Sequence record: NC_052659.1
Strand: one strand, 5' to 3'
Source: Escherichia phage nieznany
Length of the DNA: 64,000 nucleotides
Of this stretch, positions 1-64,000 are shown one piece after another. The notes beneath the pieces were generated by a model. That model was given only the letters and a program-made list of their open reading frames with translations, ran no database searches and was not told the DNA's origin. How positions within the stretch are numbered: position 1 is the stretch's first letter; every line of letters starts with the position of its first letter. The position numbers were made by a program, and so were the translations under genes.

Positions 1-738
1 TTGGAATACGATATTGCTTCTCAAGGAGATAGCACAGAAGCTTTGATTAGTTATTGTGAAGACTCTGATGATATTCGTCGAACTTACGCTGGACACGTTG
101 TTGCTCCTTTAGATGTGCTCTACCTTCTTAAAATGAGTCATCGTTTTAAAAAGGATAGTCCTCACTTCTTTAAAACTATGAAAGATATTCATTTCATGCG
201 ATCACTAGGCGCAAAGATCCCAGAAAATCTTAAGAGTATTTATGAGTTGCGTGAGAAAGAAACATACACTTACTCTCATCCAAACTTAAACGTGAGAAGT
301 AAAGACTTCTTTAAAGGTGATGAGGTTCCGTATGTTTATGATCATGACTCTATTCATGAAGCAATCGCAGTAATGGATGCTCCAGCATATAAATCTTATA
401 TGAAAGATGGAAGTGAAGTTATGACCAGCAAAGAAAAGTTTTTTGCTCAACCAAAACATGTGCGCCTGTTAGGTGTTTATGAAGAAGCGTGTGTTTTGGC
501 TTTGGAACGTTCACAAATTCCTTTCGGTGAAGAGATCGGAGGTCCAACCCCTAAGCAAAGTTTTATGATGGCTTTATCTAAAGTTTGCACATCTATCACT
601 AGTGGTTGGTTTAGGGAATATGCTTGGGAGAACTTTTATATTGTTACTAAACTATATGAAAACATGGGTGAAAACGACTATGTTGAACGTTTTAAAGCTA
701 ATCGACATGTAGTTAAGCCTTTTGAAGGAGGTTATTAA
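1..738 (+). CDS. hypothetical protein (5' end may lie outside window)
   Basis: 245-codon ORF running from window edge; no recognisable motif. Confidence 0.45.
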   Translation: MEYDIASQGDSTEALISYCEDSDDIRRTYAGHVVAPLDVLYLLKMSHRFKKDSPHFFKTMKDIHFMRSLGAKIPENLKSIYELREKETYTYSHPNLNVRSKDFFKGDEVPYVYDHDSIHEAIAVMDAPAYKSYMKDGSEVMTSKEKFFAQPKHVRLLGVYEEACVLALERSQIPFGEEIGGPTPKQSFMMALSKVCTSITSGWFREYAWENFYIVTKLYENMGENDYVERFKANRHVVKPFEGGY

Positions 739-739
739 T

Positions 740-1135
740 ATGTGTGGATATCTTTCAGAAAGTTATTTCAAAGTGACGCATGAGGATTTAGAAAAAGCAC
801 GATTGAAATTGACAGCTATTATTGAATACTCTAATACTGTTGATCACAGATTAAAGACTACTAAAGTATCTGTTCCTTGTTGGTTAGGTTTACGGCATAA
901 AACAATGTCTCAACATGATCATGTTGTTCGAGAGATGCATGGTTGGTGTTGGTTTCACGATGTGGCTTTGCATTTTGGTTATATTACAGAAGAAGAACAT
1001 AGATTCTGTGAACTAACGTATCGTATTCCAACCCTTCACGATCTAGATTTGTGGAAGAAAGCAAACGAGATTTTTCTTACAGAAAGTGATTGGCGTAAAG
1101 TTATGGCTTGTCTTGAATGGAGGGGTAATGAGTAA
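740..1135 (+). CDS. hypothetical protein
   Basis: ATG at 740 preceded by GAAGGAGG; ORF track frame 722..1135. Confidence 0.45.
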   Translation: MCGYLSESYFKVTHEDLEKARLKLTAIIEYSNTVDHRLKTTKVSVPCWLGLRHKTMSQHDHVVREMHGWCWFHDVALHFGYITEEEHRFCELTYRIPTLHDLDLWKKANEIFLTESDWRKVMACLEWRGNE

Positions 1136-1811
1136 AACAGTTTTGTCTATGTTTGACGGATCTGGGATCATGGTGTTACGTTATGCTGAAGCAGGTCACA
1201 AGTGTTTTTGTGTAAACGCTGATGAAGGGGACCACGGTAAATACGAGGTTAGGATGGAGCACCCAAACATAACCTATGTGAATGCTTGGATAGATTCTAC
1301 ATTCAACCCTGAAGATCATGGAATACCTAAACCCGATATTATTTTTGGATTTCCACCTTGCACTATGTTAGCAGGTAGTGGTAGCAAACACGAACGCAGC
1401 ACAGAGGAATTAGATGAAGCTTTAGCTAATATTCGTGTAGTGGAAGCTTTGGGTAACAAATACAATGTTCCTTGGATGATTGAGAACCCAGTAGGTAAAC
1501 TTTCAACCTTATGGCGTAAACCCGATTTTTACTTTGATCCTTATGAGTATGGTGGGTATTTGTTTGAAGAGGAAGGAAGCTTTCATCCTAAAATGCCTAC
1601 CCGCGATGGGTATACAAAGAAAACTTGTATTTGGCACGGGAATGGTTTTGTTCAACCAGTGAAGAAACCAGTAGATCATATAGGCTGCTTCTGGGGTTGG
1701 AAAAGCTTAGGCGGAGCTAGTGCAAAAACAAAACAACTTAGATCACTAACCGCACGTGGTTTTGCTCGTGCAGTGTTTTTGTCTAACAATCTTCTAGATA
1801 AGGAGAAATAA
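1128..1811 (+). CDS. SAM-dependent methyltransferase, DNA cytosine-5 MTase-like (short)
   Basis: Motifs FDGSG (motif I-like), FPPCT (PC motif IV-like), ENP (ENV-like); ATG 1128 after GGAGGG, overlaps upstream stop. Confidence 0.4.
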   Translation: MSKTVLSMFDGSGIMVLRYAEAGHKCFCVNADEGDHGKYEVRMEHPNITYVNAWIDSTFNPEDHGIPKPDIIFGFPPCTMLAGSGSKHERSTEELDEALANIRVVEALGNKYNVPWMIENPVGKLSTLWRKPDFYFDPYEYGGYLFEEEGSFHPKMPTRDGYTKKTCIWHGNGFVQPVKKPVDHIGCFWGWKSLGGASAKTKQLRSLTARGFARAVFLSNNLLDKEK

Positions 1812-2464
1812 TGTCAAATTCCAAACCAGTAGTTGCTTATCAAGTAGATCGTAATGATGGTGAAGGAAGTGTTGTTATTTTCAGTACACACGGTCTTGAG
1901 GCTCGTCGAAAAGGTGCGTATCGTTTAGAATGTGAGTTTGAAGACTGCACAAGCCACCGTGTCAAACAATTTGATCAATATGCAGATAAAGGTTTTGTCC
2001 CTATCAAAGCCTTGCTGGAAGATGGTTGGTGGGTATATTCCGCTTTTGACTACTCAAAGTTGGAGGAGTCAGCTTCGTGCGCATCCGAGATCGAATATGA
2101 TGATTACTATGACACTCTCTACCTTCCAGAATGGCTTGTCTTTTCCCCTGATGAGAGAAGCGTCTGGAAAACTTGGGAAGAAATGGAGAGACATGCATAT
2201 AGCATCAATGAAGCCTTAGATCGTAAAGCTTGGTTTATTGAGGCAGTAAAGGCGGCATACCCTCAATTTTCATTCTGTGATTTCACTGGTGGCCCAGGGT
2301 ACATTACACATACAGCCTCTTTTGAGTTCCCTGGTTCACGTTATAAAGGTAACGTTTATTGGGATTGGGATGAAAATAAACAACCTTCGGCTCAAGACTT
2401 CCGTTGCTATGTTTGCCAAGGTGATCAAGAAGCCCTTGACAAATACCTACAAAGTCTGGTATAG
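1811..2464 (+). CDS. hypothetical protein
   Basis: 217-aa ORF, AAGGAG RBS, start overlaps upstream stop. Confidence 0.5.
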   Translation: MSNSKPVVAYQVDRNDGEGSVVIFSTHGLEARRKGAYRLECEFEDCTSHRVKQFDQYADKGFVPIKALLEDGWWVYSAFDYSKLEESASCASEIEYDDYYDTLYLPEWLVFSPDERSVWKTWEEMERHAYSINEALDRKAWFIEAVKAAYPQFSFCDFTGGPGYITHTASFEFPGSRYKGNVYWDWDENKQPSAQDFRCYVCQGDQEALDKYLQSLV

Positions 2465-2479
2465 TGCCAACATCTGAAC

Positions 2480-2510
2480 AAAGCCTCCTGTTTCAGGGGG
2501 CTTTTCTTTT
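2480..2510 (+). terminator. rho-independent terminator candidate
   Basis: GC hairpin GCCTCCTG..CAGGGGGC followed by TTTTCTTTT. Confidence 0.5.
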
Positions 2511-2522
2511 ATAGGAGGGAAT

Positions 2523-2996
2523 ATGTTTCAAGTAAATGTCAATGTGCATAATAGTTACTCTGATTGTGAGACGTGTGGCTATAATTCATCTAATGTTGTT
2601 CGTATTAGTGGCGATTTAGGAGAAGCTTCTTTTGGAGAAGAAGCAAGTTGCTTTAGTGGTATGGATGCAGAATGGAACGATATTGCACATTGGTTGGTGA
2701 GCAAACTAAAAGAAAAAGAGAAACCATTTCCTACTCTGCTTGATCGTTCTCTTGTAGAAGATGCAGGTAAAGCATATGCAGACTATGCGTATGCAGACGG
2801 GAAATATTTGGAAGATGATAAGGCTAACCATTTGCTTTATGTTTACTATGAAGCTGAATCTGCCTACGATAATTATTATAGCATGTCTAACATCCTACGT
2901 CTGTTTGCAGAGTTTGATATTTATTTCGAAGTAGAATTTTCAGAAGATGATACTTACGAATATGATTCTTATGATCCATTTGAGGAGGACGAATAA
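2523..2996 (+). CDS. acidic hypothetical protein
   Basis: 157-aa ORF after TAGGAGGG RBS; D/E/Y-rich C-terminus. Confidence 0.45.
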   Translation: MFQVNVNVHNSYSDCETCGYNSSNVVRISGDLGEASFGEEASCFSGMDAEWNDIAHWLVSKLKEKEKPFPTLLDRSLVEDAGKAYADYAYADGKYLEDDKANHLLYVYYEAESAYDNYYSMSNILRLFAEFDIYFEVEFSEDDTYEYDSYDPFEEDE

Positions 2997-3796
2997 TGCC
3001 AAGACGTGTATATTTTATTAGTGGTGCGGGACTAAGTGCTGACAGCGGAATCCAAACATTTCGCACAGAAACAGATTCTGGAAAGGCATTATGGGATGAA
3101 TACGATTTAACAGAAGTCTGTGACATTTTCAACTTCCGTGACGGTTATCAGCAAGAACAGGGTATTCCTGATGCTATGGGTGGCTTAGATGTGGAAGGAT
3201 ATAACCTCTACCGTAAAACTCACGACTTCTACAATAAACGTCGCGTGGAATTAGAGAAAGTTGACCCGAATCCAGCACATCTTCAGATTGGAGAATGGTT
3301 CGAAAAATACGGTGCAGAAAGGATTATTAACATTACTACTAACGTTGACGATCTATTAGAACGCGCTGGAATCGATAGAGAAGAAATATTGCACGTTCAT
3401 GGTTTCTTGCCAGAAGTTGTTGTTGATAACAAAATTATCAAAGATGTGGGTTACGCAGCTATTGATGTAGACGATTACAAATATGTGAAGCCTAATGTGG
3501 TGTTTTTTGGTGAGAATGCACCACTCTACACAGACATGTATCACAAACTGGATCAACTAACATCACAAGATATGGTTATCGTTGTAGGCTGCTCTAACCA
3601 AGTAATCAACTTCAACTGGGAACTCTTCCCTGCCCTGAATATTGGGGTTAAGATGGTTGTAGTTAACCCAGGTTTGAATTTTGTAGAACAAACTCTCTAC
3701 GAAGAACGTGGAGTGCTTGTCTACCGAGAGAAAGCAGGAACAGTCTTCAGTGATGAAGGCTTTATCAAAATGGTTGAAGACCATTTAAACAAATAA
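2996..3796 (+). CDS. Sir2-family (sirtuin-like) NAD-dependent protein
   Basis: FISGAGLSADSGIQTFR matches sirtuin GAGIS..GIP.FR NAD-binding motif; NITTNVDDLLERAG..HVHG matches sirtuin N.D.L..AG..LHG region. Confidence 0.65.
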   Translation: MPRRVYFISGAGLSADSGIQTFRTETDSGKALWDEYDLTEVCDIFNFRDGYQQEQGIPDAMGGLDVEGYNLYRKTHDFYNKRRVELEKVDPNPAHLQIGEWFEKYGAERIINITTNVDDLLERAGIDREEILHVHGFLPEVVVDNKIIKDVGYAAIDVDDYKYVKPNVVFFGENAPLYTDMYHKLDQLTSQDMVIVVGCSNQVINFNWELFPALNIGVKMVVVNPGLNFVEQTLYEERGVLVYREKAGTVFSDEGFIKMVEDHLNK

Positions 3797-3802
3797 ACCA
3801 CT

Positions 3803-3826
3803 CAAGGGGCTTCGGCCCCTTTCTTA
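3803..3826 (+). terminator. rho-independent terminator candidate
   Basis: GGGGCTTCGGCCCC hairpin followed by TTTCTT. Confidence 0.5.
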
Positions 3827-3839
3827 TTAGGAGAATAAA

Positions 3840-4112
3840 ATGACTGAAGAAATCCGTGATTACTACCTTGCACATTACGTTTACTACTTTGCTAATGCTA
3901 CACAAAAAGGGGAAGGTAATCTTTACTTGGCAACAGGACATGGAACAGGTGTTAGGAAATCAAATATTGATAATGCCTTGGCTCAAGTAGCTGCGGGGCT
4001 AGAAGATAAACTTCAAACACCTGTAGTTGCAGTGATGCAAAATATAAGTTACCTAGCAAGTTGTACTGAAACCGAATTTAACGCATCTGAAACGCAATCT
4101 AACGAAGAATAA
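3840..4112 (+). CDS. hypothetical protein
   Basis: 90-aa ORF after AGGAGAATAAA RBS. Confidence 0.4.
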   Translation: MTEEIRDYYLAHYVYYFANATQKGEGNLYLATGHGTGVRKSNIDNALAQVAAGLEDKLQTPVVAVMQNISYLASCTETEFNASETQSNEE

Positions 4113-4116
4113 AACA

Positions 4117-4148
4117 AAGGCACCCAAGTGGGTGCCTTTTCTATTTTA
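4117..4148. terminator. bidirectional terminator candidate at strand-switch point
   Basis: GGCACCCAAGTGGGTGCC hairpin flanked by A-run and T-run between converging blocks. Confidence 0.5.
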
Positions 4149-4181
4149 GAGCGTCTCTGTTCGATTTAGGTGGGTTCTAGC

Positions 4182-4412
4182 TTACTTGTGCAGTGCTCTC
4201 TCGTATAACTCAACAATCAATTCATCCTCTACTGTAATACGCGCCATTTGATCCGTCTTAAGAATTGTTGGTTGGTAGTGATGCATTTCACTATTAATAC
4301 TACAATCCCATTCATCATTACCTAAATACTCTCCTACATGAATCTTAACCATAAACGGAAACGGGTTATCTACCAAAAATGCCATACAACCTTCTTCGAT
4401 TTTATTTAACAC
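4182..4412 (-). CDS. hypothetical protein
   Basis: 76-aa ORF on minus strand. Confidence 0.4.
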   Translation of the reverse strand: MLNKIEEGCMAFLVDNPFPFMVKIHVGEYLGNDEWDCSINSEMHHYQPTILKTDQMARITVEDELIVELYERALHK

Positions 4413-4436
4413 ACGACCTCCTATTGCTACAGATAT

Positions 4437-4458
4437 GAAAAAACCCGCCGAAGCGGGT
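4437..4458 (-). terminator. rho-independent terminator candidate
   Basis: ACCCGCCGAAGCGGGT hairpin with T-run on minus strand. Confidence 0.45.
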
Positions 4459-4503
4459 TCTATTGCTACGATAGAATCACTATCCTATAGTATTGTTTCT
4501 GTG

Positions 4504-4785
4504 TCAAGCCTTAGCGTAGAAAAACTTCTCATATTCAGCTTTTGTTACGATTGTGGGGCAACCTTTTGTTCCATCCTCGATAACAGGGGCTTCTACCATT
4601 CTGGTGTTGAATAAGCAATAAGTTCCACGCATATAAATACCCAGTTTTGTTTGTACAATGTGCTCTTTACTTACGCTTGAAAACTTAATCTCACCATCGG
4701 AGTCTCTTATAGCAATAAGCGCATGTTCGGGCCAATCTTTTCCTTTTGCTCCTAAAGCATTATACAGTTCTTGAACGAGTTCCAT
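4504..4785 (-). CDS. hypothetical protein
   Basis: 93-aa ORF, RBS GGAGG upstream. Confidence 0.45.
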   Translation of the reverse strand: MELVQELYNALGAKGKDWPEHALIAIRDSDGEIKFSSVSKEHIVQTKLGIYMRGTYCLFNTRMVEAPVIEDGTKGCPTIVTKAEYEKFFYAKA

Positions 4786-4797
4786 ATTACCTCCTTA

Positions 4798-4998
4798 TTA
4801 AATAACAAATTTTTCTTCTTCTGGTTTATCGTAATCTGGAGAATAAACATGTGCAGGATTAAAACCTTTAAAATTTCCGCGACCTTTACGTGGACAATTG
4901 AATGTGCGAGCTTGATGATCCCCAAAAGATTTCCCACAATGCATACATTTAAAATCAGTGCGTTTAGTCATGCCGTATCTCCTTTTAAAAGGCTGCAC
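4798..4998 (-). CDS. small zinc-ribbon-like protein
   Basis: 66 aa with CxxC (CMHCGK) and C..RKGRG; basic. Confidence 0.4.
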   Translation of the reverse strand: MQPFKRRYGMTKRTDFKCMHCGKSFGDHQARTFNCPRKGRGNFKGFNPAHVYSPDYDKPEEEKFVI

Positions 4999-5134
4999 CT
5001 ATTGAAGATGCAGCTTTGATAGATTATTTAGATGAGTCTAAAATGTCTTTTACTTTTGCCGTGATAACGTCTTGATATTTGTTAATAAGATAGCCTACAA
5101 CTACACCTACGATAAATGAAACCATTATTTCTCC

Positions 5135-5743
5135 TTACTTAAGTGGTGAGAGAACAATCTCTCGGTTTTTTAAGAACCAAAGCATGTCATCTTGATCATA
5201 ATCTGATCCCTCTGTAGTAGAATTTTTGATAGAATCAAAAAACCAACGAGGTATACCAAAACAACTTCCAGATGACTGCACGTCTTTCTGTGACATTTTA
5301 AATGTGATTGGAAAATCACAATTATCAATCTCTCGAATATCTGCTGAAGATAAGATTGTAACTTCAACCAGTTCGTCGTTAGATGTAGTATCGTTGTCTT
5401 CCTGAATAATGTCAAATGCTTTTTGCACATCTTTTGCATCTAATGTTAAACCTGTGGCTTTCTGAAAAGCCGAAACAAAAATGAGAGCTTCTTCAGAGCA
5501 AGGGGCTTCCAGCAAATGAGCCATAATAGGTGACAAGCAAATGTTAAGATTTTTGTCATACCAACGAACAATCCACACAGGTGTTGATCCGTTTTGTTTG
5601 TCACGAGCCAAAATTGTAACGTGCTGACCCTCTTCTGGTATATGATACAAACCAGAAAAACCAGGGCCTGTAGTAGATTTTTTGACACGTGCTACATGTC
5701 CCACTTCTAAAGGATCTTTACCATCCCAAATCTTCTCTTCCAT
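5135..5743 (-). CDS. hypothetical protein
   Basis: 202-aa ORF with RBS. Confidence 0.5.
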   Translation of the reverse strand: MEEKIWDGKDPLEVGHVARVKKSTTGPGFSGLYHIPEEGQHVTILARDKQNGSTPVWIVRWYDKNLNICLSPIMAHLLEAPCSEEALIFVSAFQKATGLTLDAKDVQKAFDIIQEDNDTTSNDELVEVTILSSADIREIDNCDFPITFKMSQKDVQSSGSCFGIPRWFFDSIKNSTTEGSDYDQDDMLWFLKNREIVLSPLK

Positions 5744-5751
5744 ATAACCTC

Positions 5752-6015
5752 CTAAATAACATCTTTGAAATAGTGAATCACTTCAATATTATGATACAAA
5801 GTGCTTCGCTCTTTTGTGTACTCTGTTTTAGTAACAAACACTTTTGCAATACCGTACTTATGTGCTGGTAGGTTTGGATTAGTTTGCATAATTTCTTTCA
5901 CTACGCTTATAGTTTCGTGCTCGGATTCCCAATAAGTGAAGTAACCCTCACTATCAACGATTAAAGACTCGTTTTCAAGATCTACAAAACAGAAAAATAT
6001 TGACGGATGGCTCAT
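5752..6015 (-). CDS. hypothetical protein
   Basis: 87-aa ORF. Confidence 0.4.
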   Translation of the reverse strand: MSHPSIFFCFVDLENESLIVDSEGYFTYWESEHETISVVKEIMQTNPNLPAHKYGIAKVFVTKTEYTKERSTLYHNIEVIHYFKDVI

Positions 6016-6175
6016 TCTTTTTCTTCAACCTTCCTCAAAGCTTTTTGATCGAATATGGCGTGTTGCAATTCCCCGTTTTCATCGAACCAAGTTACTTTAC
6101 AAGATTCACCATAACTTTCTATTACTGTCATTTGTTTGTTTGCACCTTTAAGGCAAACCACATCACCTACTTGCA

Positions 6176-6625
6176 TCATGATTGAGTTCCTTTTTGTTTT
6201 TCAATAGCTGCACGAATTTCTGCTAAAGGTTCTGCTACCAAGTCTTCAACTTCTTGGATTTGTTCATTCATCACATCACGAACCATTTGAATACGCTCTT
6301 CAAGGGAAACAGCAAGTTCATCTGCATAAGCCATATTAAGAACGTGGTAGAAATTTTCTTGTGCACTTAAAGCACCAGATAACAAATAATCCTGATCTTC
6401 CTCTGGTAAAAGCATGTGTTGCTCATATTCAGCAAAAGTGTTTTTGTTAATCTCAAGCAAAGCACCCATCATAACATCATACTGATAATCTTTATGACCA
6501 GGATTGTTTAAAATAATATCTTCAAAGATATTAAGAAGAATCTTAGTAACAAAAGCATTGTTTTCGGCACCTTCCATCTGACGGATTACCGTGATTACTT
6601 CTTTTTCTTTAGCGTTTTGGCTCAT
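6176..6625 (-). CDS. hypothetical protein
   Basis: 149-aa ORF. Confidence 0.5.
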   Translation of the reverse strand: MSQNAKEKEVITVIRQMEGAENNAFVTKILLNIFEDIILNNPGHKDYQYDVMMGALLEINKNTFAEYEQHMLLPEEDQDYLLSGALSAQENFYHVLNMAYADELAVSLEERIQMVRDVMNEQIQEVEDLVAEPLAEIRAAIEKQKGTQS

Positions 6626-6815
6626 AGTGTTTCTCCTCTGATTCTATTTCGATATAGCCTGTGGTTTTGCACGGGTTACACTCGTAAATTTGACCTACAT
6701 CCGCCATAACATATCCTGCACCACCACAATAGGGGCAAGGCATAGGAGGACAAGGTATGGACGTAGTGATTGTTACGACATTATCAATTTCCAACATTTT
6801 CGCCATTATTACCAT
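6609..6815 (-). CDS. small Cys-rich (zinc-binding?) protein
   Basis: CPPMPCPYCGG ... CNPC motifs in 68 aa. Confidence 0.4.
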   Translation of the reverse strand: MVIMAKMLEIDNVVTITTSIPCPPMPCPYCGGAGYVMADVGQIYECNPCKTTGYIEIESEEKHYEPKR

Positions 6816-7057
6816 TCCGCTATTAACGTCAAACCAAGTGCATCGTTAAAACGCTCAACATTTGAGTATAGGTATGGAGGGGTTATTTGCTCTAAAATTT
6901 GTGCTGCTTCCACTTGGTGTTCTATGTTTTGAGAAGTTCGGGCATAAACTAAGACACCCATTTTATTCAAAATAAAAACAGAATCAGACCCATCCAGCTT
7001 ATCAACGGCTGCATACATTTTAGTCATATTTTCTCCTGGATTACCATTCAGCAACAA
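6809..7057 (-). CDS. hypothetical protein
   Basis: 82-aa ORF. Confidence 0.4.
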   Translation of the reverse strand: MLLNGNPGENMTKMYAAVDKLDGSDSVFILNKMGVLVYARTSQNIEHQVEAAQILEQITPPYLYSNVERFNDALGLTLIAEW

Positions 7058-7256
7058 GACTAGGATTCATAGCAAAAGCTTTGAAAGTTGTTATGTCATG
7101 ACTAACATTAAAACTAACACCTTTTACTTTCTCTAATATTTGAACTTTCGTCTCTCCGTCCCACGGTAGGATGATAACACCATCTTCTGTGATCAACCAC
7201 CAATGGTTCTCTCCATCTCGTGAATCTTTTGCTTTGTATAGAAAATTGGAACTCAT
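7041..7256 (-). CDS. hypothetical protein
   Basis: 71-aa ORF; TTGACA-N17-TTACAT promoter-like sequence upstream on minus strand. Confidence 0.4.
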   Translation of the reverse strand: MSSNFLYKAKDSRDGENHWWLITEDGVIILPWDGETKVQILEKVKGVSFNVSHDITTFKAFAMNPSLVAEW

Positions 7257-7457
7257 TCTTCCTCCTGTTCGGTATTATTCACCTGTGAGACACAATGTAA
7301 CACAAGTTTTGTGAGTTTGTCAAGGATCTAATTACATTCTACAGAAGAAGAGGGTTAATAACTATAGGAATAGTCTTACTATAGGTGCAATACTAGTTAA
7401 GAGTTAGATTGATAGGTAAGACTTATCTTAAACAGATAATTGATAGGTGAGTCACCA

Positions 7458-7520
7458 TTGACTTTTTCAAAAAAGTATGGTACCCTAAACATATGTTTAC
7501 GAGCGATAGCGAGTAGTAGA
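7458..7520 (+). repeat. about 60-bp repeated element (copy 1) with promoter-like TTGACT-N17-TACCCT and conserved CGAGCGATAGCGAGTA box
   Basis: Near-identical to 34420-34480. Confidence 0.45.
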
Positions 7521-7616
7521 TTTCTATATAATAATGTTTCATGTTACTCACGATAGTGAGGTATGAAACGTAAGTGAAGGTAGATAAACTATGATCATCT
7601 ATCTACCATCTATTAA

Positions 7617-7826
7617 TCAATATAGATCTAATGTTAGACTAACAGTTATCCAACAAACAATAGCAGTCCATATAACAAGTAATGATCTACAAACTACATC
7701 CCATTCGAATACATTGTATGTTAACCATTCTCCCATCACAACACAAGAACCTAACCAACATCCGACAATAACTATAATCCAATAAAAGAATCCTACAGTA
7801 GAGTATACAGCAAAAGCTTTTAACAT
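7617..7826 (-). CDS. small membrane protein
   Basis: 69 aa, hydrophobic segments; ATG overlaps upstream reading frame. Confidence 0.4.
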   Translation of the reverse strand: MLKAFAVYSTVGFFYWIIVIVGCWLGSCVVMGEWLTYNVFEWDVVCRSLLVIWTAIVCWITVSLTLDLY

Positions 7827-8239
7827 CTTTCCTCCAGAAGTTGTTCAACAGTTTGACGAGTATGATTGTCCCAGTAAACCTTAGTGAAGTCAAGAGTTCC
7901 TTGTTCGTTTCTCTTAGTTTCGAAGAAGTATCCGCCTTCTCTTTCTACTCTGTCTCTAATGTGCTCTATGAGGTGCTTTTTACAAGATGCTGATAAACAA
8001 TAGTCATACTCCCCACGAAGTAACGCTATAGCTGCAAGTCTGTTATCACCAACTTAAGATATTGTCCAAGAAAGCATACTACCTTCTATACCTAAAGGTG
8101 TTTGTCGAATGGAATATCCACCATGCCGACTGATAGAAATTATGGCAAGTGGTTCTCCTGTTAGAGATCTTCCTAATGCACCTTCTGTTGGACTTCCTTC
8201 AACAATACGTTTGAAAAAAGCTTTGATCTTACCTAACAT
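7820..8239 (-). pseudogene. reading frame interrupted by in-frame TAA (61 codons + TAA + 76 codons); pseudogene or readthrough candidate
   Basis: ORF 8054..8239 and a start-less 76-codon ORF (stop 7820-7822) are in the same frame separated only by TAA at 8054-8056. Confidence 0.35.
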
Positions 8240-8256
8240 AAGTCCCCCTTAAAAAC

Positions 8257-8391
8257 TTACTTGTTTAAAGTATCTCTTACTTGTTCTGCTTGACGTTTAG
8301 TAATAAAAGTCCCAACCGAAACGTTAAACTCATTGACTACAGAGAACGATCCATCACGGTTCTCACGAATATTAAACAATTTCTTACTCAT
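8257..8391 (-). CDS. small protein (44 aa)
   Basis: ATG preceded by GGAGGAGGTAGAA on minus strand; not in ORF track (<60 aa). Confidence 0.4.
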   Translation of the reverse strand: MSKKLFNIRENRDGSFSVVNEFNVSVGTFITKRQAEQVRDTLNK

Positions 8392-8587
8392 TTCTACCTC
8401 CTCCGATGCTTTGTGCCGTACCATCCCAAGCCATTAGAATATTTGCCAATAGTTCACGAGGCTCTTTAAACCAAACTTCCATTTCATCAAGAATCTCGTC
8501 CGTGTCGTAAGTATAACCTGGAACACCAAGTTCACATTTCTTAAGATAGCTTTCTAACCAGCGGTGATAATTCTTAACCCCATTCAT
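8384..8587 (-). CDS. hypothetical protein
   Basis: 67-aa ORF, start overlaps upstream stop. Confidence 0.35.
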   Translation of the reverse strand: MNGVKNYHRWLESYLKKCELGVPGYTYDTDEILDEMEVWFKEPRELLANILMAWDGTAQSIGGGRNE

Positions 8588-8960
8588 ACTGTGCTACCTT
8601 TTCTTTTACCCAATCTACACGATCTTTATCATAATGTTGAGTGCCAAGGAAAAGACCATTGTGGAAACTTTCCTCACCGAAAGGATAAATCGGATCTAAA
8701 CCATCTTCTTCAAATAACATTTTTAGTCTCTGTGATGTAGATTTCTTAGTTTCTGAGTTGTAGCTTGTGGTTATAAGCCAATCTTCCAAACAACGACACA
8801 AACCTTGACGAGAATCCCAAGGAAAAACACAATCTCCGACAGGAGCTTGTTCAGCCCATTTCAACCAGCCTTTAAAAAAGTTATACAGTATGTAGTCTTC
8901 AGTGTAATACATTATCTCCTCCTTTACGTATACAATAACACCCCGAAGAACGGGGTGCAA
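8574..8960 (-). CDS. hypothetical protein
   Basis: 128-aa ORF with GGAGGAG RBS. Confidence 0.5.
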   Translation of the reverse strand: MHPVLRGVIVYVKEEIMYYTEDYILYNFFKGWLKWAEQAPVGDCVFPWDSRQGLCRCLEDWLITTSYNSETKKSTSQRLKMLFEEDGLDPIYPFGEESFHNGLFLGTQHYDKDRVDWVKEKVAQYEWG

Positions 8961-8963
8961 CTG

Positions 8964-9575
8964 TTATTTAATCTGTTTGAAAATTTCGTTTGGAACGGTA
9001 CCGTTTAAAATACCTTCTACGATCTCCTGTGCAGATGTGTAAGAGAGTCCAAAAGAAGCTACGCCTAAAATTGCCTCCTTCAAAGGATCTGGCAGGGGTT
9101 CAAAATTACCTGCAACAAAGCCACCTGCACAAGCAGCGCCTTCATCATCCCAGAAAACAACTGCTACATCGTTACCATGCGAAGTTGTGCGATGTGCAAT
9201 AACTTCAACTTCGGTGCCTTCTTTAGGAACAGAATAAGAACTGTCCCAAGAATATCTTTCCAAATCAGGAACAAAGATAACCTTTTCACCTACTGGCGGC
9301 AGTTCACAACGATAATACCAAGAATTTTTTTCGTTCATTGTTTTATTTTCCTCCACGTCTTCAAAAGTAACGATCCAATCGTAGCCGTAAGAAAACGGAT
9401 ATTTTAGATCTAAAGAATAAGTTTGACCTAGATCGTCCTCAACAAGAACCATCCTGTCAAAGTTTGCGATGTTAGGATTATGTTTAATGATAGGGTATGT
9501 TTCCCCTACAGTAAATTGTCCCAAATGGTAAAGTTCATCTCTCCAAGTAATTTGGATATGAGTGCATTGAATCAT
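8964..9575 (-). CDS. hypothetical protein
   Basis: 203-aa ORF. Confidence 0.5.
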   Translation of the reverse strand: MIQCTHIQITWRDELYHLGQFTVGETYPIIKHNPNIANFDRMVLVEDDLGQTYSLDLKYPFSYGYDWIVTFEDVEENKTMNEKNSWYYRCELPPVGEKVIFVPDLERYSWDSSYSVPKEGTEVEVIAHRTTSHGNDVAVVFWDDEGAACAGGFVAGNFEPLPDPLKEAILGVASFGLSYTSAQEIVEGILNGTVPNEIFKQIK

Positions 9576-9579
9576 AAAA

Positions 9580-9852
9580 TCACCCCCAAGAAATATTTAT
9601 ATATCTTACAATGTTTGCACTGTCTAAAGCCATGTTTGCACCACACCCACGCTCGCGCCAGTAACTAACAATACCTTCACAGATACTTTCTTGTATCTTC
9701 TTATCACTTGGCATTTCTAGTATAAGACTTGGGTTGTGGATGTTTATGTTATAATATCCTTCCTCTGCGGCTTGAGCTACCAATTTACTTACTTTTTCAA
9801 AGTACGGGGAATTAGTGGCATCTGCCATTGTTTTTAAGGTTTGTCTATCCAT
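9580..9852 (-). CDS. hypothetical protein
   Basis: 90-aa ORF. Confidence 0.45.
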   Translation of the reverse strand: MDRQTLKTMADATNSPYFEKVSKLVAQAAEEGYYNINIHNPSLILEMPSDKKIQESICEGIVSYWRERGCGANMALDSANIVRYINISWG

Positions 9853-10250
9853 TATTCTGCCTCATCATAGAAGAAATCCAACTCTTGTTCCAGTTGTTTA
9901 ACTCGATCCTTAACCCACTGTACACGTTTTTCATTAAACATGCAACGTTTTTCCTTACACTCTTGCTCAAAAGATTTTGCTGTGTTAAATGGGAAAGTTG
10001 TATCTAAGCCAGCGTTTTCAAAACTGGCTAATTGCATACCATAAACAGAATATGCTAAAGAATGATCGGCTCGAAATTCATCACTTATATACATACGTAG
10101 ACCTCGGCATAAGCCAACATCAGCGTAACCACTTTCTCGTGGAAAGAGACGGAGGTGTTCTAACCAATTATTATAGAAATCTAAAAGAATCCTTTTACAC
10201 TTCAAATCAATTGTCATAAAAAGTTTCTCCTTCGTCGAACAAGTTGGCAA
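9852..10250 (-). CDS. hypothetical protein
   Basis: 132-aa ORF, stop/start overlap with neighbours. Confidence 0.5.
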   Translation of the reverse strand: MPTCSTKEKLFMTIDLKCKRILLDFYNNWLEHLRLFPRESGYADVGLCRGLRMYISDEFRADHSLAYSVYGMQLASFENAGLDTTFPFNTAKSFEQECKEKRCMFNEKRVQWVKDRVKQLEQELDFFYDEAE

Positions 10251-10617
10251 GATTGTTCACGGCAATCTGCGTGGAAAGAAGACAACTGTTTGCAGACACA
10301 TAAGCACGAGCTATTTTGTAAACATAGGCTTTCGTATTACAATTGTCCAGGATCGGAAGACTTTCGTCGATAGCATCTATAACACTAAACATCACATCTA
10401 AAACTTTAATGGTGAGTGTTGTATTTGTATCTTCGTAACCTTTTTCAATCCGACCTGAATAGAAAGCATAGTCCTCAACAGTTCGTCGTTTAAACTGCCG
10501 CATAAAATCGGAACCATCTGTAGCAGAATTGAACAAATTTTCAAAAAATACGTCCCATCCGGCAAAAAGGGCTGACAGCATGATTAAGTGATCTACAGAT
10601 TCATTTTCTTGTTTCAT
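10207..10617 (-). CDS. hypothetical protein
   Basis: 136-aa ORF. Confidence 0.5.
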   Translation of the reverse strand: MKQENESVDHLIMLSALFAGWDVFFENLFNSATDGSDFMRQFKRRTVEDYAFYSGRIEKGYEDTNTTLTIKVLDVMFSVIDAIDESLPILDNCNTKAYVYKIARAYVSANSCLLSTQIAVNNLANLFDEGETFYDN

Positions 10618-10625
10618 ATCCTCTC

Positions 10626-11303
10626 CTATTTAATGTTAAGTCTGGCACACAAACGAGAAACAGTTTTAGCATCCCATTTACCACCACGTGCTGTTGCTAT
10701 TTTCTTACTATTGAATTTTTCAGCAATAGTTTTGTAAGGTGTATTTAAATCTCTAAGGATCTCCAAGCGTTCACGGAATGTCTCTGCAAAAGCGTCTGCT
10801 TTAACAGAGTTGTATTCCATTTTTCCTTTTCTACGTGCAGCGGCAGTTTTAGGATTAGCACTACCTAATAAAACACCTTTACTTTTTGCTACAGCAAGAC
10901 CCTTTTTAATGCGATCAGCAATGCCTCTAACTTCTTGTTCAGCCAGAACAGATAGAAGTTGTATAACCATTTTATCTGCGTCTGGCATGATGGCTATCTT
11001 AACATCGATCATTTCTAGAAGAGTTGCTACGGAGGCGTTGTTACGACCCAAGCGGTCAACTTTAGCTACCAATAAAGTTGCTCCGGTAGCTTTACACATT
11101 TCAACCGCTTTAACCAGTTCCTTACGTTGCTTCCAATCGCCCTTACCCGAATAGTATTCAGAAAATTGACCAATAACTTCAGCATCAGGCACAGAGTCTA
11201 AGAAGTAACGGATATCGTTCTCTTGGCTCTCCATACCATATTGTGCCTCACCTTTTTTCTGTTTAGAAAGACGACTGTAAACAACAAACTTTTTCATAAC
11301 CAC
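10626..11303 (-). CDS. serine recombinase (resolvase/invertase family)
   Basis: N-terminal VVYSRLSKQ (catalytic Ser region), LLVAKVDRLGRN and LAEQEVRGIADRIKKGLAVAKSKG match resolvase/invertase conserved blocks; C-terminal HTH-like tail. Confidence 0.65.
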   Translation of the reverse strand: MVMKKFVVYSRLSKQKKGEAQYGMESQENDIRYFLDSVPDAEVIGQFSEYYSGKGDWKQRKELVKAVEMCKATGATLLVAKVDRLGRNNASVATLLEMIDVKIAIMPDADKMVIQLLSVLAEQEVRGIADRIKKGLAVAKSKGVLLGSANPKTAAARRKGKMEYNSVKADAFAETFRERLEILRDLNTPYKTIAEKFNSKKIATARGGKWDAKTVSRLCARLNIK

Positions 11304-11367
11304 TCCTAAACCATTGCTGTATTCTCACTTTACAAAACGAATAAACACTTGTCAAGGTATTTATTAT

Positions 11368-11580
11368 TTACAGCCATTCTACTCTTAAGCAGTATTCCTC
11401 GACATGTTGTTTACGCTTGTTTTTATCTATGTAAGTGTATTCAACAAATGTTCCAAGATAGTCCTTGTCTACATTGTGTGGGCTATTGATTGGACATTTA
11501 GTACGACAAACCCGTTGCCACTGACGAAGAATTACGGCTTTGTTTTTAGGATCAAAGGGATGAGGGTAATGTACCTTCAT
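11368..11580 (-). CDS. hypothetical protein
   Basis: 70-aa ORF. Confidence 0.4.
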   Translation of the reverse strand: MKVHYPHPFDPKNKAVILRQWQRVCRTKCPINSPHNVDKDYLGTFVEYTYIDKNKRKQHVEEYCLRVEWL

Positions 11581-11904
11581 TCACGCCTCCTGTTTTAGTC
11601 GAAAAATATTTTGAATAACTAGAGATGTATAGTTATCACTTAGTCCCATAAGTTCTACTTCCAAGTTTCGAATATCTTCTACTGTAGGAGGATATGTTGG
11701 TAAAAATGCTTGAGCATTACCAGATCCAACCTCATTGCTGTAAGCAGTTGTAAAATTGTAAGATACAAAACATGAAACACCTTTTTGTCGGTACCCGATT
11801 AATCGACGAATACACCAGATAAGAGCCAAACCTATGAGAACACCTCCTAAACCAGCTAACAAGAAGGATAAGTTCATAATAGCTTCGTTAACAACTGCTT
11901 GCAT
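11581..11904 (-). CDS. membrane protein
   Basis: 107 aa with hydrophobic helix LLAGLGGVLIGLALIWCI. Confidence 0.45.
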   Translation of the reverse strand: MQAVVNEAIMNLSFLLAGLGGVLIGLALIWCIRRLIGYRQKGVSCFVSYNFTTAYSNEVGSGNAQAFLPTYPPTVEDIRNLEVELMGLSDNYTSLVIQNIFRLKQEA

Positions 11905-11914
11905 TCTTTTCTCC

Positions 11915-12214
11915 TTAGTTATGTAAACCCAAATGTGCTACAACTTCTCTACGATAAGATAACTGCATAGCAATTTTATAGCCAGGATGAAAACCATTTA
12001 CATCAATGTCATCAAACCAAACCTCAAACGAACCGTGCTTAAGAGTCATTAAGTTGATATACCATTCGATAATATAATGATCGTCAGCAATACCTTCGAT
12101 GTAAAATTCTCGGCAACAGTGAGATAGGTCTTCACTTGTTTCACGTTTCCAGTCCTTGATAGCACCTTTCTCTTTGGCTTCATTCAAAATTTTGATCAGG
12201 TCTTCAACTTGCAT
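11915..12214 (-). CDS. hypothetical protein
   Basis: 99-aa ORF. Confidence 0.45.
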   Translation of the reverse strand: MQVEDLIKILNEAKEKGAIKDWKRETSEDLSHCCREFYIEGIADDHYIIEWYINLMTLKHGSFEVWFDDIDVNGFHPGYKIAMQLSYRREVVAHLGLHN

Positions 12215-12267
12215 ATCTATCTCCTTTGTGGTTAATCTTTATATTTTAAATATTGTACCGTCTTCTA

Positions 12268-12681
12268 TCAAATAGCCTCTTTCTCTAAAACAACTCTTTG
12301 GATCACAACATCTTCAATGTTTGCCAAACAATGACCCAAAGTCAATCCTGCCTTGAAAGGTGCTTGTAGTTTGGACTCGGCTTCTACGCGAATAGAATGT
12401 TCCGCTCCACACATCGTGTAATCTACACGGTAAACGTTTAAACCTAAGAACATAGATTCTTCTTCCTCACAACAAGGATTGAGTTCAGCCCATTCCCAAG
12501 CATCTCCTTCTAAAGCAAATGGAGTGTTGTAATTGAAGAAAGTGCAGCGCGGATACTCCCCGTTGAAAGAATCTTTCAACAAGATATATTTCTTACCGTT
12601 TGCGTGGAAGAGTTCTCCTTTGATAACCTTGCCTACAAGGATATCACTGTTAGTAGAACGGGTGCAGATAAACTTTTTCAT
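12268..12681 (-). CDS. hypothetical protein
   Basis: 137-aa ORF with RBS. Confidence 0.5.
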   Translation of the reverse strand: MKKFICTRSTNSDILVGKVIKGELFHANGKKYILLKDSFNGEYPRCTFFNYNTPFALEGDAWEWAELNPCCEEEESMFLGLNVYRVDYTMCGAEHSIRVEAESKLQAPFKAGLTLGHCLANIEDVVIQRVVLEKEAI

Positions 12682-12743
12682 GATTTTCTCCTCTTTGTTT
12701 TGATGAGATGATTATGACAAAGACAGATCCTTCTGTCAACGAT

Positions 12744-12983
12744 TTATTTCCACTCGCCTTGATGTTCTTTGATCTCGTAAGAGTAGTATTCGAACATGCT
12801 CATACAAACCACACCTGCCATTTCTAAACAAAGAGGTTTGTCATTATAGAAGGCACTTACTGCTCTTCCTGCTTTATGTGCTGCTTCTTCGGAATCACAA
12901 CCGCAAACGTTATGCACCCAAGGATCAGGGCCATCATATTTAAGACGTACAATCCACATGATCATTCTTCCATCTCGAACCAT
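12744..12983 (-). CDS. hypothetical protein
   Basis: 79-aa ORF. Confidence 0.4.
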   Translation of the reverse strand: MVRDGRMIMWIVRLKYDGPDPWVHNVCGCDSEEAAHKAGRAVSAFYNDKPLCLEMAGVVCMSMFEYYSYEIKEHQGEWK

Positions 12984-13189
12984 TCAGGGAACACTTTGTG
13001 GAAGACACGTGTTGTTTCTAAGAGAAATTCCAACTCTTTTTCCAAATCTGCGTTCCAACCGTTTATTTTAACACGGATTGCCAATGCACTTGCACGGCGA
13101 CTCAATTCTTGACAGATTGGATCACGCAGAACTATTGAGTCATAAAACTGACAAACAGCCTCAAGTTCATACCAGTTATAATCCGACAT
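12962..13189 (-). CDS. hypothetical protein
   Basis: 75-aa ORF. Confidence 0.4.
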   Translation of the reverse strand: MSDYNWYELEAVCQFYDSIVLRDPICQELSRRASALAIRVKINGWNADLEKELEFLLETTRVFHKVFPEWFEMEE

Positions 13190-13515
13190 TATTCATCCTC
13201 CTCTGCAATACGATCTCTTACCCAATTAATCCTGTCCACGTTCAGGTGACATACCTTTGCATCTGATTCTAAGACATATGCATCGTAGTTCTCATTGAAA
13301 GGGAGTTCTTGACTCAACCCTTTGTGGTAAAACTGTGCGTGCATTTCATCTGACAAGGTTGTTATAATGGGGTTGTAATTACCTCTGTGCACATAATCGA
13401 ACAAGTTGGCACACAAACCACAATCCCGCCGAAAAGGTTTACCATCAGGAGCACCAACATCAATCCATGCTAGATAAATTTTATAAAACTCCATCAAATC
13501 TTTACTTGTTTTCAT
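13189..13515 (-). CDS. hypothetical protein
   Basis: 108-aa ORF. Confidence 0.45.
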   Translation of the reverse strand: MKTSKDLMEFYKIYLAWIDVGAPDGKPFRRDCGLCANLFDYVHRGNYNPIITTLSDEMHAQFYHKGLSQELPFNENYDAYVLESDAKVCHLNVDRINWVRDRIAEEDE

Positions 13516-13859
13516 TATTTTACCTCGATCACGTTGATAAATACATCTTCACGACAATCTTTATCGTCCCCGTAGATTTGACCTAATCGTACACATGCGT
13601 TAAAGGCGGATTTTGCGGGAATTTGATATTTACGGACAGGACCATTGTCTTTTGTGTAGGAAACCTCAAAGAGACGAATAGTGTCATCCTCAATTACATG
13701 AAACCGACCACAATCCATAATCAAAGAGATACACAGGGTATCCCCTTCTTCGTCTGTAATATAAAACAAACCTGGATTATCTATAACTTGGGAAGCTAGA
13801 TACTGCTTACCCTCTTTAAGGAACTCGACAGAAGACTCTGCACATAAAAGTTTAATCAT
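13515..13859 (-). CDS. hypothetical protein
   Basis: 114-aa ORF. Confidence 0.45.
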   Translation of the reverse strand: MIKLLCAESSVEFLKEGKQYLASQVIDNPGLFYITDEEGDTLCISLIMDCGRFHVIEDDTIRLFEVSYTKDNGPVRKYQIPAKSAFNACVRLGQIYGDDKDCREDVFINVIEVK

Positions 13860-13920
13860 TTTTCTCTCCTTATCTGTGTTGATAATGTATGTATACCATA
13901 CATAAAAGAAATGTCAAAGT

Positions 13921-14121
13921 TTATCGACACAGATAGTTGTAACGATCCGCTTTATCCTCTGCTTCAGCAAAGTCAGCAATCAAGGAAGTTTTGAGTTCTT
14001 CCAACTCTTTCACCCAAGAGTCGTAATCGTTCTGTGTTTCTCCAATAGTTTGGAGAAAACAATCGTCGTAGCCAATAGACATGGCTAACTCGATAATACG
14101 TTCCAGTTTTTCTTCCATCAC
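13921..14121 (-). CDS. hypothetical protein
   Basis: 66-aa ORF. Confidence 0.4.
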   Translation of the reverse strand: MMEEKLERIIELAMSIGYDDCFLQTIGETQNDYDSWVKELEELKTSLIADFAEAEDKADRYNYLCR

Positions 14122-14480
14122 TTCTCTCCTTCTACAGACTTCTGTTTAACATAAAAGTAAGCACCACGAGCAAGATACAAATCATGTTCAATATCGCTCA
14201 CAGGAAAACCATCTGGATTTTTAAAACCGTCTTCTACAGCCAAAATGAGAGATCGTAAACTGATAGCTAACAACTCCATTTGATCTTGTAGTTTTCTATT
14301 TTCTGCATAAAGGTTTTTGCATTTTTGTTCTGCATTTTTCCATTGTTCTAATGCATGATCATAGTTTCGCATAAGGATAGCTTTTTCTTGTTCACGTTTA
14401 AAAGTTTCTTCACAAATGAAACCTGTGCCTAAACCAGTTTCTTCATCTTTGACAAACACTTCAACAAAATCTTTAGACAT
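14118..14480 (-). CDS. hypothetical coiled-coil protein
   Basis: Start moved to ATG at 14480 (AGGAGATAAT RBS), abutting the stop of upstream gene. Confidence 0.45.
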   Translation of the reverse strand: MSKDFVEVFVKDEETGLGTGFICEETFKREQEKAILMRNYDHALEQWKNAEQKCKNLYAENRKLQDQMELLAISLRSLILAVEDGFKNPDGFPVSDIEHDLYLARGAYFYVKQKSVEGEK

Positions 14481-14481
14481 A

Positions 14482-14745
14482 TTATCTCCTATTTGCTTTT
14501 GGATACTCCCAACCTTCTGGGAGATCTTCTTTACACATCCACTCAAAAGGCCAGCGACAATAACTATGCCACTTTCCATCGAGATATAAGCAATCTTCAT
14601 CCACTGGTCCACAAGGATTGATAACTACAACACACCCTTTTGCTCGCCAATATTGAACTATTTCGGGGTAAAAACAAGAAACGTCGGTCCACTCCCAGAT
14701 ACGTTCATCATTCAAACGATATGCTGCTGGCAATGTTTCTTCCAT
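14482..14745 (-). CDS. hypothetical protein
   Basis: 87-aa ORF. Confidence 0.45.
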   Translation of the reverse strand: MEETLPAAYRLNDERIWEWTDVSCFYPEIVQYWRAKGCVVVINPCGPVDEDCLYLDGKWHSYCRWPFEWMCKEDLPEGWEYPKANRR

Positions 14746-14749
14746 ATTA

Positions 14750-15196
14750 TTAAACCTCTGTCAAAGAGAAACGCCAATCCTTACTACTACCTACACCAAG
14801 GAAGATATAGTCTCCGGTACTAACGGAATATCCCCCAGCGGGAATCCAATCAGGAATCTCTGGCTTATGGCTGTAGCCATAACGCTCGCCACTCGAATCT
14901 GTTGCAATATAATTAACAAATTCAGGAACCTCTAAAGTTTCACCTTGATACTCTACACGCTTGAAGCCATCTTCCACTTCTTTCTCACCTTCTACCAGAG
15001 AAGCAAGAAGTTTGATGTGAGGGCAAGTGAAATCTTGTCCTGGATAACGTGAACGGATATCAGTTAACAATGCGATCACAGCATCAGATAACTCTTTATA
15101 ATCCTCATATCTTACAAATGTGCCTTCTGTCGGATCATCAGGACACAAACGCCAAACATCATTGCAGTTTACAGCATAATGTCGCACTTTAGTCAT
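14750..15196 (-). CDS. hypothetical protein
   Basis: 148-aa ORF. Confidence 0.5.
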   Translation of the reverse strand: MTKVRHYAVNCNDVWRLCPDDPTEGTFVRYEDYKELSDAVIALLTDIRSRYPGQDFTCPHIKLLASLVEGEKEVEDGFKRVEYQGETLEVPEFVNYIATDSSGERYGYSHKPEIPDWIPAGGYSVSTGDYIFLGVGSSKDWRFSLTEV

Positions 15197-15206
15197 AAAT
15201 ACCCCC

Positions 15207-15605
15207 TTATCGTTGCGTACAATCAGCTTCTAGAGTAAGAACATTCGTTATTGTTTTATCATTTTTTAGAAATGCAAACCAAGCTAAAGTGTCCCGATAT
15301 TCTGTGCGTAGCATAACCACTTCAGTAGTGCCAATAAATTGTTGTGAACCGTACATAGCACTACCATCTTTACTTTTTTCTCCTGTGTATTGCAGAATGC
15401 CACTCATCAAAGCACCACCTGAATTTTTAAGGATAAAGGAGTTATCTTTATTAATGACAACAGAAGCCATTTTCTTAGGACCAGAAATCACTTCACCTTT
15501 CAGATTTTTAACAACCACATCTGACACACACTCATAAACTTGAGACGCATTTGCTGTTCCAAGTGATGCAATGAGTAACAAGAAACCTACGATGATCTTT
15601 TTCAT
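15207..15605 (-). CDS. secreted protein with N-terminal signal peptide
   Basis: MKKIIVGFLLLIASLGTANA signal-peptide-like N-terminus. Confidence 0.5.
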   Translation of the reverse strand: MKKIIVGFLLLIASLGTANASQVYECVSDVVVKNLKGEVISGPKKMASVVINKDNSFILKNSGGALMSGILQYTGEKSKDGSAMYGSQQFIGTTEVVMLRTEYRDTLAWFAFLKNDKTITNVLTLEADCTQR

Positions 15606-15701
15606 ATAAACTCTCCTCTTTGTTTACCCGATGCGCCCCCTGTTGGGCAGAAAGGGTTGTACGCAAAATTTTTAGCTCCAATCGTCGGGTGTCCCGACTC
15701 C

Positions 15702-15908
15702 TTACGCTTTTAATGTTTTAACAGAATGACAAGCTTTGCAAACAATAACCGGAACAAGTTCATCTCCATTATCCGCATAAATCACTGTTTTCTTCATTCT
15801 GCCACCGCATGAACAATACTCTGTATGATCCGCAGGAATATTAAATATTCCGTAATCACTTTCATACTGTTTCTTACATATGGACACTGCTTTCGTAAAA
15901 CAAGACAT
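15702..15908 (-). CDS. small Cys-rich zinc-ribbon-like protein
   Basis: CSCGG ... CKAC motifs in 68 aa. Confidence 0.4.
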   Translation of the reverse strand: MSCFTKAVSICKKQYESDYGIFNIPADHTEYCSCGGRMKKTVIYADNGDELVPVIVCKACHSVKTLKA

Positions 15909-15910
15909 GC

Positions 15911-16132
15911 CTACTCCGCAAGAACCTTCACTTCGTCAGAGAAGAATACGTAATCACAACCTTCCCAAACATCTTCTTCAAACCACTCCCATCCCTCGAC
16001 TTTGGACATTTCTTCTATCGTAACAAAGAATGTTGTCATATCCTCACTAACAAGATGTGCTTCAACAACAAAAGGAATCTGAACATTCTCAAAACCAACA
16101 TAACCCAATACATCACAAACTCTAATTTTCAT
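15911..16132 (-). CDS. hypothetical protein
   Basis: 73-aa acidic ORF. Confidence 0.4.
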   Translation of the reverse strand: MKIRVCDVLGYVGFENVQIPFVVEAHLVSEDMTTFFVTIEEMSKVEGWEWFEEDVWEGCDYVFFSDEVKVLAE

Positions 16133-17771
16133 ATTATGCTCCTTTGTAGATTATGTTGGTGCGTTCACACTCTGCCACCAGCAAGCCAAGCTTTGTAAAA
16201 CTTCATTAGACGTAAGCTACTCAACGGAACATTTTTACTCTCTTGCATGATAATCTCCTCTCATCGTTAGCCATCTTTCATGGCAATCATCAATCACCAA
16301 CATCATACGATCAATCTTAGGGAATTACAATCGAATTATCATAGGGGATTCCTATCAATTATCCCCTATATACCGATTATTTTTGACACCCCACTCTTGT
16401 ATAAAAAGTAACCCAAAATATCTACGGGGAGAGATTATTTCGGGACACCCTGTTTCATGGCAATCATGGCAAGAATATCTAATAGAATCAATATCATATG
16501 GCAAAAATCATGGCGCATACGTAAGAAGTGCTTAACGCGAATTTTCGGGCCGTCAGGTCCACGCAGCGACAATTCCCAAATATCATGCGAATGAGAATAA
16601 TTATCATTCGTATTCAATGACTTATGCAAAGCTCATGCCAACGTAGCGACAAGGTGGGCCACTTGATTATAAATCACACAAACACTTATTTATCAATGGT
16701 TTGGCAACCTCATCATATGACGGAACAATGTCAACTAATCCCGCTCATGACAAGCAGACTATTATTTATATGAGAATGATTATTATTTAAACGTTTATTA
16801 ATATAAAAACTAGAATAAATCAAGATTATTCTGATTTTATTTACGTTTAAGAGAAGGTGCTCAACATATCGCGTAGCGATAGTATTCGCCCCCCAAAAGA
16901 TTAGCCTTTATTTTCTTGTATGTTTATACACTATGTGCACACTATGCAACCTGTCGCTATTCGCTCATGTTGCTACGTGCAATTATTCATCTTGCTAATG
17001 ATGATCACACTGAACGATAGTGATAACTCTTGTAATTACCACAATGATTATTGTTATTGCGCTAATGTTATGATCTTGGTAATTACATATAATGCTAATA
17101 ATAAGCCAGCGCAATAAGTGTAAGCGTCATTACGCTTGCAATTATTGCAAGCTACGCAGTAACAAGAAATAACCGTCACCGATGGTTATGATTGTTGGGG
17201 TGTAGTTGGCTTATTATTAGCTCGCTATGTGTCCGGCATAGCGTGCTAATGATGACTCTGTGAATGATTAGTTTTGTAATGATTTCATTCAGGCACTATT
17301 TTGCTAATAGTTATTATTTTAATGGTTTCGTTTGTTATTGTTCGTTAGTTGGTTGTTTTGTCATGTTATCGTTATTTTGCTTAGTATTCATCATGGTTTG
17401 ATTGTTTGTCGTTATCAATCATCTTGCTATTATTCCTTTGATTATGATTAGTTTGCTTATTGTTTTATGTTGTTTGTTGGTTAGTTGTTGCGAACTATTA
17501 TCAACATTATAGTTATGCACTTATATTGCATAGATAAACATGGATAGATGATAATGGTTATCATTGCACCAGAAAGGAGGTAAAAGGGTGTTTTTGATGG
17601 TTTGTTGTTGGTTGTTGATCGATTTTAACCGCTTTAAATGGCTCTCTAACAGCCTGTAACCCTGGGATGTATGGTTATTCGTTTGCTGGTTGATTAGCTC
17701 GATACCACGATTTATTCAGTTTTGTTCTGTGTCGGTTTTTCATAGGCGAAAGCTATCAACATTGTTCGGGC
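16133..17771. other. 1.6-kb gene-free region with repeated motifs and strong GT skew (17220-17700); candidate origin or non-coding locus
   Basis: No credible ORF; repeated CATGGCAATCAT and GTAGCGAC-type motifs; G+T-rich plus strand. Confidence 0.5.
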
Positions 17772-17808
17772 AAAAAGAAAGGGCGCTTGGTGCGCCCCTT
17801 GTTTTGTT
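17772..17808 (-). terminator. rho-independent terminator ending the leftward small-gene array (bidirectional shape)
   Basis: GGGCGCTTGGTGCGCCC hairpin flanked by A-run and T-run; same element recurs at 20124-20156. Confidence 0.55.
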
Positions 17809-17813
17809 GTCGA

Positions 17814-18047
17814 TTATAACGCTTCATAGATTGAGTAGATCCGGTTTGCCAGGTCATTACGAAAGCGGAATTTTTCATCACGTTTGATCATCAGATCCTT
17901 AAAACCATATTCTTTCAATGCTTCATTAACTTTATGGCGGCAAACGTTCATATTATCCTGCGCGTCACCAATAAACTTATTACTGTGATGCATTGCTTTG
18001 ATCTCTTCCTCTAATACCAGGGCAACTACTGCGATCATCTTTTTCAT
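17814..18047 (-). CDS. small protein
   Basis: 77-aa ORF; GGAAGAGGA RBS; GC hairpin in 5' leader. Confidence 0.45.
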   Translation of the reverse strand: MKKMIAVVALVLEEEIKAMHHSNKFIGDAQDNMNVCRHKVNEALKEYGFKDLMIKRDEKFRFRNDLANRIYSIYEAL

Positions 18048-18101
18048 GCGTCTATCCTCTTCCTATTGCGTTTAATGGGGCGTTACCGCCCCGCTTATGG
18101 T

Positions 18102-18338
18102 TTATTGATTGATGTTATGATGAAAGTTATTTTCTTCAATAGCTTTTAAAATAAAAGCCGTGATCGCTTTCGTGTCTACTTGTTCGAACGTATCAGAATA
18201 AGCCCAATAATAATCATCCCCTACTTTCGGCGGGTAAACCTGGACAAGGAGATCGCCACCTGGTTGATCTATAAGCTCAACATGCAAGCCGGATGATTCA
18301 GCGGTTTTAACGGCGTTTAATACTGTTGCAATACTCAT
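18102..18338 (-). CDS. small protein
   Basis: 78-aa ORF; GAAAGGAAAAG RBS; GC hairpin in leader. Confidence 0.45.
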   Translation of the reverse strand: MSIATVLNAVKTAESSGLHVELIDQPGGDLLVQVYPPKVGDDYYWAYSDTFEQVDTKAITAFILKAIEENNFHHNINQ

Positions 18339-18382
18339 AATCTTTTCCTTTCTGATGTGGGGCGTTGCCGCCCCTTTGTTGA

Positions 18383-18682
18383 TTAGATCGCTGTTTCCAG
18401 TAGTTCGGCTAACGTCTTACCGCCTGATAGTTGGTCTAACGTTTGCTCTTCTGGCAAGAAATTAGCTGATATTAAACCGACTTGATTCCCTTTGTGCCAG
18501 TTAGCCTGGCGGATGATTCCATCCTTTAAGGATTTTACCGCCATTGTGCAACCGTCGCCAAATGATTCATTTTTATGGTCCATCACTTCATAAGCGCCCA
18601 GTTTGCTGCTGTTAGGCACCATTAACGCGAACACATCACCAACAACCAGTTTTTCTACGGTAACAATAGCGATAGTTTCCAT
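18383..18682 (-). CDS. small protein
   Basis: 99-aa ORF downstream of promoter-hairpin module. Confidence 0.45.
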   Translation of the reverse strand: METIAIVTVEKLVVGDVFALMVPNSSKLGAYEVMDHKNESFGDGCTMAVKSLKDGIIRQANWHKGNQVGLISANFLPEEQTLDQLSGGKTLAELLETAI

Positions 18683-18700
18683 TTTATTTTCCTCATTATC

Positions 18701-18757
18701 GGCGGCACCATTGCCGCCCTACAAGATACATATTACCAGACTAAGCCGACTTGTCAA
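18701..18757 (-). promoter_or_regulatory. promoter (TTGACA..TAATAT) plus 5' leader stem-loop GGCGGCA-CCAT-TGCCGCC
   Basis: -35 complement at 18752-18757, -10 complement at 18730-18735, hairpin 18701-18718, then RBS. Confidence 0.5.
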
Positions 18758-18758
18758 A

Positions 18759-18869
18759 CTATTTTTTCTTTTTCTTTGCTTCCAACCGTCTAAGGTTACG
18801 GCTGGACTTATTACGCAAGGCGCTCAGATCGTCGTACCCTTTCCATGCTTGCATATCTTTCGGATTCAT
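18759..18869 (-). CDS. micro-protein (36 aa, basic C-terminus)
   Basis: ATG preceded by AAGGGGG; below ORF-track length cutoff. Confidence 0.3.
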   Translation of the reverse strand: MNPKDMQAWKGYDDLSALRNKSSRNLRRLEAKKKKK

Positions 18870-18878
18870 GTTACCCCC

Positions 18879-19040
18879 TTACTTGTTAGCCGGATCATAT
18901 ACCAGGACCGCGCCACTTGCTTTCACGCTTTCCGCTTCATAGTTGCGCAAATCGTTTTCTGTAAGATTGAGCGCGATCACTTCCTCGATCTCGATACCAG
19001 TGGCAAGGGCGATCTCTTTGATAATGTCTGCTATTTTCAT
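18879..19040 (-). CDS. small protein
   Basis: Internal ATG at 19040 chosen so as not to overlap neighbour. Confidence 0.35.
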   Translation of the reverse strand: MKIADIIKEIALATGIEIEEVIALNLTENDLRNYEAESVKASGAVLVYDPANK

Positions 19041-19050
19041 GGTGTGTACC

Positions 19051-19170
19051 TTATAAGATGATTGATAAGATAGTGACAACGAAAGCGATTATACTGATGG
19101 CAAATGTCATCTTTTTACCTTCGGATACTGCCGGATTCTCTACCGTGTATTCTACTGTGTACTTGCTCAT
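19051..19170 (-). CDS. micro membrane protein (39 aa)
   Basis: ATG after GAGAGGA RBS; hydrophobic C-terminus; downstream of promoter-like module at about 19194-19250. Confidence 0.3.
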   Translation of the reverse strand: MSKYTVEYTVENPAVSEGKKMTFAISIIAFVVTILSIIL

Positions 19171-19267
19171 CGTGTAATCCTCTCGTTTGCTTTGGGGACT
19201 ATTCCCGCCGCCCTATGAATTAAATATACACTATCTCAAAATGATTGCAAGCCTTTTTCTAAATTAT

Positions 19268-19552
19268 TTATGCAGTAAACAAACCATCATTTACAACGGC
19301 GGCGATGATCTCCCGTGCCATTGATTCAGGGAAAGGGGCGCTATAGTCCTGGCTTGTCTCGTCGGTGTCAGTGATACAATGATAAGCTAACGAGTAAAAG
19401 CCTTTACTAACTGTTTTCAGTGAGACGATGATCACTCGGTCAAGCTTATTGGTGAATGTTGCCGTTAATGTGTTACCCTCCTGCGTCATGTTGGACAAGT
19501 AAGCGAGATCATTAATCAGGGAAAACATTAGCACGGTGTTAGCTTTACTCAT
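19268..19552 (-). CDS. small protein
   Basis: Start at ATG 19552 after GAGGATG RBS. Confidence 0.45.
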   Translation of the reverse strand: MSKANTVLMFSLINDLAYLSNMTQEGNTLTATFTNKLDRVIIVSLKTVSKGFYSLAYHCITDTDETSQDYSAPFPESMAREIIAAVVNDGLFTA

Positions 19553-19568
19553 GATTGCATCCTCAAAG

Positions 19569-19617
19569 GGGCGCGGCACCATTGCCGCCCTACACGATAA
19601 CTATAACACAATGTAAA
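19569..19617 (-). promoter_or_regulatory. promoter-like sequence plus leader stem-loop (GGCACCATTGCC family)
   Basis: Hairpin 19569-19590; -35-like TTTACA complement at 19612-19617. Confidence 0.4.
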
Positions 19618-19623
19618 ACAGGA

Positions 19624-19830
19624 TCAACCTTTATTTTTCCACGGTGTCAGCTTGTTAATCATTGGTGATAAATAGCGTTTACCAACGTAAAACAGTACGC
19701 CAACTGATGCAACGGCGGCGACCTCATGCATAGCCGACGGGAAACGGGTATCATAATAAGATCCAATAATAGCGATAGCGGCAACGGCTGCAACGTCGAT
19801 AATGATTTTTTCTTGTTTTGCGGTGATCAT
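19624..19830 (-). CDS. small membrane protein
   Basis: 68 aa with hydrophobic core AAVAAIAIIGSYY. Confidence 0.45.
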   Translation of the reverse strand: MITAKQEKIIIDVAAVAAIAIIGSYYDTRFPSAMHEVAAVASVGVLFYVGKRYLSPMINKLTPWKNKG

Positions 19831-19852
19831 AATATTTACCTTTTTGTATGGT

Positions 19853-19909
19853 GGGGAACTATTCCCCGCCTGATGTAATACAGTTTAACAGGTCCGGTTA
19901 TGGTGTCAA
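19853..19909 (-). promoter_or_regulatory. promoter (TTGACA-N17-TAAACT) plus leader stem-loop GGGGAATAGTTCCCC
   Basis: -35 complement 19904-19909; hairpin 19853-19870. Confidence 0.5.
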
Positions 19910-19915
19910 CCGTTT

Positions 19916-20101
19916 TTAAAGATATTTTATGCTAATAACGTTTTCCGGTTTAACCTTGTTATAATGTGCATCAACATAGATCAAACCATCGTCAGAAAAG
20001 CCCAGGATCACGCCCTGCGCAATAAAACCGTATTCGTCACGGTAACGCACGGCTATTTTTAATGTTGCGCTGTACGCTGTTTTAAGCTCGTTTAAAATCA
20101 T
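19916..20101 (-). CDS. small protein
   Basis: 61-aa ORF. Confidence 0.4.
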   Translation of the reverse strand: MILNELKTAYSATLKIAVRYRDEYGFIAQGVILGFSDDGLIYVDAHYNKVKPENVISIKYL

Positions 20102-20123
20102 TTTTGTTTATCCTCTACATGTA

Positions 20124-20156
20124 AAAAGAAAGGGCGCTTGGTGCGCCCTTGTTATG
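20124..20156 (-). terminator. terminator candidate (second copy of AAAGAAAGGGCGCTTGGTGCGCCC element)
   Basis: Hairpin 20132-20148 with flanking T/A runs. Confidence 0.5.
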
Positions 20157-20303
20157 TTAATCCTCTAAATCCATCCAATTATATTTGTCACTCTTCCCGC
20201 GCTTTGTTTTATTACGCTTGTCGCCTTTGCGGATCACTTCCTCGTTCCAGGCCTTGCGGATCTTGGAAGATTGAATTTTTTCTGCGCGATTAGATGTATT
20301 CAT
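20157..20303 (-). CDS. micro-protein (48 aa, basic)
   Basis: ATG after GAAGAGGAAA RBS. Confidence 0.35.
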   Translation of the reverse strand: MNTSNRAEKIQSSKIRKAWNEEVIRKGDKRNKTKRGKSDKYNWMDLED

Positions 20304-20322
20304 TTTGTTTCCTCTTCATATG

Positions 20323-20376
20323 AGCGGCACCATTGCCGCTATATTGTTAATTTAAACTGTTTTGTAAAATTGTCAA
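20323..20376 (-). promoter_or_regulatory. promoter plus leader stem-loop
   Basis: Hairpin 20323-20340 (AGCGGCACCATTGCCGCT); -35 complement 20371-20376. Confidence 0.5.
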
Positions 20377-20382
20377 GGTTTA

Positions 20383-20736
20383 TCATTCATAAGAGCAAGC
20401 AAGGATCACGCCTGCAATATAAAGCCAATAATTTTCCCTTTCTCGTTGGATTTTATCATCGCGGCTATTCTCTTTAATGTATCCCCAGGATGTTAACAGG
20501 CGATCAATTTCCCAATATTCGAAAGCGATATTGATATCTGATGGCAAACCTTGTAACCATGATGCAAGTGCTTTAACAATACTATAATTAAAACGTGATT
20601 GGTTATCAGGGTACCAGTACTCGGAATTAAAACGGCGCATCAATTCCGCGATCTTCTCTTTTTCGGTTGTAATACCGTAATCATTAAAATCGATAGCGGC
20701 AAGGATGTACTCTTTAATTGCATTTTGTGCTTTCAT
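20383..20736 (-). CDS. small protein
   Basis: 117-aa ORF with AAGAGAGAAAG RBS. Confidence 0.5.
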   Translation of the reverse strand: MKAQNAIKEYILAAIDFNDYGITTEKEKIAELMRRFNSEYWYPDNQSRFNYSIVKALASWLQGLPSDINIAFEYWEIDRLLTSWGYIKENSRDDKIQRERENYWLYIAGVILACSYE

Positions 20737-20755
20737 GGTCTTTCTCTCTTTTTGA

Positions 20756-20812
20756 GCGGGAGCTATTCCCGCCCTACGTGTAACAGTTTACTGAAAATTA
20801 AATCCGTGTCAA
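20756..20812 (-). promoter_or_regulatory. promoter plus leader stem-loop
   Basis: Hairpin 20756-20772 (GCGGGAGCTATTCCCGC); -35 complement 20807-20812. Confidence 0.5.
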
Positions 20813-20815
20813 GCT

Positions 20816-21037
20816 TTATTTTGTTACTACCATTTGGTACCCTGTTTCAATGTTAGTAAATACTGTTATCCCGTCCTGGCGTTCACTCATTAGCATACAA
20901 GGCGCTAACATCCTTTCTACTGCCTTGCACTCGTTGTAAACGGCGGTTATATCTCCTGCGGCCTTGTCTTCTGTAGTAAATGTCTCGTTTACGTAAACCT
21001 GACCAGCAACAACGGCGACAATAGCAAAAGTGATCAT
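20816..21037 (-). CDS. small secreted or membrane protein
   Basis: Start at internal ATG giving MITFAIVAVVAGQVYV hydrophobic N-terminus. Confidence 0.4.
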   Translation of the reverse strand: MITFAIVAVVAGQVYVNETFTTEDKAAGDITAVYNECKAVERMLAPCMLMSERQDGITVFTNIETGYQMVVTK

Positions 21038-21116
21038 AATGTTTTTTCTCTTTATGTGTTTCGTTTCAATTAGTTGATAATACAGCAATTTGCAGATTAG
21101 TCTTTAGCAATTCATG

Positions 21117-21335
21117 CTATTTACTCACAACAATATCGAAAACAAATTTTTCTTTGTTGTCTAAGCTCACGTATCCGATTCGACCACGCAATCCGAGAGT
21201 AGTGCCGTATTCGTAACCATCAAGACCTTTAACCTTCCAATCCATGCCCATTAAAACCGCATTATATTTCTGACCAACTACAAAAGCGCCACCAGTTGAT
21301 TCAATGCAAACAACTTTAATTTTACGGATTGCCAT
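21117..21335 (-). CDS. small protein
   Basis: 72-aa ORF; upstream TTGACT-N16-TATAAT on minus strand (about 21378-21410). Confidence 0.45.
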   Translation of the reverse strand: MAIRKIKVVCIESTGGAFVVGQKYNAVLMGMDWKVKGLDGYEYGTTLGLRGRIGYVSLDNKEKFVFDIVVSK

Positions 21336-21412
21336 TTTCTTTCTCTCTTTCTGGTGATTGGTTTCTCTTCTCTATAGCGCCCATTATAAGGCGCTATAAC
21401 GAAAAGTCAACG

Positions 21413-21582
21413 ATTATTTTTTAAGGCTTAAAGTACCTAACTTGTCAGCATGACGTAGACCAGGGAAGATCCATTTTCCTGATTCATCTTTTACAGGGGC
21501 TTTAAGCGTAGCGCCCAGGTTGGCGGCGTTAACTTTACGTGCAACGTTGCGAGCGGCTTCACGGGTAGCGAAAGTGATCATG
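21413..21582 (-). CDS. micro-protein (55 aa)
   Basis: ATG with RBS; CGT/CTG-rich codons; below ORF-track cutoff. Confidence 0.4.
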
Positions 21583-21605
21583 ATATTTTCCTCTTCTCTT
21601 TGTTA

Positions 21606-21667
21606 GGCGGTGGACCATTCCGCCGCCTTGATGTAATACAGTTTACTCTTTTTCTTTCCCGTGTCAA
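21606..21667 (-). promoter_or_regulatory. promoter plus leader stem-loop
   Basis: Hairpin 21606-21627; -35 complement 21662-21667. Confidence 0.5.
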
Positions 21668-21676
21668 CAATCTTTT

Positions 21677-21904
21677 TCAGATTAATTCATCCAGGCATAA
21701 CAGGCGATCAACGTTGAGATCGGTCAGGCTGATGGTTGGCACCTGGTAGGATTCGATGTACTCGACGCTTGCATATTCCCCAAAATTAGCAATAGCCCAC
21801 TTATTCAAGATCTCACATACATCATTAATCTTTTTGTTTGTTACAACTGCAATAACCTGGGAAGTGCCAACGGTGCCGGATACGCGAACAATATTGATAG
21901 CCAT
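21677..21904 (-). CDS. small protein
   Basis: 75-aa ORF. Confidence 0.45.
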   Translation of the reverse strand: MAINIVRVSGTVGTSQVIAVVTNKKINDVCEILNKWAIANFGEYASVEYIESYQVPTISLTDLNVDRLLCLDELI

Positions 21905-21926
21905 AATCTTTAATCTCTCTGTTGTT

Positions 21927-21986
21927 GGCGGGAAACCACTTCCCGCCCTATGTGATACATCTTACACTAATTTTAAACGTTGTCAA
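21927..21986 (-). promoter_or_regulatory. promoter plus leader stem-loop
   Basis: Hairpin 21927-21947 (GGCGGGAAACCACTTCCCGCC); -35 complement 21981-21986. Confidence 0.5.
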
Positions 21987-21995
21987 CTGTTTTTA

Positions 21996-22235
21996 TTACA
22001 TTCCAACCATCGCGGCGCGGATCGCTGTAGTGCTATACTTGAAACCGTCTGGAGTTTTATCTTGTCCAGTTTGTTCCAGGAATAACATCATATCACGGGC
22101 AGCATCATTACGATTAGTATTAGCGGCGATAAATTCTTTCGCCAACCGATATAATGATTCATCGTTATTAATCCAAAGGCTTACATTCCAGTGAGTTTTA
22201 TTTTTGTGACCTAAGAACATTTTTGATTTAGCCAT
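21996..22235 (-). CDS. small protein
   Basis: 79-aa ORF. Confidence 0.45.
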   Translation of the reverse strand: MAKSKMFLGHKNKTHWNVSLWINNDESLYRLAKEFIAANTNRNDAARDMMLFLEQTGQDKTPDGFKYSTTAIRAAMVGM

Positions 22236-22259
22236 GATATTAATCTCTTTTTCAGTGAG

Positions 22260-22318
22260 GCGGGAAGTATTCCCGCTCTCTATGTAATACAGTTTACTCT
22301 TTTTATTCGTGCTGTCAA
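22260..22318 (-). promoter_or_regulatory. promoter plus leader stem-loop
   Basis: Hairpin 22260-22276 (GCGGGAAGTATTCCCGC); -35 complement 22313-22318. Confidence 0.5.
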
Positions 22319-22324
22319 TGCTTT

Positions 22325-22690
22325 TTATAAATCTTTTTTACGTTTAACATCGCTCGCATGACTGTATACAGTGATCCCATTGTCACGGCAAAAACGGGAA
22401 AGATACGCGCCGCGTGAAAACTCTTTACCTTCCATATTAATAACCTTGCTAAATTCTTCCAGGGCGACGGTATCAAAATGATCACCATAGCCATATTGAA
22501 ACGGAACGTTAACCACCTCGATCAGTTTACCGCCGATCTCAACGTCAACCATTAAAGAAAAATATGTGTTACCGTAAGACTGTTGAAACCAGCGACGGGC
22601 GCTAATGTGCACCGCTTCAATGCTGGATAATTCAATTTTAGCCGTGTTAGCCAGGGTAGCATAAGCGGAAACATTGATATTAATAGCCAT
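22325..22690 (-). CDS. small protein
   Basis: 121-aa ORF. Confidence 0.5.
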   Translation of the reverse strand: MAININVSAYATLANTAKIELSSIEAVHISARRWFQQSYGNTYFSLMVDVEIGGKLIEVVNVPFQYGYGDHFDTVALEEFSKVINMEGKEFSRGAYLSRFCRDNGITVYSHASDVKRKKDL

Positions 22691-22716
22691 GATGATAATC
22701 TCTCTTTTTGGTTAGT

Positions 22717-22769
22717 GGGAAGTATTCCCGATAAAAGTTATTATGCTTATACTATCACTCATTGTCAAT
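22717..22769 (-). promoter_or_regulatory. promoter plus degenerate leader stem-loop
   Basis: GGGAAGTATTCCC 22717-22729; -35 complement 22764-22769. Confidence 0.4.
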
Positions 22770-22787
22770 AGTATAAGACTAAAACTT

Positions 22788-22967
22788 TTAACGATAATCG
22801 TTATAGGCTTTATTGACCTGGCGAATGTAACATTCGAAAGCAAGATCAATGTATTCGTATTCACGCACATAATCACCATAGGTCACTACATACATTTTTA
22901 AAGTTTCCTCATAAGCCAGGAGGATCGAATCTAAACCTATAATCTCAGTTTTTGCAATGATAGCCAT
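22788..22967 (-). CDS. micro-protein (59 aa)
   Basis: ATG-initiated ORF downstream of promoter module; below ORF-track cutoff. Confidence 0.4.
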   Translation of the reverse strand: MAIIAKTEIIGLDSILLAYEETLKMYVVTYGDYVREYEYIDLAFECYIRQVNKAYNDYR

Positions 22968-22987
22968 GATGTTAACCTTTTATTGTT

Positions 22988-23044
22988 GGCGGCACCATTG
23001 CCGCCCTACGTGATAAACTATACCAGAAGTTTAAACAGTGTCAA
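22988..23044 (-). promoter_or_regulatory. promoter plus leader stem-loop
   Basis: Hairpin 22988-23005 (GGCGGCACCATTGCCGCC); -35 complement 23039-23044. Confidence 0.5.
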
Positions 23045-23050
23045 CCGTTT

Positions 23051-23413
23051 TTATTCGTAAATTTTACCGCTTTCGGCCCATACCATAACGCGGCGCATAC
23101 TATCCCAAGTGTTTTGATCCAAGTTTAAGCCGTGCAACTCTTCGGTACTTCCCAGACCAGGTACCGCTTTGTTGTAAGTCGCATATAAGCGCCCTTGATA
23201 CTCATACGCCAGAGTAAGATCCGTTTGAATCATCTTTTTAAGCATAGCATTAAGCATCATATTAGCGGCATGTTGATCACGTTTTAGCGGTAACATGTCA
23301 ATAAGGGCGCGATAAGCTGAAACATGAATATCAACCGTTTCACGTGGTAAATTTTTCATATCATCGCGGAAAGATACCAGATTAAACATGATAGTATTGA
23401 TTTGCTTGCTCAT
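23051..23413 (-). CDS. small protein
   Basis: 120-aa ORF. Confidence 0.5.
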   Translation of the reverse strand: MSKQINTIMFNLVSFRDDMKNLPRETVDIHVSAYRALIDMLPLKRDQHAANMMLNAMLKKMIQTDLTLAYEYQGRLYATYNKAVPGLGSTEELHGLNLDQNTWDSMRRVMVWAESGKIYE

Positions 23414-23434
23414 TGTGTTACCCTTTTTTGTTTT

Positions 23435-23495
23435 GGCGGGGAAGTATTCCGCCGCCCTATGTGATACATCTTATCAGATTAAAAAACGTTGTCAA
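23435..23495 (-). promoter_or_regulatory. promoter plus leader stem-loop
   Basis: Hairpin 23435-23456; -35 complement 23490-23495. Confidence 0.5.
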
Positions 23496-23503
23496 GAATA
23501 TTT

Positions 23504-23599
23504 TTAGAAAATAATAGCCGCTACTACAACCCAAAATGGAACGGCTAGAATGATAGCGTTAATCGTTCCAACCGTCAAGCTATTTTCTTTATTAATCAT
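23504..23599 (-). CDS. micro membrane peptide (31 aa)
   Basis: ATG after AAGAGG; entirely hydrophobic core; has its own promoter-hairpin module. Confidence 0.3.
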   Translation of the reverse strand: MINKENSLTVGTINAIILAVPFWVVVAAIIF

Positions 23600-23627
23600 T
23601 GTAAGCCTCTTGCATAATTTCACTATG

Positions 23628-23685
23628 AGCGGCACCATTGCCGCCCTACGTGGTAAATATTATGCCAGTGGCGGCGATATGTCAA
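23628..23685 (-). promoter_or_regulatory. promoter plus leader stem-loop
   Basis: Hairpin 23628-23647; -35 complement 23680-23685. Confidence 0.5.
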
Positions 23686-24248
23686 AGACTATTTTCAAAG
23701 TTTTCTAGTGCGATCCTTTTTTCTTCCTCTGTCGGCTGATAATCAGGAAAAGCATCAACACACAACAACGGCGGGATCTCTTCGTACTCTTCCTCTTCCG
23801 TTGTCTCCTCGTCTTCCTCCTGGGCTATGGCTGCAATTTTGGCTAATTTTCTTTCAGCTTGAATCAATTTACCATCAAGTACGTTTTTTGCCATGTTGTA
23901 AGCGGTCCAGGTGATGCGCTTACTTTCCAGGGCCTGATCGAGCGCCGCTATCTTGCTGGGGTATTCATCCAGGACACGAAAAGCTGGATCAACTTTGTAC
24001 AAAGGATTATCTTTCGCGCCGTCGCTCGCATCTTCCGCACTGGATAAATCAGCGTTACCATTTGCCAGCCAGCCAGGGCGCACATAACGCGCTTTTACGT
24101 TGCCGTTACTACGTGCTAATCTGTTACCTATTTGCTCACCACTATATCCCGTGGATTCATCGATAAGATGATCGGGAATGATGCGCGGATCATCTGCTTC
24201 ATGTTTTACCCAAGACTGGATCACATATTCGCGGCCCATATTAACCAC
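23682..24248 (-). CDS. hypothetical protein with acidic linker
   Basis: 188-aa ORF, largest in the array. Confidence 0.5.
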   Translation of the reverse strand: MVNMGREYVIQSWVKHEADDPRIIPDHLIDESTGYSGEQIGNRLARSNGNVKARYVRPGWLANGNADLSSAEDASDGAKDNPLYKVDPAFRVLDEYPSKIAALDQALESKRITWTAYNMAKNVLDGKLIQAERKLAKIAAIAQEEDEETTEEEEYEEIPPLLCVDAFPDYQPTEEEKRIALENFENSL

Positions 24249-24498
24249 CTTTTTTCAACAATTGGCATACTTTAAAAAGACTTGCTGAATCCTTGCAAGG
24301 GTAGAAAGATGTACGATAATCACGTACGCCAACCTTGAGGATCTCGATGTTCTCGCATGTTGTTTGATCAAAGATATTTATTTCATCACGCCCCCTTATA
24401 TAAACATAGTGGGGATGTATTAACGCATATTTTGCTAATCTGTAAAAAGCGTTATCTTTGAACGCGATCACGTGACCTTTTAATTTGATGTAAAACAT
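24241..24498 (-). CDS. small protein
   Basis: 85-aa ORF, AAGGTGG RBS. Confidence 0.45.
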   Translation of the reverse strand: MFYIKLKGHVIAFKDNAFYRLAKYALIHPHYVYIRGRDEINIFDQTTCENIEILKVGVRDYRTSFYPCKDSASLFKVCQLLKKGG

Positions 24499-24515
24499 TC
24501 TACCACCTTACAAAT

Positions 24516-24571
24516 AGCGGGAACTATTCCCGCTTTATGTAACATATTAACAAATTATTCGTTAATGTCAA
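24516..24571 (-). promoter_or_regulatory. promoter plus leader stem-loop (a second -35-like TGTCAA at 24614-24619)
   Basis: Hairpin 24516-24534 (AGCGGGAACTATTCCCGCT); -35 complement 24566-24571. Confidence 0.45.
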
Positions 24572-24574
24572 GCC

Positions 24575-24847
24575 TTAAAGCAAAAACGCTACATCTTGCG
24601 CTTTTAATGTAGTGTCAACCATTTTCGGGCTTTTATAATCAACAAAGCGCGCGGTTTTTTCAATAGCAAAACCGAGATAATCTTGTTTATTGAATTTACA
24701 TTCTTTCTTAAATGTTTCCCGCGCCACGGTGATCGCTGCGTCCAGGGATAAACGCCCGTCAATATTGATATTAGCGAAAGATCCGCCACCGCTCATAGGT
24801 TTACCAGTTGTGCCAGCTACGATCATTGTTGCGCTATATGATGCCAT
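24575..24847 (-). CDS. small protein
   Basis: 90-aa ORF. Confidence 0.45.
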   Translation of the reverse strand: MASYSATMIVAGTTGKPMSGGGSFANINIDGRLSLDAAITVARETFKKECKFNKQDYLGFAIEKTARFVDYKSPKMVDTTLKAQDVAFLL

Positions 24848-24872
24848 GATGATAATCTCTCTTCTGTTACGA

Positions 24873-24932
24873 GCGGGAAACCACTTCCCGCCCTATGTGA
24901 TACATCTTATCAGGTTGTTGTTTGTTGTCAAT
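24873..24932 (-). promoter_or_regulatory. promoter plus leader stem-loop
   Basis: Hairpin 24873-24891; -35 complement 24927-24932. Confidence 0.5.
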
Positions 24933-24937
24933 AGTTT

Positions 24938-25135
24938 TTATTCTATTCCTGCAATTTGATTAACGCGCTTGCATTTTGTAGCGTGCTGGTCTTCTGTAAT
25001 GACTCCCATTTCTAACAGGGAATCAATGAAAGATAAAACCGTTTCATGATCATCCTGGGGGTGACTGAACTCAGTAAAACCGTTTACCACTACGTTGATT
25101 TGTCCAGCTTTCGCCACAATGTGCAATGTTGCCAT
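24938..25135 (-). CDS. small protein
   Basis: Start at internal ATG 25135 with GGAG RBS, downstream of hairpin 25154-25172. Confidence 0.45.
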   Translation of the reverse strand: MATLHIVAKAGQINVVVNGFTEFSHPQDDHETVLSFIDSLLEMGVITEDQHATKCKRVNQIAGIE

Positions 25136-25153
25136 GATCTTAACTCCAAATAG

Positions 25154-25213
25154 TGAGCGGCACCATTGCCGCCCTACAAGATGAATACTACGCCGCCGTC
25201 TGGTTAACGTCAA
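25154..25213 (-). promoter_or_regulatory. promoter (TTGACG -35) plus leader stem-loop; first module of leftward array
   Basis: Hairpin 25154-25172 (GAGCGGCACCATTGCCGCC); -35 complement 25208-25213. Confidence 0.45.
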
Positions 25214-25321
25214 CCATTTTTCAATCTTTTTTATTTTCTTTTTGCTTGCTATATATAAAGAAAAGGGCTATTATCTTTCTACCGCGCCAACCAGGGCGCA
25301 CAACAAAGAAAGGGCGATACC

Positions 25322-25585
25322 ATGACAACTACATTACACCTTATGCACTCATTGGGCTGGCAAGGCGGCACGGTGCACCAGGTAGCAAGCGCAACGGGCT
25401 TAAAGGTTGAAACAGTTCTCAACCTGGGCGATCATAGGGTGGAAGAAATAGATCATTTTGATACGTTCGCAAATGGTTATCTATGGGCTTGCAGTGGCGG
25501 CGGGGAAAGCAAGATACCACCAGGGGCGCGGGGCGATATGTATTTTTGGTTAGGTGTCCTATCCTGGCAAGAAAACAAAAAATAA
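25322..25585 (+). CDS. hypothetical protein (uncertain)
   Basis: 87-aa GC-rich ORF on plus strand, isolated among minus-strand genes. Confidence 0.3.
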   Translation: MTTTLHLMHSLGWQGGTVHQVASATGLKVETVLNLGDHRVEEIDHFDTFANGYLWACSGGGESKIPPGARGDMYFWLGVLSWQENKK

Positions 25586-25587
25586 TC

Positions 25588-25616
25588 TTGACAAGCCCAG
25601 GGATCGGGCTTATACT
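25588..25616 (+). promoter_or_regulatory. sigma70-like promoter TTGACA-N17-TATACT
   Basis: -35 25588-25593, -10 25611-25616; followed by about 110-nt GC-rich non-coding segment. Confidence 0.45.
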
Positions 25617-25974
25617 GTTTTACATACAGAAGAGGAAGCGCCACCCCCACGGCGTAAAGGCGGGGCTAACATACCAGGGGGCACTGGTTGGAAGGTTGAT
25701 CGCCGGTAGGCTGGGCGCTATATATTTGTAAAGAAATGTAAAGATAAAATAATCGCTTGCTTTCCTAGCTGGATCTGTTATTCTTATTACATGGCGAGGG
25801 GACACGGGAGCGCGAGACAAACACCGCCCCTGCGCGTCATTCTCTAAATGAGATTGATTCTTATTTAATAAGGTAAATGACAATCATTCTCATTTATAAA
25901 CTTAAATGCGAATCATTATCATTTGCATTTCCATATGAGAACTCTTCTCATTTTCACCTGCATAAAAATTTTTG

Positions 25975-26155
25975 TAAACTTTAAATTTTGCTTTTGTACT
26001 TTCATTTTTGTAAAAGCAAAAAAACTTTAAATACTGTGGGCGCGCAAAATTTTTAAAATTTTCCTTGACTTTTGAGTTTTGTTTTGTATCTAACATTTTA
26101 AGATAATTTTCCTAAACTTTAAATTTTGGTTTTCAACTTTCACTTTTGTAAATTC
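25975..26155. repeat. two direct repeats of about 43 bp (25975-26016 and 26113-26155) in AT-rich intergenic DNA
   Basis: TAAACTTTAAATTTTG(C/G)TTTT..ACTTTCA.TTTTGTAAA repeated; AAACTTTAAA motif four times. Confidence 0.45.
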
Positions 26156-26302
26156 TTAAAAAGTTTAAATAATTTGAGGGATTTTTGAGATAAAAGATAG
26201 TGGGAATTTGATATAACCTTTAATCTTATTGGTAAACCTTCAGGAACCCACTCAGATCGAATCCTAGTGATGCAAACTGAAAAAGACAAGGGTTTGTATA
26301 GG

Positions 26303-26340
26303 ACAAAATAACAGGCTCTCTACGGTGCTGTAGGAGCCTT
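26303..26340 (-). terminator. terminator candidate downstream of NADAR gene
   Basis: Imperfect hairpin GGCTCTCTAC..GTAGGAGCC with T-rich flank on minus strand. Confidence 0.4.
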
Positions 26341-26394
26341 ATTTCTGGGCTACAAAGTGACACCTTTGTTCTAAAAATGAAAAAAGTTAAAATA

Positions 26395-26937
26395 TCACAA
26401 ATATCGTCTTTGCGGTATTTTGTCTGGGAAAAGTATTTCGATCAGTTTATTATGATATTTGCCTAAAAGATTCTGCCCTTTCCAGGTAGCAGGGTTTAGC
26501 ACCCCTGGTTCATACATTCCCATTCCAATACCGTAAACCTTATCGTAAGGACTTGCTTCAACAAACGTTTTGTATTGGTAAAGGTGTAAGTCTGCATACA
26601 AATCTGGATTCTGTACATATTTCAAGCATAAGCCTCGCATAACAATACGCTCACGGTTCTCTTCCCACATATCATTATTAAAACCAGATACCGCTCGACC
26701 CATACGTTTGTAGTATGCTTGTTTCCTCTCGTTGTCACGTATAGTTGAGTGATCAAGGATAGCTGCTGCAATCGCATGATCCTTGAACAGCAAAGCCTTA
26801 CGCCACATCATATATTGCTCAACACAACAGAAAGTCTCATTGTAACCTGGTTCAGTTTCTGTAAAGGGTGCAATATACCAATTACTAAACACATCTTTAT
26901 GTGAAAAGAAGAATACATATTCATCAGTTATTCTCAT
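26395..26937 (-). CDS. NADAR-domain (YbiA/DUF1768-like) protein
   Basis: N-terminal FFFSHKDVFSNWY..F and EQYMMWRKALLF match NADAR conserved blocks. Confidence 0.6.
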   Translation of the reverse strand: MRITDEYVFFFSHKDVFSNWYIAPFTETEPGYNETFCCVEQYMMWRKALLFKDHAIAAAILDHSTIRDNERKQAYYKRMGRAVSGFNNDMWEENRERIVMRGLCLKYVQNPDLYADLHLYQYKTFVEASPYDKVYGIGMGMYEPGVLNPATWKGQNLLGKYHNKLIEILFPDKIPQRRYL

Positions 26938-27149
26938 TTTTTCATGCCTTCTAAAACTTTAGCTTGCCCGTCTTGAAAAGCTTTCATCAGAACTATCTTA
27001 AGATTGACTTCCAAACGTTCTTCATCCTCTCTATAACAATCCAACACTGCTTTAAGTTCATCATAGTGGTTCAGAATAGGTTTAAAGATTTCATGATCTG
27101 CTAAACGTGCCATAGTTTCTCCTTTGTTAGTCCATCCACCAGTAGCCAT
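26934..27149 (-). CDS. hypothetical protein
   Basis: 71-aa ORF. Confidence 0.45.
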   Translation of the reverse strand: MATGGWTNKGETMARLADHEIFKPILNHYDELKAVLDCYREDEERLEVNLKIVLMKAFQDGQAKVLEGMKK

Positions 27150-27492
27150 AAACTGCGTCTGCGTCGATGAGTTTGTGTTTGTTGTTCCGCATGTAGTCTA
27201 AGATAAGTAGACGTTTATTGTATCTGGAGAGATTATGACCCTCTTTTCCGCCATAGTCAAAATATTTTGCAAGATCTTTACACTCAAACAAAATCAGTTC
27301 GGGAGTTTCTTCACACTGGTCTGTCTGGTACACTTGACGAATGATCATGTATACATCGTCGTCTTCCGCTAAATGCTCTACTGGTCCACATCCAGCAGGA
27401 ACAAATTCATAGTCCCATCTGATCAGATGTTTCTCTACTGCTTCAAAGAAATCCATCCTTTCATTGCGCATAATTTGAACGTCAACTAACAT
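27127..27492 (-). CDS. hypothetical protein
   Basis: 121-aa ORF. Confidence 0.45.
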   Translation of the reverse strand: MLVDVQIMRNERMDFFEAVEKHLIRWDYEFVPAGCGPVEHLAEDDDVYMIIRQVYQTDQCEETPELILFECKDLAKYFDYGGKEGHNLSRYNKRLLILDYMRNNKHKLIDADAVYGYWWMD

Positions 27493-28946
27493 GTTTCCTC
27501 CTCTCTCATTATTCCACCTGCTTGGTTGATAGCACTTAAGACGATAGCCAAATCCTCGCGCAGGAAGGTTTCACTATGACCATCTTTCATGTGCAAGCGT
27601 TCTACACAGCCAATAGACGGTAGAATCTGATCAGTCTTAGACTTTAGCTTACTCTCTAACGCCCTGCAAGCTTGGTAGGACGGCAGATCGAACAATGCTA
27701 TACGGCGCATAGAGTAATTGTTGTTTGCATTCTGCCCTTTGATCCTGATATCACTGTCCTTTGCAATCCCCAACTTGTAAGCTCCCGTGTCTTCTCCGTA
27801 CTCATCAAGAATAATATTGATGTAAAATTCTTGCATATTTCTGTTCTTACAGCCTGGACAACCTTTCCCATTGAGATAATCGGTAGGTGTGATCGTTTGC
27901 TCTCCATGCTCCCTACATAGATATTTAAACTTGCTGTTATTGCTTACCTTATCAATGAATCCTATAAATTGATCCCCTCGTTCCTGGCAAGCTTTGGTCA
28001 TACGGTAGGCCCATTGTTCAGGAGTGTAATGATAATATTTAGAACAACGGCAAGGAAGGCCACCCCTTTTCAAATGACTCATCTTCATCTCAAATTTATT
28101 ATCGCATAAGCCTTCTTTACAATAATCATCCTCTGCACATATAGGACATTCTACAATCCAGTAAACCTGACGACCTAATCTATCTACTCTATCGCTACGA
28201 TAATATTTACGCTCTACATTATCAGGACAAGCTTTTATAAAATCTTCAACATGTTGTTTATCCTCCATAGTATTCCTTTGTTTCGTCATTTCTCTTTGAC
28301 AACTGTAGCATCCAGTCCCTTGTTTAGCACTGTTTACAGTGGTAGTGCACCATTGACCATGAACCTTACACTCACAAATCAACTTAGTGCGGGAACCGTT
28401 CCACGGTTCCACATAGCCTCTAACAATCCAGGGTTTTTCTTTATAAGCTTCTTCTACTTCTTCTTTATGTTTCTCCCATGCAATCGATGTTCTTTCTCTG
28501 TTTGCTTCTCCCATACACTTCCTGCATCCACTCCCGTTTTTCGCAGAAGATATAGAAGTAGACCTCCACTCCCCATGTAAAGCACAACAACAAACCAGTT
28601 TAGTATTCCATCCTTTCCATTCTCCGTGCCATCCTGTAACAGTCCAAAACTTACCTGCCTGATTGTAAGTGGTTTGCACTTCTTCTTTATATTGCTCCCA
28701 GGTTTTTGATTTGTTTATAGATACTGCTTTACTTATAATCTCCCTACCGCATTCTGGACAACCCCTCCCTAGTTTAGCGGTATTTATGCTTGTTGTTTTC
28801 CATTCTCCATGCAGAGCACAGATGCATCTAAGTTTAGTTTTATTGCCGTTCCACGGCTCAATATAATCTACAACAGTCCAAGACTTACCTTGATAAGCTT
28901 GTTTTATATCTGTTTTATATTGTTCCCAAGTGACTATTTTTGGCAC
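27486..28946 (-). CDS. multi-repeat zinc-ribbon protein with C-terminal T5orf172 / GIY-YIG-like domain
   Basis: Three to four tandem repeats of about 60 aa (WEQYK..KL.C.C..HGEW.TT...AK.G.GC..C); C-terminal FYINIILDEYG..AYKLGIAKD..R resembles T5orf172 motif. Confidence 0.5.
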   Translation of the reverse strand: MPKIVTWEQYKTDIKQAYQGKSWTVVDYIEPWNGNKTKLRCICALHGEWKTTSINTAKLGRGCPECGREIISKAVSINKSKTWEQYKEEVQTTYNQAGKFWTVTGWHGEWKGWNTKLVCCCALHGEWRSTSISSAKNGSGCRKCMGEANRERTSIAWEKHKEEVEEAYKEKPWIVRGYVEPWNGSRTKLICECKVHGQWCTTTVNSAKQGTGCYSCQREMTKQRNTMEDKQHVEDFIKACPDNVERKYYRSDRVDRLGRQVYWIVECPICAEDDYCKEGLCDNKFEMKMSHLKRGGLPCRCSKYYHYTPEQWAYRMTKACQERGDQFIGFIDKVSNNSKFKYLCREHGEQTITPTDYLNGKGCPGCKNRNMQEFYINIILDEYGEDTGAYKLGIAKDSDIRIKGQNANNNYSMRRIALFDLPSYQACRALESKLKSKTDQILPSIGCVERLHMKDGHSETFLREDLAIVLSAINQAGGIMREEETC

Positions 28947-29007
28947 ACCTCCCCCTTTAGCTATTAGTGCGAGCCTACAACAAAAGAATAACTAAAATCC
29001 CTCCATA

Positions 29008-29032
29008 ACAAATGCCCCTTGCGGGGCATCTT
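29008..29032 (-). terminator. terminator candidate
   Basis: ATGCCCCTTGCGGGGCAT hairpin with T-rich flanks. Confidence 0.45.
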
Positions 29033-29034
29033 TA

Positions 29035-30174
29035 TTAGAACACGCTACCAAGTGTAGTGGAACGTTGTGTTACAGGCTCCAGCACCACTCGCAAAGTGTT
29101 TCCTGGTGTAGTGCTCATAACCAGAATCTTACCACCTTCAATCAGATCACAAGTTAGACCATCAGCCGTTGCACATAGATCAATATGTGGATCACCATCT
29201 TCATCCAGGATAACATAACTGTTGGTTTCCATTGCTTCCACTTCATCATCTTTCAAACTTTGTAGATAGATGTTCAGGGAACAAGCACCCGACAAAAACT
29301 TAGTAGGGGTGAAGTCGTGCCAGTTATTGATCCAATTCACCTTCAAGGTTTTGCCATTAGCTACGATAGAAGCCACATTCCATTTAGCATCGTTCCCTAA
29401 AGAAATACCCATCATTTCAAGACATTCTTTAAAAGTCATTTTTGGATAGAAATTCAATTCTTCTACAATGCCTTGAATAACATCGAAAGACAACTCTGTG
29501 CTAACATCCCATAAACGTTGGAAGTTATCTACGTGCTTTTTATTTACCAAGTTCTTATCCAAGTAATCTAACATAGTTTCACTAGACAGTTTATCGTAAT
29601 TGAAACTGTAGTAGATACGACTAGGACGGTTTACAAAATATTCCGAGATATAACCACTATTTTTAGTGAGGATGTAAAGTTTATTCCCACTTCCTGTTCC
29701 ATCCAACAAGGTCAACAGTGCTTCCTGATCTTCTTTCTTAGCGTACACTTTATCAAATTCGTCAAATAAAACAACAGCACGATCTGTAATTTTACTCATA
29801 AATTCTAAGAAGCCAGCATCTGTGTAAGGCTGTGTAACCAAAATGGTTGGAATACCTAAACCTTCTGTGGACATTAGAGACATGCTAATCAGTTTAGCTA
29901 ACATCGTCTTACCACTGCCTTTTGTCCCTGTCAGTAACACCCCAGTATTTTTACCTTCTTTACTACGACGAGCAAATGTTTTAATAACATGTGCGGCGCG
30001 ATTTTTAGTTTCCCCATAAAGAGTGTTCGGAAGAGAGAAACTTTCACCACGCACTAAAGAGTAGTTACCGTGCGGATCGCAGTTGACAACCCAAACTCCA
30101 GCAGGAAGTTTATTAGCTTCAACGCCATATTCCTTATTTACAACAGCTACATCTCCAAAAATAGTGTATTTCAT
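29035..30174 (-). CDS. AAA+ family ATPase
   Basis: Walker A GTKGSGKT and Walker B VVLFDEFD. Confidence 0.6.
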   Translation of the reverse strand: MKYTIFGDVAVVNKEYGVEANKLPAGVWVVNCDPHGNYSLVRGESFSLPNTLYGETKNRAAHVIKTFARRSKEGKNTGVLLTGTKGSGKTMLAKLISMSLMSTEGLGIPTILVTQPYTDAGFLEFMSKITDRAVVLFDEFDKVYAKKEDQEALLTLLDGTGSGNKLYILTKNSGYISEYFVNRPSRIYYSFNYDKLSSETMLDYLDKNLVNKKHVDNFQRLWDVSTELSFDVIQGIVEELNFYPKMTFKECLEMMGISLGNDAKWNVASIVANGKTLKVNWINNWHDFTPTKFLSGACSLNIYLQSLKDDEVEAMETNSYVILDEDGDPHIDLCATADGLTCDLIEGGKILVMSTTPGNTLRVVLEPVTQRSTTLGSVF

Positions 30175-30530
30175 TAGAACGTTTCTCCTTTTAAAATAAT
30201 TACTGTAAACTTTGCAGTTTTTTCACTCTTAATATTCTTGACTAATAAGTATTCTCCTCCAGGGGCATCTTTGTATTGTTTAATAGCTACTATTTCATTT
30301 TTGCAAGTAGCTATAATCGAATAAAAAGGACGTTCCGTGTTATCTTCTTTTCCCGTATATGCCTCAACATCTTTACACTCTTCTAGAACACCATTCCCAG
30401 GTGTATAGTAAAACTTGTTGCCTGTGATCACAACATCTTTACCAATATCTGTTTTAACTGCTACAAATTTTTGAGCGTAAGTGGTGAAGCTTACGGTAGC
30501 CAGCAATGTGGCTAAGATTAGTTTTTTCAT
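30174..30530 (-). CDS. secreted protein with signal peptide
   Basis: Start at MKKLILATLLATVSFTTYAQ (internal ATG 30530) after GGAGGG RBS. Confidence 0.5.
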   Translation of the reverse strand: MKKLILATLLATVSFTTYAQKFVAVKTDIGKDVVITGNKFYYTPGNGVLEECKDVEAYTGKEDNTERPFYSIIATCKNEIVAIKQYKDAPGGEYLLVKNIKSEKTAKFTVIILKGETF

Positions 30531-30541
30531 AAACTTCCCTC

Positions 30542-30706
30542 CTATTCCCACAACATACAAATCGCAGCGACAAACATATTAGCAATAGCCGCACCAAGAA
30601 CTATAAACATCGCCAGTTCAGAACAATATTCACCAACCAAAGGGGATACTATTGCACAGAGTAACCCCAATGTCAAACACAAGTTGATGATGAAGTTTAA
30701 AATCAT
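30542..30706 (-). CDS. micro membrane protein (54 aa)
   Basis: ATG after GGAGAG; hydrophobic throughout. Confidence 0.3.
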   Translation of the reverse strand: MILNFIINLCLTLGLLCAIVSPLVGEYCSELAMFIVLGAAIANMFVAAICMLWE

Positions 30707-30715
30707 ATTCTCTCC

Positions 30716-30907
30716 TTACAACCAACCTTTTGCCTGATAGCCTTTAGAAAATCCATCTTCCCATTCTTCGAATTCCTTTTTGTGTGTCATTGGACAATAT
30801 GGATTTACTTTATTAAACATACCAAACTTGAACCCTGCGGTATACCCCTTCTTAAAAGCTATTGATTCTAAAGAGATCATATTCTTTCTCCTCTTAGAAC
30901 TCGACAA
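30716..30907 (-). CDS. hypothetical protein
   Basis: 63-aa ORF. Confidence 0.4.
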   Translation of the reverse strand: MSSSKRRKNMISLESIAFKKGYTAGFKFGMFNKVNPYCPMTHKKEFEEWEDGFSKGYQAKGWL

Positions 30908-31145
30908 TGATTTTGTCTAAGTGTTCTGCTTCAACTTGGGATAATGTTAACACCTGCACCAAACCTCTGTCAATACCAATTTTAATGACTTGCAAATAAT
31001 CACCAAAAAGATCTGATAAAGAAATAGCATGTTCCGTAACTACAATAACTTCATTACCTTTAGTGTATTCTTTCCACACCCGACCACATTTATAAATGTA
31101 ATCTTTTTGATCTTCAGTAATCATTTTAGGTTTGATACTTAGCAT
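30894..31145 (-). CDS. hypothetical protein
   Basis: 83-aa ORF. Confidence 0.45.
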   Translation of the reverse strand: MLSIKPKMITEDQKDYIYKCGRVWKEYTKGNEVIVVTEHAISLSDLFGDYLQVIKIGIDRGLVQVLTLSQVEAEHLDKIIVEF

Positions 31146-31501
31146 TAAAGACTCCCGTATTCTGGTTCAATATTATGTTTACGACAAATAGTATCCCAAC
31201 GTTCATTACCAAAACTTCTTCCATGTAGAGCGTTAAATGCGAAATGCTCTGCCAACCACAATACTACATCATCAGGATCTGTGTCAAGAGGAATTCTAAA
31301 CTCTCGATCATAACGCATACGCAGAATAAAATCCTTATCATCTTCAAGGAGATACATGTGACTTTTAGCCCGTGATGCCAAATCAAAGAAAGGAGGCTCG
31401 TCTTTCCAAACGTGACGCTCAACTTCAACACCATGATCAACTACCAGAGTAGCGATCACCTCTCTCATTTCTTTACTAAACATATTACCTCCATTAACCA
31501 A
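31145..31501 (-). CDS. hypothetical protein
   Basis: 118-aa ORF. Confidence 0.5.
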   Translation of the reverse strand: MVNGGNMFSKEMREVIATLVVDHGVEVERHVWKDEPPFFDLASRAKSHMYLLEDDKDFILRMRYDREFRIPLDTDPDDVVLWLAEHFAFNALHGRSFGNERWDTICRKHNIEPEYGSL

Positions 31502-31682
31502 TTAGTTCAACCGATTTGCAAATGTAGATCCAAACTGGAGTGAGCATAAGAGCTATACCGAATGCACAATTCCACTTAATTCCCATTTCCTCTATTAGAG
31601 ACATGATTAAGCCAACAGCACTAATAATCAGATAGATCCCTAAGAAAGCCATTGTGAAGAATTCAGACATATTTAGCTCCAA
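31494..31682 (-). CDS. small membrane protein
   Basis: 62 aa, two hydrophobic segments. Confidence 0.4.
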   Translation of the reverse strand: MELNMSEFFTMAFLGIYLIISAVGLIMSLIEEMGIKWNCAFGIALMLTPVWIYICKSVELIG

Positions 31683-32032
31683 AGATTATCAAAATAATTA
31701 GCGAATAAAAGACGGCCTTCTAATCGTGCCTTCCTTTGATCTTCAGCATACACGATTTCTGGATTACCACTATCAATAAAAGCATTCTCCATCTTTTCTA
31801 AAATATTTAACCACTCTCTTCTACCTGTCTCCTCTTCTTCATCTGTATACGGCGCACTTCTATTTGGATACAAAACACGCATCAGTTTAGTTGGGATCAT
31901 GACAAACGTGCTATTGTTTGCCTTCTCACGGAAGGCTTTAATTCCTGCATAGATTACCTTCCCCAAAGCTGCATCCAAATCCATCAGGTCACTTTCTTCT
32001 ATTTGAATTTCATCGTGTACAATTTTCATCAT
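31673..32032 (-). CDS. hypothetical protein
   Basis: 119-aa ORF. Confidence 0.5.
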   Translation of the reverse strand: MMKIVHDEIQIEESDLMDLDAALGKVIYAGIKAFREKANNSTFVMIPTKLMRVLYPNRSAPYTDEEEETGRREWLNILEKMENAFIDSGNPEIVYAEDQRKARLEGRLLFANYFDNLWS

Positions 32033-32313
32033 GCCTTCTCCCGATCTGCATCCAATTTCAACAAGAAGGTTGCATACTCTTCTGAGCCTTGATGCAAGAA
32101 CATACGATAAGAACTTACCAGTTTCTTCGTTGTCGTATAACGTTCCATTTCCCCAACAACACCTCCACCTAGTGTGTAGAGCACAATACCTTCAACTCCA
32201 ACATGGGTTACTACTTCAACCAAATCTCTGTTATCCCAATAGTAGTTAGGTGACACAATAAGATCTCCCACTGCCAGTTTAATGTTTGCTACTTCGTCTT
32301 GTGAATAGTACAT
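32029..32313 (-). CDS. hypothetical protein
   Basis: 94-aa ORF. Confidence 0.45.
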   Translation of the reverse strand: MYYSQDEVANIKLAVGDLIVSPNYYWDNRDLVEVVTHVGVEGIVLYTLGGGVVGEMERYTTTKKLVSSYRMFLHQGSEEYATFLLKLDADREKA

Positions 32314-32325
32314 TTTGTTCTCCTC

Positions 32326-32619
32326 TCACATTAAGACACGTTTTGTATCGATAGGTGCATTATCAAACATGTTAAGAACATTGTCAAGCAGTTTTACTAA
32401 TTCATTTGTAATTTGTTCTTTTGAACGGGAGGAAGTGAGCACTTTGCTTTCACCAACGATATGCATAACTTTTATAGGGGCATCTAAAATAATGTTGTGT
32501 TGACGATCCTCTTCAAAAGAAGCCAACCATTTCTCATTGTTACCGTGCAAGGCTACAATCACACCAAAACCGTTAATTGTTTCAGAAATATTCTTAGTTG
32601 CTAAAGTAATGTTCATCAT
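32326..32619 (-). CDS. hypothetical protein (first gene of leftward block)
   Basis: 97-aa ORF. Confidence 0.45.
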   Translation of the reverse strand: MMNITLATKNISETINGFGVIVALHGNNEKWLASFEEDRQHNIILDAPIKVMHIVGESKVLTSSRSKEQITNELVKLLDNVLNMFDNAPIDTKRVLM

Positions 32620-32674
32620 CTACCTCTCTTGTTAATGTTCATACATGATACCTGAAAATAATTTCAGATCAAGT

Positions 32675-32702
32675 ATTGACATACTTTTTAATCTTGTTAA
32701 GA
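32675..32702 (+). promoter_or_regulatory. sigma70-like promoter TTGACA-N16-TAAGAT for rightward block
   Basis: Located in divergent intergenic region 32620-32733. Confidence 0.5.
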
Positions 32703-32733
32703 TCAACTCCTACCAAACAAAAGGAGAAAACAA

Positions 32734-33177
32734 ATGCAAAACATCCAAAACATCAAACTGACTTGGCCCGAAGCTAAAGAAGCAATGAAGGAAGGTAGAC
32801 GTGTTGAGCACCGCCATTTTTGTGGTGGCGAATGGTTTGAGATGCGAGATGGTGTTATTCTCGACGAACAAGGTTATAACATGGAAACTTGGTTCAGAGG
32901 GGAAGCTTGGCAGGAAGAGGGTTGGTCTGTAATTGAAAAAGAAGACAGTAAGGAAGAAGGCGTGTTGTCTAATGTAGAACGCGAGATGAGGGAAACAAAG
33001 ATACCTGCTTTGGATTTTGTATACCTGGAAGAACTTGTGGCAGCATCTTTTGTAGCAGGAAACCTTTGGAATACACCTGTTAGCCGACTGGAGAACCAAA
33101 ATAACCCGTCTACTCGTAATCACAAGCTTTATAAGGGTAAAGGCCACAACAAATTAAAGAAAGGAAAGAAGAAATGA
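32734..33177 (+). CDS. DUF2829 / Tad2-like domain protein with Lys-rich tail (tentative)
   Basis: N-terminal W.EAKEAMKEGRRV..RHFCGGEWFEM..G..DEQGY...W resembles DUF2829 pattern; recalled similarity only. Confidence 0.35.
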   Translation: MQNIQNIKLTWPEAKEAMKEGRRVEHRHFCGGEWFEMRDGVILDEQGYNMETWFRGEAWQEEGWSVIEKEDSKEEGVLSNVEREMRETKIPALDFVYLEELVAASFVAGNLWNTPVSRLENQNNPSTRNHKLYKGKGHNKLKKGKKK

Positions 33178-33320
33178 TCTACAAAAACAAGTTCACTGGT
33201 TGTCTTCGTAAATTTATCGATAAGAAAGGGTATGTTTCTCTTGACAACGGGGCTACATGGATAGAGAATGGCGCTTCAGAACAATTGATTAAAGCTTTGC
33301 CTTACTACGAGGAGGTTTAA
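33174..33320 (+). CDS. micro-protein (48 aa)
   Basis: ATG overlapping upstream stop (ATGA). Confidence 0.35.
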   Translation: MIYKNKFTGCLRKFIDKKGYVSLDNGATWIENGASEQLIKALPYYEEV

Positions 33321-33644
33321 ATGTCAAACAGTCTGTTTAGCGTGTCAATTGCACCACGTGTCAATATCCGTTGTCAGTTTGTTACTTTACCTGGTGTAAC
33401 GCATATCACATTAGAATACGATCCTCGCTCACGAGACAACCCAATCACAGGGAAAATTGATTGTGCTTATGGAGACTTTGTTATGGATCACCAAACCCTC
33501 TTATGCTGTGTGCAACGCTTACAGGCAGGATCTTTATACATCTTTAAGAAAACAGTGTTCCAAGAGATTGCTCAAGCAGTTGAAAGCGGTATGGAGACTC
33601 TTAACGTTATGATTGAAGCAGCCAACCAGAAGGAGGTTTTATGA
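33321..33644 (+). CDS. hypothetical protein
   Basis: 107-aa ORF, GAGGAGG RBS. Confidence 0.45.
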   Translation: MSNSLFSVSIAPRVNIRCQFVTLPGVTHITLEYDPRSRDNPITGKIDCAYGDFVMDHQTLLCCVQRLQAGSLYIFKKTVFQEIAQAVESGMETLNVMIEAANQKEVL

Positions 33645-33898
33645 CACTTTATCACGTAACCACTGAAGGCGATACCGAAGGTCGTACTACGAAAGATTTA
33701 GGGTATGTTGAAGCAGATTCCCCTGAACACGCAATTAATTATTTGCATTCCATCGGTAAATATGCGACTTATGAATATACTATCTACAAGGTTGAAGTTA
33801 GCCCTATACAAGTGGCAACTCCTATGGTAGAGTTGAAACATCTTAAGGCAAAAGTAAGACCTGGTATAGTGTCCGATTACAAAGGGGAAGTAAAGTGA
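33641..33898 (+). CDS. hypothetical protein
   Basis: 85-aa ORF, coupled start. Confidence 0.45.
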   Translation: MTLYHVTTEGDTEGRTTKDLGYVEADSPEHAINYLHSIGKYATYEYTIYKVEVSPIQVATPMVELKHLKAKVRPGIVSDYKGEVK

Positions 33899-34107
33899 GT
33901 GGATGGATTAAAGTATCTGGTACCGAGGATGTTCCTATCGGAGAGTGGCTTGTAATCATGGCAAACGGCAAGAAGGGATTCTGTGAAGTTAACAAAACAC
34001 GCAATGGCACGATAGCTGTTATCAATGGTCATTTTTATTTTGACTTGGCACCTGTGATCGCATACCATGCACTACCAACATATAAAGAGGAGATTAACAA
34101 TGGCTAA
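33895..34107 (+). CDS. hypothetical protein
   Basis: 70-aa ORF. Confidence 0.45.
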   Translation: MSGWIKVSGTEDVPIGEWLVIMANGKKGFCEVNKTRNGTIAVINGHFYFDLAPVIAYHALPTYKEEINNG

Positions 34108-34423
34108 CAAAGAACCACATGTATACACTGCACTGGTAAAGCACTTGAACAAAGAACGTAACAAGATCATTGCAGATTATCGTAAATTTAAACGTAGTAG
34201 TCTAAATCGTAAATACATGCCACATGCAGCTTTTGACGCTACACGTGCAGTATTTCGTGCAAAGATTGCGGAAATGGATAATCTGCTTAAGCTTGCACGA
34301 TTATCTATTCAGGCATCCAAAGTAACAGGGGTCACTCACTTCTTTGACTTCGATACTAAAGCACTATATGCACCAGAAGCAGGTGAACAATTGATTTCTC
34401 TACTTACCAAAAATAAGTGTTGA
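34100..34423 (+). CDS. hypothetical protein
   Basis: Start at ATG 34100 after AAGAGGAG RBS. Confidence 0.45.
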   Translation: MANKEPHVYTALVKHLNKERNKIIADYRKFKRSSLNRKYMPHAAFDATRAVFRAKIAEMDNLLKLARLSIQASKVTGVTHFFDFDTKALYAPEAGEQLISLLTKNKC

Positions 34424-34480
34424 CTTTTTTCAAAAAATATGCTACCCTAACCCCGAAGGGTCGAGCGATAGCGAGTATAG
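34420..34480 (+). repeat. about 60-bp repeated element (copy 2) with promoter-like TTGACT-N17-TACCCT and CGAGCGATAGCGAGTA box
   Basis: Near-identical to 7458-7520. Confidence 0.45.
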
Positions 34481-34592
34481 ATTATGTAATAGATTAATCT
34501 CTATCGTTAGATGTTCGAAGAACAGAGATTTAAGTACTTGTTCTTATCGGTAGATGATCGTAAGATCAAGAACAATAATAGGAGAGTGTGTT

Positions 34593-34790
34593 ATGTTAGT
34601 CAGTGAAATACTACCTGACTCTAATGGTAATCAGATCACTGTTGATTGGTTTCCTGGTACTGGTACACTAGATCTAACTGCTGAATGGTCTGGTGATATT
34701 TATGGAGAAGGTGTATTATCATTATCTACAGAACAAATGATCATCCTTCGTGACTTCTTAATTAGTTTAGATCTAGGAGAAAACAAATGA
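34593..34790 (+). CDS. hypothetical protein
   Basis: Start at ATG 34593 after TAGGAGAG RBS. Confidence 0.4.
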   Translation: MLVSEILPDSNGNQITVDWFPGTGTLDLTAEWSGDIYGEGVLSLSTEQMIILRDFLISLDLGENK

Positions 34791-35056
34791 GTAAGACTTC
34801 TATCGAGTTTATCGAGAAATCCCCTGTTCCAAAATTATATCGTTTAGATGAAATTGAACCTATGTCTGTTTTCTACTACTACGATTCAGAAGTAAGTGAA
34901 CAAGAACGGGACTACTACTTAGCTACAGATACAGGTGCAGTGTGCTTAACAGGTTCTCGTGCAGGAGAATACATTGTGACTAGTCGTTTTAATGAAGCAG
35001 ACTACTGTTGGGCTAAGGTTGAAACTAAGATTGTCATCAACATCACTAATCATTAA
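34787..35056 (+). CDS. hypothetical protein
   Basis: 89-aa ORF. Confidence 0.45.
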   Translation: MSKTSIEFIEKSPVPKLYRLDEIEPMSVFYYYDSEVSEQERDYYLATDTGAVCLTGSRAGEYIVTSRFNEADYCWAKVETKIVINITNH

Positions 35057-35078
35057 GACTAATCTGACAAAGAGTTAC

Positions 35079-35107
35079 TTGACATGTGCAAAGCTCTTTG
35101 TGTAGAA
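35079..35107 (+). promoter_or_regulatory. promoter TTGACA-N18-TAGAAT with -35 embedded in 8-bp inverted repeat
   Basis: ACAAAGAG (35067-35074) and CTCTTTGT (35094-35101) flank the -35 hexamer. Confidence 0.45.
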
Positions 35108-35138
35108 TAAAGATTCACTTACTAAGGAGATTTTATAA

Positions 35139-35336
35139 ATGGCTACAAAGAAACAGAAAATGAAATGTCTTACTCTCACTGAACTGGGTCAAGCTTCCAA
35201 CTGCGTTACTGTTGGTAAGATTTATTCTACAGTTCTTGATAAAGACAACAACAGTTTTACTTTCAAAGATGATAACGGAAACCCTCAAGTTGGAATCTAC
35301 CCTTCCTGTGCTTTTGGTACTTGGGAAAAAGTGTAA
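35139..35336 (+). CDS. hypothetical protein
   Basis: 65-aa ORF after TAAGGAGA RBS. Confidence 0.45.
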   Translation: MATKKQKMKCLTLTELGQASNCVTVGKIYSTVLDKDNNSFTFKDDNGNPQVGIYPSCAFGTWEKV

Positions 35337-35379
35337 CTAATTAGAGGGTATACTTGTAAACAAGATTAAGGAGGCATTT

Positions 35380-35553
35380 ATGGGAGATAAACAAAGTAAC
35401 ATCCGTTACGCGCTTTATGGAAGAATGGGTGCAGATTGTGAATGGATGCTTCTGTCGCAACGTATACCCTCTTACAAAGAGGCTCTTGAAAAAAGAGACT
35501 ACTACAAACAAACATGGCGTTTTGTCATTTGTAAACACTATTTGGAGGCGTGA
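35380..35553 (+). CDS. micro-protein (57 aa)
   Basis: ATG after TTAAGGAGG; preferred over overlapping track ORF 35417..35641. Confidence 0.4.
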   Translation: MGDKQSNIRYALYGRMGADCEWMLLSQRIPSYKEALEKRDYYKQTWRFVICKHYLEA

Positions 35554-35861
35554 TGAGTACATTATCATTAGCAGTTACGGTGCACCAGTATTACGAAGAA
35601 GCTGTAAAAGATTCAGAAAATCCATCTACATTAGTATTTGAAGATCGGACTGGTCTTAAATGGGTAGAATCTTGTGGTGAACTTTACTTTTGGTATCCAC
35701 AAGGTTGCACAAGTAATTCTAATTTGTATAGTTATGAACTGGAGTATCGTGCGCCTGTAGACGAAGATGATAATTACATCATGTATTATGTTAATAATGG
35801 TTGCGGTGAAATGTTTAATGTAGTATTCTCTAAAGCCTTGAAGTCCGACGAGGAGATGTGA
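35553..35861 (+). CDS. hypothetical protein
   Basis: ATG 35553 after GGAGG, overlapping upstream stop. Confidence 0.45.
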   Translation: MSTLSLAVTVHQYYEEAVKDSENPSTLVFEDRTGLKWVESCGELYFWYPQGCTSNSNLYSYELEYRAPVDEDDNYIMYYVNNGCGEMFNVVFSKALKSDEEM

Positions 35862-36220
35862 TGAGAAAAGTGCTGTTTGCCTTGCTGTTATTAGCCTCTG
35901 CTGGTGTTTTTGCTCGTGACGGCTTTAAGGTTGGGGCAGATCGCACTAAATTCTTCACATGGTTCGGAGGTGAAGCACTTTACCAAGACGGTAAAGATAA
36001 AATAAAATGTAAGTATGTAGAAACATTAAAAGGTGTGGATGATTGGGGTGATGCTTATCAAGCAACAGGCTTCTCTTGTAAGAAACACCTTTACATTGTA
36101 GTAAAAGAGTTTCAAGATATAAATAAACAACTTTTTATTTTAGTAGATCCTAGCAAATTTGATGAACGGACAGCTTATGAAGTTGACATGTTCTTAGAAT
36201 ACAAGAAGGAGGAAAAATGA
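35858..36220 (+). CDS. secreted protein with signal peptide
   Basis: MMRKVLFALLLLASAGVFA N-terminus. Confidence 0.5.
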   Translation: MMRKVLFALLLLASAGVFARDGFKVGADRTKFFTWFGGEALYQDGKDKIKCKYVETLKGVDDWGDAYQATGFSCKKHLYIVVKEFQDINKQLFILVDPSKFDERTAYEVDMFLEYKKEEK

Positions 36221-36579
36221 GAGAAATGATTGTAGATGTTGTTATTAATGGTCAACGTTATGTGCCTGTTGTAGAGAAAGCTGAACCAGATGCTTTAGAT
36301 GTTGTTTTTGAAGACGATGATCTTGGAACTGTTACTGTGCGTGAATATTTCAGACGACTGCTCTCTACACTTTGGGAAGAAGAAGACAGTTTCAGTGGAA
36401 AACGCCCTTTCGGTAACTCTTGCTGGCAGTTCGATTTGATTATTGGTTTGATCGATGCTGGCTACCTGGAAGGTAAAGTTTATCGTGATGAAGATGGTGG
36501 TATAGAAGATACCGACTATGATCGTGAAGAAGCAGATAAACTCATCCAGGGTCTGATCGCACGTATGTGTTTAGGTTAA
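36217..36579 (+). CDS. hypothetical acidic protein
   Basis: 120-aa ORF, AAGGAGG RBS. Confidence 0.45.
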   Translation: MREMIVDVVINGQRYVPVVEKAEPDALDVVFEDDDLGTVTVREYFRRLLSTLWEEEDSFSGKRPFGNSCWQFDLIIGLIDAGYLEGKVYRDEDGGIEDTDYDREEADKLIQGLIARMCLG

Positions 36580-36580
36580 T

Positions 36581-36949
36581 ATGAAGGTATTAAACTTTTA
36601 CCATTTAGGCAAAACAATCCCAGATGGTGCTGTTTATATTGGTAGAGCAATGCCACATATGGGACTAAAAGCCTCTAAGTTTGCAAACCCTTTTAAGTTA
36701 AAAGATGATGAACCACGAGGATCAACTATACAAAGGTATAAAGAGTGGTTGTGGGAGCAAATTCGTTGTGGTAAGATCACTCTTGAAGATTTATTAGAGT
36801 TAGAAGGGAAAGATTTAGTTTGCTTCTGCTCCCCTCAACCTTGTCATGGAGATGTATTGATAGCAGCCGTGGCCTGGGCTAGAAAAGAGTGGGACAAAAG
36901 GCATCCTACTTATGTAGACAATTATTGGATTTGGGAGGAGAATTTTTGA
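36581..36949 (+). CDS. DUF4326-like protein
   Basis: YIGR..GL..S.FANPF ... LVCFCSPQPCHGDVL pattern. Confidence 0.4.
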   Translation: MKVLNFYHLGKTIPDGAVYIGRAMPHMGLKASKFANPFKLKDDEPRGSTIQRYKEWLWEQIRCGKITLEDLLELEGKDLVCFCSPQPCHGDVLIAAVAWARKEWDKRHPTYVDNYWIWEENF

Positions 36950-37299
36950 AAAATATTATTGATGTAGATGTGTTTGGTATCACAACACTACAAGACAAAC
37001 AAGCAACATTGTATTACCATAAAAAAGAGGACCAAGCTTACATCTACATCGGGGCAGAAAAGTTTGGTGTCGGAGATATGGTTTTAAATGTTGAAGGAGA
37101 TCTCCCTTTAGAACAAAAGTTGAAAGTTTTTCGTTTCACAGGAGATGTTAAACTAGACGGCGTTATCGCAATCCTACAAGAAGACCATTATTATATGGTA
37201 ACTTTCGTTACTCCTGCTTTCTCTGGTCTTAATGGAGAAGAAGCTCTTAATGATGTTATTATCTTAAAGATTGGTAATGCTCTAAACGATGTAAACTAA
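36946..37299 (+). CDS. hypothetical protein
   Basis: TTG start after GGGAGGAG RBS; track ORF 36889 shortened. Confidence 0.4.
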   Translation: MKNIIDVDVFGITTLQDKQATLYYHKKEDQAYIYIGAEKFGVGDMVLNVEGDLPLEQKLKVFRFTGDVKLDGVIAILQEDHYYMVTFVTPAFSGLNGEEALNDVIILKIGNALNDVN

Positions 37300-37306
37300 A
37301 GGGGGA

Positions 37307-37822
37307 GTGAGTATGTTCTTTGATGCAAATTCTCTTTTTGTATCTACAGCAGGGCAGTCTGCTGTTAATGCAGAATTTGAGGAAAGAGAAGAATGGATTG
37401 ATAATCACAACTACGATCCAAGTAATTTAAACTGGTGCAGTTTGGATGTTGGTAATCTTAGTAGAGATAATGCACTTAGAGCATACTACTCTGTATATAC
37501 TGTTGACAATCTTTATCAATACTACGTGTTTCGTAGTCTTATTGTTAATCTTAATTTAGCTGGACGTTTAAAGAACAATAAGGCATTCACATTGGGACAT
37601 TATATTCCCTTCCGTAAAGGTGGTGTGCATTTTCCATGTAATTGGATTATTCAAACACGAAAAGAAAACAGTTTAGCAGGAGACACCATGCCAAGATTTA
37701 AAGATAAGTGGACATGGGAAAAACAAATGGGATACATTAATGCACATTTGCCACCTAATCTAAAAGAACCTTACGCCAGCAGAGCTAAGGAAATGATGAG
37801 GATTGTCAAGAGTTTTTATTAA
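37307..37822 (+). CDS. hypothetical protein
   Basis: 171-aa ORF, GGGGGAG RBS. Confidence 0.45.
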   Translation: MSMFFDANSLFVSTAGQSAVNAEFEEREEWIDNHNYDPSNLNWCSLDVGNLSRDNALRAYYSVYTVDNLYQYYVFRSLIVNLNLAGRLKNNKAFTLGHYIPFRKGGVHFPCNWIIQTRKENSLAGDTMPRFKDKWTWEKQMGYINAHLPPNLKEPYASRAKEMMRIVKSFY

Positions 37823-37836
37823 GAGAGGAGAAATAC

Positions 37837-39429
37837 GTGTCTACACAATTGAGTTTTACACCTACCGACGAACAATACGCTATTGAAAGTGGGTATCAAG
37901 AAAATCGTTTCGTTACAATTCAAGCTAAATCTGGATCAGGTAAAACGTCAACACTGTATATGTTGGCTAATGGCACAAATGATAGTATTCTATACTTGGC
38001 ATTTAACAAAAGTATGGCAGAGGAAGCTCGACGTAAAATGCCACCTAATGTTATGTGCCGAACGCTACATTCTATCTGTTATCAGCGTCTTCCACAAAAC
38101 CTTCGACACAAATTATCTCGTCCAGAAGGTCAATATGTTAACGTAGCTGGAACTGGTAGTGAGATTGCCAAAAAATTCAAGATTCAGAACTTGATTGATA
38201 AGAATGGTAAAGTGCTACTGACTCGTGCAATGATTGGGTTAATGGTAAAACAAACTTTAGCTAAATATGAGTTTTCTGACGATGAACATATTGGACATAA
38301 ACATTTTCCTAAAGTGCATATGTCAGATCTTAAACGTAAAAACATCAACGAACAAAAACTTATTAACGAAGTTGTTAAATATGCGAAGCAACTTTGGCGT
38401 GAGCGTATTGATCCTAAATCAGAAACCATTATGACTCATGACACCTATGTGAAACTCTTTGAATTGAGTAAAGAAGATTTAGGATACGATATTATTTTTG
38501 GAGATGAATTCCAGGATGTTAACCCTGCATTCCTGTCTATCCTTCGCAATGCTAAATCGGCTAAACGTATTGTTGTTGTGGGTGATGAATTTCAGAGTAT
38601 TTATCAGTTCCGTGGAAGCCAGAACATGATGAAGCAAACAGCTACATATGGGGTTGAGTTGCCTCTGACAGCTTGTTTTCGCTTTGGTCCTAAAGTTGCG
38701 GACATTGCTAATGCGATCCTTTCTGATCGCTCACCTCTGAAGCATCCGCTGGTAGGAAAAGGTTATGATACTGTCACTGGAAGTTTTCATTCTGATGTGG
38801 TAGATTATAGTAAACCTTACACCATTATTTTCCGTAAAAATTTGACTCTGTTGCTCGAAGCTATGGACCGAATTGCTAACGGAGAAGAAATTATTATTAA
38901 CGTAGATACCAAAGACTTCATTTCTATGGTTGATAGTGTTAATGCTTTACGTAGAGGTGATTTGGACAAAGTTAAGCATGAGACAGTTCTACCTTACACT
39001 TCTTGGGAAGAATTTGTAGAGTGTGCAGAATCAGATCCTGATGCAAAACGACTTTTAAACATTGTTGTTTCTGGTAAAGCTAATAATATTGCATACACTC
39101 TACGTATGCACCGTAACTCTCCAACGGCTAAAGTTACTTTAACTACAGCCCATAAATCAAAAGGTTTGGAGTGGGATCAGGTTATTGTTGCAAATGACTT
39201 CCCTTCCAATTATGATAAGAAGGGTGAGTGGGTAGGTCTTGAAGAATCAGAACGAAATCTTCTGTATGTTGCACATACACGTTGTATTAAATGTCTGCAA
39301 TGGAACCGGACTGTTCAAGAGATTTTAGACATGCATCGTTTAGGTAAGAGCACGGCTCCTGTATCCGAAGAAGATAAGCTCATAGCTGCCCTTGCTCGTA
39401 AGATTAATCAAATCAGAGAGGATCGTTAA
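37837..39429 (+). CDS. superfamily 1 DNA helicase (UvrD/RecD-like)
   Basis: Walker A AKSGSGKTS; motif II-like GDEFQ; GTG start after AGAGGAG. Confidence 0.6.
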   Translation: MSTQLSFTPTDEQYAIESGYQENRFVTIQAKSGSGKTSTLYMLANGTNDSILYLAFNKSMAEEARRKMPPNVMCRTLHSICYQRLPQNLRHKLSRPEGQYVNVAGTGSEIAKKFKIQNLIDKNGKVLLTRAMIGLMVKQTLAKYEFSDDEHIGHKHFPKVHMSDLKRKNINEQKLINEVVKYAKQLWRERIDPKSETIMTHDTYVKLFELSKEDLGYDIIFGDEFQDVNPAFLSILRNAKSAKRIVVVGDEFQSIYQFRGSQNMMKQTATYGVELPLTACFRFGPKVADIANAILSDRSPLKHPLVGKGYDTVTGSFHSDVVDYSKPYTIIFRKNLTLLLEAMDRIANGEEIIINVDTKDFISMVDSVNALRRGDLDKVKHETVLPYTSWEEFVECAESDPDAKRLLNIVVSGKANNIAYTLRMHRNSPTAKVTLTTAHKSKGLEWDQVIVANDFPSNYDKKGEWVGLEESERNLLYVAHTRCIKCLQWNRTVQEILDMHRLGKSTAPVSEEDKLIAALARKINQIREDR

Positions 39430-39681
39430 ATGGCAGGGTATCACATAACAAATATTAAGAAGCAACCTTATGGCAGTATAGAAAAGATTAAAGAGGAAGT
39501 AGAAGAACTTTTTGATGCTGTTGAACAGGATTGCAAAATAATGCAACTTGTTGAATTGTCAGATATTATAGGTGCTGTCGAGGGAGTTTTAGAACAACAG
39601 TTCCCAGGTACGACTTTACAAGATTTGATCATTATGTCAAACATTACTAAACGTGCGTTTCGCACAGGAGGAAGGTCATGA
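39430..39681 (+). CDS. MazG-like nucleotide pyrophosphohydrolase (small all-alpha NTP-PPase)
   Basis: KIKEEVEELFDAVEQD EExxE-type motif. Confidence 0.45.
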   Translation: MAGYHITNIKKQPYGSIEKIKEEVEELFDAVEQDCKIMQLVELSDIIGAVEGVLEQQFPGTTLQDLIIMSNITKRAFRTGGRS

Positions 39682-40235
39682 ACACAGGTGTGATTGCCGA
39701 AGCCATCCAGAGTTATGGACGCTTTGCTGAAATGTTAGATGTTCCTTATTTAGTGGATGCAGATATTTTGGCATTCACACTGCCACCTGGCAAAGAAGAT
39801 GCTCCTTTGGGGCATCCTAATGGGAAGTTTTATGTTGCCAGTGCCGAGCAATCATTCTTGCAAATGGAAAAGGATGGCTACGAGTTTATCGCTGGTCATC
39901 CCTACATGGCCCTGACACCATGTTACCGCACAGAGGAAGTGTTGGATGATTCTCACTTCAACATCTTCTTGAAGCTGGAGTTGATTGAGTTCTATCCCAG
40001 CTTTGGTGAAGTGAAAGAGTATGCCGAAGAAATGCGATACTTCTTCTGGACCTACTACAAAGTCCAAACAAGAATTGTAGAAACAGAAATAGGGCTTGAC
40101 GTGGAAGACATGAATGGTTTAGAATTAGGGTCATTCGGAACAAGATTGTCCCCACAAGGTCATCCATATATTTATGCAACAGCCATAGCCGAACCTCGTG
40201 CATCTATGGCAATTAACAGGAGGAATCATGATTAA
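39678..40235 (+). CDS. hypothetical protein
   Basis: 185-aa ORF. Confidence 0.45.
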   Translation: MNTGVIAEAIQSYGRFAEMLDVPYLVDADILAFTLPPGKEDAPLGHPNGKFYVASAEQSFLQMEKDGYEFIAGHPYMALTPCYRTEEVLDDSHFNIFLKLELIEFYPSFGEVKEYAEEMRYFFWTYYKVQTRIVETEIGLDVEDMNGLELGSFGTRLSPQGHPYIYATAIAEPRASMAINRRNHD

Positions 40236-41613
40236 TAAATTTGCCCGTAAACAGGAAGTTGCTGAAGCAGCACGTCGCGCTGGTGTGTATGACAAATTGT
40301 GTGAAGGTATTGTGAAGGTGTATGGCTGGGAGGGAGAAGATGATCCAACCTGTTCAGGTGATTTTGCAATGAACGATATGACCTTCCCATATATTTCCTA
40401 CAATGCCTCCACTGGTGAAATAAACGGTGTAACCAGCACCAGTGTTGATCGTTATCCAGATGCAGAACAAACCACAGGAGGTTACATGTTAGATCTGATT
40501 CTTAAGAAATCAGGGTTATTGGGAATCGAAGACGTTTTCGTAGATGCAGATAGTTTATCATTAGGAGATGTTGTTAAACTACTGGTAGACTTTAGATTTG
40601 CAACAGGTAAAAGCTTCTGGAAGCCAGAAGATGCTGAACGTTTGAAGACAATCGATCCAAGTATGTATGAACTGCCACAATATAAAGATAAACAATTCCG
40701 CAAGGTTATCTTCTTTGATCGTCAAGCAGGCTTAGATGCAATGCATATTGAAGTTGGGGATTTACCACGCCCACACTCTGCTGCTACTGGTGATCGCGGC
40801 CTTGTAGAAGTCACGGCTCAAGAATTTAAAAATATGTTTGCTGCGAAATACGATGAAGCTGCGCCTGTGCCAAGTATTGAGGAGCAAGAGGAAGAACAGT
40901 TTGTAGCGGAAGATACTGCATTTGAATATCTGCCGAACACAGGTGTTATGCCTTCAGAAGATTTCGTGCAGGTTCGCTTCAACAATGGTCAAACAGATGT
41001 TGCTAAGGGAACAGTATTCACTTGGAATATCGACAATCTGGAAGAGTGGGCGATTAAAGAATACTTCATTCTCCCGCGCACGGCAAAATACAACTATAAT
41101 AATGGTGGACACCGCCCTTGTGGTGGTCACGTAGAAGTTCTCTTTCGTGACGGAACTACGGATAGTGGATCGGCTACGCATTTCACTTGGGGTCATGTTG
41201 GATATGATCGGGATATTGTTGGTTGGCTTCCAACTAACAACCCTAAACCACGTTACCGTAAGCCTCGTAAGAAGCCTCCGGTAGGTAAGAAGAGTGTCGT
41301 TCGTGTCCTCTACACTACGCAACAGACCTACACATTTAAAAATGTGGTAGACGTGCAAGTAACCGAGGAGCGAGTTTATATCCAATATGATCGTGAAGTT
41401 ACAGAGGGTATCAAAGAATCGGTTACTACCGAAATTGAAAATAAGCTTGTTATGGCAATCATTGTGGAAGAAAGTAAAGTAGAGAACGGTAAAGCCTATA
41501 CTGTTCGTGATAGCTTCTTGCGTAATATCGATGGAACCTGGGATTACAATGGACACGATGGGACCGCTGTGAAGAACGGTAAGATCATGGGAAGACAATT
41601 CCTCTCCAAATGA
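40228..41613 (+). CDS. hypothetical protein (461 aa)
   Basis: ATG 40228 after AGGAGG; long ORF with no recognised motif. Confidence 0.5.
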   Translation: MINKFARKQEVAEAARRAGVYDKLCEGIVKVYGWEGEDDPTCSGDFAMNDMTFPYISYNASTGEINGVTSTSVDRYPDAEQTTGGYMLDLILKKSGLLGIEDVFVDADSLSLGDVVKLLVDFRFATGKSFWKPEDAERLKTIDPSMYELPQYKDKQFRKVIFFDRQAGLDAMHIEVGDLPRPHSAATGDRGLVEVTAQEFKNMFAAKYDEAAPVPSIEEQEEEQFVAEDTAFEYLPNTGVMPSEDFVQVRFNNGQTDVAKGTVFTWNIDNLEEWAIKEYFILPRTAKYNYNNGGHRPCGGHVEVLFRDGTTDSGSATHFTWGHVGYDRDIVGWLPTNNPKPRYRKPRKKPPVGKKSVVRVLYTTQQTYTFKNVVDVQVTEERVYIQYDREVTEGIKESVTTEIENKLVMAIIVEESKVENGKAYTVRDSFLRNIDGTWDYNGHDGTAVKNGKIMGRQFLSK

Positions 41614-41623
41614 TAAAACTTAA

Positions 41624-41648
41624 AGGCGCACTTTGCGCCTTTTTTGAT
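41624..41648 (+). terminator. rho-independent terminator
   Basis: AGGCGCACTTTGCGCCT hairpin followed by TTTTTTG. Confidence 0.5.
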
Positions 41649-41716
41649 TTCCCTCAAAGCTTTTTTCGGTTGGAAGAGGTAGAATAATAGTTCTACTCAC
41701 AAAATAAGGATTAATA

Positions 41717-42589
41717 ATGAAAGATTTGTACCAAGATGTTTTTTCTTTTTTAGATCGCACTTCAGAAACATACACTAGAGAGAATGCAAACAAACCTTCC
41801 CACCTCGTTAACACGCATAGGGATCTCTTGGCGGGGATTTTAAGCAAACATATGGCAATGACACAGATACTGCCAAAAAACTTGTCAGAATGGCATACAG
41901 AAGGTTTTGGACATATTCACGACTTGGATTATCTGCTCTCTCCTCTTACAAACTGTTGTCTTGTTAATTATCAAGATATGTTAGAGAATGGTTTTAAGAT
42001 CGGTGCTGCACAGATAGAAAAACCAAAATCTATTGGAGTAGCTACTACCGTGCTAACTCAAATCATCCAAGCTGTTGCCTCCAGTCAGTATGGAGGTCAG
42101 ACGTGTGCGCACATTGATAAAGGTCTTAGTCCTTATGTTGAAGCTAGTTTCCTTAAAAACATGGAGATAACCAAACGTCGCTACGGTTGTTATGCAAGGA
42201 AAGAAGCCCTAGAAATGACCGAACAAGATGTATATGACGCTATGCAAACTCTTTTGTATCAGGTTAACACTTTAATGAGTGTTAATGGACAATCTCCTTT
42301 TATTACAATCAGTATGGGTCTGGATACCTCTGTTTTTGGCAGAATGATCACAGCTAACTATCTTAAAGTGCATAGTAACGGTCTAGGTAAAGATCATGTA
42401 ACGCCTGTATTCCCTAAAGTTATTTTCTTTTTACAAGAAGGTGTTAACATGAAACCTAGTGATCCTAACTACGACCTTAAGCAACAAGCTTTGGCATGTT
42501 GTGCTGATCGTATTTATCCAGATTTTATTTCTGTTCCTTTGAACAAAGAAGTTACGGGGTCAGCAGATGGCACTGTTACGAGTATGGGT
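41717..42589 (+). CDS. nrdD: anaerobic ribonucleoside-triphosphate reductase NrdD, exon 1
   Basis: N-terminal half of class III RNR; frame ends in stop shortly after proposed 5' splice site (..TSMG). Confidence 0.65.
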
Positions 42590-43360
42590 AAACTATAACT
42601 GCTCATGTAAAATCTGCCTAAACGGGGGAACTCTCAACAGAGACAATCCCGTGCTAAACGTAACAGAACTCCCAACACAGAAGAAGGGGGGTACTGATAT
42701 GAGAAAACAAATTCGTGATTTTGAAGGGTATGAAATTGACGAGCTTGGAAATGTTTATTGTACCAGGTATAAGGATGAAAGAATCCTTCGCTCGTGGGAA
42801 GAAATAAACACAGGATACCAACTTGTCAGAATACGTAAAAACAAGAAAACTGTTTGCTTTCGGGTGCACAGACTTGTAGCTGAAGCGTTTTTACCCAATC
42901 CAGACAATTTACCTTATGTGAAGCATAAAGGTGACAATAGGAAAGACAACAGTGTATACAATCTTGAGTGGGGATCTTGTCCAGACAACACGCAAGAGGG
43001 TTACGATAATAACTGTTATGCTTTCTACACAAGGTGTCACAGTGTAAAAGCTACTCATAAGGCTACTGGTGAAGTTTTTTACTTTAAAAGTCTGAGATGT
43101 TGTGCTGACGCTTTAGGGTTGGACAGAAAAAGAATATCTGCAATCTTAAAGCAAGGAGCACCAAATAATTATGATTATGAGTTCTGTTACGAAATGCCTA
43201 ACGACTAGCTGTGATGAATGTAGCAGCGTAGGGTGTAAGCCTATGACACCCCAAATGGTAGACATGCTTTAAGCATGAAGATATAGTCTGATCTGCATGG
43301 TGACATGCAGCAGCACGTAATGGTGCGGGAGTGGCCTTGCGAGCCACTTTGAACATAATG
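42590..43360 (+). mobile_element. group I intron (putative) interrupting nrdD, carrying HNH homing endonuclease ORF
   Basis: Exon 1 ends with T; intron ends with G before TGT(Cys); splicing restores frame giving ..TSMG-CRSFLSYY.. and about 604-aa NrdD. Confidence 0.5.
42699..43208 (+). CDS. HNH homing endonuclease (intron-encoded)
   Basis: GYEIDELGNVY ... VHRLVAEAF ... KHKGDNRKDNSVYNLEW HNH family pattern; own RBS. Confidence 0.6.
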   Translation: MRKQIRDFEGYEIDELGNVYCTRYKDERILRSWEEINTGYQLVRIRKNKKTVCFRVHRLVAEAFLPNPDNLPYVKHKGDNRKDNSVYNLEWGSCPDNTQEGYDNNCYAFYTRCHSVKATHKATGEVFYFKSLRCCADALGLDRKRISAILKQGAPNNYDYEFCYEMPND

Positions 43361-44302
43361 TGTAGAAGTTTCTTGTCATACTATGCAACAGAGCAAGGAG
43401 AAAAATATGATGGACGATTCAACCTTGGAGTAGTTTCTATCAACTTGCCTCTGATTGCTGCGGAAGCGAGAAGTAAAGGAGAATCTTTCACCGATCTTCT
43501 TAATAAACATATGGAGATAGCCTACGATGCTCACATGCTACGTGTAAACCGTATCAGACATACCAAAGCATCTGAAAACCCTATTCTTTTCATGGAAGGG
43601 GCTTTAGCGCGTTTAAATGCCAACGATGAAATTGGTGCTTTGTTTGAAGGTGGTTATGCTTCTATTAGTATTGGTTATGTAGGTCTTGCCGAAGCTTTGG
43701 AAATCCTTTATCCAGAGGAAAAAGATAAAAAGGAACTAGGTAAAAACATTCTGCAACATATGAAAGATGTGTGTGCTGTGTTTAAAGAACGATCTAAGTT
43801 GGCATTTAGTCTTTATGGAACTCCAGCAGAATCCTTGTGCTATAAATTTGCAACAGCTTTAAATGAAAAATATCCAGGTCTGGTAGAAAGAGACTATCTT
43901 ACTAATTCTTTTCATCAACCTGTATGGTTGGTAACAAATCCTTTTGAAAAATGGGATTATGAAGCAGGTTTTGCACAGATTAGCAATGGTGGTAACATAA
44001 GTTATGTCGAAACACCAAACTTAAAGAATAACTTAGAAGCTTTGGAGACTTTAGTAGACTACGCTTATGAACATATTCACTATTTTGGTATTAATCAGCC
44101 CGTGGATCAATGCTTTAAGTGTGGTTTTCATGGAGAATTTAAGGCAACGGCTAAAGGGTTTGAGTGTCCTAATTGTGGCAACCATGAAGAAGAAACTATT
44201 TCTGTAGTTAGACGTGTATCAGGGTATCTTTCTGCCCCTAATTCACGGCCTTATAACAAAGGTAAAATGCAGGAAGTTTTGCAAAGGGAGAAACATCTTT
44301 GA
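43361..44302 (+). CDS. nrdD: anaerobic ribonucleoside-triphosphate reductase NrdD, exon 2
   Basis: C-terminal Zn ribbon CFKCG..CPNCG and glycyl-radical motif RRVSGYL. Confidence 0.65.
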   Translation, partial: CRSFLSYYATEQGEKYDGRFNLGVVSINLPLIAAEARSKGESFTDLLNKHMEIAYDAHMLRVNRIRHTKASENPILFMEGALARLNANDEIGALFEGGYASISIGYVGLAEALEILYPEEKDKKELGKNILQHMKDVCAVFKERSKLAFSLYGTPAESLCYKFATALNEKYPGLVERDYLTNSFHQPVWLVTNPFEKWDYEAGFAQISNGGNISYVETPNLKNNLEALETLVDYAYEHIHYFGINQPVDQCFKCGFHGEFKATAKGFECPNCGNHEEETISVVRRVSGYLSAPNSRPYNKGKMQEVLQREKHL

Positions 44303-44769
44303 ATTTTGCAGGATATGAACCTGTAGATCTTATTAATGGTGAGGGAGTTAGGTGCTCCCTCTGGGTTAGTGGTTGTAGCCACGGTTGTCGTGGCTGTTTT
44401 AACCAAAAAGCCTGGTCTTATTCTTATGGGAAACCGTTTACTGACGAAAATGTAGAGCAAGTTTTAAAAGATTTGTCAAGACCATTTGTAAAAGGTTTAA
44501 CAATTTTAGGAGGAGAACCATTAGATCCGCAGAATATTCACAATGTTAAAAGCCTTATAGAAAAGGTTAGAGACGTTTATGGGTCAAGCAAAGATATAAT
44601 GGTGTATACAGGATATACTTTTGAGGAAGTGCCTTTGTATATTAAAAATCTTGTTGACATTATTGTAGACGGAAAGTACGAAATAAACAATCCAACTACA
44701 AAACCTTTCAGAGGGTCAGATAATCAAAGATTATGGACCAAAACGGCAAGTGGTTGGCAATCAGATTAA
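44299..44769 (+). CDS. nrdG: anaerobic RNR activating protein NrdG (radical SAM)
   Basis: CSHGCRGC Cx3Cx2C cluster; TTG start overlapping nrdD stop. Confidence 0.6.
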   Translation: MNFAGYEPVDLINGEGVRCSLWVSGCSHGCRGCFNQKAWSYSYGKPFTDENVEQVLKDLSRPFVKGLTILGGEPLDPQNIHNVKSLIEKVRDVYGSSKDIMVYTGYTFEEVPLYIKNLVDIIVDGKYEINNPTTKPFRGSDNQRLWTKTASGWQSD

Positions 44770-44782
44770 CTTAGGAGGTTTC

Positions 44783-44974
44783 ATGGTTACATATTTTGCT
44801 GTAGGGGATAGAGTAGGGACGGCAGGAGAACTTTTGAAGAACAGTGATCGGGACGTTAAGGACATTCTTGCAACCCTTGTGGATATTTTACAAAGAAAAG
44901 AGTTGCTTTCTGATCGAGATGTTGCTAAATTACTTGATATCGGAGGAGATGAACTTCAAAGACTTCCATTTTAA
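44783..44974 (+). CDS. hypothetical protein
   Basis: ATG after AGGAGG. Confidence 0.4.
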   Translation: MVTYFAVGDRVGTAGELLKNSDRDVKDILATLVDILQRKELLSDRDVAKLLDIGGDELQRLPF

Positions 44975-44989
44975 GTGAGGAGATAAGTA

Positions 44990-45595
44990 ATGCAACATAG
45001 TGTAGTAGTCAACATGCCGAATAGTGGGGATAAATCTTTTGGTGTTCCTGCTAAAAAAGTATGGAAAGCCCATTTTCATCTTACTTTATCTAACGTTAGT
45101 TCTGAAGAGTTGATGAAAGCAGCTAAGATTATTGGTGCCAAATGCACAACAATTGATTTACATCGGGATACAAAGTCTCAACGTGATCGTATGTTAACAA
45201 AGTATCAAAGCGATCTCGACACTACTTTAATGTTGCAGTGTGTAGAAAAACTTGAGAATGCAGGTTTCAATGTTGTTCGTTACAAACTGGAACGAATGTT
45301 TAAACATGTTGCCTGTGTTCTTTTCATGGATCTAAGTAAAGAAAATTATGGAGAAGTTCACATTAAGACTTCAGCAAGTGATCCCGAAGTAGAAACAAAC
45401 TTCTTCCGTATTTCTTCTAATGCTGAAGAAATTGATTACCGATTTTATAATGCTCGCTTATATTCCGCAGAAGATAAGTTGCGTTTCAATGAAGCGTATG
45501 ATATGCTCTTGAACAGTGGGATACAGATAAAAGGCTACCACATAGAACAAGTTGTGGTAGATAGTAACTTAAATCTTGATGCGTGGTGGGCCTAG
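44990..45595 (+). CDS. hypothetical protein
   Basis: 201-aa ORF after GAGGAGA RBS. Confidence 0.45.
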   Translation: MQHSVVVNMPNSGDKSFGVPAKKVWKAHFHLTLSNVSSEELMKAAKIIGAKCTTIDLHRDTKSQRDRMLTKYQSDLDTTLMLQCVEKLENAGFNVVRYKLERMFKHVACVLFMDLSKENYGEVHIKTSASDPEVETNFFRISSNAEEIDYRFYNARLYSAEDKLRFNEAYDMLLNSGIQIKGYHIEQVVVDSNLNLDAWWA

Positions 45596-45596
45596 T

Positions 45597-46253
45597 ATGA
45601 CAATAAAACATATCTCTTTTGATGTATGGAATACTCTTATTTCTGCCAATCAAAACTATGCAGATGCACGTACGCACACTATTGCTACATATGGTAGAAT
45701 GTCTGAACGTGCGGCAAAAGAAGCGTATAAAGATGCCAAAGAAATTATGGATAATGCTGCACTAAATGGGTGTGCAGAAGGTGTAGCATATGCATGGAAT
45801 ATGTTGGGAAGAAAGATAGGTTTAACCCCTGTAGAATCTGCACAAATGCGTTTTGAATGTGAGCAATGGTTTCTTAAATTTCCTCCACATATCGCTTTAG
45901 ATTTGCCAGTTTGTTTGCTATACTTGTCTGGTAAATATGATCTTAGTATTAAAAGCAATACTAATTTTATATCTGGGGATATTTTGCGTCGTGCTTGTAT
46001 GTTCGACAGTTGGAATTGTTTTGAATTTATGCATTTTTCAGACGAACATCTGTTATGTAAACCAGATCCTAGATTCTTTGTTAGGACCGCCACATATTCA
46101 AGCATTCCTTTGAAGGCTGAAGAGATTTTACATGTTGGGGACAGCGAAGAATTTGATGGTAAATGTGTTGACATAGGGATTAACTTCTGTCATATTAAGA
46201 ACCCTAACGACTTACTAGAGAAACTTAAAAGAGGAGAAATTGTAAATGCGTAA
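45597..46253 (+). CDS. HAD-superfamily hydrolase-like protein (non-canonical motif I)
   Basis: ISFDVWNTL in place of DxDGT, and C-terminal HVGDSEEFD (GDxxxD). Confidence 0.4.
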   Translation: MTIKHISFDVWNTLISANQNYADARTHTIATYGRMSERAAKEAYKDAKEIMDNAALNGCAEGVAYAWNMLGRKIGLTPVESAQMRFECEQWFLKFPPHIALDLPVCLLYLSGKYDLSIKSNTNFISGDILRRACMFDSWNCFEFMHFSDEHLLCKPDPRFFVRTATYSSIPLKAEEILHVGDSEEFDGKCVDIGINFCHIKNPNDLLEKLKRGEIVNA

Positions 46254-47073
46254 TCAAACTCAAATTTTTGCAAATAAATTTGATGACCTGGAAACTGCTA
46301 CTTTTGATATCAAAGATTATTCAAAATTGAAATTTGGTAGTAACCAAGCTGCGCGTCGTATGGGTAAAGAATTGGCACTTCAGTTTTTTGCTCAAGTGGC
46401 AATGAAACATATTGGGGAACAATTTGTTATCATTCCTTCTCCTTATAACCATGTGCATAATGCTGCAACAATGATGACAGATCATTTTATTAATTACTTT
46501 AATATGTTGCAAGCACAATATGATCAAGGTTGTTCAGCAGAACTGGATATTATTCATCGTAAAGTTAGCTATATCAACGATTATGGTTTCTTGGATAAAG
46601 CTAGTCGTAAGAAACTTATTGATGGGGATACATTCTACTGCAACAAAGAATTCTGGGGTGATAAGAAGCTTGTGTTCATTGATGATGTAAATATCACTGG
46701 AACTCATGAAGACAAACTGATTGAGATTCTTGATGAAAATCAAGTTAAAAATGATGTTTACTTCTTGTATTTTGCAAAATATGAAGGTAATCAAGCAGAT
46801 ACTGAAGCTAAACTGAATTTTAACTACATCAATACACCAGAAGCGTTTGTTAAAATGATTAATGAAGAACGTGATGCACAGTGTCTTGTTCGTCCTATTA
46901 AGTATCTTATGGGCCAAAATCACGAAGACTTCAAAATCATTCTTAGCCAATTGCCACACTACTATGTAGAGCAACTTTTCTTCGGATGTTTGGGAGAAGG
47001 TTACAACCGAATTTCAAAGTATGCTGAAAACTTTGAATTCTTGGATCGTTACACAAAACAACACATTCTGTAA
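46246..47073 (+). CDS. phosphoribosyltransferase (type I PRTase)-like protein
   Basis: KLVFIDDVNITGT matches PRTase PRPP-binding motif. Confidence 0.5.
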   Translation: MRNQTQIFANKFDDLETATFDIKDYSKLKFGSNQAARRMGKELALQFFAQVAMKHIGEQFVIIPSPYNHVHNAATMMTDHFINYFNMLQAQYDQGCSAELDIIHRKVSYINDYGFLDKASRKKLIDGDTFYCNKEFWGDKKLVFIDDVNITGTHEDKLIEILDENQVKNDVYFLYFAKYEGNQADTEAKLNFNYINTPEAFVKMINEERDAQCLVRPIKYLMGQNHEDFKIILSQLPHYYVEQLFFGCLGEGYNRISKYAENFEFLDRYTKQHIL

Positions 47074-47086
47074 TAAGGAGCTAAAA

Positions 47087-47560
47087 ATGCTTAAAATGAA
47101 AACAGGTAATCTTATTGATGCCGCTAAAGCAGGTGAAGTAACTGTTATTGCTCATTGTTGCAATTGTATGTGTAATATGGGGGCAGGAATTGCTCCGCAA
47201 ATTAAACGAGCATTCCCTTATGCATATGCGGCAGATTTAGACACAACGGCTGGTGATCAAAGTAAGTTAGGTTCTTTTAGTTTAGGGGTGCCAGACGAAC
47301 AATCAGACCCTTTGGTATATAATCTATACGGGCAATACCGTTACGGATACAATGCTAAAGGTCGTCAGTTGGACTATGATGCACTTTACGATGCACTAAT
47401 AGCTATGGCTAATGATTTGCTTCTCCGTGACCAAAAATGTAAGATCGGCTTACCTATGATTGGCGCTGGATATGCTGGAGGTAATTGGGCTATCATCCAA
47501 GTGATGATTGAAGAAACTTTAGTAAAAACAGGTCACGATGTGACTATTTATAAACTTTAA
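47087..47560 (+). CDS. macro-domain (ADP-ribose binding/processing) protein
   Basis: HCCNCMCNMGAGIA resembles macro-domain N..N..GgGv.A motif; start at ATG 47087 after AAGGAG. Confidence 0.55.
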   Translation: MLKMKTGNLIDAAKAGEVTVIAHCCNCMCNMGAGIAPQIKRAFPYAYAADLDTTAGDQSKLGSFSLGVPDEQSDPLVYNLYGQYRYGYNAKGRQLDYDALYDALIAMANDLLLRDQKCKIGLPMIGAGYAGGNWAIIQVMIEETLVKTGHDVTIYKL

Positions 47561-47572
47561 GAGGAGATTAGT

Positions 47573-47794
47573 ATGGGTGTTTTTGCAGGTATTGTTGCAG
47601 TGGTAAGCTTTTTTGTTATTGCTTTTATGCTTAGTTTGATTCCAGCTTGGTTACTGTTGCTGGCTTACAACTATGTTGCTGAAGTTATGGGTCATGCAGA
47701 TATCACTGTCCCAGTAACCTTCTGGACCGTGGTTTGTGTTTCGTTTATTCTGGCAGTATTACGAGGAATCTTTTCCTCTCATTCAACAAAATAA
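47573..47794 (+). CDS. small membrane protein
   Basis: 73 aa, two hydrophobic helices. Confidence 0.45.
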   Translation: MGVFAGIVAVVSFFVIAFMLSLIPAWLLLLAYNYVAEVMGHADITVPVTFWTVVCVSFILAVLRGIFSSHSTK

Positions 47795-47797
47795 GTG

Positions 47798-47856
47798 TTG
47801 ACATAGTTCTTAAAAAGAGTAAGATATATCACATGAAGCGGGGAATAGTTCCCCGC
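47798..47856 (+). promoter_or_regulatory. promoter (TTGACA..TAAGAT) plus leader stem-loop GCGGGGAATAGTTCCCCGC upstream of TerC gene
   Basis: Same stem-loop family as the leftward early array, here on plus strand; hairpin 47838-47856. Confidence 0.5.
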
Positions 47857-47873
47857 AAAGAGAGGAGAAAAGA

Positions 47874-48848
47874 ATGCAACTCGGTTTCCCAGTTATTGAT
47901 GTAGTTGTTTTAGTTGGTATTTTGGCATTGTCTATTGGTATCGATTTCTTTGGTCATAAAGAGAATAAAGAAATTGGAATTAAATCTGCTTTGCTTTGGT
48001 CTGTTTTTTGGATTGCTTTAGCTTTAGGATATTACGCATTCATTTGGGTAGAACATGGTAAAGAGTTTGCCGCGCTTTTCCTAAGTGGCTATGTGTTGGA
48101 AAAGAGTCTTTCTGTAGATAACCTGATGGTGTTCATGGCAATTTTTGCAAGCTTTGGAATTAAGAGCACACATCTCCAACATAAGATTTTACTTTGGGGG
48201 ATTGCAGGAGCCATTGTCTTCCGAGGTATTTTTGTTGCAGCAGGGACCGCTTTGTTTAACCTTCATTGGTCGGTCCAAGTGTTGTTCGGTTTGATTGTAG
48301 CTTGGTCTGCCGTGGCTATCATCAAAGGTGGTGACGAAGAAGAGGATATTGATTACTCTAAGCATTGGGCTGTTCGTTTAGTAGGTAAAGTTCTGCCTGT
48401 GCACAATGCACTAGATGGTGAAAAGTTCATTACCATTAAGAATGGTATTAAATATGCAACTCCTGCTCTTCTTTGTGTGTTTGTTATTGAGCTTACAGAT
48501 ATTGTCTTCTCTTTTGATTCAGTTCCGGCTGTGATCGGTGTGACACAAGAACCTCTGCTAGTTTATTCTGCAATGCTGATGGCTGTTCTTGGTTTACGTG
48601 CACTTTTCTTTGTGTTAAGTGTAGCTGTGAAATATCTGGTTCACTTAGAGAAAGCTGTTGCTGTGGTTCTGGTGTTTGTTGGTGCTAAACTTATGTATCA
48701 CCCGTTCGGTGAAACACTTCATGCCAAGTGGTCATTCCTCCCGCATGATATTTCCCCTAACGTAAGTCTGATGATTGTTCTAGGCACATTATCTCTTGGT
48801 GTTATTGCAAGCTTTATCTTCCCTGAAAAAGAAGAAGCTACTGTTTAA
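47874..48848 (+). CDS. TerC-family integral membrane protein
   Basis: 324 aa, multiple TM helices, conserved acidic residues in helices typical of TerC. Confidence 0.55.
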   Translation: MQLGFPVIDVVVLVGILALSIGIDFFGHKENKEIGIKSALLWSVFWIALALGYYAFIWVEHGKEFAALFLSGYVLEKSLSVDNLMVFMAIFASFGIKSTHLQHKILLWGIAGAIVFRGIFVAAGTALFNLHWSVQVLFGLIVAWSAVAIIKGGDEEEDIDYSKHWAVRLVGKVLPVHNALDGEKFITIKNGIKYATPALLCVFVIELTDIVFSFDSVPAVIGVTQEPLLVYSAMLMAVLGLRALFFVLSVAVKYLVHLEKAVAVVLVFVGAKLMYHPFGETLHAKWSFLPHDISPNVSLMIVLGTLSLGVIASFIFPEKEEATV

Positions 48849-48853
48849 TAAAT

Positions 48854-48880
48854 GAGCCTCCTTCGGGAGGCTATTTTATA
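48854..48880 (+). terminator. rho-independent terminator
   Basis: AGCCTCCTTCGGGAGGCT hairpin followed by ATTTTAT. Confidence 0.5.
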
Positions 48881-48890
48881 GGAGAGACTT

Positions 48891-49241
48891 ATGAGTAATT
48901 TTGATGAAATTCAAGAACTTGTTTGGGATTTATCTGGTGATGTGGATTACGTTTTAGATTATCTTTCAAAAGTTTACCCTGGGGTAAGCGTTATGATCGT
49001 GACCAAAGATCCAATTAATTTGCCTCCTAATGTGGTAGCTTGTTGTGGGAGTGGTTCAGGGGAAGTGGAGCCTGTATCCCGTTGGGAATTAACTAAAGCT
49101 GTTTCAAAACGAAACGGTGAAGTTTTGAATATTGATATCGAGCAAATATGGACTTCTCCAGCAGCTAAATGGAATGATCCGAATGGTTGGGACTTGTTCT
49201 TCTGGGATAATGAAACTGATGATGAGGTATTTTTAAAATGA
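48891..49241 (+). CDS. hypothetical protein
   Basis: 116-aa ORF. Confidence 0.45.
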   Translation: MSNFDEIQELVWDLSGDVDYVLDYLSKVYPGVSVMIVTKDPINLPPNVVACCGSGSGEVEPVSRWELTKAVSKRNGEVLNIDIEQIWTSPAAKWNDPNGWDLFFWDNETDDEVFLK

Positions 49242-49424
49242 AATACTTGTTGGTTGTGTTTGAAAATATTTGTTTTGCAATAGGGTTGTTTGTTGTAATT
49301 TTTGTATTGACAAGCGTAATCAACGGCAGTAAAGTGAGTTTATACCGAGATGGAGAGCAACTTTATTGCTTCTCTGGAGATTTCAAACACAGATGTATTA
49401 ATAGCCAAAACGAGGAAAGCAAAT

Positions 49425-49862
49425 ATGAAAAAACTAGCCCTGATTTTAATTGGTTGTATCTTTTTAACAGCTTGCGAGGATGAGACAAATCCTGCACAAT
49501 ACCAACAACCTCCTCAACAATACGCTCAACAAGGATCTGACGGAGATACAACTATTATCAACAATGGTGGCGGTTCTAGTAGTAGCGGTGTTGGTGAGTT
49601 TGCTACAGGTATGTTGTTAGGGCATATGATGAGTGGCGGTAGTAATCGTAGCAGTGGGGATTATAACGATAACAGAACGATTATTAATAAGCATTATAAT
49701 ACACCTAAACCGAAAACTAATTTTTATGGTAAGCCTAAACAAGAGATAAAAACTTATGAAAAGCCGAGACAAACTTTTAAAACAAATAGTAGCTATACAA
49801 CTCGTAAATCTTACAATAGCCCTTTAAGTAAAAAGAGTTCATCTCGTAGCAAGCGACGTTAA
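49425..49862 (+). CDS. lipoprotein (Gly/Ser/Asn-rich)
   Basis: MKKLALILIGCIFLTAC signal peptide with lipobox; start moved to ATG 49425. Confidence 0.5.
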   Translation: MKKLALILIGCIFLTACEDETNPAQYQQPPQQYAQQGSDGDTTIINNGGGSSSSGVGEFATGMLLGHMMSGGSNRSSGDYNDNRTIINKHYNTPKPKTNFYGKPKQEIKTYEKPRQTFKTNSSYTTRKSYNSPLSKKSSSRSKRR

Positions 49863-49876
49863 TAAGGAGAAAAACA

Positions 49877-50470
49877 ATGACAATTTCTATTCGTACTTCC
49901 ATTACAGGTGTTAAAAGTTTGCCTAATGCTTTGCAAATCACACGTGCTTTGAGGGATACGTTCTCTGCTGTGGATGAGCATAAGATGCTCGATAATCTCT
50001 CAAATTGGCCCTATTTTCATTATTTTAAAAATGAAGACGACGAGTTTATAGACGCTGTTTCTTACGGTTATGATTTCGGTAAGGAGGTTTCTCCTGAAGA
50101 ATTTGTAGTTATGGTGTTCCCAAACGGTTTGCCTACTCGCAGTAAACGTAAAAAAGGACCAAAAAACAAGAAACGTGCTACTAATAAAGCTACCATTTTC
50201 TTTACTGATGGCACACAATATACGATTAAAGATTTTGAAGAGGTATCTTATACAGCAGGTGGGAATCTTTCTTTCTACACCATCAAAAAACAAAACTCTA
50301 CGTTCAGCCATGTTTCTAACATGATTGAAATGTTAGTAGAAGATATTGAAAGCGTAGCTGTGTTAGGTATGCATAAAAGCTTTTTAATTACAAATATTTC
50401 AGATTTCAGTGCACGTTTATCTGGTCCTGATTTTGAAACCACGACCACGCATTTCACTTTTAAGGTGTAA
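49877..50470 (+). CDS. hypothetical protein
   Basis: 197-aa ORF, TAAGGAGA RBS. Confidence 0.45.
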   Translation: MTISIRTSITGVKSLPNALQITRALRDTFSAVDEHKMLDNLSNWPYFHYFKNEDDEFIDAVSYGYDFGKEVSPEEFVVMVFPNGLPTRSKRKKGPKNKKRATNKATIFFTDGTQYTIKDFEEVSYTAGGNLSFYTIKKQNSTFSHVSNMIEMLVEDIESVAVLGMHKSFLITNISDFSARLSGPDFETTTTHFTFKV

Positions 50471-50473
50471 GTT

Positions 50474-51064
50474 ATGTATACCGAGAGAGACTTGCAACTC
50501 TTGTGGTGGGAAGTGATGCAGGAAATAAAAGAAGATTTTCCTGTTTACTACAACATGTTACGTGAAGCAGGATATAAAGCTTGTGTTAGAAACAAAGTGA
50601 ATAACTCTTTCGGTTGGTGCAACTACCGAGATAAAATTGTTGTTGTAAATTGGCACTTGCATAAGAACTCTACAAGAGATATGATCGTGGATACAATGAA
50701 GCACGAAATTGCTCATGCTATTGATGGTTGTATGGGTAAGTTTAGTAGACACGGTGCTCATTGGCAAAAACTGGCAGCAGAGTTAGGGGCTAATCCTAAA
50801 GCCACTTCCAAAGAGCCGTTGAACCACGAATATAAATATGTTCTTGTTCTGGTAGATAGGTTTGCGACAAGATGTGTTAGAGGTTATAATCGTAAACCTA
50901 ATCGCATGTACCCAGGTAAGCAACCTAATATGTGGTTGAAATCAGATAAAGAAGGGACCGAAGGAAAATTATGGTTGTATAAATGGGACGATTGGGTTAA
51001 AGTAGCTAAAGAGTACGGTGTTTCACCATATATAAGAGATGCAGAAGAGGAGAATGAAGAATGA
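50474..51064 (+). CDS. SprT-like zinc metalloprotease domain protein
   Basis: MKHEIAHAI HExxH plus downstream HGAHWQ. Confidence 0.5.
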   Translation: MYTERDLQLLWWEVMQEIKEDFPVYYNMLREAGYKACVRNKVNNSFGWCNYRDKIVVVNWHLHKNSTRDMIVDTMKHEIAHAIDGCMGKFSRHGAHWQKLAAELGANPKATSKEPLNHEYKYVLVLVDRFATRCVRGYNRKPNRMYPGKQPNMWLKSDKEGTEGKLWLYKWDDWVKVAKEYGVSPYIRDAEEENEE

Positions 51065-52173
51065 CAAGTCCATTTTTAAAAGCAGCTACTGGCGGTCAGA
51101 AGAAGCCTGAAATGAGCGTATTTGCTGCAACAACAGATGCAAGTAAATCTGTATTCGCTCCAAGCGTGTTAGATGCCAGTCCTGTTTATGCACCAGCGGC
51201 ACCGCAAGAAGTTCCAGTTTTGCCTTCTATGACCCGACAAGAGATCGAAGAGATTGGGGCAGAGGCAGGAACAACCTTGCGTTCCTTGAATGCCGAGGTA
51301 TTAAAACATCAACGTAGTAATCAAGGCGATCAGATGAGTGAACGACTCACAGCTTTGATTAAACAGGCAAAACAACTTGATCCAAACTCTATTAAACAAA
51401 GCAAGGGTATTACTAAACTCATTAAAAAAGTTATGGGTATGAAAGAAGATCTGTTTGGGGAGTTTGATAATGTTAATAACCGTATTGAAGAGTTGGTAAA
51501 AAACCTTCAAATGGATATTCGCAAAGAAGAAGATTCCTTGGTATATCTTGAAAAGCTACATCAAGCTATTGGACAATATGCTGCAAGTTTGAACCGAGAT
51601 ATGCAGCTTCTAACAGCAACCTATGAAAAAGAAGAACAAGCTTTGGCTGCTCTTCCAGAAGATGCAGTAGAACAGCGACAAGTGATCCGAGATACTTTGG
51701 ATCTTCTGGAGATTCGTATTGCAGATTTAAAAGCATTGCGCCTACTGTGTGTCCAAATGGGACCGCGTGTACAAGGTATGCAAAAAGTTTCTGCAAGCTT
51801 AATGCGATCTGCGCGTAACATAGTAAATAATGTTATTCCTGCTTACTCTGCTAACTTCTCAATGTATATCGAGAGCTTACGTCAAATGAAAGCAGCAGAG
51901 ACGCAGAATAACGTTCTTGATGAATTTAACCTGGCAATTAAACTGGGTAGCGATCTTGCCACACAGAATCAGATCGAAGCAGCAGCACTGGCTAACCGTC
52001 AAGTGTTGGATATTGAAACTCTGCGTCACGATCAGGAAAACTTGGTTAAGATGTTGGAAGAAACTAACCGCATCAATACGGAAGCCCGTGCTGCTCGTGT
52101 TGATTATATTAATGAAGTTCAATCTTTGGAAGACGGGATGGTAGCTGCTGTGAAACGAGGGCTTGGTAAATGA
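51061..52173 (+). CDS. coiled-coil protein, possibly TelA-like (unverified)
   Basis: 370 aa, size and helical character compatible with TelA family; no motif-level proof. Confidence 0.4.
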   Translation: MTSPFLKAATGGQKKPEMSVFAATTDASKSVFAPSVLDASPVYAPAAPQEVPVLPSMTRQEIEEIGAEAGTTLRSLNAEVLKHQRSNQGDQMSERLTALIKQAKQLDPNSIKQSKGITKLIKKVMGMKEDLFGEFDNVNNRIEELVKNLQMDIRKEEDSLVYLEKLHQAIGQYAASLNRDMQLLTATYEKEEQALAALPEDAVEQRQVIRDTLDLLEIRIADLKALRLLCVQMGPRVQGMQKVSASLMRSARNIVNNVIPAYSANFSMYIESLRQMKAAETQNNVLDEFNLAIKLGSDLATQNQIEAAALANRQVLDIETLRHDQENLVKMLEETNRINTEARAARVDYINEVQSLEDGMVAAVKRGLGK

Positions 52174-52370
52174 GAATCCGTATCTATATAATTGATGAGG
52201 ACATTGGTGTCCGTTATGATGACGAAAAACGATTCGCGCCGATGGGAGGCATATATCCCCCAAGTGTTCTAGCAGTTTGTCGTGATTGTTATATTTATGA
52301 AGGTTGTCGTAACTTCCGTAAATTCGAACTCCTTGCAGATATTGACTTCAATGAGGAGGAGGAGGAGTAA
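52170..52370 (+). CDS. small acidic protein
   Basis: 66-aa ORF, Cys pairs and poly-E tail. Confidence 0.4.
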   Translation: MRIRIYIIDEDIGVRYDDEKRFAPMGGIYPPSVLAVCRDCYIYEGCRNFRKFELLADIDFNEEEEE

Positions 52371-52543
52371 TGAAAATATTACGAGTGAATATTGAAACTG
52401 CTTGGTGTGGATGCAATGAGGTTGTGGATATCGAAATTGAAGATGATATGTCTCAAGAGGATATAGAAGATCTTGCACACGAAACCTTTCAGGACTATTG
52501 TAATTACGGGTTCCATATTTTAGAGGAGGAAGAGGATGTTTAA
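52370..52543 (+). CDS. micro-protein (57 aa, acidic)
   Basis: ATG overlapping upstream stop; CGC pair. Confidence 0.35.
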   Translation: MKILRVNIETAWCGCNEVVDIEIEDDMSQEDIEDLAHETFQDYCNYGFHILEEEEDV

Positions 52544-52739
52544 CTACGATAACGACCCTAATATTATCCAGTTAACCCGACAAGAACTGATCACAATCAT
52601 TGAAGATGCTTTTATTGATGGCTGGAATACACAAGACAATGATTGGGGTGGACCCGAAGCTTTTCTGGAACATCATAAAGCTTATGGAGAATTTTGTGAA
52701 ACCACTGTAGCTCTTGATAATCTGAAGGAGGGTTTGTAA
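52536..52739 (+). CDS. hypothetical protein
   Basis: 67-aa ORF. Confidence 0.4.
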   Translation: MFNYDNDPNIIQLTRQELITIIEDAFIDGWNTQDNDWGGPEAFLEHHKAYGEFCETTVALDNLKEGL

Positions 52740-53302
52740 TGGGTTGTTTTAGCTTTTTGTGCAAAGAATCGGGCAAAGCTGCCCTTTCTACTTCTTTCGA
52801 CGGATCACCTTGTTATCTCTTTCTTTTGAAGGACGGTGTTGTTATTGAAGAGATGTATGGCAACTATGATAGTTATGGTTGTGTTTTCTCTGGAAAGGAG
52901 GATGAAAATGGCGTTCGTGAACGGTTCGAATGGGCTATGGATTGGGGTAAGGTTTGTGATTTAATGCATTCCTCGAATCCAAGGGATGGTATCGCTATGG
53001 TGCTGGAAGAGTATTTTACAGGTGAAATCCCTACAGAACAATCTGACGGAGATCCTAACCAAGGTTGGGGTGATGGCGAAGAAGATCCAGATTGTTTTTT
53101 CAGCACAGAAAAGAATAAGTTTAAACGTGTTGACAACCCTTATCACAAAGTGCATAATACTCTCATTGAAACAGAAGATGACAAGATGGAAATTGAAGAA
53201 GATGATCCTCTTGTAACACTTCCTATAAGTGAGTTACAAAAGATCACTAAGGAAGCTTACGATTTGGGCTTCAAAATTGGTAGAGGAGGTATGCGTGTTT
53301 AG
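52739..53302 (+). CDS. hypothetical protein
   Basis: 187-aa ORF. Confidence 0.45.
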   Translation: MGCFSFLCKESGKAALSTSFDGSPCYLFLLKDGVVIEEMYGNYDSYGCVFSGKEDENGVRERFEWAMDWGKVCDLMHSSNPRDGIAMVLEEYFTGEIPTEQSDGDPNQGWGDGEEDPDCFFSTEKNKFKRVDNPYHKVHNTLIETEDDKMEIEEDDPLVTLPISELQKITKEAYDLGFKIGRGGMRV

Positions 53303-53573
53303 ATTCAATATTCAAGAAGAAAAAAGTCAGGATTTACCTATTGCTTTCGAAGATCTTGACGTAGGGGCCACATTCATGTATTATGATGCCTATGAAGACG
53401 CAGGGTTGGATACCTACCGTAACTTGGTGTTCATTAAAAATTCCACAAACAGTGCGATTTGTATTAATGGATCACTAGCACAACGAGGCTATACTCATTG
53501 CATCCCACCAGATACAAATATGGTGGAAGTAGATTTAGAAGTTACCAATATTACACTTAAGAAGGAGAAATAA
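53295..53573 (+). CDS. small protein, paralog A (flanks vWA gene)
   Basis: GTG start; shares ..DLDVG.TF.Y..A..E.GLD.. and EV.L.VT.ITLK with ORF 54595..54864. Confidence 0.45.
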   Translation: MFRFNIQEEKSQDLPIAFEDLDVGATFMYYDAYEDAGLDTYRNLVFIKNSTNSAICINGSLAQRGYTHCIPPDTNMVEVDLEVTNITLKKEK

Positions 53574-53574
53574 T

Positions 53575-54369
53575 ATGTCCGAGAAAATCAGCCTGAAAAA
53601 ACGTCAAGAAAACCTTGCTTTCTCTCTGAAAAAGAATAAGAACCTGAATGAAGGTAAGATTGTTCTTCGTGTAGCATGTGCTCTAGATATTTCTGGTAGT
53701 ATGCATGGTCTATATTCTAGTGGGGTAGTGAGTGATTTTGTAGGTAAACTGCTTCCTTTTGGTATGCTGTTCGACGATAATCAACAAATTGATATGTGGG
53801 CCTTCAATACGAGTTCCCAAGAGCTTACTCCAGCAACAGCAGACGTTTACGATGACTATGTTGGTAAATGTATGCGTAATGTTCGTATCGGAGGTGGAAC
53901 AAATTACGCCCCTGTAATGGCAGATATCTACGATGAGTATTTTGGCACTGTTACCAAATATATTACCACTAAACAAGTGGTACAAGAGGAGGCTCCAAAG
54001 AAAGGCTTCTTTAATCGTCTGCTTGGTAAAACTGAAACAGTGTCTGTAGAGCGTGAAAAAGTTGTAGCTGTATCTGAACCAGGTGCTGACGTTACCCCTG
54101 GTGTTGTATTCTTCCAGACGGATGGTGAGAATGGTGATCCTAGTGCTGTTCGTCGTCTTATTGAAGAGAATAAGAATAAACCTATTTATTGGTTCATGGT
54201 TGGCGTTGGTAATGAGAAGTTTGGCTTCCTGAAAGAACTGGCAAATGCTTATGATAATGTTGGTTTTATTGGCATTAAAGATTTAGACTTGACAGATTCA
54301 GAGCTTTATGACAAACTCTTATCTGAAGAGTTCGGAGAGTGGGTTGTTAAAGTAGGTGCTAAAAAATGA
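53575..54369 (+). CDS. von Willebrand factor A domain protein (TerY-like)
   Basis: MIDAS motif ALDISGSM; N-terminal EKISLKK shared with TerD gene. Confidence 0.55.
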   Translation: MSEKISLKKRQENLAFSLKKNKNLNEGKIVLRVACALDISGSMHGLYSSGVVSDFVGKLLPFGMLFDDNQQIDMWAFNTSSQELTPATADVYDDYVGKCMRNVRIGGGTNYAPVMADIYDEYFGTVTKYITTKQVVQEEAPKKGFFNRLLGKTETVSVEREKVVAVSEPGADVTPGVVFFQTDGENGDPSAVRRLIEENKNKPIYWFMVGVGNEKFGFLKELANAYDNVGFIGIKDLDLTDSELYDKLLSEEFGEWVVKVGAKK

Positions 54370-54614
54370 TCGACGAGCTTGCCTCTCAAGTCGTAGAAAA
54401 TTATTGGCGCGAGAGAGAAGCTTTCATTATGCGCAGTCTCAAAGAGTATTTCATTGGGACTGTGCGAATGGAAGATATTGTAAGTAGAGTAGAGATTCAT
54501 GTATGGCCCGATTATGAAGAATGGGTTGACAAAGAAAATGAAAATGCTATAATTCTTCGTATATACAAACCGGAGATAACATTAGGAGGAAGAAGTGTTA
54601 AACTTCGAAATTGA
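54366..54614 (+). CDS. hypothetical protein
   Basis: 82-aa ORF. Confidence 0.4.
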   Translation: MIDELASQVVENYWREREAFIMRSLKEYFIGTVRMEDIVSRVEIHVWPDYEEWVDKENENAIILRIYKPEITLGGRSVKLRN

Positions 54615-54864
54615 TGAGCAAAAAGTAAATAAACGATGCCTTACCATTAAAGATTTGGATGTAGGAGATACTTTCGTCTATGAAAATGCATTTGACGAAA
54701 ATGGTTTAGACCTTAGTGAAATCATTGTTTATTTAAAAGTAGATGATGGGGAAAATGATTATTCTGCTGTAGAACTAAACCATCATGCACAATTAGTATC
54801 AATCCAAAACACATCTAAGCTTTTGGAAGTAGAATTGACTGTAACTGGTATTACACTTAAATAA
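54595..54864 (+). CDS. small protein, paralog B
   Basis: GTG start; paralogous to 53295..53573. Confidence 0.45.
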   Translation: MLNFEIDEQKVNKRCLTIKDLDVGDTFVYENAFDENGLDLSEIIVYLKVDDGENDYSAVELNHHAQLVSIQNTSKLLEVELTVTGITLK

Positions 54865-54879
54865 TAGAGGAGACAAAAG

Positions 54880-55482
54880 ATGACTGATAAAATTTCCCTG
54901 AAAAAAGGCTCTAGCGAAAAAATTTCCCTGAAGAAAGTTGCTCCGGCTCTGAAAGAACTGCGCCTGGAATTCTCTTGGAAATCTGATTCTAAACTGGATC
55001 TGGATGTAAGTGCACTGGTTTGTCGTCACAATGCCGCTGGCAATCCTGAAATGCTGTCTGCACGTCATCTGGTTTGCTATGCTAACAAGTTTGATCCTGA
55101 ACGTTCTACCTTCGCTGGTGACGATGTTCGTGATGGGACTGGCAGCATGGAGCAGATTGATATTACTCTGGCTAAAATCTCTCCTGATGCACAAGAGATT
55201 GCCTTTGTTCTGACCATTGATGATGATACAGGTCTGAAACGTTTTGGTCATGCTTCTGAAGGTATGCTTAAAATCTTCGACTCCGAGCGTAATGTGGAAA
55301 TTCTGGATTTTGACTTCCTGGCTCCTGAAGTAGCTGGCAACACAATCTGCCACGTGGCTTCCCTGGTTCGTGAAGATGGAGAATGGAAGCTGAAAGCATA
55401 TGGTGTAGGTAAAGCTGGTCTGGATATTTGCGATGTGGTGATGGCCTTCGGTGGTAAAAAAGAATGGTATGAATGTCCATAA
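54880..55482 (+). CDS. TerD-domain protein
   Basis: KISLKK..LKELRLEFSWK..LDLDVSALV ... IAFVLTIDD pattern typical of TerD family; strongly CTG/CGT-biased codons. Confidence 0.7.
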   Translation: MTDKISLKKGSSEKISLKKVAPALKELRLEFSWKSDSKLDLDVSALVCRHNAAGNPEMLSARHLVCYANKFDPERSTFAGDDVRDGTGSMEQIDITLAKISPDAQEIAFVLTIDDDTGLKRFGHASEGMLKIFDSERNVEILDFDFLAPEVAGNTICHVASLVREDGEWKLKAYGVGKAGLDICDVVMAFGGKKEWYECP

Positions 55483-55500
55483 TAATTAACAAATGATTTT

Positions 55501-55528
55501 GAGGGGGAGAAGTCCCCCCTCTTGCAAT
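55501..55528 (+). terminator. rho-independent terminator
   Basis: GAGGGGGAGAAGTCCCCCCTC hairpin followed by T-rich tract. Confidence 0.5.
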
Positions 55529-55582
55529 AAAGCCTCTATCGTGTTATACTAGAAGTTCGTTAACTTAAAAAGGAGGCAAAAT

Positions 55583-56104
55583 TTGCTGATAAAAAACTTT
55601 GTAACAGTTGCGTTACTATCCTTAACTGCTTTTACATTTACACCTGTTGTGGCGAAAGCCGAAGCTGCAAACGTAAAAACCGCTAAAGTAGTTCACAAAT
55701 GTACAAAGCAATATAATGATAAAATTCTATTAGCTTGTGCAATTTACGCAGAAGGTCGCGGTCTGGGTAAAAAAGGAATGAATGCCGTTGGGAATGTGGT
55801 AATCAACAGAAGAAATGATGCCTACTTCCCTAACACAGTCAAGGGAGTCTTGTTCCAGAAAGGGCAATTCTCATATGCGAAAACTTTTAACGTGACAGAG
55901 AAAGATAAGTGGCAGGAAGCAAAAGCAATAGCGGAGCGTTTACTTTATTTAGAGAAACATTTTCCTGAATTGCGGTCTGTTTTAGATGTTACTAAAGGTG
56001 CTCTATACTTCAAGAAACGGAATATAAGGACACACTGGGAGCGTGATATGCGTCTTGTTTATCGAGATAAAGTGCATGGTTTCTATCTACCAAAGGGGAG
56101 TTAA
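55583..56104 (+). CDS. SleB-like cell-wall hydrolase (Hydrolase_2 family) with signal peptide
   Basis: LACAIYAEGRG..GMNAVGNVVINRRNDAYFPNTVKGVLFQKGQFS matches SleB-type conserved block; TTG start after AAAGGAGG. Confidence 0.6.
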   Translation: MLIKNFVTVALLSLTAFTFTPVVAKAEAANVKTAKVVHKCTKQYNDKILLACAIYAEGRGLGKKGMNAVGNVVINRRNDAYFPNTVKGVLFQKGQFSYAKTFNVTEKDKWQEAKAIAERLLYLEKHFPELRSVLDVTKGALYFKKRNIRTHWERDMRLVYRDKVHGFYLPKGS

Positions 56105-56105
56105 A

Positions 56106-56390
56106 ATGCAAGAAGATAATACTGTTGTTGTAGCAAGTTACCTGGTTGTCGGTCTTACCGAAGAGGACGTATACTACACCCGTAAACATTTGGAAGCATA
56201 CGCTACTTTGTTTATGGAAGATGAAAAGGATGTAGATAAATATAGCATTGATATGATCAACGACAGTATTTATCCTTGTATGGTTCTTAAAGTAGATGCT
56301 GTGCTGTGGGAGCGTTTTGCAAGGACTCATGATGCTGTAGAATGCTCCGCAGTAATGTCTCAAAACAACATTTTAGGGGAGATTCACTGA
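56106..56390 (+). CDS. hypothetical protein
   Basis: ATG 56106 after GGGGAG. Confidence 0.45.
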   Translation: MQEDNTVVVASYLVVGLTEEDVYYTRKHLEAYATLFMEDEKDVDKYSIDMINDSIYPCMVLKVDAVLWERFARTHDAVECSAVMSQNNILGEIH

Positions 56391-56620
56391 TGGGAGAAGT
56401 CATTGAAGTAAATTTTCGCACTAAACAAAAAGTGCAAAAATATGTTGTTATTAAAAACATTTGCGTTGTCTGCTTCAATACTGTAATATACGATTCACGA
56501 CGCGGAGAAAACGAAAATGAACCTTACATTGAAATTTCTAAGAACAAAGGTCAATGTATTTGTAAGAACTGTGCAGTAGCTATTAAGGAGGTTGTAAATG
56601 AAAACGCTTGGGACCAATGA
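56390..56620 (+). CDS. small Cys-rich protein
   Basis: CVVCFN ... CICKNC motifs; ATG overlapping upstream stop. Confidence 0.4.
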   Translation: MGEVIEVNFRTKQKVQKYVVIKNICVVCFNTVIYDSRRGENENEPYIEISKNKGQCICKNCAVAIKEVVNENAWDQ

Positions 56621-56789
56621 AACTGGCGAGATCTCTCTTCAAGAAGTGACAAACGACAAGCTGATTAAACTACGGGATGTAGCTCGTGACCATCTCCAAG
56701 AATCTTTTAAAGAATATATGGAAGCACGAGATCGTGTCATCCAAATCCAACAAGAAATGATTAAACGTGGGATTGTAGCTGACAGTTAA
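56598..56789 (+). CDS. hypothetical protein
   Basis: 63-aa ORF. Confidence 0.4.
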   Translation: MKTLGTNETGEISLQEVTNDKLIKLRDVARDHLQESFKEYMEARDRVIQIQQEMIKRGIVADS

Positions 56790-56805
56790 TATAACGGAGG
56801 GGAGA

Positions 56806-57369
56806 ATGATTTATTATATTACTCCCTATCTGACAGGAAATATCGGCAAGGCTATCAATGAAGCTATTGCCGTTCTTCCAGATGATAGTTGGGTGTGCTT
56901 AAGAGATACCGATACAATGTTCCTCCTGCCTGATCAACCATCTATGCTTGAAGAGCTTATTATGTCAAACCCGCCTTTTGATGTAATAGGTGCAACTTGT
57001 AACAGGTTAGGTAGTGGTTATCAGCTTTTCTCTAACCAAATTAACGATGATCCAAATATTCTAAACCATATAGAATATGCTAAGATTGCAAGAGAATATC
57101 ATAAAGTGAGTGTTGAAGAAGTTCCTTTCGGAACACCTCTGGCAGGTTTCTTTTTGCTTTTTAGAAAATCATTGTGGAATGAAATTCCTTTCGAAGAAAA
57201 ATCTATCCAATTCGACCTAATTTTCTCTCGCACTTTACATGAAAAAGGAAAAAGGTTAGGATTGATGCGGGGAATGTATCTGTTTCACATTTACAGATTA
57301 GGTCAAACAAATCCTCAACGGTCTATACATCATTTATTACACTGTCACGATCACAGTAAAACTATCTAG
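56806..57369 (+). CDS. glycosyltransferase-like protein (GT-A-like, tentative)
   Basis: DTD acidic motif (WVCLRDTDTMFL) after hydrophobic strand. Confidence 0.35.
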   Translation: MIYYITPYLTGNIGKAINEAIAVLPDDSWVCLRDTDTMFLLPDQPSMLEELIMSNPPFDVIGATCNRLGSGYQLFSNQINDDPNILNHIEYAKIAREYHKVSVEEVPFGTPLAGFFLLFRKSLWNEIPFEEKSIQFDLIFSRTLHEKGKRLGLMRGMYLFHIYRLGQTNPQRSIHHLLHCHDHSKTI

Positions 57370-57377
57370 GAGAGAAA

Positions 57378-58061
57378 ATGGAAAATATTAAAATCGGAGT
57401 GGGTGTTATCACTGTAGGTGTCCGTCCACTTAAAGACTATCTTGTAACAGATCCACATGCAGATTTTCGAGTATTCAACGATCCAGATCGTAAAGGTGTA
57501 GCTTACGCCAGGAATGAACTTATGCACCAGTTTTATGAAGAAGGTTATGATTATTGGTTTATTTTTGACGACGATTGCTACCCAATCATGGAGGGATGGG
57601 AAACATATTTTGTAGATCAAGCTGTCTCTGGAGGATGGGATTTCTTTGGTATGCCGGAGTATTTCAAAGATAAAGTTGTTGGGAGTAAAGGAGAAGTTAT
57701 TCTCTGGGAACTTGCAATGTGTCAATTTGCAATGTATTCTCGTGCCGTTGTTGAGAAGATGGGTTATTTCCGCCCTTACACTCACGGCTATGGTTTTGAA
57801 GATGCTGAATGGGTACACCGTTTGAAAGCTGCTGGTTTGAATCAGGGCATTCAGGCAATACCTTGTCCACTTCATATCATGGCTTATATCCACCCAGACG
57901 ATGTTTTTGGAAACAATCCTATGCCTTTTGCTAATCTGACAAAAGAAGAGAAAGAAGCTGCTATTGGCATTAACTGGGAAGAATATAAAGCGTCTTTAGA
58001 AGATATTAAAAATGGGAAAATCCGAATTTCTTATGAGGAGGCACTGGCACATGTCAAATAA
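57378..58061 (+). CDS. glycosyltransferase-like protein (GT-A-like, tentative)
   Basis: DYWFIFDDDCYP DxD-type motif. Confidence 0.4.
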   Translation: MENIKIGVGVITVGVRPLKDYLVTDPHADFRVFNDPDRKGVAYARNELMHQFYEEGYDYWFIFDDDCYPIMEGWETYFVDQAVSGGWDFFGMPEYFKDKVVGSKGEVILWELAMCQFAMYSRAVVEKMGYFRPYTHGYGFEDAEWVHRLKAAGLNQGIQAIPCPLHIMAYIHPDDVFGNNPMPFANLTKEEKEAAIGINWEEYKASLEDIKNGKIRISYEEALAHVK

Positions 58062-58998
58062 AAAATGGACTAAACTGAAAATTGATGCAAAACCTCACAG
58101 TGGTTGTGATTATCATCGTATTGTTATACCATTTAACAACAATAATCTTCAACCTAAGAAAGATGTTGTTGTGTTTAACCGTATTCACTCTAAAGGTGCA
58201 GAATATGTTTTGTCCCTGAAACGTCAAGGTGTTAAGATTGTTGTAGATTTAGATGATTTCTACCAACTTAATCCAGAACATTATTTAGCAAGTCTATACG
58301 AGTCAAACACCCATTCTATTGTAGCTATGGTTAAGCTTGCTGATGTGGTCATTGTGACTACGGAATACTTGGCATATAAGATCCGTCACTTAAATAGGAA
58401 TGTTGTTGTGATCCGAAATGCACTTCCTTTTGATAGCGGACAATTCACTTTGTCAAATGATCGTTCATCCGGTACCCCTGTCGTATGGGCTGGCGGTGCT
58501 AGTCACGAACCCGACTTACGACTAGTCTCTAATACTTTCGACGATGACCTTCTTACTATTGCGGGATATGAGGCATCACAGAGCATCACGGGACAAGAGT
58601 GGATTAAGATTCGCAGAAATTTACCAAATGCCAAATATAAAGCCGCTGTAAAAGATTTAGATAATTACATGAGTGTTTACGAGGGTCATGCTATTGCTAT
58701 AGCTCCTCTGGTAGATAACGATTTTAATAATTGTAAAAGTAATCTCAAAATCTTGGAAGCTGGGGCAAAAGGTATTCCAATTGTTTGTTCTAAGGTATTA
58801 CCTTATTTTAACCCTGTAGATGCTCGCGCTGTTGCTTACGCAGAGAATAAAGCAGAATGGCATTACGAAATTGTTAAGCTTCTTCGCAATCCGAACTATC
58901 GGGAAGATCGTGGCTTGTTCTTAGCGGAACATGTTCGAACACATTATAATCTGGCAGATGCAAACGAATTGCGACGCCAGGTTATTGAAAGTTTGTAG
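58051..58998 (+). CDS. glycosyltransferase, GT-B-like C-terminal domain (paralog 1)
   Basis: NxKSNLKILEAGAKGIPIVCS resembles GT4-type E-x7-E region; paralogous to next gene. Confidence 0.45.
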   Translation: MSNKKWTKLKIDAKPHSGCDYHRIVIPFNNNNLQPKKDVVVFNRIHSKGAEYVLSLKRQGVKIVVDLDDFYQLNPEHYLASLYESNTHSIVAMVKLADVVIVTTEYLAYKIRHLNRNVVVIRNALPFDSGQFTLSNDRSSGTPVVWAGGASHEPDLRLVSNTFDDDLLTIAGYEASQSITGQEWIKIRRNLPNAKYKAAVKDLDNYMSVYEGHAIAIAPLVDNDFNNCKSNLKILEAGAKGIPIVCSKVLPYFNPVDARAVAYAENKAEWHYEIVKLLRNPNYREDRGLFLAEHVRTHYNLADANELRRQVIESL

Positions 58999-59005
58999 GT
59001 GAAGT

Positions 59006-59950
59006 ATGGGACAAATAATTCTTGACAATCGTAACGGAATCAATTATAGTGTCTGCGATTTCCATAGGGTAGTGCTGCCTTACTCAAGGCAGTTCTCTTC
59101 ACAACCTAAATACAACGTTTTCGTTTTTAACGGAGTGCCAACAAAAGGTAAAGAGGGCTTTTTAGCCCTTAAAAACCTGGGCTTTAAAATGGTTATGGAT
59201 TTGGATGACTCTTTAGTTATTCCAAAAGGACACATGTTAGAAGGTATTTTTGAATCAGGTATTCGTGAACATTTAAAATGGTTTTTAGAGCACAGTGATC
59301 TTGTTACAACTACGACACCTGCCTTGCAAGTTGAACTTTCACAATACAATGATAATGTGCACATAATCCCTAATGGACTTCCTTACGATGAAGGTCAATT
59401 TGTGTTGACCCGTGATCGCTACTCCAAAACTCCATTAGTCTGGGCTGGAAGTGAAACACATAAACAAGATTTGGCTATCTTGCCCGATTTTGGTAAAGAT
59501 CTTACAATATGTGGTTTTCGTAGGGATTCTGAAGTTTTAAGTAGTCGTGAATGGTCTTTAATCAGGGAAAATGTAGCACCAACTTGTGTTTATGAAGGTG
59601 TAAGACCATATGCCAACTACATGGAATCTTACGATGGTCATCAAATCAGTCTTGCACCATTGATCGATAACGTGTTTAATAATGCAAAAAGCAATCTTAA
59701 AATTCTTGAGGCAGGTGCTAAGGGTTTACCTTTAATCTGCTCTCCTCGTGAGAATTATCATACACAAGAGTTTAAAGATTTGTTATTCTTTGCTGAAACA
59801 CCTTCCGAGTGGAAAGATATTACGGAATACTTATTAAGTGCTCCCGATGTTTGCATGGAGAAAGGATTAGCATTAGCTAAGTATGTCAGGACTCATTATC
59901 ACATTGATGTGTTGAATGAGCGTCGTAGACTTTTATTTGAGGAGCTATAA
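59006..59950 (+). CDS. glycosyltransferase, GT-B-like (paralog 2)
   Basis: NAKSNLKILEAGAKGLPLICS; collinear similarity with 58051..58998. Confidence 0.45.
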   Translation: MGQIILDNRNGINYSVCDFHRVVLPYSRQFSSQPKYNVFVFNGVPTKGKEGFLALKNLGFKMVMDLDDSLVIPKGHMLEGIFESGIREHLKWFLEHSDLVTTTTPALQVELSQYNDNVHIIPNGLPYDEGQFVLTRDRYSKTPLVWAGSETHKQDLAILPDFGKDLTICGFRRDSEVLSSREWSLIRENVAPTCVYEGVRPYANYMESYDGHQISLAPLIDNVFNNAKSNLKILEAGAKGLPLICSPRENYHTQEFKDLLFFAETPSEWKDITEYLLSAPDVCMEKGLALAKYVRTHYHIDVLNERRRLLFEEL

Positions 59951-60228
59951 TGATTAACACTTTTGATTTTGAATACACCACTCGTAACGGGAAAGCCTTG
60001 GTTGTGGAGGTGGATTACTATTATGAAGAACCTAATCCACTTTCTCGTGAAAGCGATTGGGATTACCACGGAGGGCTTTTAATTGACGGTATTCGTTTTT
60101 ATGAAGGATCTACAGAAGTTTTTGAAAAAGATTTAAATGTAACTGTAGCAGAAATTGCTTTCCAATTTAGAAAGCACATGGAAGAACTAGAAGCAGAATA
60201 TATGATGGAGACTAACGAACCATTTTAA
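59950..60228 (+). CDS. hypothetical protein
   Basis: 92-aa ORF. Confidence 0.4.
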   Translation: MINTFDFEYTTRNGKALVVEVDYYYEEPNPLSRESDWDYHGGLLIDGIRFYEGSTEVFEKDLNVTVAEIAFQFRKHMEELEAEYMMETNEPF

Positions 60229-60240
60229 CAGGAGAACAAA

Positions 60241-62019
60241 GTGTCGCACATTATAACTAAATATGGATTTGATGTTGATCTTAGCAAGGAAGGGCATACA
60301 GGTTGTCCGCGCTGCATGAAAAATGGCAAGGATCGCTCTCGTAATAACCTGATGGTTTATGGATTAGATTCTAATGGAGAGCATAAAGGTGCTAAGTGCT
60401 TTGCGTGTGAATACACTATTCCTAGCGTAGAATGGTTACGAGAAAATGGTGAAGTTTTAGAAGAAGAGGAGGAGATTGTGGGTTCGGAATTTAATAAACA
60501 GATTCATCGTAAAATTGTTCAAGAAACATCAACCAACCCACGTGGTTATCGAGGCATTAAAGAAAAAGTTTCATCTTTCTATGGTGTTCGTTATGAATAC
60601 CGTCAGGAAGGGGATCAGATGGTAGTAGAAAGTTGTTTATATCCAACTACTATCGGTAAAGAATTGGTTGGTTTTAAGCGTCGTATTCATCCTAAAGATT
60701 TCAGTAAACCTATTGGTCAAGTAGGTAAAGATGTAGATCTTTTTGGACAAATTCGTTTTGCAGACCGTTCTCATACTGTGGTAATTACAGGTGGTGAACA
60801 CGATGCTCTGGCAGCTTATCAAATGCTGTCTGAAAACTTGGACAACAAATATGAACTTCCAGCAGTAGTTAGTGGCACAACTGGTGAAACCAGTATGTAT
60901 AAACAAGTTCAGGCACAATACCCTTTCTTTGAAAAATTTAAGAAGATTATTGTTTGCATGGATAATGACAAAGCAGGTAATGAGGCATTTGAAAATATTG
61001 TTAAGGTGCTGCCTCGTAACAAAGTCTACCGTATGCAGATGGATCTTAAGGATGCCAATCAGTATCTGGAAGAAGGTCGTGCAAAAGATTTCGTAAAAGC
61101 TTTTTGGAGTGCTCGTCTATACACCCCAGCAGGTGTTTATGCTTCTAATGTCTTGTATGAAGCTGCATTAGAATGCTTGGAATCCAAGATGATTACCTTG
61201 CCTCCTTTTATGCGTGTTGCTGCAAATATGCTGGGTGGTGGTTTAGTAGAGGAAGAGATTACAGTCATCCTGGCAAAGACCAGTATCGGTAAAACTTTGA
61301 TGGTGAACGAGATCACCAAACATATTATTGTTGCGCACCCAGAACATACCCTAGGTATTCTGTCCTTGGAAGCAACTTATAAGAAATATTCTCGTAACCT
61401 GTTGTCCTCGTTCCTGCATATTCCTCTACACAGGAAAACACCGGAAGAGAAATTTCAAATCTTGGAAGAGAATAAAGAAAAAATCCTAGATTTTTACGAA
61501 AGAGAAGATGGATCACCACGTTTTTATGTGTGTGATGATCGTGGAGCAGATGTGGAGTCTATCAAAGAAAAAGTTTTGGAGATGATCATCTATTTTGGAG
61601 TAACAATTCTTGTTATCGACCCTTATTCTGATTTGCTTTCTGGTATGGATGTTCAAGCCCAGGAAGAGTTAGCAACATGGTTGAAGCGCATCATGAAAGA
61701 GTATGCTATAACTATTATCGTCATCTCACACGTTAAGAAATCGGCTAATGGTGGCAATGAACACTTAACAGAGGACGATGCAATGGGTAGTAGTTTCTTG
61801 GCTAAAGGTGCTGGTATTACCTTGGCTTTGGAACGAGATAAAGCCGCTGAAGACCCTGTAGAACGCAATACGACTCATTGCTTTATCCTAAAAAACCGTG
61901 AGTTCTCGGAAACTGGTCCGGCAGGGCAGTTTTACTATGACATTAGAACTGCAACTCTGCATGACAAAGAGCAGTATTTCAACAATCCTGCTAATTTGCC
62001 TACGGATAGCAACTACTAA
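60241..62019 (+). CDS. bifunctional DNA primase-helicase (T7 gp4-like)
   Basis: N-terminal Zn ribbon CPRC..CFAC; TOPRIM-like region; Walker A-type AKTSIGKT; GTG start. Confidence 0.7.
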   Translation: MSHIITKYGFDVDLSKEGHTGCPRCMKNGKDRSRNNLMVYGLDSNGEHKGAKCFACEYTIPSVEWLRENGEVLEEEEEIVGSEFNKQIHRKIVQETSTNPRGYRGIKEKVSSFYGVRYEYRQEGDQMVVESCLYPTTIGKELVGFKRRIHPKDFSKPIGQVGKDVDLFGQIRFADRSHTVVITGGEHDALAAYQMLSENLDNKYELPAVVSGTTGETSMYKQVQAQYPFFEKFKKIIVCMDNDKAGNEAFENIVKVLPRNKVYRMQMDLKDANQYLEEGRAKDFVKAFWSARLYTPAGVYASNVLYEAALECLESKMITLPPFMRVAANMLGGGLVEEEITVILAKTSIGKTLMVNEITKHIIVAHPEHTLGILSLEATYKKYSRNLLSSFLHIPLHRKTPEEKFQILEENKEKILDFYEREDGSPRFYVCDDRGADVESIKEKVLEMIIYFGVTILVIDPYSDLLSGMDVQAQEELATWLKRIMKEYAITIIVISHVKKSANGGNEHLTEDDAMGSSFLAKGAGITLALERDKAAEDPVERNTTHCFILKNREFSETGPAGQFYYDIRTATLHDKEQYFNNPANLPTDSNY

Positions 62020-62020
62020 G

Positions 62021-62040
62021 GGCTTCGGCCCTTTTATTAA
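62021..62040 (+). terminator. rho-independent terminator
   Basis: GGGCTTCGGCCC followed by TTTTATT. Confidence 0.5.
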
Positions 62041-62049
62041 AAATACCTG

Positions 62050-62078
62050 TTGACAACTTTGCGGAAGGGACTTATACT
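62050..62078 (+). promoter_or_regulatory. sigma70-like promoter TTGACA-N17-TATACT
   Basis: Immediately downstream of terminator, upstream of ORF 62112. Confidence 0.5.
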
Positions 62079-62111
62079 TGTCTCATCAACCAAACAAGAG
62101 GAGAAGTAAAA

Positions 62112-62543
62112 ATGCGTATGACAATCGATCTGAATGCAAAAGTTAAAGCTGCTGGTGCTCTGGGTGCTGGTGTTATTAAACACAAACAAGCGTTGGCATT
62201 TGCCATCCCACATATGATTGTTGAGGATCATCCTGAAGAGTTTGCTGTAAAAGTTGTTGAGAACAATGTCTCTGTTATTGAACATCTTCCAACTGGACGT
62301 TCTTACCGTGTTGTTTCTTCTAAAGGTTTCCGTTTCGATGTAAGCCCTTCTTTCACAAAAGGTGCTGGTCGTAGTAAAGTGGGTATTCTTTCTTACAAAT
62401 ATTATATCGATAAAGTTGCAGATGGTGTTGCATTCTGTCGTGTAAGTGAAGGTAAAGTAGATATCATCTTTAAAAATACCAAAAACATGGTTATTTCTGA
62501 CGATGGTAAAGTTGACCTCACTATTGAGTTCGCTAACAACTAA
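62112..62543 (+). CDS. hypothetical protein
   Basis: 143-aa ORF, AGAGGAGAAG RBS. Confidence 0.45.
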   Translation: MRMTIDLNAKVKAAGALGAGVIKHKQALAFAIPHMIVEDHPEEFAVKVVENNVSVIEHLPTGRSYRVVSSKGFRFDVSPSFTKGAGRSKVGILSYKYYIDKVADGVAFCRVSEGKVDIIFKNTKNMVISDDGKVDLTIEFANN

Positions 62544-62552
62544 GGAGGACTA

Positions 62553-63347
62553 TTGAGCAAGTTGAACACACTTGATCAATATTACACTAACCCCGCTTAT
62601 GCGGGGTTCTTATGTGATAAGATCAAAGAAATTTTTGGAGAGGAAGCTAACTACGTAGAACCATCTGCGGGAGAAGGAGCTTTCTCTTCTTGTTTTAAAA
62701 ACATAACTTCTTTTGATATTGATCCTAAGTTTGAAGATTGTATTGAGGCAGATTTTTTAGCTCAATCTGTAGAGTCTGTTGGTAGTGTAACTGCTTTTGT
62801 CGGTAATCCTCCGTTTGGAAAAAATGCTAGTCTTGCCATTAAGTTCTTTAACCATTGTGCTGAAATGTTGGATAACGAAGGTGGTATTTGTTTTATCTTG
62901 CCTCGCACATTTCAAAAAATCTTTTTTGCACACAAACTAAATCCCCACATGCATCTTCTTTACGAAGAAGAATGTCCAAAAGGATCTTTTATTCTTCATG
63001 GAGAACCTTGGGATGTTCCTTGTGTATTCCAGATATGGACTAAACGCAACGAGAAGCGTTCTCCCGTTGTTTTAGGAGAAAATCGACTATTCGTATTAGG
63101 CAACAGTAAAGACTACGACATAGCCGTTAGGAGAGCGGGAGCAAGTGCAGGTAAAGTGTTATCAGAAGAAGATTCTTTATCTGAAGCATCTACCTATTTT
63201 TTAAAAGCCTTGACTTCTGATCTTAAAACGCGTATCATTGAGGCTTACCCGTTACTTAAAGCTGAAGCTAGTAAAACTGCGGGAGTAAGAAGTTTAAGTT
63301 TAAAAGAACTTCAGTGGGTTCTGGAGAACATTAGAAAGGAGGAATAG
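62553..63347 (+). CDS. N6-adenine-type DNA methyltransferase
   Basis: EPSAGEGAF (SAM-binding) and VGNPPFG motif; TTG start after TAAGGAGG. Confidence 0.55.
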   Translation: MSKLNTLDQYYTNPAYAGFLCDKIKEIFGEEANYVEPSAGEGAFSSCFKNITSFDIDPKFEDCIEADFLAQSVESVGSVTAFVGNPPFGKNASLAIKFFNHCAEMLDNEGGICFILPRTFQKIFFAHKLNPHMHLLYEEECPKGSFILHGEPWDVPCVFQIWTKRNEKRSPVVLGENRLFVLGNSKDYDIAVRRAGASAGKVLSEEDSLSEASTYFLKALTSDLKTRIIEAYPLLKAEASKTAGVRSLSLKELQWVLENIRKEE

Positions 63348-64000
63348 TGAGTAAGTTTACATGGGATATTGAAGCAAACGGATTGTTGAATAATGACACT
63401 ATTGATTATTTAGCTAGTCCTTATCGTCTCAAAGACACATTTCAAATGCACTGTATTGTCTTAGAGAACCATGAAACAGGAGAAATAGTAGCTTTCCACG
63501 ATGGCCCTAAATACATTTTTGATGGTCGTCCTTATGAAGAGTCAGATGATAAATATACATATGTTCTTAAAGAATATGTGGCGCAAGATTACACACATTT
63601 TCAACTAAAAGATTTCCCAGATTTTATTAATCATGAAGGTTATTTTAAAGACAAGCCTGAATATTTGGTTGAAATGGCTGTGGCACACAACGGTATCAAC
63701 TATGACTGGTTGGCTACAAAACTGTTTTATGGATTAGATTACAGTGTTAAATATAACACGTGGGGTAAAAGCAAGGTAAAACTTATTGACTCCTTAATTT
63801 TGAGTAAAGTGTTAAACCCAGATCGAAAGATTGAGGGCAAATCAGGACATAGTTTGGCAGCACTTTCTCGAAAGGCAGGTGGGGATGTAAAAATAGATTT
63901 CCGTAAAGAGATTCCAGAAGAAGATCGATTTAAGACTTTTGCTGCGGATATGCTTTATTACTGTATCTATGACAACAAAGCCAATACGAGCGTATATAAT
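63347..64000 (+). CDS. family A DNA polymerase (T7 gp5-like), N-terminal 3'-5' exonuclease part; continues beyond window
   Basis: Own translation from GTG 63347: ..WDIEANGLL.. ..VAHNGINYDW.. ..IDSLILSKV.. matches T7 DNAP exonuclease motifs. Confidence 0.65.
   Translation, partial: MSKFTWDIEANGLLNNDTIDYLASPYRLKDTFQMHCIVLENHETGEIVAFHDGPKYIFDGRPYEESDDKYTYVLKEYVAQDYTHFQLKDFPDFINHEGYFKDKPEYLVEMAVAHNGINYDWLATKLFYGLDYSVKYNTWGKSKVKLIDSLILSKVLNPDRKIEGKSGHSLAALSRKAGGDVKIDFRKEIPEEDRFKTFAADMLYYCIYDNKANTSVYN

Follow-up and report, generated by a model that had tools for sequence, protein, structure and literature searches.

A probable strain-private ochre mutation in a conserved accessory gene of a phAPEC8-like Phapecoctavirus

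Phages of the Stephanstirmvirinae encode a family of hypothetical accessory proteins represented by phAPEC8_0057 and phi92 gp027. Two kinds of described system bear on an in-frame stop codon within such a gene. In known phage readthrough, as at the UGA that precedes the A1 coat extension of Q-beta, the frame remains open for a long extension past the in-frame stop, the leaky stop (UGA or UAG) is conserved and both products are functional. In the classical ochre (UAA) mutants among the conditional lethals of T4 and lambda, a single-base change of a Gln codon from CAA to UAA causes premature termination. Here we analyze a 64-kb stretch of phage DNA (hereafter the window) in which a gene of the phAPEC8_0057 family is divided by one TAA. 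We conclude that this is probably a recent ochre nonsense mutation, private to the strain, in a conserved accessory gene of a Phapecoctavirus, and as such an event of an ordinary, already known kind. Roughly apportioned, most of our confidence goes to a real mutation, a clearly smaller part to a base-call error and very little to everything else.

On the minus strand of the window, the gene starts with an ATG at 8239–8237, ahead of which lies the Shine-Dalgarno-like sequence AAGGGGGA (8250–8243). According to both the ORF list and the translation, the frame opened by this ATG runs for 61 sense codons to a TAA at 8056–8054, the N-terminal remnant ORF with its premature stop thus spanning 8054–8239. 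Past this TAA the frame stays open for another 77 sense codons (231 nt) to a second TAA at 7822–7820, giving 61 + 77 = 138 sense codons in total. This stranded C-terminal part (7820–8053 on the minus strand, including the native TAA) reads VGDNRLAAIALL...QLLEERC, and its full translation up to the native stop is VGDNRLAAIALLRGEYDYCLSASCKKHLIEHIRDRVEREGGYFFETKRNEQGTLDFTKVYWDNHTRQTVEQLLEERC. The initial annotation had described a single in-frame TAA splitting a 138-codon frame at 7820–8239, and the sequence, the ORF list and the translation all bear this out, as does the ATGTTAA overlap for its further claim that the final stop at 7820–7822 overlaps the ATG of the next gene. It had also counted 76 sense codons without a start in the downstream part; the lack of a start holds, and the count is corrected to 77.

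No in-frame ATG, GTG or TTG occurs across the 77 codons after the premature TAA. The only near-cognate codons there are ATA at codons 71 and 91, ATT at codon 94 and CTG at codon 135, and no Shine-Dalgarno sequence was found before any of the four. A promoter and terminator scan returned nothing beyond the shuffled expectation inside the gene and so provides no evidence for an internal promoter serving the downstream half, which, to judge by these features, probably cannot be expressed independently. When the 231-nt stretch was shuffled, only 65 of 20,000 shuffles were free of in-frame stops, and the other five frames of the same stretch contain 1–7 stops each (24 in all). The open stretch exceeds chance expectation, and it is homology that decides the point.

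The window region matches 63 Phapecoctavirus records at 95–99.8% identity, and the genome can be assigned on its sequence to Phapecoctavirus, as a phAPEC8-like E. coli myovirus of the Stephanstirmvirinae. A tblastn search with the two halves joined found 130 phage records, and in 128 of them a single location accounts for at least 80% of the query; the joined halves gave 99–100% coverage of the homologues. By identity the records fall into two sets, 63 at 95% or above and 67 below 60%; Justusliebigvirus/phi92 and the phiWec179/PsgM04F group belong to the second. A single 420-nt CDS is annotated exactly at the window's 7820–8239 as phAPEC8_0057, ZCKP1 gp267, EF1-1 gp51, REC_00116 and ESCO5_00228, and likewise in DE16, whereas the more distant phi92 gp027, PsgM04F and phiWec179 genes are single CDSs of 136–144 aa. 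Synteny is preserved as well: in phAPEC8, EF1-1, REC, ESCO5 and DE16 the small CDSs on either side are the same and lie at unchanged offsets.

Joined, the two pieces form the orthologue of phAPEC8_0057/phi92 gp027 (PHROG 14510), being 97% identical to the former and 42% to the latter. The allele of the closest relative, DIJ07P1, which, like that of EF1-1, equals the window gene apart from codon 62, matches the PHROG 14510 profile over positions 1–139 of 139 (E 1.3e-72), and alignment to intact orthologues places the N-terminal remnant at residues 1–61. In all homologues examined, which range from 99.8% identity in DNA to 42% in protein, the gene is single and intact, at 134–144 aa. An uninterrupted frame marks a functional member of PHROG 14510, and the window copy lacks one; it is a disrupted allele of the family and not an intact member. 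We found no match for the phAPEC8_0057/phi92 gp027 family in Pfam, among PDB sequences or among PDB folds, so that the label "potential transcription regulator" attached to the phi92 protein is unsupported. A literature search, made in part with a loose query, returned nothing on this gene or on stop codons in Phapecoctavirus genes. Among the database records, Campylobacter phage B15, Acinetobacter phage vB_AbaM_ABPW7 and Dompiswa phage TSP7_1 are at least 98% identical here to E. coli Phapecoctavirus, and homologues of the disrupted gene are encoded by Campylobacter phage A145 (41% protein identity) and Pseudomonas phage PsgM04F (58%). The host labels of these five records look doubtful, and contamination or mislabelling may explain them.

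The initial annotation had named, as what would speak against a split gene, homologues with two separate genes and an independent start for the downstream part; the comparison returned single genes throughout. Two genuine genes in the window, or translation of the downstream part alone by reinitiation or from a non-canonical start, seem to us scarcely credible. A search of 5.8 billion proteins yielded six clusters only, all of them full length except P0003, an 85-aa call that begins at an internal Met55 and might be taken as a precedent for a separate downstream product, as might the in-frame ATA, ATT and CTG codons past the stop. Met55, however, lies upstream of the window's stop, and P0003, a call on a 1.8-kb contig, itself continues through ISQVGDNR. 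Nor do the near-cognate codons come with a Shine-Dalgarno sequence, in a stretch devoid of ATG, GTG and TTG, and every annotated homologue is a single CDS. The PHROG profile, the predicted fold and its structural neighbour likewise treat the 139 residues as one unit.

That fold was modelled with AlphaFold2 from a five-sequence family alignment as one compact alpha/beta unit, with helices at residues 2–13, 48–61, 67–74, 84–100 and 125–138 and strands at 18–24, 30–36, 42–46, 104–110 and 116–122. Codon 62 directly follows the helix 48–61. Confidence in the model is moderate, since the best of the five models reached a pLDDT of 81 and a pTM of 0.69 and the other four were much weaker. The sole significant structural neighbour, found with Foldseek in BFVD (E 7.8e-9, TM 0.73), is a full-length uncharacterised protein of 139 aa from Pantoea phage AAS21. 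Identity to the distant homologues is 49–69% in the C-terminal half and 31–44% in the N-terminal half, and the downstream half shows 8 synonymous and 3 non-synonymous variants among Phapecoctavirus alleles, the stop aside. The C-terminal half is the more conserved of the two and is under purifying selection in the relatives. Truncation at codon 62 would deprive a single fold of its more constrained part, and the remnant of 61 residues most likely has no function.

The premature TAA (8054–8056, minus strand) differs from the ancestral codon by one base. In the DNA alignment codon 62 is CAA in phAPEC8 and ZCKP1 and TAA in the window, and in the protein alignment, which extends down to 42% identity, Gln occupies this position in phi92, PsgM04F, phiWec179 and P0002–P0006. 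Gln62 sits within the motif I[ST]Q[VL]GDNR, which is invariant among the homologues examined. The presence of CAA or Gln both in the Phapecoctavirus alleles and in distant homologues indicates that the stop is derived, by one C-to-T transition. On the plus strand this is a change from G to A at 8056, where the five nearest relatives (DIJ07P1, EF1-1, REC, ESCO5 and DE16) have G and the window has A. Over 1,301 nt compared with DIJ07P1 the window differs at just 2 positions, 8056 among them. DIJ07P1 and EF1-1 match the window base for base in the 234 nt that follow the stop, so the downstream half has not decayed since the stop arose. The same C-to-T change makes the palindrome CTTAAG, which AflII-type enzymes recognize, out of CTCAAG at 8053–8058, probably by coincidence.

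We searched for the TAA allele elsewhere in three ways. In a BLAST search with a 160-nt query that had the variant as its first base, all 60 of the listed records (of 63) aligned only from base 2 or 3; the remaining three are covered solely by the second search, which misses alleles with other variants nearby. For the second search the variant was placed at the centre of a 31-mer, so that any 28-nt megablast word must contain the variant base. The TAA-allele 31-mer had no match among 50,697 phage records, and the CAA control matched 54 records at 100%. With the base wild-carded, the sole exact-pattern match was the metagenome contig OBRO01000001.1 (150.7 kb), with CAA at this codon. An exact-pattern scan of IMG/VR around codon 62 gave no match of any kind and is therefore uninformative on the allele; genome_contigs and the E. 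coli genome and plasmid collections contained no copy of the gene, and the 61-aa product is absent from an index of 153 billion genes. The TAA allele is private to the window's genome. Of the explanations offered by the initial annotation, a recent nonsense mutation giving rise to a pseudogene is the one that the comparison supports, the TAA being one C-to-T step away from an invariant CAA, confined to one genome and followed by an undecayed downstream half.

A lone private substitution at an invariant codon, in a gene that is intact in every relative and with flanks identical to those of the nearest relatives, is also how an isolated base-call error would look. Were the plus-strand A at 8056 a wrong consensus base, the true codon would be CAA and the gene intact, and we regard such a sequencing or assembly error as possible but unlikely. 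In high-coverage phage assemblies a substitution error in the consensus is a rare event, and real mutations are most often transitions such as C to T. Against DIJ07P1, a distinct strain to which the window is about 98% identical over 59 kb, the 1,124 substitutions comprise 810 transitions and 314 transversions, and the change at codon 62 is itself a transition. The site lies outside any homopolymer and carries neither a GATC nor a CCWGG (Dam/Dcm) methylation motif.

Assembly quality was gauged by a reciprocal screen, in which all ORFs of at least 50 aa in the window and in DIJ07P1 were checked for in-frame stops in the other genome. Over the 59 kb, the disrupted gene, about 99% identical, was the only ORF of at least 100 aa broken in mid-gene; the other matches were shifts of the start site or the C-terminal end, or short, probably spurious ORFs. 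No scatter of isolated homopolymer indels was seen, and most 1-nt indels relative to DIJ07P1 compensate one another in pairs within divergent patches. By these measures the assembly gives no impression of being error-prone, and a real mutation is favoured over a base-call error. Two ORFs on the minus strand, at 10198–10617 and 32635–33147, differ from DIJ07P1 in C-terminal length, as end shifts and not mid-gene breaks: in one the ORF ends 4 codons earlier in the window than in DIJ07P1, and in the other a stop falls at position 146 of 168 in the alignment, some 30 nt downstream from a 9-nt insertion at approximately 32746. Three segments, at approximately 12060–14498, 17842–18932 and 42590–43368, have no megablast counterpart in DIJ07P1; the first holds several small hypothetical ORFs, and such segments resemble the mosaic modules of accessory genes that phages of this kind typically have.

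The initial annotation had also allowed for programmed readthrough. Under this explanation the TAA would sometimes be decoded, because of its context or with an ochre suppressor tRNA encoded by the phage, and products of 61 and 139 aa would result. The downstream frame is indeed wholly open and protein-like, and Phapecoctaviruses have tRNA genes of their own, among them a tRNA-Gln(UUG) whose anticodon would need one base changed to become an ochre suppressor; in the present phage the tRNA region lies beyond the 64-kb window. The open frame is nevertheless explained by its identity to the intact gene of the relatives, and the stop occurs in no homologue, close or distant, so that there has been no selection to read through it. 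Of the three stops, UAA leaks least in E. coli. TAA is moreover the phage's most used terminator, ending 44 of the 84 window ORFs of at least 100 aa, and TAA-G, the context of the premature stop, ends 9 of these.

ARAGORN found no tRNA in the 64-kb window, the equivalent of the relatives' tRNA cluster lying outside it. Across the whole genome of DIJ07P1 a cluster of 10 tRNA genes lies at 40689–42703; none of the 10 is a suppressor, and the tRNA-Gln has the normal UUG anticodon, which reads CAA, the codon mutated in the window. With the stop found in no homologue, TAA serving as a standard terminator and no suppressor tRNA found, we set programmed readthrough or suppression aside as highly improbable. 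Reassignment of the stop codon was also considered and rejected: TAA is not avoided (44 of 84 ORFs), and just one mid-gene stop occurs in the near-identical long ORFs over 59 kb. The use of TAA as a normal terminator indicates the standard code.

The gene that follows, at 7617–7826 on the minus strand, encodes a 69-aa hydrophobic protein that matches PHROG 24123 over its full length (E 1.2e-47). Its ATG is at 7826–7824, with a GGAGG of its own at 7835–7831, and the relatives annotate the same overlapping arrangement. Loss of translational coupling could mildly affect its expression, and with 231 nt of mRNA presumably left untranslated it should still be translated, perhaps less efficiently, because its own GGAGG is retained. 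The disrupted gene lies within a run of small same-strand genes in the ORF list, and such runs of small genes are typically accessory. The genes flanking it match PHROG 24123 and PHROG 27860. For the listed 55-aa ORF at 8257–8424 (minus strand), the start is probably an internal ATG at 8391 (MSKKLF..., 44 aa) preceded by GGAGGTAG; PHROG 27860 covers only residues 12–55 of this ORF, and relatives annotate a 135-nt CDS there.

Taken together, the data suggest the following course for a real nonsense mutation. The C-to-T transition would have turned the CAA of the invariant Gln62 into TAA, and ribosomes starting at ATG 8239 would terminate after 61 residues. The C-terminal 77 codons, which have neither a start nor a ribosome-binding site of their own, would then go unmade. 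The product would be at most a 61-residue fragment missing the more conserved half, and the allele effectively null. The phage was evidently propagated and sequenced with this allele, which suggests that a PHROG 14510-type gene is dispensable under the propagation conditions; such dispensability is common for small accessory genes in clusters of this kind. That the knockout is both real and adaptive, through a host defence that senses the protein or through toxicity of the protein on the propagation host, strikes us as improbable, and less likely still is the variant in which an ochre suppressor derived from the phage's own tRNA-Gln(UUG), encoded outside the window, inserts Gln and restores the protein; neither reading gains support from the observations.

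A loss-of-function allele that is confined to one strain and affects a small phage gene carries little biological weight. For annotation, we propose that 7820–8239 be labelled a disrupted phAPEC8_0057 orthologue in place of a 61-aa gene followed by 231 nt of "intergenic" sequence. If the mutation is confirmed in the reads, the isolate would be a natural knockout, the PHROG 14510 protein would be dispensable for plaque growth on the isolation host, and the isolate would be a modestly useful reagent for studying the PHROG 14510 gene.

Compared with the systems described at the outset, the window gene shares position, flanking genes, length and sequence with the phAPEC8_0057/phi92 gp027 family and differs in having TAA for CAA at codon 62, so that only residues 1–61 are encoded ahead of the stop. 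With the Q-beta A1 extension it has in common an in-frame stop followed by a long open frame, but its stop is a UAA, occurs in one genome only and falls within a single fold. With the classical ochre mutants of T4 and lambda it shares the single-base change from Gln CAA to UAA, premature termination, possible polarity on a coupled downstream gene and the expectation that a Gln-inserting ochre suppressor would restore the wild-type protein. Unlike those mutants, the window's stop did not come from a selection for conditional lethals; it lies, in a natural isolate, in an accessory gene that appears to be dispensable, and no suppressor is known to be involved.

Follow-up and report, generated by a model that had tools for sequence, protein, structure and literature searches.

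A constrained small serine recombinase in a lytic phage subfamily: gene, distribution and candidate roles

What is the role of a constrained site-specific recombinase in a virus that does not integrate and that has nothing obvious to invert? The question is raised by a gene on the minus strand of a stretch of 64,000 nucleotides of Escherichia phage nieznany (NC_052659.1), which is referred to here as the window. The region shares 97–99% identity with over 60 genomes of Phapecoctavirus (phAPEC8-like, Stephanstirmvirinae) and, on this similarity, the window is assigned to Phapecoctavirus, a strictly lytic myovirus of about 150 kb. The announcement of the ESCO5 and ESCO13 genomes describes these phages as strictly lytic and states that “specific recombinases” are absent, whereas the ESCO13 record itself annotates a resolvase, contrary to its announcement (PMC5374246). 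The gene is in fact already known, under the GenBank labels “DNA invertase”, “resolvase”, “serine recombinase”, “recombinase family protein” and “hypothetical protein”, with some records calling it an ABC-transporter protein or hypothetical, and phi92 gp053 already bears a recombinase-type annotation in GenBank. Among the GenBank records of the identical proteins and of phi92 gp053, and in the literature searched, none gives a substrate or function, and the literature search found no functional study of the gene in phAPEC8, phi92 or ICP1.

The gene, its promoter and its product

The open reading frame at 10626..11303 (minus strand) is present as originally predicted and encodes 225 aa if the GTG at 11303 is taken as the start. 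This codon is an unlikely start, because it overlaps the AGGAG ribosome-binding site at 11307-11303, while the ATG at 11297 has the proper spacing from AGGAG and is also the start chosen in public annotations. Therefore, the likely product begins at ATG 11297 and has 223 aa, so that the predicted frame stands and its start does not. Both motifs quoted in the original prediction, VVYSRLS and LLVAKVDRLGRN, are found in the protein. The features of the gene are as follows.

10626..11297, minus strand: serine recombinase coding sequence, 223 aa, from ATG 11297 to the stop codon at 10628-10626
11303..11307, minus strand: AGGAG ribosome-binding site 5 nt ahead of the ATG at 11297, seen by direct reading of the sequence
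11327..11355, minus strand: putative sigma70-type promoter, TTGACA-17 nt-TAAAGT, from a consensus scan (10/12 matches)
10860..11297, minus strand: catalytic domain and long helix E, residues 1-146, from PF00239, the invariant residues, AlphaFold and Foldseek
10629..10859, minus strand: predicted C-terminal DNA-binding domain, residues 147-223, a flexible linker and five helices (AlphaFold)
10858..10870, minus strand: mosaic breakpoint where helix E gives way to the DNA-binding domain; nucleotide homology with phiWec181 ends at about 10864

The gap upstream of the gene is just 65 bp. When six orthologous upstream regions of the Phapecoctavirus lineage, which have unrelated flanks, were aligned, conservation was confined to the -35 and -10 boxes, the ribosome-binding site and the start codon ATG, and a TTGACA-type promoter was read directly in the 57-78-bp gap of the phi92, Shewanella 1/4 and ICP1 homologues. 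Because it has its own conserved sigma70-type promoter directly upstream, the gene is probably a self-contained early transcription unit that uses the host RNA polymerase. An imperfect 26-bp palindrome at 11340-11365 overlaps the -35 box; it was considered as a recombination site and rejected, having no second copy in the window and losing its right arm in phiWec181.

The product was assigned to its superfamily by the Pfam model Resolvase (PF00239), which matched residues 7-144 over model positions 2-144 of 145 with 65.9 bits and E=5e-18, the curated cut-off being 23.3 bits. The best PHROG match was PHROG 125, “DNA invertase” (E=1e-32). Apart from PF00239, the only Pfam signal was the start of the “Recombinase” domain PF07508 at residues 189-218 (30 residues), with 18.2 bits and below the 21.1-bit cut-off; with this sub-threshold match and a length of 223 aa, the original statement that no large integrase domain is present is borne out. 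Classification by profile models ends at the PF00239 superfamily, since the protein scored far below every cut-off of the NCBIfam subfamily models (YneB, XisF, Mpi and Ccr): it reached 32.5 bits with the YneB family model NF049883, which has an equivalog cut-off of 175 bits, and 22.6 bits with the Mpi master-invertase model, which has a cut-off of 272 bits, and is a member of neither. The PADLOC and defence-system libraries gave no match to the recombinase. In a profile search of 1.8 billion cluster representatives, 3,757 proteins were recovered at E<=1e-30, most of them having 215-240 aa and spanning the entire profile. These matches make the protein a typical representative of a family that is very large and already known. 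Because it is full-length in this large family and is under purifying selection, as described below, it is not a truncated remnant, an alternative that had been raised with the original prediction.

When 24 and 57 family members were aligned, eight residues showed no variation (Y7, R9, S11, Q25, R58, D81, R82 and R85), and they align with Y6, R8, S10, Q19, R45, D67, R68 and R71 of the gamma-delta and Tn3 resolvases. The catalytic serine is thereby conserved, and the codon of this nucleophile, Ser11, is TCT at 11267-11265 (minus strand). E47 aligns with D36 of Tn3, and D is found at that column in some family members. Olorunniji and Stark described six crucial residues of Tn3 resolvase, namely Y6, R8, S10, D36, R68 and R71 (PMC2794168); five of these six are identical in the phage protein and the sixth is a conservative change of D to E. 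The AlphaFold2 model, with a mean pLDDT of 89.2, predicts a resolvase alpha/beta domain with the long helix E at 109-139, then a linker of lower confidence, and at the C-terminus a domain of five helices. Foldseek matched this model with probability 1.0 to Sin, gamma-delta, TP901-1 and Bxb1, and also to the ISC1926 catalytic domain, the longest alignment being that with the large serine recombinase Bxb1. Thus, as judged from its residues and predicted fold, the recombinase looks active.

The C-terminal part differs from what had been predicted. A C-terminal helix-turn-helix was originally named, and in the sense of the classical three-helix domain of about 40 aa of Tn3 or Hin it is not present: the Pfam model HTH_7, which describes that domain, has no match in the recombinase, and the model has instead a domain of about 75 aa with five helices (149-156, 161-172, 175-183, 188-197 and 210-219), the last of which is preceded by an “RGGKW” loop. 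On a weak match, this domain may resemble the first part of the recombinase domain of large serine recombinases.

The gene lies in a long leftward block of small genes, from 16.1 to 4.1 kb, in agreement with the original description of small leftward genes in a lytic-type block; ten out of ten neighbours tested fall in PHROGs of unknown function. In relatives, the gene is found among DNA-metabolism genes (methyltransferase, DprA-like protein, ligase and GyrB-like ATPase). The tail-fibre genes are distant from the recombinase and all run in one direction. As for the genome ends, the record ends of independent deposits coincide, and the Mt1B1_P17 record has an exact 328-bp repeat at both ends that maps to window 16534-16861, in agreement with the direct terminal repeats in which Stephanstirmvirinae genomes are stated to terminate (PMC12695924). 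The distance from the right genome end to the recombinase gene is about 5.2 kb; this nearness was rejected as a conserved trait, relatives having more than 10 kb of genes upstream. The exact terminal repeat is one of several non-coding features of this DNA that are unrelated to the recombinase, together with a Y-shaped structured element with compensatory changes, a four-copy palindrome array with a 29-bp period that is also found in T5-like terminal repeats, and a broadly conserved GC-rich stretch.

Distribution, selection and domain exchange

Virtually all records of Phapecoctavirus and Justusliebigvirus contain the gene. Most of about 60 Phapecoctavirus records have a protein that is 100% identical, among them phAPEC8, ESCO5, ZCKP1 and UP17, whose GenBank proteins are the same gene without difference, and phi92 gp053 has the same length and domain order. 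Homologues also occur in lytic phages of Klebsiella, Vibrio and Shewanella. Protein identity with the window is as follows.

phiWec phages and metagenomic relatives: 74-81%
phi92 (gp053) and other Justusliebigvirus: 57%
Klebsiella relatives: 52-55%
Vibrio 1.063.O and Shewanella 1/4: 35-38%
some ICP1 isolates: 30%

From this distribution, the gene appears to be core to a lytic phage subfamily. The related Vequintavirinae (Vequintavirus, rV5-like) appear to be without it, as deduced from hit counts by organism, because these counts leave no room for the numerous Vequintavirus records. The ICP1 homologue lies in a gene block without the old “gp” numbering, and the absence of this block from the older gene numbering suggests that the homologue is accessory there. 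In pairwise comparisons of the window, G1 and ukendt, 12-15 synonymous differences were counted (dS of about 0.09-0.11), with 0 amino-acid changes, which points to very strong purifying selection on the recombinase, its DNA-binding domain included.

Between the window and phiWec181/190 (cluster P0005), identity is 95% over the catalytic domain but only 36% over the C-terminal domain; in other relatives an N-terminal identity of 83-87% is accompanied by a C-terminal identity of 57-69%. By local blastn, window 11365..10864 aligns with L006 2931..3434 at 81%, with unrelated DNA on either side. The DNA-binding domain thus appears to have been swapped in the phiWec181/190 sub-lineage, and no site exchanged together with it could be identified there.

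The position of the gene varies as well. In phi92, Klebsiella phi1_175008 and FBKp34, the recombinase cassette lies between gp054 and gp052. Phapecoctavirus has homologues of gp056, gp055, gp054, gp052 and gp051 in the same order, with a gp054-gp052 interval that consists of a 46-bp spacer with a terminator, and its own recombinase is about 13 kb away. In Phapecoctavirus-like phages, the gene is a homology island amid unrelated neighbours. It was considered that gp054, the recombinase and gp052 might be conserved partners; this idea was rejected, the trio being found only in the Justusliebigvirus and Klebsiella clade and the gp054/gp052 partnership being absent in Phapecoctavirus, Shewanella and ICP1. 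Over evolutionary time, the promoter and gene seem to behave as a cassette, whose relocation could reflect either general shuffling of early genes or some self-mobility.

Search for a recombination site and comparison with known systems

The recombination site was sought beside the gene and in the whole genome. Within 4 kb on either side of the gene, no credible inverted-repeat pair was found in the window or in six other lineages, in agreement with the original statement that no inverted crossover sites were recognised by eye, and no credible direct-repeat pair brackets the gene in the same seven lineages. A pair of 38 nt with 74% identity does bracket the gene (9597-9634 and 11733-11770) and was rejected: its 11-mer seed is at chance level, both arms lie in coding DNA that is missing from phiWec181, and it has no analogue in the six lineages. 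A composite complete genome of 151 kb, made of the window and the rest of phage G1, was compared with itself by blast, and the inverted matches were only terminator hairpins, promoter and terminator modules and local palindromes. The sole perfect 22-bp inverted pair has one arm at 4438-4459 and the other just left of the window; it was recognised as a shared rho-independent terminator and set aside. Over window 1-25000, the public genomes that match best align in joined pieces that all lie on one strand, which is weak evidence that this part has no inversion polymorphism, only the best place per record being reported.

A site within or directly upstream of the gene was sought too. Identity at third-codon positions is flat, with no constrained block in the gene in which an enhancer or crossover site might be concealed; codons 1-146 have no block of synonymous-site conservation, and Fis enhancer sites are degenerate. 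The 65-bp gap contains no res-like site with several subsites, and beyond the promoter nothing in it is conserved among six orthologues. A candidate elsewhere was the conserved 19-bp palindrome AATGAGAAT-N-ATTCTCATT, which occurs in the terminal repeat and in the four-copy array at 25.85 kb. Sites of serine recombinases have a central dinucleotide. This palindrome is unlikely to be the site of the recombinase, because phiWec181, in spite of its swapped DNA-binding domain, has the same core, because the palindrome is centred on a single base, and because T5-like phages carry it too. Finally, a megablast of window 9000-13000 against 5,426 complete E. coli genomes and plasmids gave no match, so that there is no sign of integration or plasmid-like carriage of the region in E. 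coli. Since there is neither an inverted-repeat pair nor a copy in E. coli, an invertase and an integrase are both disfavoured.

The known systems resemble the phage protein in part. With the Tn3, gamma-delta and Sin resolvases it has in common the catalytic domain, helix E, the active-site residues and the domain order, whereas identity is about 20-25%, an insertion of about 10 residues in the catalytic domain is lacking, and the C-terminus has five helices over about 75 aa and not a three-helix helix-turn-helix. The res site of a resolvase usually overlaps the promoter of the resolvase gene, and no adjacent three-subsite res of this kind was found beside the phage gene. Hin, Gin, Cin and Pin are small phage serine recombinases too, and the PHROG name agrees with them; however, the adjacent invertible segment with inverted sites of 26-34 bp is missing here, the 5' coding region gives no hint of an enhancer, and the match is weak (E=0.006 to a DNA-invertase chain). 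Bxb1 is the best full-length structural match, the C-terminal helices and “RGG.W” loop being like the start of its recombinase domain; in comparison with the integrases of Bxb1, phiC31 and SPbeta, the phage protein has 223 aa and not 450-600 aa, and the zinc-ribbon, the coiled coil, the att sites and the lysogeny of the large serine recombinases are all missing. In IS607-type serine transposases, a MerR-like helix-turn-helix is N-terminal and the catalytic domain C-terminal, which is the reverse of the order in the phage protein. Cre/lox of phage P1 is a phage recombinase system by which terminally redundant DNA is made circular and dimers are resolved, with one site per genome. The likeness to Cre is a functional analogy only, Cre being a tyrosine recombinase of a temperate plasmid-prophage, and no lox-like site was identified here.

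Other homologues of the protein are carried by small plasmids. Full-length homologues at 35-40% identity are common on plasmids, and 92 of the 110 plasmid records with a match are non-mobilisable. Three non-mobilisable plasmids of 5.8-6.4 kb were read (Marinovum pMaD11, 5.8 kb; a Klebsiella plasmid of 5.8 kb; a Synechococcus plasmid of 6.4 kb): their proteins have the same architecture and are encoded by a stand-alone gene, pMaD11 carries RepA, ParA and the recombinase, and in each of the three the recombinase gene is preceded by a long non-coding stretch. The plasmid homologues therefore differ from the phage gene in having a plasmid replicon and this upstream stretch, the phage gene having the 65-bp gap only. 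By analogy, such a small-plasmid setting is the canonical one expected for a multimer-resolution system, with nothing obvious to invert. Two more distant homologues (37-43%) lie at prophage ends, beside tail genes; an invertase context was considered for them and rejected, no convincing inverted repeats being found.

Candidate roles of the recombinase

The role that we tentatively favour, with clearly less than even confidence, is that of a resolvase-type enzyme which would recombine the DNA of the phage itself, inside the cell, at one site. An intact active site and fold, selection, a promoter, the phylogenetic distribution and the lack of an inversion or integration signature are the observations from which it starts. 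Such a role is supported because the recombinase is active-looking and selected, has its own promoter and is found among DNA-metabolism genes in relatives, and also because the plasmid homologues are in a multimer-resolution setting and no inverted pair was found. Moreover, the hosts differ across the lineages, so that a phage-borne target is favoured over a target in a single host. In the proposed mechanism, a recombinase dimer would bind one specific phage site, and two directly repeated copies of this site, provided by a replication dimer, a concatemer or terminally repeated genome ends, would come together in synapsis. Ser11 would then carry out a concerted double-strand cleavage, followed by subunit rotation and religation, which would release monomeric circles. 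The substrate, the site and the biological benefit in this scheme are what we infer, and resolution of concatemers is a possible form of it.

Several points restrain this preference. The search yielded no res-like site, and the DNA-binding domain has been exchanged with no identifiable partner site. Phages with terminal repeats package from concatemers, and reduction to monomers would bring them no obvious benefit. The apparent absence of the gene from the related Vequintavirinae counts against the role as well. The plasmid argument is one of guilt by association, by analogy at 35-40% identity. The differing loci in sister genera, the clean empty site and the apparently accessory status in ICP1 are typical of a dispensable moron-like cassette. 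Confidence goes no higher because of the missing site, the unclear benefit for a concatemer packager, and the almost equal fit of the first alternative, in which the target is foreign DNA.

According to that alternative, which is possible though on the unlikely side, the gene is an accessory cassette aimed at the host chromosome, at a prophage or satellite, or at a co-infecting relative, where it would rearrange or break a specific site; in one version, it would spread its own cassette in a homing-like manner. For a serine recombinase turned site-specific nuclease, ICP1 Adi and the PLE integrase are a precedent (PMC9638900), which speaks for the foreign target. So do the presence of the cassette between gp054 and gp052 in phi92, phi1_175008 and FBKp34, with the Phapecoctavirus site empty and the copy about 13 kb off, the homology island between unrelated neighbours with its swapped targeting domain, and the ICP1 homologue within a block missing from the older gene numbering. 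On the other side, the gene is apparently fixed in two genera and not sporadic, and it is under purifying selection that includes the DNA-binding domain, whereas homing genes are usually patchy and decaying. Orthologues are spread across phages of four host genera, PADLOC gave no match, and shuffling is general in the early region, so that the relocation need not be self-catalysed.

Two stronger versions of these ideas are best regarded as doubtful: that the subfamily depends on the recombinase for Cre/lox-like cyclisation or monomerisation at a single site, or that the cassette spreads itself in a homing-like way and is retargeted by domain swaps. An early, core, constrained and active-looking gene, exact 328-bp terminal repeats and differing loci are the findings relevant to them.

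The default role given in the original prediction, that of driving an invertible segment, found no support, there being no credible pair of inverted crossover sites in seven lineages or in 151 kb. An invertase that flips a promoter or host-range switch through sites of 12-14 bp, below statistical detection, is improbable. It would agree with the best PHROG, “DNA invertase”, and with the weak sub-threshold Mpi match, and short sites of the hix or cix kind would evade repeat searches. Nevertheless, no inverted pair lies near the gene in any of the seven lineages, the 151 kb holds only terminators, promoter modules and hairpins, and the best-matching genomes align on one strand over window 1-25000; there is also no 5' synonymous constraint hinting at an enhancer, and the tail-fibre genes are far away and in the same direction.

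A DNA-binding regulator or architectural protein that has lost recombination, comparable with the repressor function of TnpR, is very improbable. The gene's own promoter with the imperfect 26-bp palindrome over the -35 box, together with the failure to find a recombination site, would suit such a protein; however, the palindrome is not kept in phiWec181, and the catalytic residues are all invariant across the family, which is unexpected if the chemistry is dispensable. Least of all can an integrase that permits occasional lysogeny or integration be credited. In its favour, some small serine recombinases of staphylococcal temperate phages carry an integrase annotation and match at about 25% identity, and distant homologues (37-43%) lie at prophage ends. 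Against it, 5,426 complete E. coli genomes and their plasmids contain no match to the region, the protein has no zinc-ribbon or coiled-coil domain, and there is no repressor or lysogeny module in phages described as strictly lytic (PMC5374246).

These outcomes have a practical side, in that Phapecoctavirus and Justusliebigvirus are popular candidates for phage therapy and recombinase genes are routinely taken as a red flag for lysogeny. The flag is easier to interpret once this gene is seen to encode a small non-integrase serine recombinase of which the E. coli genomes searched hold no integrated copy.

The recombinase locus in relatives and public records

In phage G1, a 46-bp spacer with a terminator (L016, 4839-4884) lies between the counterparts of phi92 gp054 and gp052, and exactly at this position phi92 carries a promoter and the recombinase gp053 (L003, 4941-5669). 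Relative to the phi92 recombinase locus, Phapecoctavirus carries a precise 'empty site'. A homologue of the recombinase, with 30% identity, is present in ICP1 isolate 2017_DRC_32 (L004, 5001-5756); ICP1 is a well-studied lytic vibriophage, and no mention of this homologue was found in the literature searched. The genes of the surrounding block are without the old gp numbering, which suggests that the ICP1 region holding the homologue is variable and accessory.

The leftward early block that includes the recombinase gene also holds three paralogous early genes of phrog_2510, a family of unknown function, which lie less than 5 kb from one another:

8574-8912 (-): phrog_2510 paralogue
9852-10217 (-): phrog_2510 paralogue
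13189-13515 (-): phrog_2510 paralogue

Public records matching window 9000-13000 show annotation problems. The recombinase is labelled as hypothetical in many records, and in several the label 'methionine ABC transporter ATP-binding protein' has been placed on it or on its 70-aa upstream neighbour. Near-identical genomes have been deposited under Campylobacter, Acinetobacter, Pseudomonas, Klebsiella or 'Dompiswa' phage names. In the announcement of ESCO5 and ESCO13, specific recombinases are stated to be absent (PMC5374246).

Non-coding features of the gene blocks

4116-4139: perfect bidirectional terminator hairpin with a 10-bp stem
7257-7616: non-coding gap of 360 bp within the leftward early block
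18600-25200 and 47770-47870: repeated modules of families D1-D6, in which a TTGACA promoter follows a GC-rich terminator hairpin

At the bidirectional hairpin, the leftward early block meets the convergent rightward block that contains Sir2. The non-coding gap contains the short repeats CCTATCAAT and CCTATAGT, each present twice, and the inverted pair AGTCTTAC/GTAAGACT, together with a promoter-like element (7458-7522, +) sharing 80% identity with the one heading the rightward block (34420-34483); this gap may be a regulatory site or give rise to an antisense transcript. Nearly all small genes of the leftward block at 17.8-25.2 kb are set apart by D1-D6 modules, of which one copy occurs at 47.8 kb in inverse orientation; the longest 'inverted repeats' of the window are due to these modules.

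Genome ends and palindrome clusters

16534-16861: 328-bp terminal repeat of the phage, direct and exact
16590-16608, 16769-16787 and 16818-16836: palindrome cluster in the terminal repeat, 1 to 3 copies
25847, 25876, 25905 and 25934 (span 25847-25952): four tandem palindrome copies, spaced by exactly 29 bp

Direct terminal repeats have been described at the genome ends of Stephanstirmvirinae (PMC12695924). In the Mt1B1_P17 record, the first 328 bases (1-328) are identical to the last 328, and both copies map to window 16534-16861; the Schickermooser, BI-EHEC, WPEC and KKP 3954 records break at both boundaries of this repeat. Its surroundings are 1.6 kb of AT-rich, non-coding sequence (16150-17800), where a strand switch occurs.

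Across the whole 151-kb genome, the 19-bp palindrome AATGAGAAT-N-ATTCTCATT forms only these two clusters, with six sites observed at three or fewer mismatches against 0.07 expected. About 9.3 kb separate the four-copy array from the left genome end, and AT-rich direct repeats of 138 bp follow the array. A related palindrome occurs in Klebsiella phages, with perfect 9-bp arms in FKP3 and one mismatch in KP13-26, and T5-like phages match the array region inside their terminal repeats. The array looks like an iteron-like element, or an injection-stop or origin element; the palindrome is probably not the site of the recombinase.

Candidate non-coding elements

about 25619-25845: GC-rich non-coding stretch with nucleotide conservation
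17094-17220 (+): Y-shaped, strongly structured element, whose 3' hairpin extends to about 17247

The GC-rich stretch retains 70-82% nucleotide identity far outside the subfamily, being shared with Cronobacter phages CR3 and GAP31, Klebsiella phage KB57, PVP-SE1-like Salmonella phages, and phages of Pantoea and Pectobacterium. It holds no convincing ORF and gave no match in Rfam; a conserved ncRNA and a cis-element are the candidate readings.

The Y-shaped element comprises two hairpins and a closing stem of 15 bp, and matches no Rfam family. RNA folding of 17070-17250 (+) gave -77.9 kcal/mol (z=-8.4), compared with -56.5 for the opposite strand, and four invariant G-U pairs exist on the + strand only. 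Across phiWec181/190 and the Klebsiella phages FKP3 and KP13-26, compensatory changes were observed at 11 pairs, including three consecutive pairs of the closing stem. The Y-shaped element is a candidate for a new phage ncRNA; an origin cruciform is another possibility.

Follow-up and report, generated by a model that had tools for sequence, protein, structure and literature searches.

Why should a phage place much the same promoter and GC-rich hairpin ahead of one tiny gene after another? The question is raised by the minus strand of positions 17772-25213 of the window, by which we mean the whole 64-kb stretch of DNA analysed. Judging by a DNA identity of 96-97% to Phapecoctavirus genomes, the phage is a Phapecoctavirus, a phAPEC8-like myovirus of the Stephanstirmvirinae, and the overall explanation that we consider probable is that the locus is its variable early-gene array. 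We think it likely that this array is made of promoter-hairpin expression cassettes that double as recombination substrates, the mechanism of promoter-early stem-loop (PeSL) cassettes at work in another lineage.

The ORF list and RBS inspection give 24 small genes (31-185 aa) at 17814..25135 (-), where an initial annotation of the sequence had counted about 30. In close relatives the corresponding part of the genome has 32-39 annotated CDS, and the window has fewer because it carries deletions. Nearly all products (23/24) match PHROG families, 22 of those being of unknown function, and the annotations of relatives include the same array CDS. The 31-, 36-, 39- and 48-aa products are kept in related Phapecoctavirus genomes, and phi92 and Bas60 share those of 31, 39 and 48 aa as well; the substitutions are conservative, a pattern that shows the tiny ORFs to be real genes, as first proposed. 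The 31-aa product of 23504-23599 has what we judge from its residues to be a hydrophobic C-terminal stretch. The claim that every gene has its own promoter holds by sequence for 17/24, which have near-consensus sigma70 boxes and A-rich upstream stretches (16 repeat-family modules, and m21410, a different promoter-hairpin in which the -10 box sits in the loop); it fails for the other 7, which are translationally coupled or stand behind promoterless hairpins or a terminator.

A module runs over about 75-85 bp from an A-rich upstream stretch through TTGACA, 16-18 nt, TAnnnT and, after about 10 nt, a hairpin with a GC-rich stem of 6-9 bp to an A-rich spacer, SD and ATG, the last often continuing GCU-AUC. 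Sixteen family modules lie in the array, far beyond chance, agreeing with the recurrence of at least 16 initially claimed. A regular-expression scan for TTGACA (at most 1 mismatch)-N16-18-TAnnnT returned 15 minus-strand sites in 17.7-25.3 kb, and the 40 nt 3' of these fold at a mean of -13.8 kcal/mol, compared with -5.1 at 66 other promoter-like sites in the window; an independent consensus scan (at least 10/12 matches) returned 16 minus-strand promoter sites in the array region. Promoter boxes are weaker in three further modules (m22768, m19627 and m19250), and in m22768 and m19250 the hairpin is degraded too; both modules persist despite this decay. A covariance model of the hairpin family, built from 6 copies, matched, at E<=0.04, 14 minus-strand copies within 18.7-25.2 kb and a plus-strand one at 47789-47861, with no family copy in the 64 kb outside the array and this last site, where the 324-aa ORF 3' of the copy matches Pfam TerC at 3e-40, as the initial annotation had it. 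In a set of 137 unique module sequences drawn from 13 loci, 109 have an exact TTGACA and 101 a spacer of 16 nt; in most the GC stem begins 9-11 nt past the -10, the mean hairpin dG is -15.1 kcal/mol, and a median of 20 nt separates hairpin end and ATG. The hairpin flank is conserved as (C/T)A(C/T)(A/G)TAGGGCGG. The hairpin is not indispensable, since sigma70-like promoters stand without one on the same strand at 7323, 11355 and 12271.

Table 1. Features of the array and the isolated copy before TerC (window positions; array genes are each based on an ORF plus RBS).
Feature	Position	Strand	Promoter	Hairpin	E-value or remark
m25213	25136..25213	-	TTGACG-17-TAGTAT	25174-25155 (GGGCGGCAAUGGUGCCGCUC)	1.5e-18; RBS
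m24931	24848..24931	-	TTGACA-16-TAAGAT	24893-24871	8e-9
m24571	24499..24571	-	TTGACA-16-TAATAT	24534-24516	4e-4
m23685	23600..23685	-	TTGACA-17-TAATAT	23646-23627	8e-19; before 31-aa hydrophobic peptide gene
m23495	23414..23495	-	TTGACA-16-TAAGAT	23456-23435	1e-6
m23044	22968..23044	-	TTGACA-16-TATAGT	23005-22988	3e-20
m22768	22691..22768	-	TTGACA-17-CATAAT	weak stem 22729-22717 (-5.5 kcal/mol)	degenerate hairpin
m22318	22236..22318	-	TTGACA-16-TAAACT	22276-22260	1e-3
m21986	21905..21986	-	TTGACA-16-TAAGAT	21947-21927	2e-11
m21667	21582..21667	-	TTGACA-16-TAAACT	21628-21605	4e-3
m21410	21336..21410	-	TTGACT-16-TATAAT	core stem 21398-21373	unrelated hairpin
m20812	20737..20812	-	TTGACA-16-TAAACT	20774-20754	3e-10
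m20376	20304..20376	-	TTGACA-16-TAAATT	20340-20323	4e-16
m19909	19831..19909	-	TTGACA-16-TAAACT	19870-19850 (one C.A mismatch)	0.036
m19627	19553..19627	-	TTGATC-16-TATAGT	19588-19573	3e-18
m19250	19171..19250	-	TTGCAA-16-TATATT	weak stem ~19213-19194	0.82; degenerate
m18757	18683..18757	-	TTGACA-16-TAATAT	18718-18701	1.4e-19
Isolated family copy before TerC gene	47798..47873	+	TTGACA-16-TAAGAT	47838-47856	4e-6; z -4.67
Canonical intrinsic terminator after gene 15	20130..20150	-		then TCTTTTT	
Canonical intrinsic terminator at array end	17773..17805	-			U-tract present
Promoterless intercistronic hairpin	18359..18374	-		GGGGCGGCAACGCCCC	without U-tract
Promoterless intercistronic hairpin	18077..18092	-		GGGGCGGUAACGCCCC	without U-tract
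Gene 1	25135..24938	-			
Gene 2	24847..24575	-			
Gene 3	24498..24241	-			
Gene 4	24239..23682	-			
Gene 5	23599..23504	-			31-aa hydrophobic peptide
Gene 6	23413..23051	-			
Gene 7	22967..22788	-			
Gene 8	22690..22325	-			
Gene 9	22235..21996	-			
Gene 10	21904..21677	-			
Gene 11	21581..21414	-			
Gene 12	21335..21117	-			
Gene 13	21037..20816	-			
Gene 14	20736..20383	-			
Gene 15	20303..20157	-			
Gene 16	20101..19916	-			
Gene 17	19830..19624	-			
Gene 18	19552..19268	-			
Gene 19	19170..19051	-			
Gene 20	19040..18879	-			
Gene 21	18869..18759	-			
Gene 22	18682..18383	-			
Gene 23	18338..18102	-			
Gene 24	18047..17814	-			

The predicted leaders hold one 5'-proximal hairpin starting at nt 2-5 of the transcript (the stem start, 9-11 nt past the -10, is at about +4), with SD and ATG unpaired and fold z-scores of -2.2 to -4.7 in 13/17. 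Across 116 distinct hairpin copies from 13 phages, 94.7% of cells are paired, and compensatory exchanges are present: pair 61-90 is CG in 75 copies and GC in 33, and pair 52-99 is GU in 58, GC in 37 and AU in 9, counts to be read with the limits that the copies are paralogous and recombining and thus represent few independent events, that the G.U cases mostly go back to one and the same inherited position, and that the alignment was fitted to the model's own structure. None of 500 shuffles equalled the observed value on any of five measures, and slid registers of the alignment all score much lower. Pairing maintained through CG/GC and GU/GC/AU changes indicates that the hairpin structure is under selection. 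At one stem pair the state seen most often is G.U on the coding strand, which would read C.A on the opposite strand. Loops and upper stems vary by class (ATGG, TAG, TAC, GTGGT, ACAAG), and in relatives and the rV5-like FV3 stems of unrelated sequence stand in the hairpin's place (GGGGCG/CGCCCC, GGGGAGAA/TTCTCCCC, GGGGCAA/TTGCCCC). A stem related to the promoterless hairpin at 18359..18374, GGGGCG..CGCCCC, stands behind promoters in relatives.

Between related genomes, cassettes are inserted or deleted at junctions that overlap modules. Against 11 relatives, 23/34 junction endpoints fall in modules, which occupy 23% of the region (p ~5e-8), an enrichment that is partly trivial, since viable indels need intergenic sites and modules largely fill intergenic space. 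Junction overlaps of 37-82 nt occur at m18757 (18702-18768, where relatives hold 1.5-2.1 kb more between two copies) and at m21667 (21577-21653, in 9 related Phapecoctavirus genomes); phage nepoznato is without m20812. Two relatives carry hybrid modules: ESCO25 joins the 5' half of m22318 to the 3' half of m21667, crossing over within a shared 23-mer in the promoter spacer/-10 segment, and phiWec188 joins the m19909 promoter to the m19627 hairpin, crossing over between -10 and hairpin. In ECO340P2, SKA64 and KKP3954 the crossover lies at the RBS/ATG, and all mapped crossovers fall within stretches of shared sequence. Three junction classes (18016-18029, 18880 and 18377) are not module-mediated. 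FV3 and phi92 share 330 bp at 87% identity with both ends in modules, and FV3_162 and phi92 gp243 have 95% protein identity, so that an rV5-like phage and phi92 have a module-bounded cassette in common across subfamilies. Together these comparisons show the repeated modules to be sites of cassette gain, loss and swap, and so sustain the earlier proposal of promoter-stem-loop cassettes shuffled at module boundaries.

The hairpins could instead be terminators or attenuators of transcription from the upstream cassette, insulating genes and stopping expression from accumulating along the array. This was the original proposal for PeSL stem-loops, and in RB49/phi1 one such stem-loop cut downstream lacZ about as much as rrnB T1 did (PMC2839356). 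Stable hairpins (-11 to -16 kcal/mol) do lie between every gene pair, and without them some 17 co-directional strong promoters would sum. We nonetheless regard this role as unlikely: tails of the family hairpins are A-rich, bearing out the initial annotation's remark on missing U-tracts, and none passes a hairpin plus T-run scan that does flag 17800-17778 and 20150-20130; textbook U-tract terminators are used in the same array (20150-20130 and 17805-17773, a 26-nt stretch of the former exactly repeating the latter at 17772-17797); and a strong terminator always 3' of its own promoter would abort its own transcript about 25 nt in. The absent U-tract, the stem at about +4 and the G.U on the coding strand favor leader structures, the view taken at the outset. 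Recognition by a phage or host protein with the early genes as its regulon, for coordinated early transcription or translation shut-off or for sparing phage mRNAs from phage-induced RNA decay, would suit one element at about 16-20 early genes and the metabolic gene TerC, at a fixed distance to the promoter and with a conserved flank. It is distinctly improbable, as loops and upper stems vary by class and whole stems are replaced in relatives and FV3, a pattern better explained by a need for structure than by a sequence-specific ligand, and the prevalence of G.U at one pair speaks against a symmetric double-stranded DNA operator.

The output of PHIRE is conserved 20-mers rather than promoter function. 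In the phAPEC8 GenBank record (JX561091), gtagggcggcaatggtgccg and its paralogues, some 20 nt before the start codons, carry the label 'putative promoter determined with PHIRE'; that they are phage-specific promoters is extremely unlikely, for this 20-mer forms a palindromic hairpin, set 9-11 nt 3' of a near-consensus sigma70 promoter, keeps its pairing via compensatory changes, gives way to unrelated hairpins in other copies and, about 20 nt from the ATG, would leave almost no leader. We give as little credence to structure-specific recombination sites that a dedicated recombinase would cut and join. Like integron attC cassettes, the cassettes are small and bounded by hairpin-forming repeats with structure better conserved than sequence, and their gain and loss is precise. 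Integron cassettes, however, generally lack a promoter and depend for their movement on an integrase acting at a fixed site, whereas these have their own promoters and crossovers spread over differing places in the module but always within shared sequence, the signature of homologous recombination. Finally, the hairpin might be a functionless passenger of a repeat homogenised by gene conversion, since copies clearly recombine, many stems are identical and two have decayed; this is very unlikely given pairing held at 94.7% with CG/GC and GU/GC/AU exchanges, and several unrelated stems at the same distance from the -10, another subfamily included.

We therefore return to the promoter-hairpin cassette. 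Most small array genes sit behind one copy, whose near-consensus sigma70 promoter would be read by unmodified host RNA polymerase and give its gene a strong start of its own. Transcripts would begin about 3 nt before the hairpin with a base-paired 5' end, and the hairpin would guard the mRNA from 5'-end-dependent decay by RppH and RNase E, its most likely role being, by analogy with ompA-type 5' stem-loops for which such protection has been shown, that of a 5' mRNA stabiliser. About 3 unpaired 5' nt make such protection borderline rather than certain. The hairpin and unstructured A-rich spacer would leave the ribosome site, with its strong SD, open. Weak attenuation of upstream read-through is possible and would not be the main role, because the phage terminates with canonical U-tract terminators. 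We infer promoter activity, transcript 5' ends and hairpin effect from sequence. As about 16-20 direct repeats with 20-70 nt in common, the cassettes are also, by the genome comparisons, substrates for homologous recombination, which deletes, inserts or swaps the gene between two of them, leaving a hybrid, and allows their transfer between related phage lineages.

Stabilisation of E. coli mRNAs by 5' stem-loops is described in work listed in PMC3997798 (Emory 1992, Bouvet & Belasco 1992, Arnold 1998). The ompA/papA 5' UTRs, as far as that source presents them, likewise have a stable hairpin a few nt from the 5' end and, after it, an exposed ribosome-binding site; those stem-loops are single-gene elements with measured half-life effects, whereas ours is a multi-copy family with a predicted 5' end. 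In rV5 (PMC3606486) and Certrevirus CB7 (PMC7344957), too, near-consensus host promoters that carry UP-like A-tracts cluster in arrays of short hypothetical genes, and the descriptions of these phages include no coupled stem-loop; in our scan of FV3, several early promoters carry one. At orthologous positions JX561091 contains these very two elements, labelled as two independent promoters, 'host dependent promoter (MEME)' and 'putative promoter (PHIRE)'. The second of these is the hairpin, and the coupling, structure and recombination role of the two elements are absent from that record.

The closest parallel is the PeSL cassette of T4-type phages (Arbiol, Comeau, Krisch 2010, PMC2839356; Comeau 2014, PMC4122927). 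In both, an AT-rich region lies upstream of a sigma70-like early promoter, a stable GC-rich stem-loop is adjacent, and SD and ATG are at the 3' end; both are repeated between ORFans of a hyperplastic region, and indel or replacement junctions of close relatives fall within the elements, with one hybrid where a relative has two. The PeSL stem-loop, read as a terminator, varies in position (it may precede the boxes, lie between them, overlap them or stand just ahead of +1), whereas in this array it keeps a constant place 9-11 nt past the -10, within the predicted transcript of its own cassette, and module homology extends through the RBS into the first codons. The lineage, too, is not T4-like: it comprises the Stephanstirmvirinae (phi92/phAPEC8 group) and rV5-like phages. 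The array thus shows the PeSL architecture outside the T4-type phages, its stem-loop having a fixed place in the 5' leader.

The array comprises 24 genes of 31-185 aa with a plausible SD, as counted by ORF listing and RBS inspection, rather than the approximately 30 tiny genes of the initial annotation, and these are tightly packed, with mutually similar spacers of ~75-85 nt. An energy-based hairpin census was used in place of a loose promoter-plus-palindrome regular expression, which proved too noisy. Scanning for TTGACA (at most one mismatch)-N16-18-TAnnnT gave 15 sites in the array stretch, each followed by a strong hairpin, and the 40 nt downstream fold with a mean of -13.8 kcal/mol at these sites versus -5.1 kcal/mol at 66 other promoter-like sites in the window. 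A consensus scan likewise found 16 minus-strand sites in the region with at least 10 of 12 promoter matches. Modules m22768, m19627 and m19250 (minus-strand modules are named by their 5' coordinate) belong to the same family and have weaker promoter boxes; the stem is also degraded in m22768 and m19250. Altogether, 16 family modules precede 16 of the 24 genes, which agrees with the at least 16 recurring promoter-hairpin modules first noted. That each gene has its own promoter holds at the sequence level for 17 of the 24 (behind the 16 family modules and m21410) and fails for seven: genes 24239, 19040 and 18869 are translationally coupled, gene 20101 is preceded by a terminator, and genes 21037, 18338 and 18047 are preceded by promoterless hairpins or plain spacers.

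Six copies were used to build a covariance model, which recovers 14 copies within 18.7-25.2 kb and one plus-strand copy at E<=0.04, and no further family copies elsewhere in the 64 kb at that threshold. Fourteen of the 15 significant copies are clustered in a hyperplastic, ORFan-rich region whose gene content differs among relatives. The isolated copy forms a complete module, and an ORF of 324 aa matching Pfam TerC (3e-40) follows after 17 nt, just as the initial annotation had placed one copy before a TerC gene on the opposite strand. PHROG matches were obtained for 23 of the 24 array products, 22 of them of unknown function and one, a 39-aa product, a membrane protein/moron; Pfam gave no match in the five array proteins tested. 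ORFs of 31, 36, 39 and 48 aa are conserved as ORFs in related Phapecoctavirus genomes, and phi92 and Bas60 also keep those of 31, 39 and 48 aa, whose hydrophobic stretches show conservative changes. Ksap2, a small Stephanstirmvirinae protein sensed by KpAvs2 (PMC11564622), was considered as an array product and rejected, its gene being bas60_0220 while the array genes are bas60_0114-0145. There are no tRNAs in the window.

Coordinates of the array and of features in and around it (window positions)
Feature	Position	Strand	Observation
Array	25213 to 17772	minus
Terminators flagged by consensus scan	17800-17778; 20150-20130		only two flagged
Exact 26-nt repeat	17772-17797; 20123-20148		AAAAAGAAAGGGCGCTTGGTGCGCCC, common to both array terminators
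m21410	21365-21410	minus	consensus-like TTGACT-16-TATAAT with an unrelated 9-bp hairpin, TATAGCGCC/GGCGCTATA; -10 hexamer inside the loop
Near-identical intergenic GC hairpins	18359-18374; 18077-18092		GGGGCGGCAACGCCCC and GGGGCGGTAACGCCCC; no promoter, no U-tract
Genes with common first codons (MITFA..., MAI(N/I)I...)	20816-21037 and 21414-21581; 21677-21904, 22325-22690 and 22788-22967	minus	unrelated neighbours
Crossovers at start-codon region	22701/22960; 21056/21340
Absent from ESCO25	21656-22233		two genes
Absent from phiWec188	19599-19866		one gene
Absent from ECO340P2, SKA64 and KKP3954	22701/22721-22960		crossover at RBS/ATG stretch
Last array gene	17814-18047	minus	chimera; PHROG match of residues 5-77 to profile positions 67-139 of 139
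Chimera junction	18016-18029		14-nt microhomology within coding sequence, not a module
Isolated family copy	47789-47861	plus	before TerC gene
Block with TerC gene	46246-48848	plus	TerC gene behind isolated copy; ComF-like PRTase (PF15610, 2.9e-42); weak sub-threshold Macro-domain match (E 1.8e-4, 21.8 bits vs 22-bit cut-off)
Stretch just downstream of array terminator	about 16900-17770		AT-rich (GC 0.35-0.37); only short low-complexity ORFs; GC-skew sign change near 17000
Long hairpins in that stretch	17111-17148; 17211-17255		-18.8 and -24.4 kcal/mol
Tandem repeat directly upstream of array	25845-25924		2.8 copies of a 29-nt unit with palindrome AAATGAGAATCATTCTCATTT; very AT-rich (GC 0.28) divergent intergenic region

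Module anatomy was tabulated over 137 unique sequences from the window and 12 related loci. Of these, 109 have an exact TTGACA as the -35 and 101 a 16-nt spacer, the upstream consensus is A-rich, and most have TAAGAT, TAATAT, TATAGT or TAAACT as the -10 hexamer. The GC-rich stem starts 9-11 nt past the -10 in most modules (mean dG -15.1 kcal/mol; -11 to -18 kcal/mol in 15 of the 17 window copies) and a median of 20 nt separates the end of the hairpin from the ATG, with the SD and start codon forming the 3' end of the element. The sequence 3' of the -10 reads GTATCAC(A/G)TAGGGCGG. Because transcription starts prefer a pyrimidine at -1 and a purine at +1, 7-8 nt from the -10, the +1 should be the A/G of this motif, 8 nt after the -10 and preceded by C, leaving ~3 unpaired nt before the stem. 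A 5'-terminal stabilising stem-loop has no more than ~2-4 unpaired nt between it and the transcript 5' end. Leaders predicted in this way fold into one 5'-proximal hairpin starting at nt 2-5, with the SD and ATG unpaired, and z-scores are -2.2 to -4.7 in 13 of 17.

Copy-to-copy similarity runs past the SD into the first codons, as in AGAGAGATTATCATCATGGC, and several array products start MAI or MITFA. Common first codons are also seen among unrelated neighbours, and some crossovers map to the start-codon region (Table). Since cassette homology crosses the start codon, the N-terminal residues of such array proteins may be set by the cassette and not by protein function.

The hairpin behaves as a conserved structure. 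MAFFT and RNAalifold applied to whole modules found only four pairs, as loop and stem lengths differ among modules, and were replaced by the covariance model seeded on six same-geometry copies. In the resulting alignment, which is fitted to the model, pairing is 94.7% across the 150 best copies (116 distinct sequences). At one pair, 75 of the distinct copies have CG and 33 have GC; at another, 58 have GU, 37 GC and 9 AU, most of the G.U cases belonging to one inherited position. Across 500 column shuffles, not one attained the observed value on any of five measures, and scores in every slid register are far lower. Few independent covariation events are to be expected among these copies, as they are recombining paralogues; within that limit, the comparisons show selection on the stem as a structure. 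That G.U is the commonest state at one pair, which is C.A on the other strand, favours a sense-strand RNA structure over a symmetric DNA operator, and the excess of G.T over A.C mismatches on unique stems (17 vs 4) also favours the coding strand, as supportive evidence given that it comes mostly from one inherited position. Relatives carry different stems at the same place (GGGGCG-ACAAG-CGCCCC, GGGGAGAA-TAG-TTCTCCCC and CGGGAAA-TGG-TTTCCCG), and early promoters of the rV5-like phage FV3 carry the stems GGGGCAA/TTGCCCC, GGGGAG/CTCCCC and GGGAA/TTCCC. Rfam gave no match in the 64 kb at the gathering score, and a relaxed search gave one chance match (E 0.67).

What such a hairpin does can be approached by weighing several roles together. 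Efficient intrinsic termination is argued against by the lack of a U-tract directly after any of the 16 family hairpins, as the initial annotation had recognized: post-stem tails are A-rich and never T-rich, and none of the 16 was flagged by the scan that did flag two other array hairpins. Some attenuation at the family hairpins may nevertheless occur. An RNase III site needs about 20 bp or more of double-stranded RNA, and with family stems of only 6-9 bp we rejected this role. The hairpin has also been taken for a promoter: in the phAPEC8 record the sigma70 part is a 'putative host dependent promoter determined with MEME', and the 20-mer gtagggcggcaatggtgccg, which is the hairpin, is a 'putative promoter determined with PHIRE'. 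The repeat was thus known before, as two promoters annotated separately and not as a promoter with a leader stem-loop; we rejected the reading of the hairpin as a phage-specific promoter. An integron attC-type site, where crossover takes one fixed position of the folded site, was likewise rejected, as separate events have crossed over within the promoter spacer, between the -10 and the stem, or at the RBS/ATG. Finally, the 5' hairpin could be a structure-recognized tag of an early regulon, by which a phage or host factor selectively spares or shuts off tagged mRNAs while the phage remodels host RNA metabolism. We regard this as unlikely; if true, the recombinogenic cassette would carry tag and promoter together, so that a gene captured between two cassettes would join the regulon at once, even across phage subfamilies.

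We favor a leader that protects its transcript. Sequence comparison demonstrates that the cassettes form a repeated family, that the stem is under selection and that copies recombine with one another; from there, host RNA polymerase would start transcription at every cassette right after infection, and the hairpin would lock up the 5' end of the transcript, hindering RppH and 5'-end-dependent RNase E entry. Hairpins at the 5' end are described as having this effect in E. coli (Emory 1992, Bouvet & Belasco 1992 and Arnold 1998, as cited in PMC3997798), and scanning RNase E passes internal stem-loops with ease (PMC9943677), so that proximity to the 5' end would be what matters. The A-rich unstructured spacer and strong SD would support efficient translation, and nested mRNAs would result from read-through transcripts, which probably reach the two U-tract terminators.

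Phapecoctavirus genomes, among them Ro121c4YLVW, EP57, tuntematon and Mt1B1_P17, share 96-97% identity with the region. To map junctions, we aligned the arrays of 11 Phapecoctavirus genomes with the homologous window stretch 17700-25300; the genomes differ by cassette-sized indels and replacements. Modules make up 23% of the region and contain 23 of 34 junction endpoints (20 junction classes; binomial p about 5e-8), an enrichment that is partly expected, since viable indels must fall between genes. Homology at the junctions is the stronger evidence for recombination between copies. The alignments on either side of m18757 and of m21667 overlap by 37-82 nt: in place of the window's single module copy, relatives have two, which flank 0.23-2.1 kb of additional genes. 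ESCO25 has a single hybrid module, with the 5' part of m22318 and the 3' part of m21667, switching inside the common 23-mer AAAAAGAGTAAACTGTATTACAT; in phiWec188 the m19909 promoter is joined to the m19627 hairpin; and nepoznato lacks module m20812 itself. That crossovers occur at varied points in the module, and always in shared sequence, argues for homologous rather than site-specific recombination. Three junction classes (18016-18029, 18880 and 18377) are not module-mediated.

The same cassettes appear to have moved farther. In FV3, a member of the Vequintavirinae, Stephanstirmvirinae-type modules precede two genes that the annotation describes as without rV5 homologues. FV3_162 and phi92 gp243 share 95% protein identity, and the FV3 locus 6037-6364 is 87% identical in DNA to the phi92 locus 8599-8929, with a match that runs from one module into the next. 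This suggests that the cassettes carry genes between two subfamilies, represented by the Vequintavirus FV3 and the Justusliebigvirus phi92. Together with the junctions inside modules and the ESCO25 and phiWec188 hybrids, it supports the likeness to promoter-stem-loop shuffling cassettes first proposed. FV3_159 and FV3_160 are 73-97% identical to Stephanstirmvirinae array genes. With one module as blastn query, 138 phage records matched, those listed being almost all Phapecoctavirus or Justusliebigvirus (the phi92 group), and in the rV5-like FV3 only the promoter half matched at that locus. Records labelled as Campylobacter, Pseudomonas, Acinetobacter and Klebsiella phages (B15, PsgM04F, ABPW7 and ZCKP1) are 86-99% identical to the region; either these host labels are open to doubt, or the phages are polyvalent or contaminants.

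Several other features lie in and around the array. The 26-mer common to both terminators implies that terminators are also duplicated units here. The two promoterless hairpins may be remnants of cassettes that lost their promoters, given the related GGGGCG...CGCCCC stem behind promoters in relatives, or may be 3' stabilisers. The last array gene is an in-frame fusion, whose first ~10 codons come from one gene and whose remainder is the final 72 codons of another, of 139 aa, and seven related Phapecoctavirus genomes have 1.6-2.2 kb (about five genes) between 18029 and 18016. Downstream of the array, the AT-rich stretch may be an origin or another cis element; tuntematon has no annotated CDS across about 1.6 kb at an apparently corresponding position, and the rV5 genome map has a 'non-coding' box (PMC3606486). 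The upstream tandem repeat may be an operator or iteron-like site, and the tuntematon record has a repeat_region at a similar position upstream of its own array.

The closest known parallel is the promoter-early stem-loop (PeSL) cassette of T4-type phages, and on sequence-level and comparative grounds the window cassettes display every feature by which PeSLs are defined (PMC2839356, PMC4122927). These are a near-consensus promoter (TTGACA, TAnnnT), predicted here; a stable stem-loop coupled to it; an SD and start codon at the element's 3' end; clustering among ORFans in a hyperplastic region; and indel or replacement junctions in the elements, with hybrid elements between close relatives. The experimental features of PeSLs are terminator or attenuator activity of the stem-loop and mini-circles of excised cassettes, as seen by inverse PCR. 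The window cassettes differ in phage lineage, in a stem-loop fixed in the cassette's own leader, downstream of the -10 and unlike most PeSLs, and in homology that extends into the translation-initiation region. In m21410 the hairpin overlaps the -10, the geometry typical of T4-type PeSLs, and two cassette geometries thus coexist in one array. The cassettes are therefore PeSL-type and not a new mechanism, and the finding is only moderately new, as the architecture is known from T4-type phages and both halves were already annotated in phAPEC8 under another name. The phi92 record annotates only RBSs in its array, sigma70-like early promoter sets have been described for rV5 and Certrevirus (PMC3606486, PMC7344957), and in the searchable literature we found no description of a coupled hairpin or recombination role in phAPEC8, Phapecoctavirus or Stephanstirmvirinae.

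Overall, these cassettes extend the PeSL idea beyond the T4 superfamily, with strong, stem-loop-coupled early promoters serving also as portable homology for the shuffling of accessory genes, in a group whose members are widely isolated for use in therapy and biocontrol. For databases, the 'PHIRE promoter' of phAPEC8-like genomes can be corrected to a leader hairpin. The family also provides a natural series of about 200 promoter/5' hairpin/translation-initiation variants, relevant to how 5' structure relates to mRNA lifetime in E. coli. The modules mark the exact units by which these phages trade small early genes, and host-takeover and anti-defence functions may plausibly be sought in arrays of this kind.
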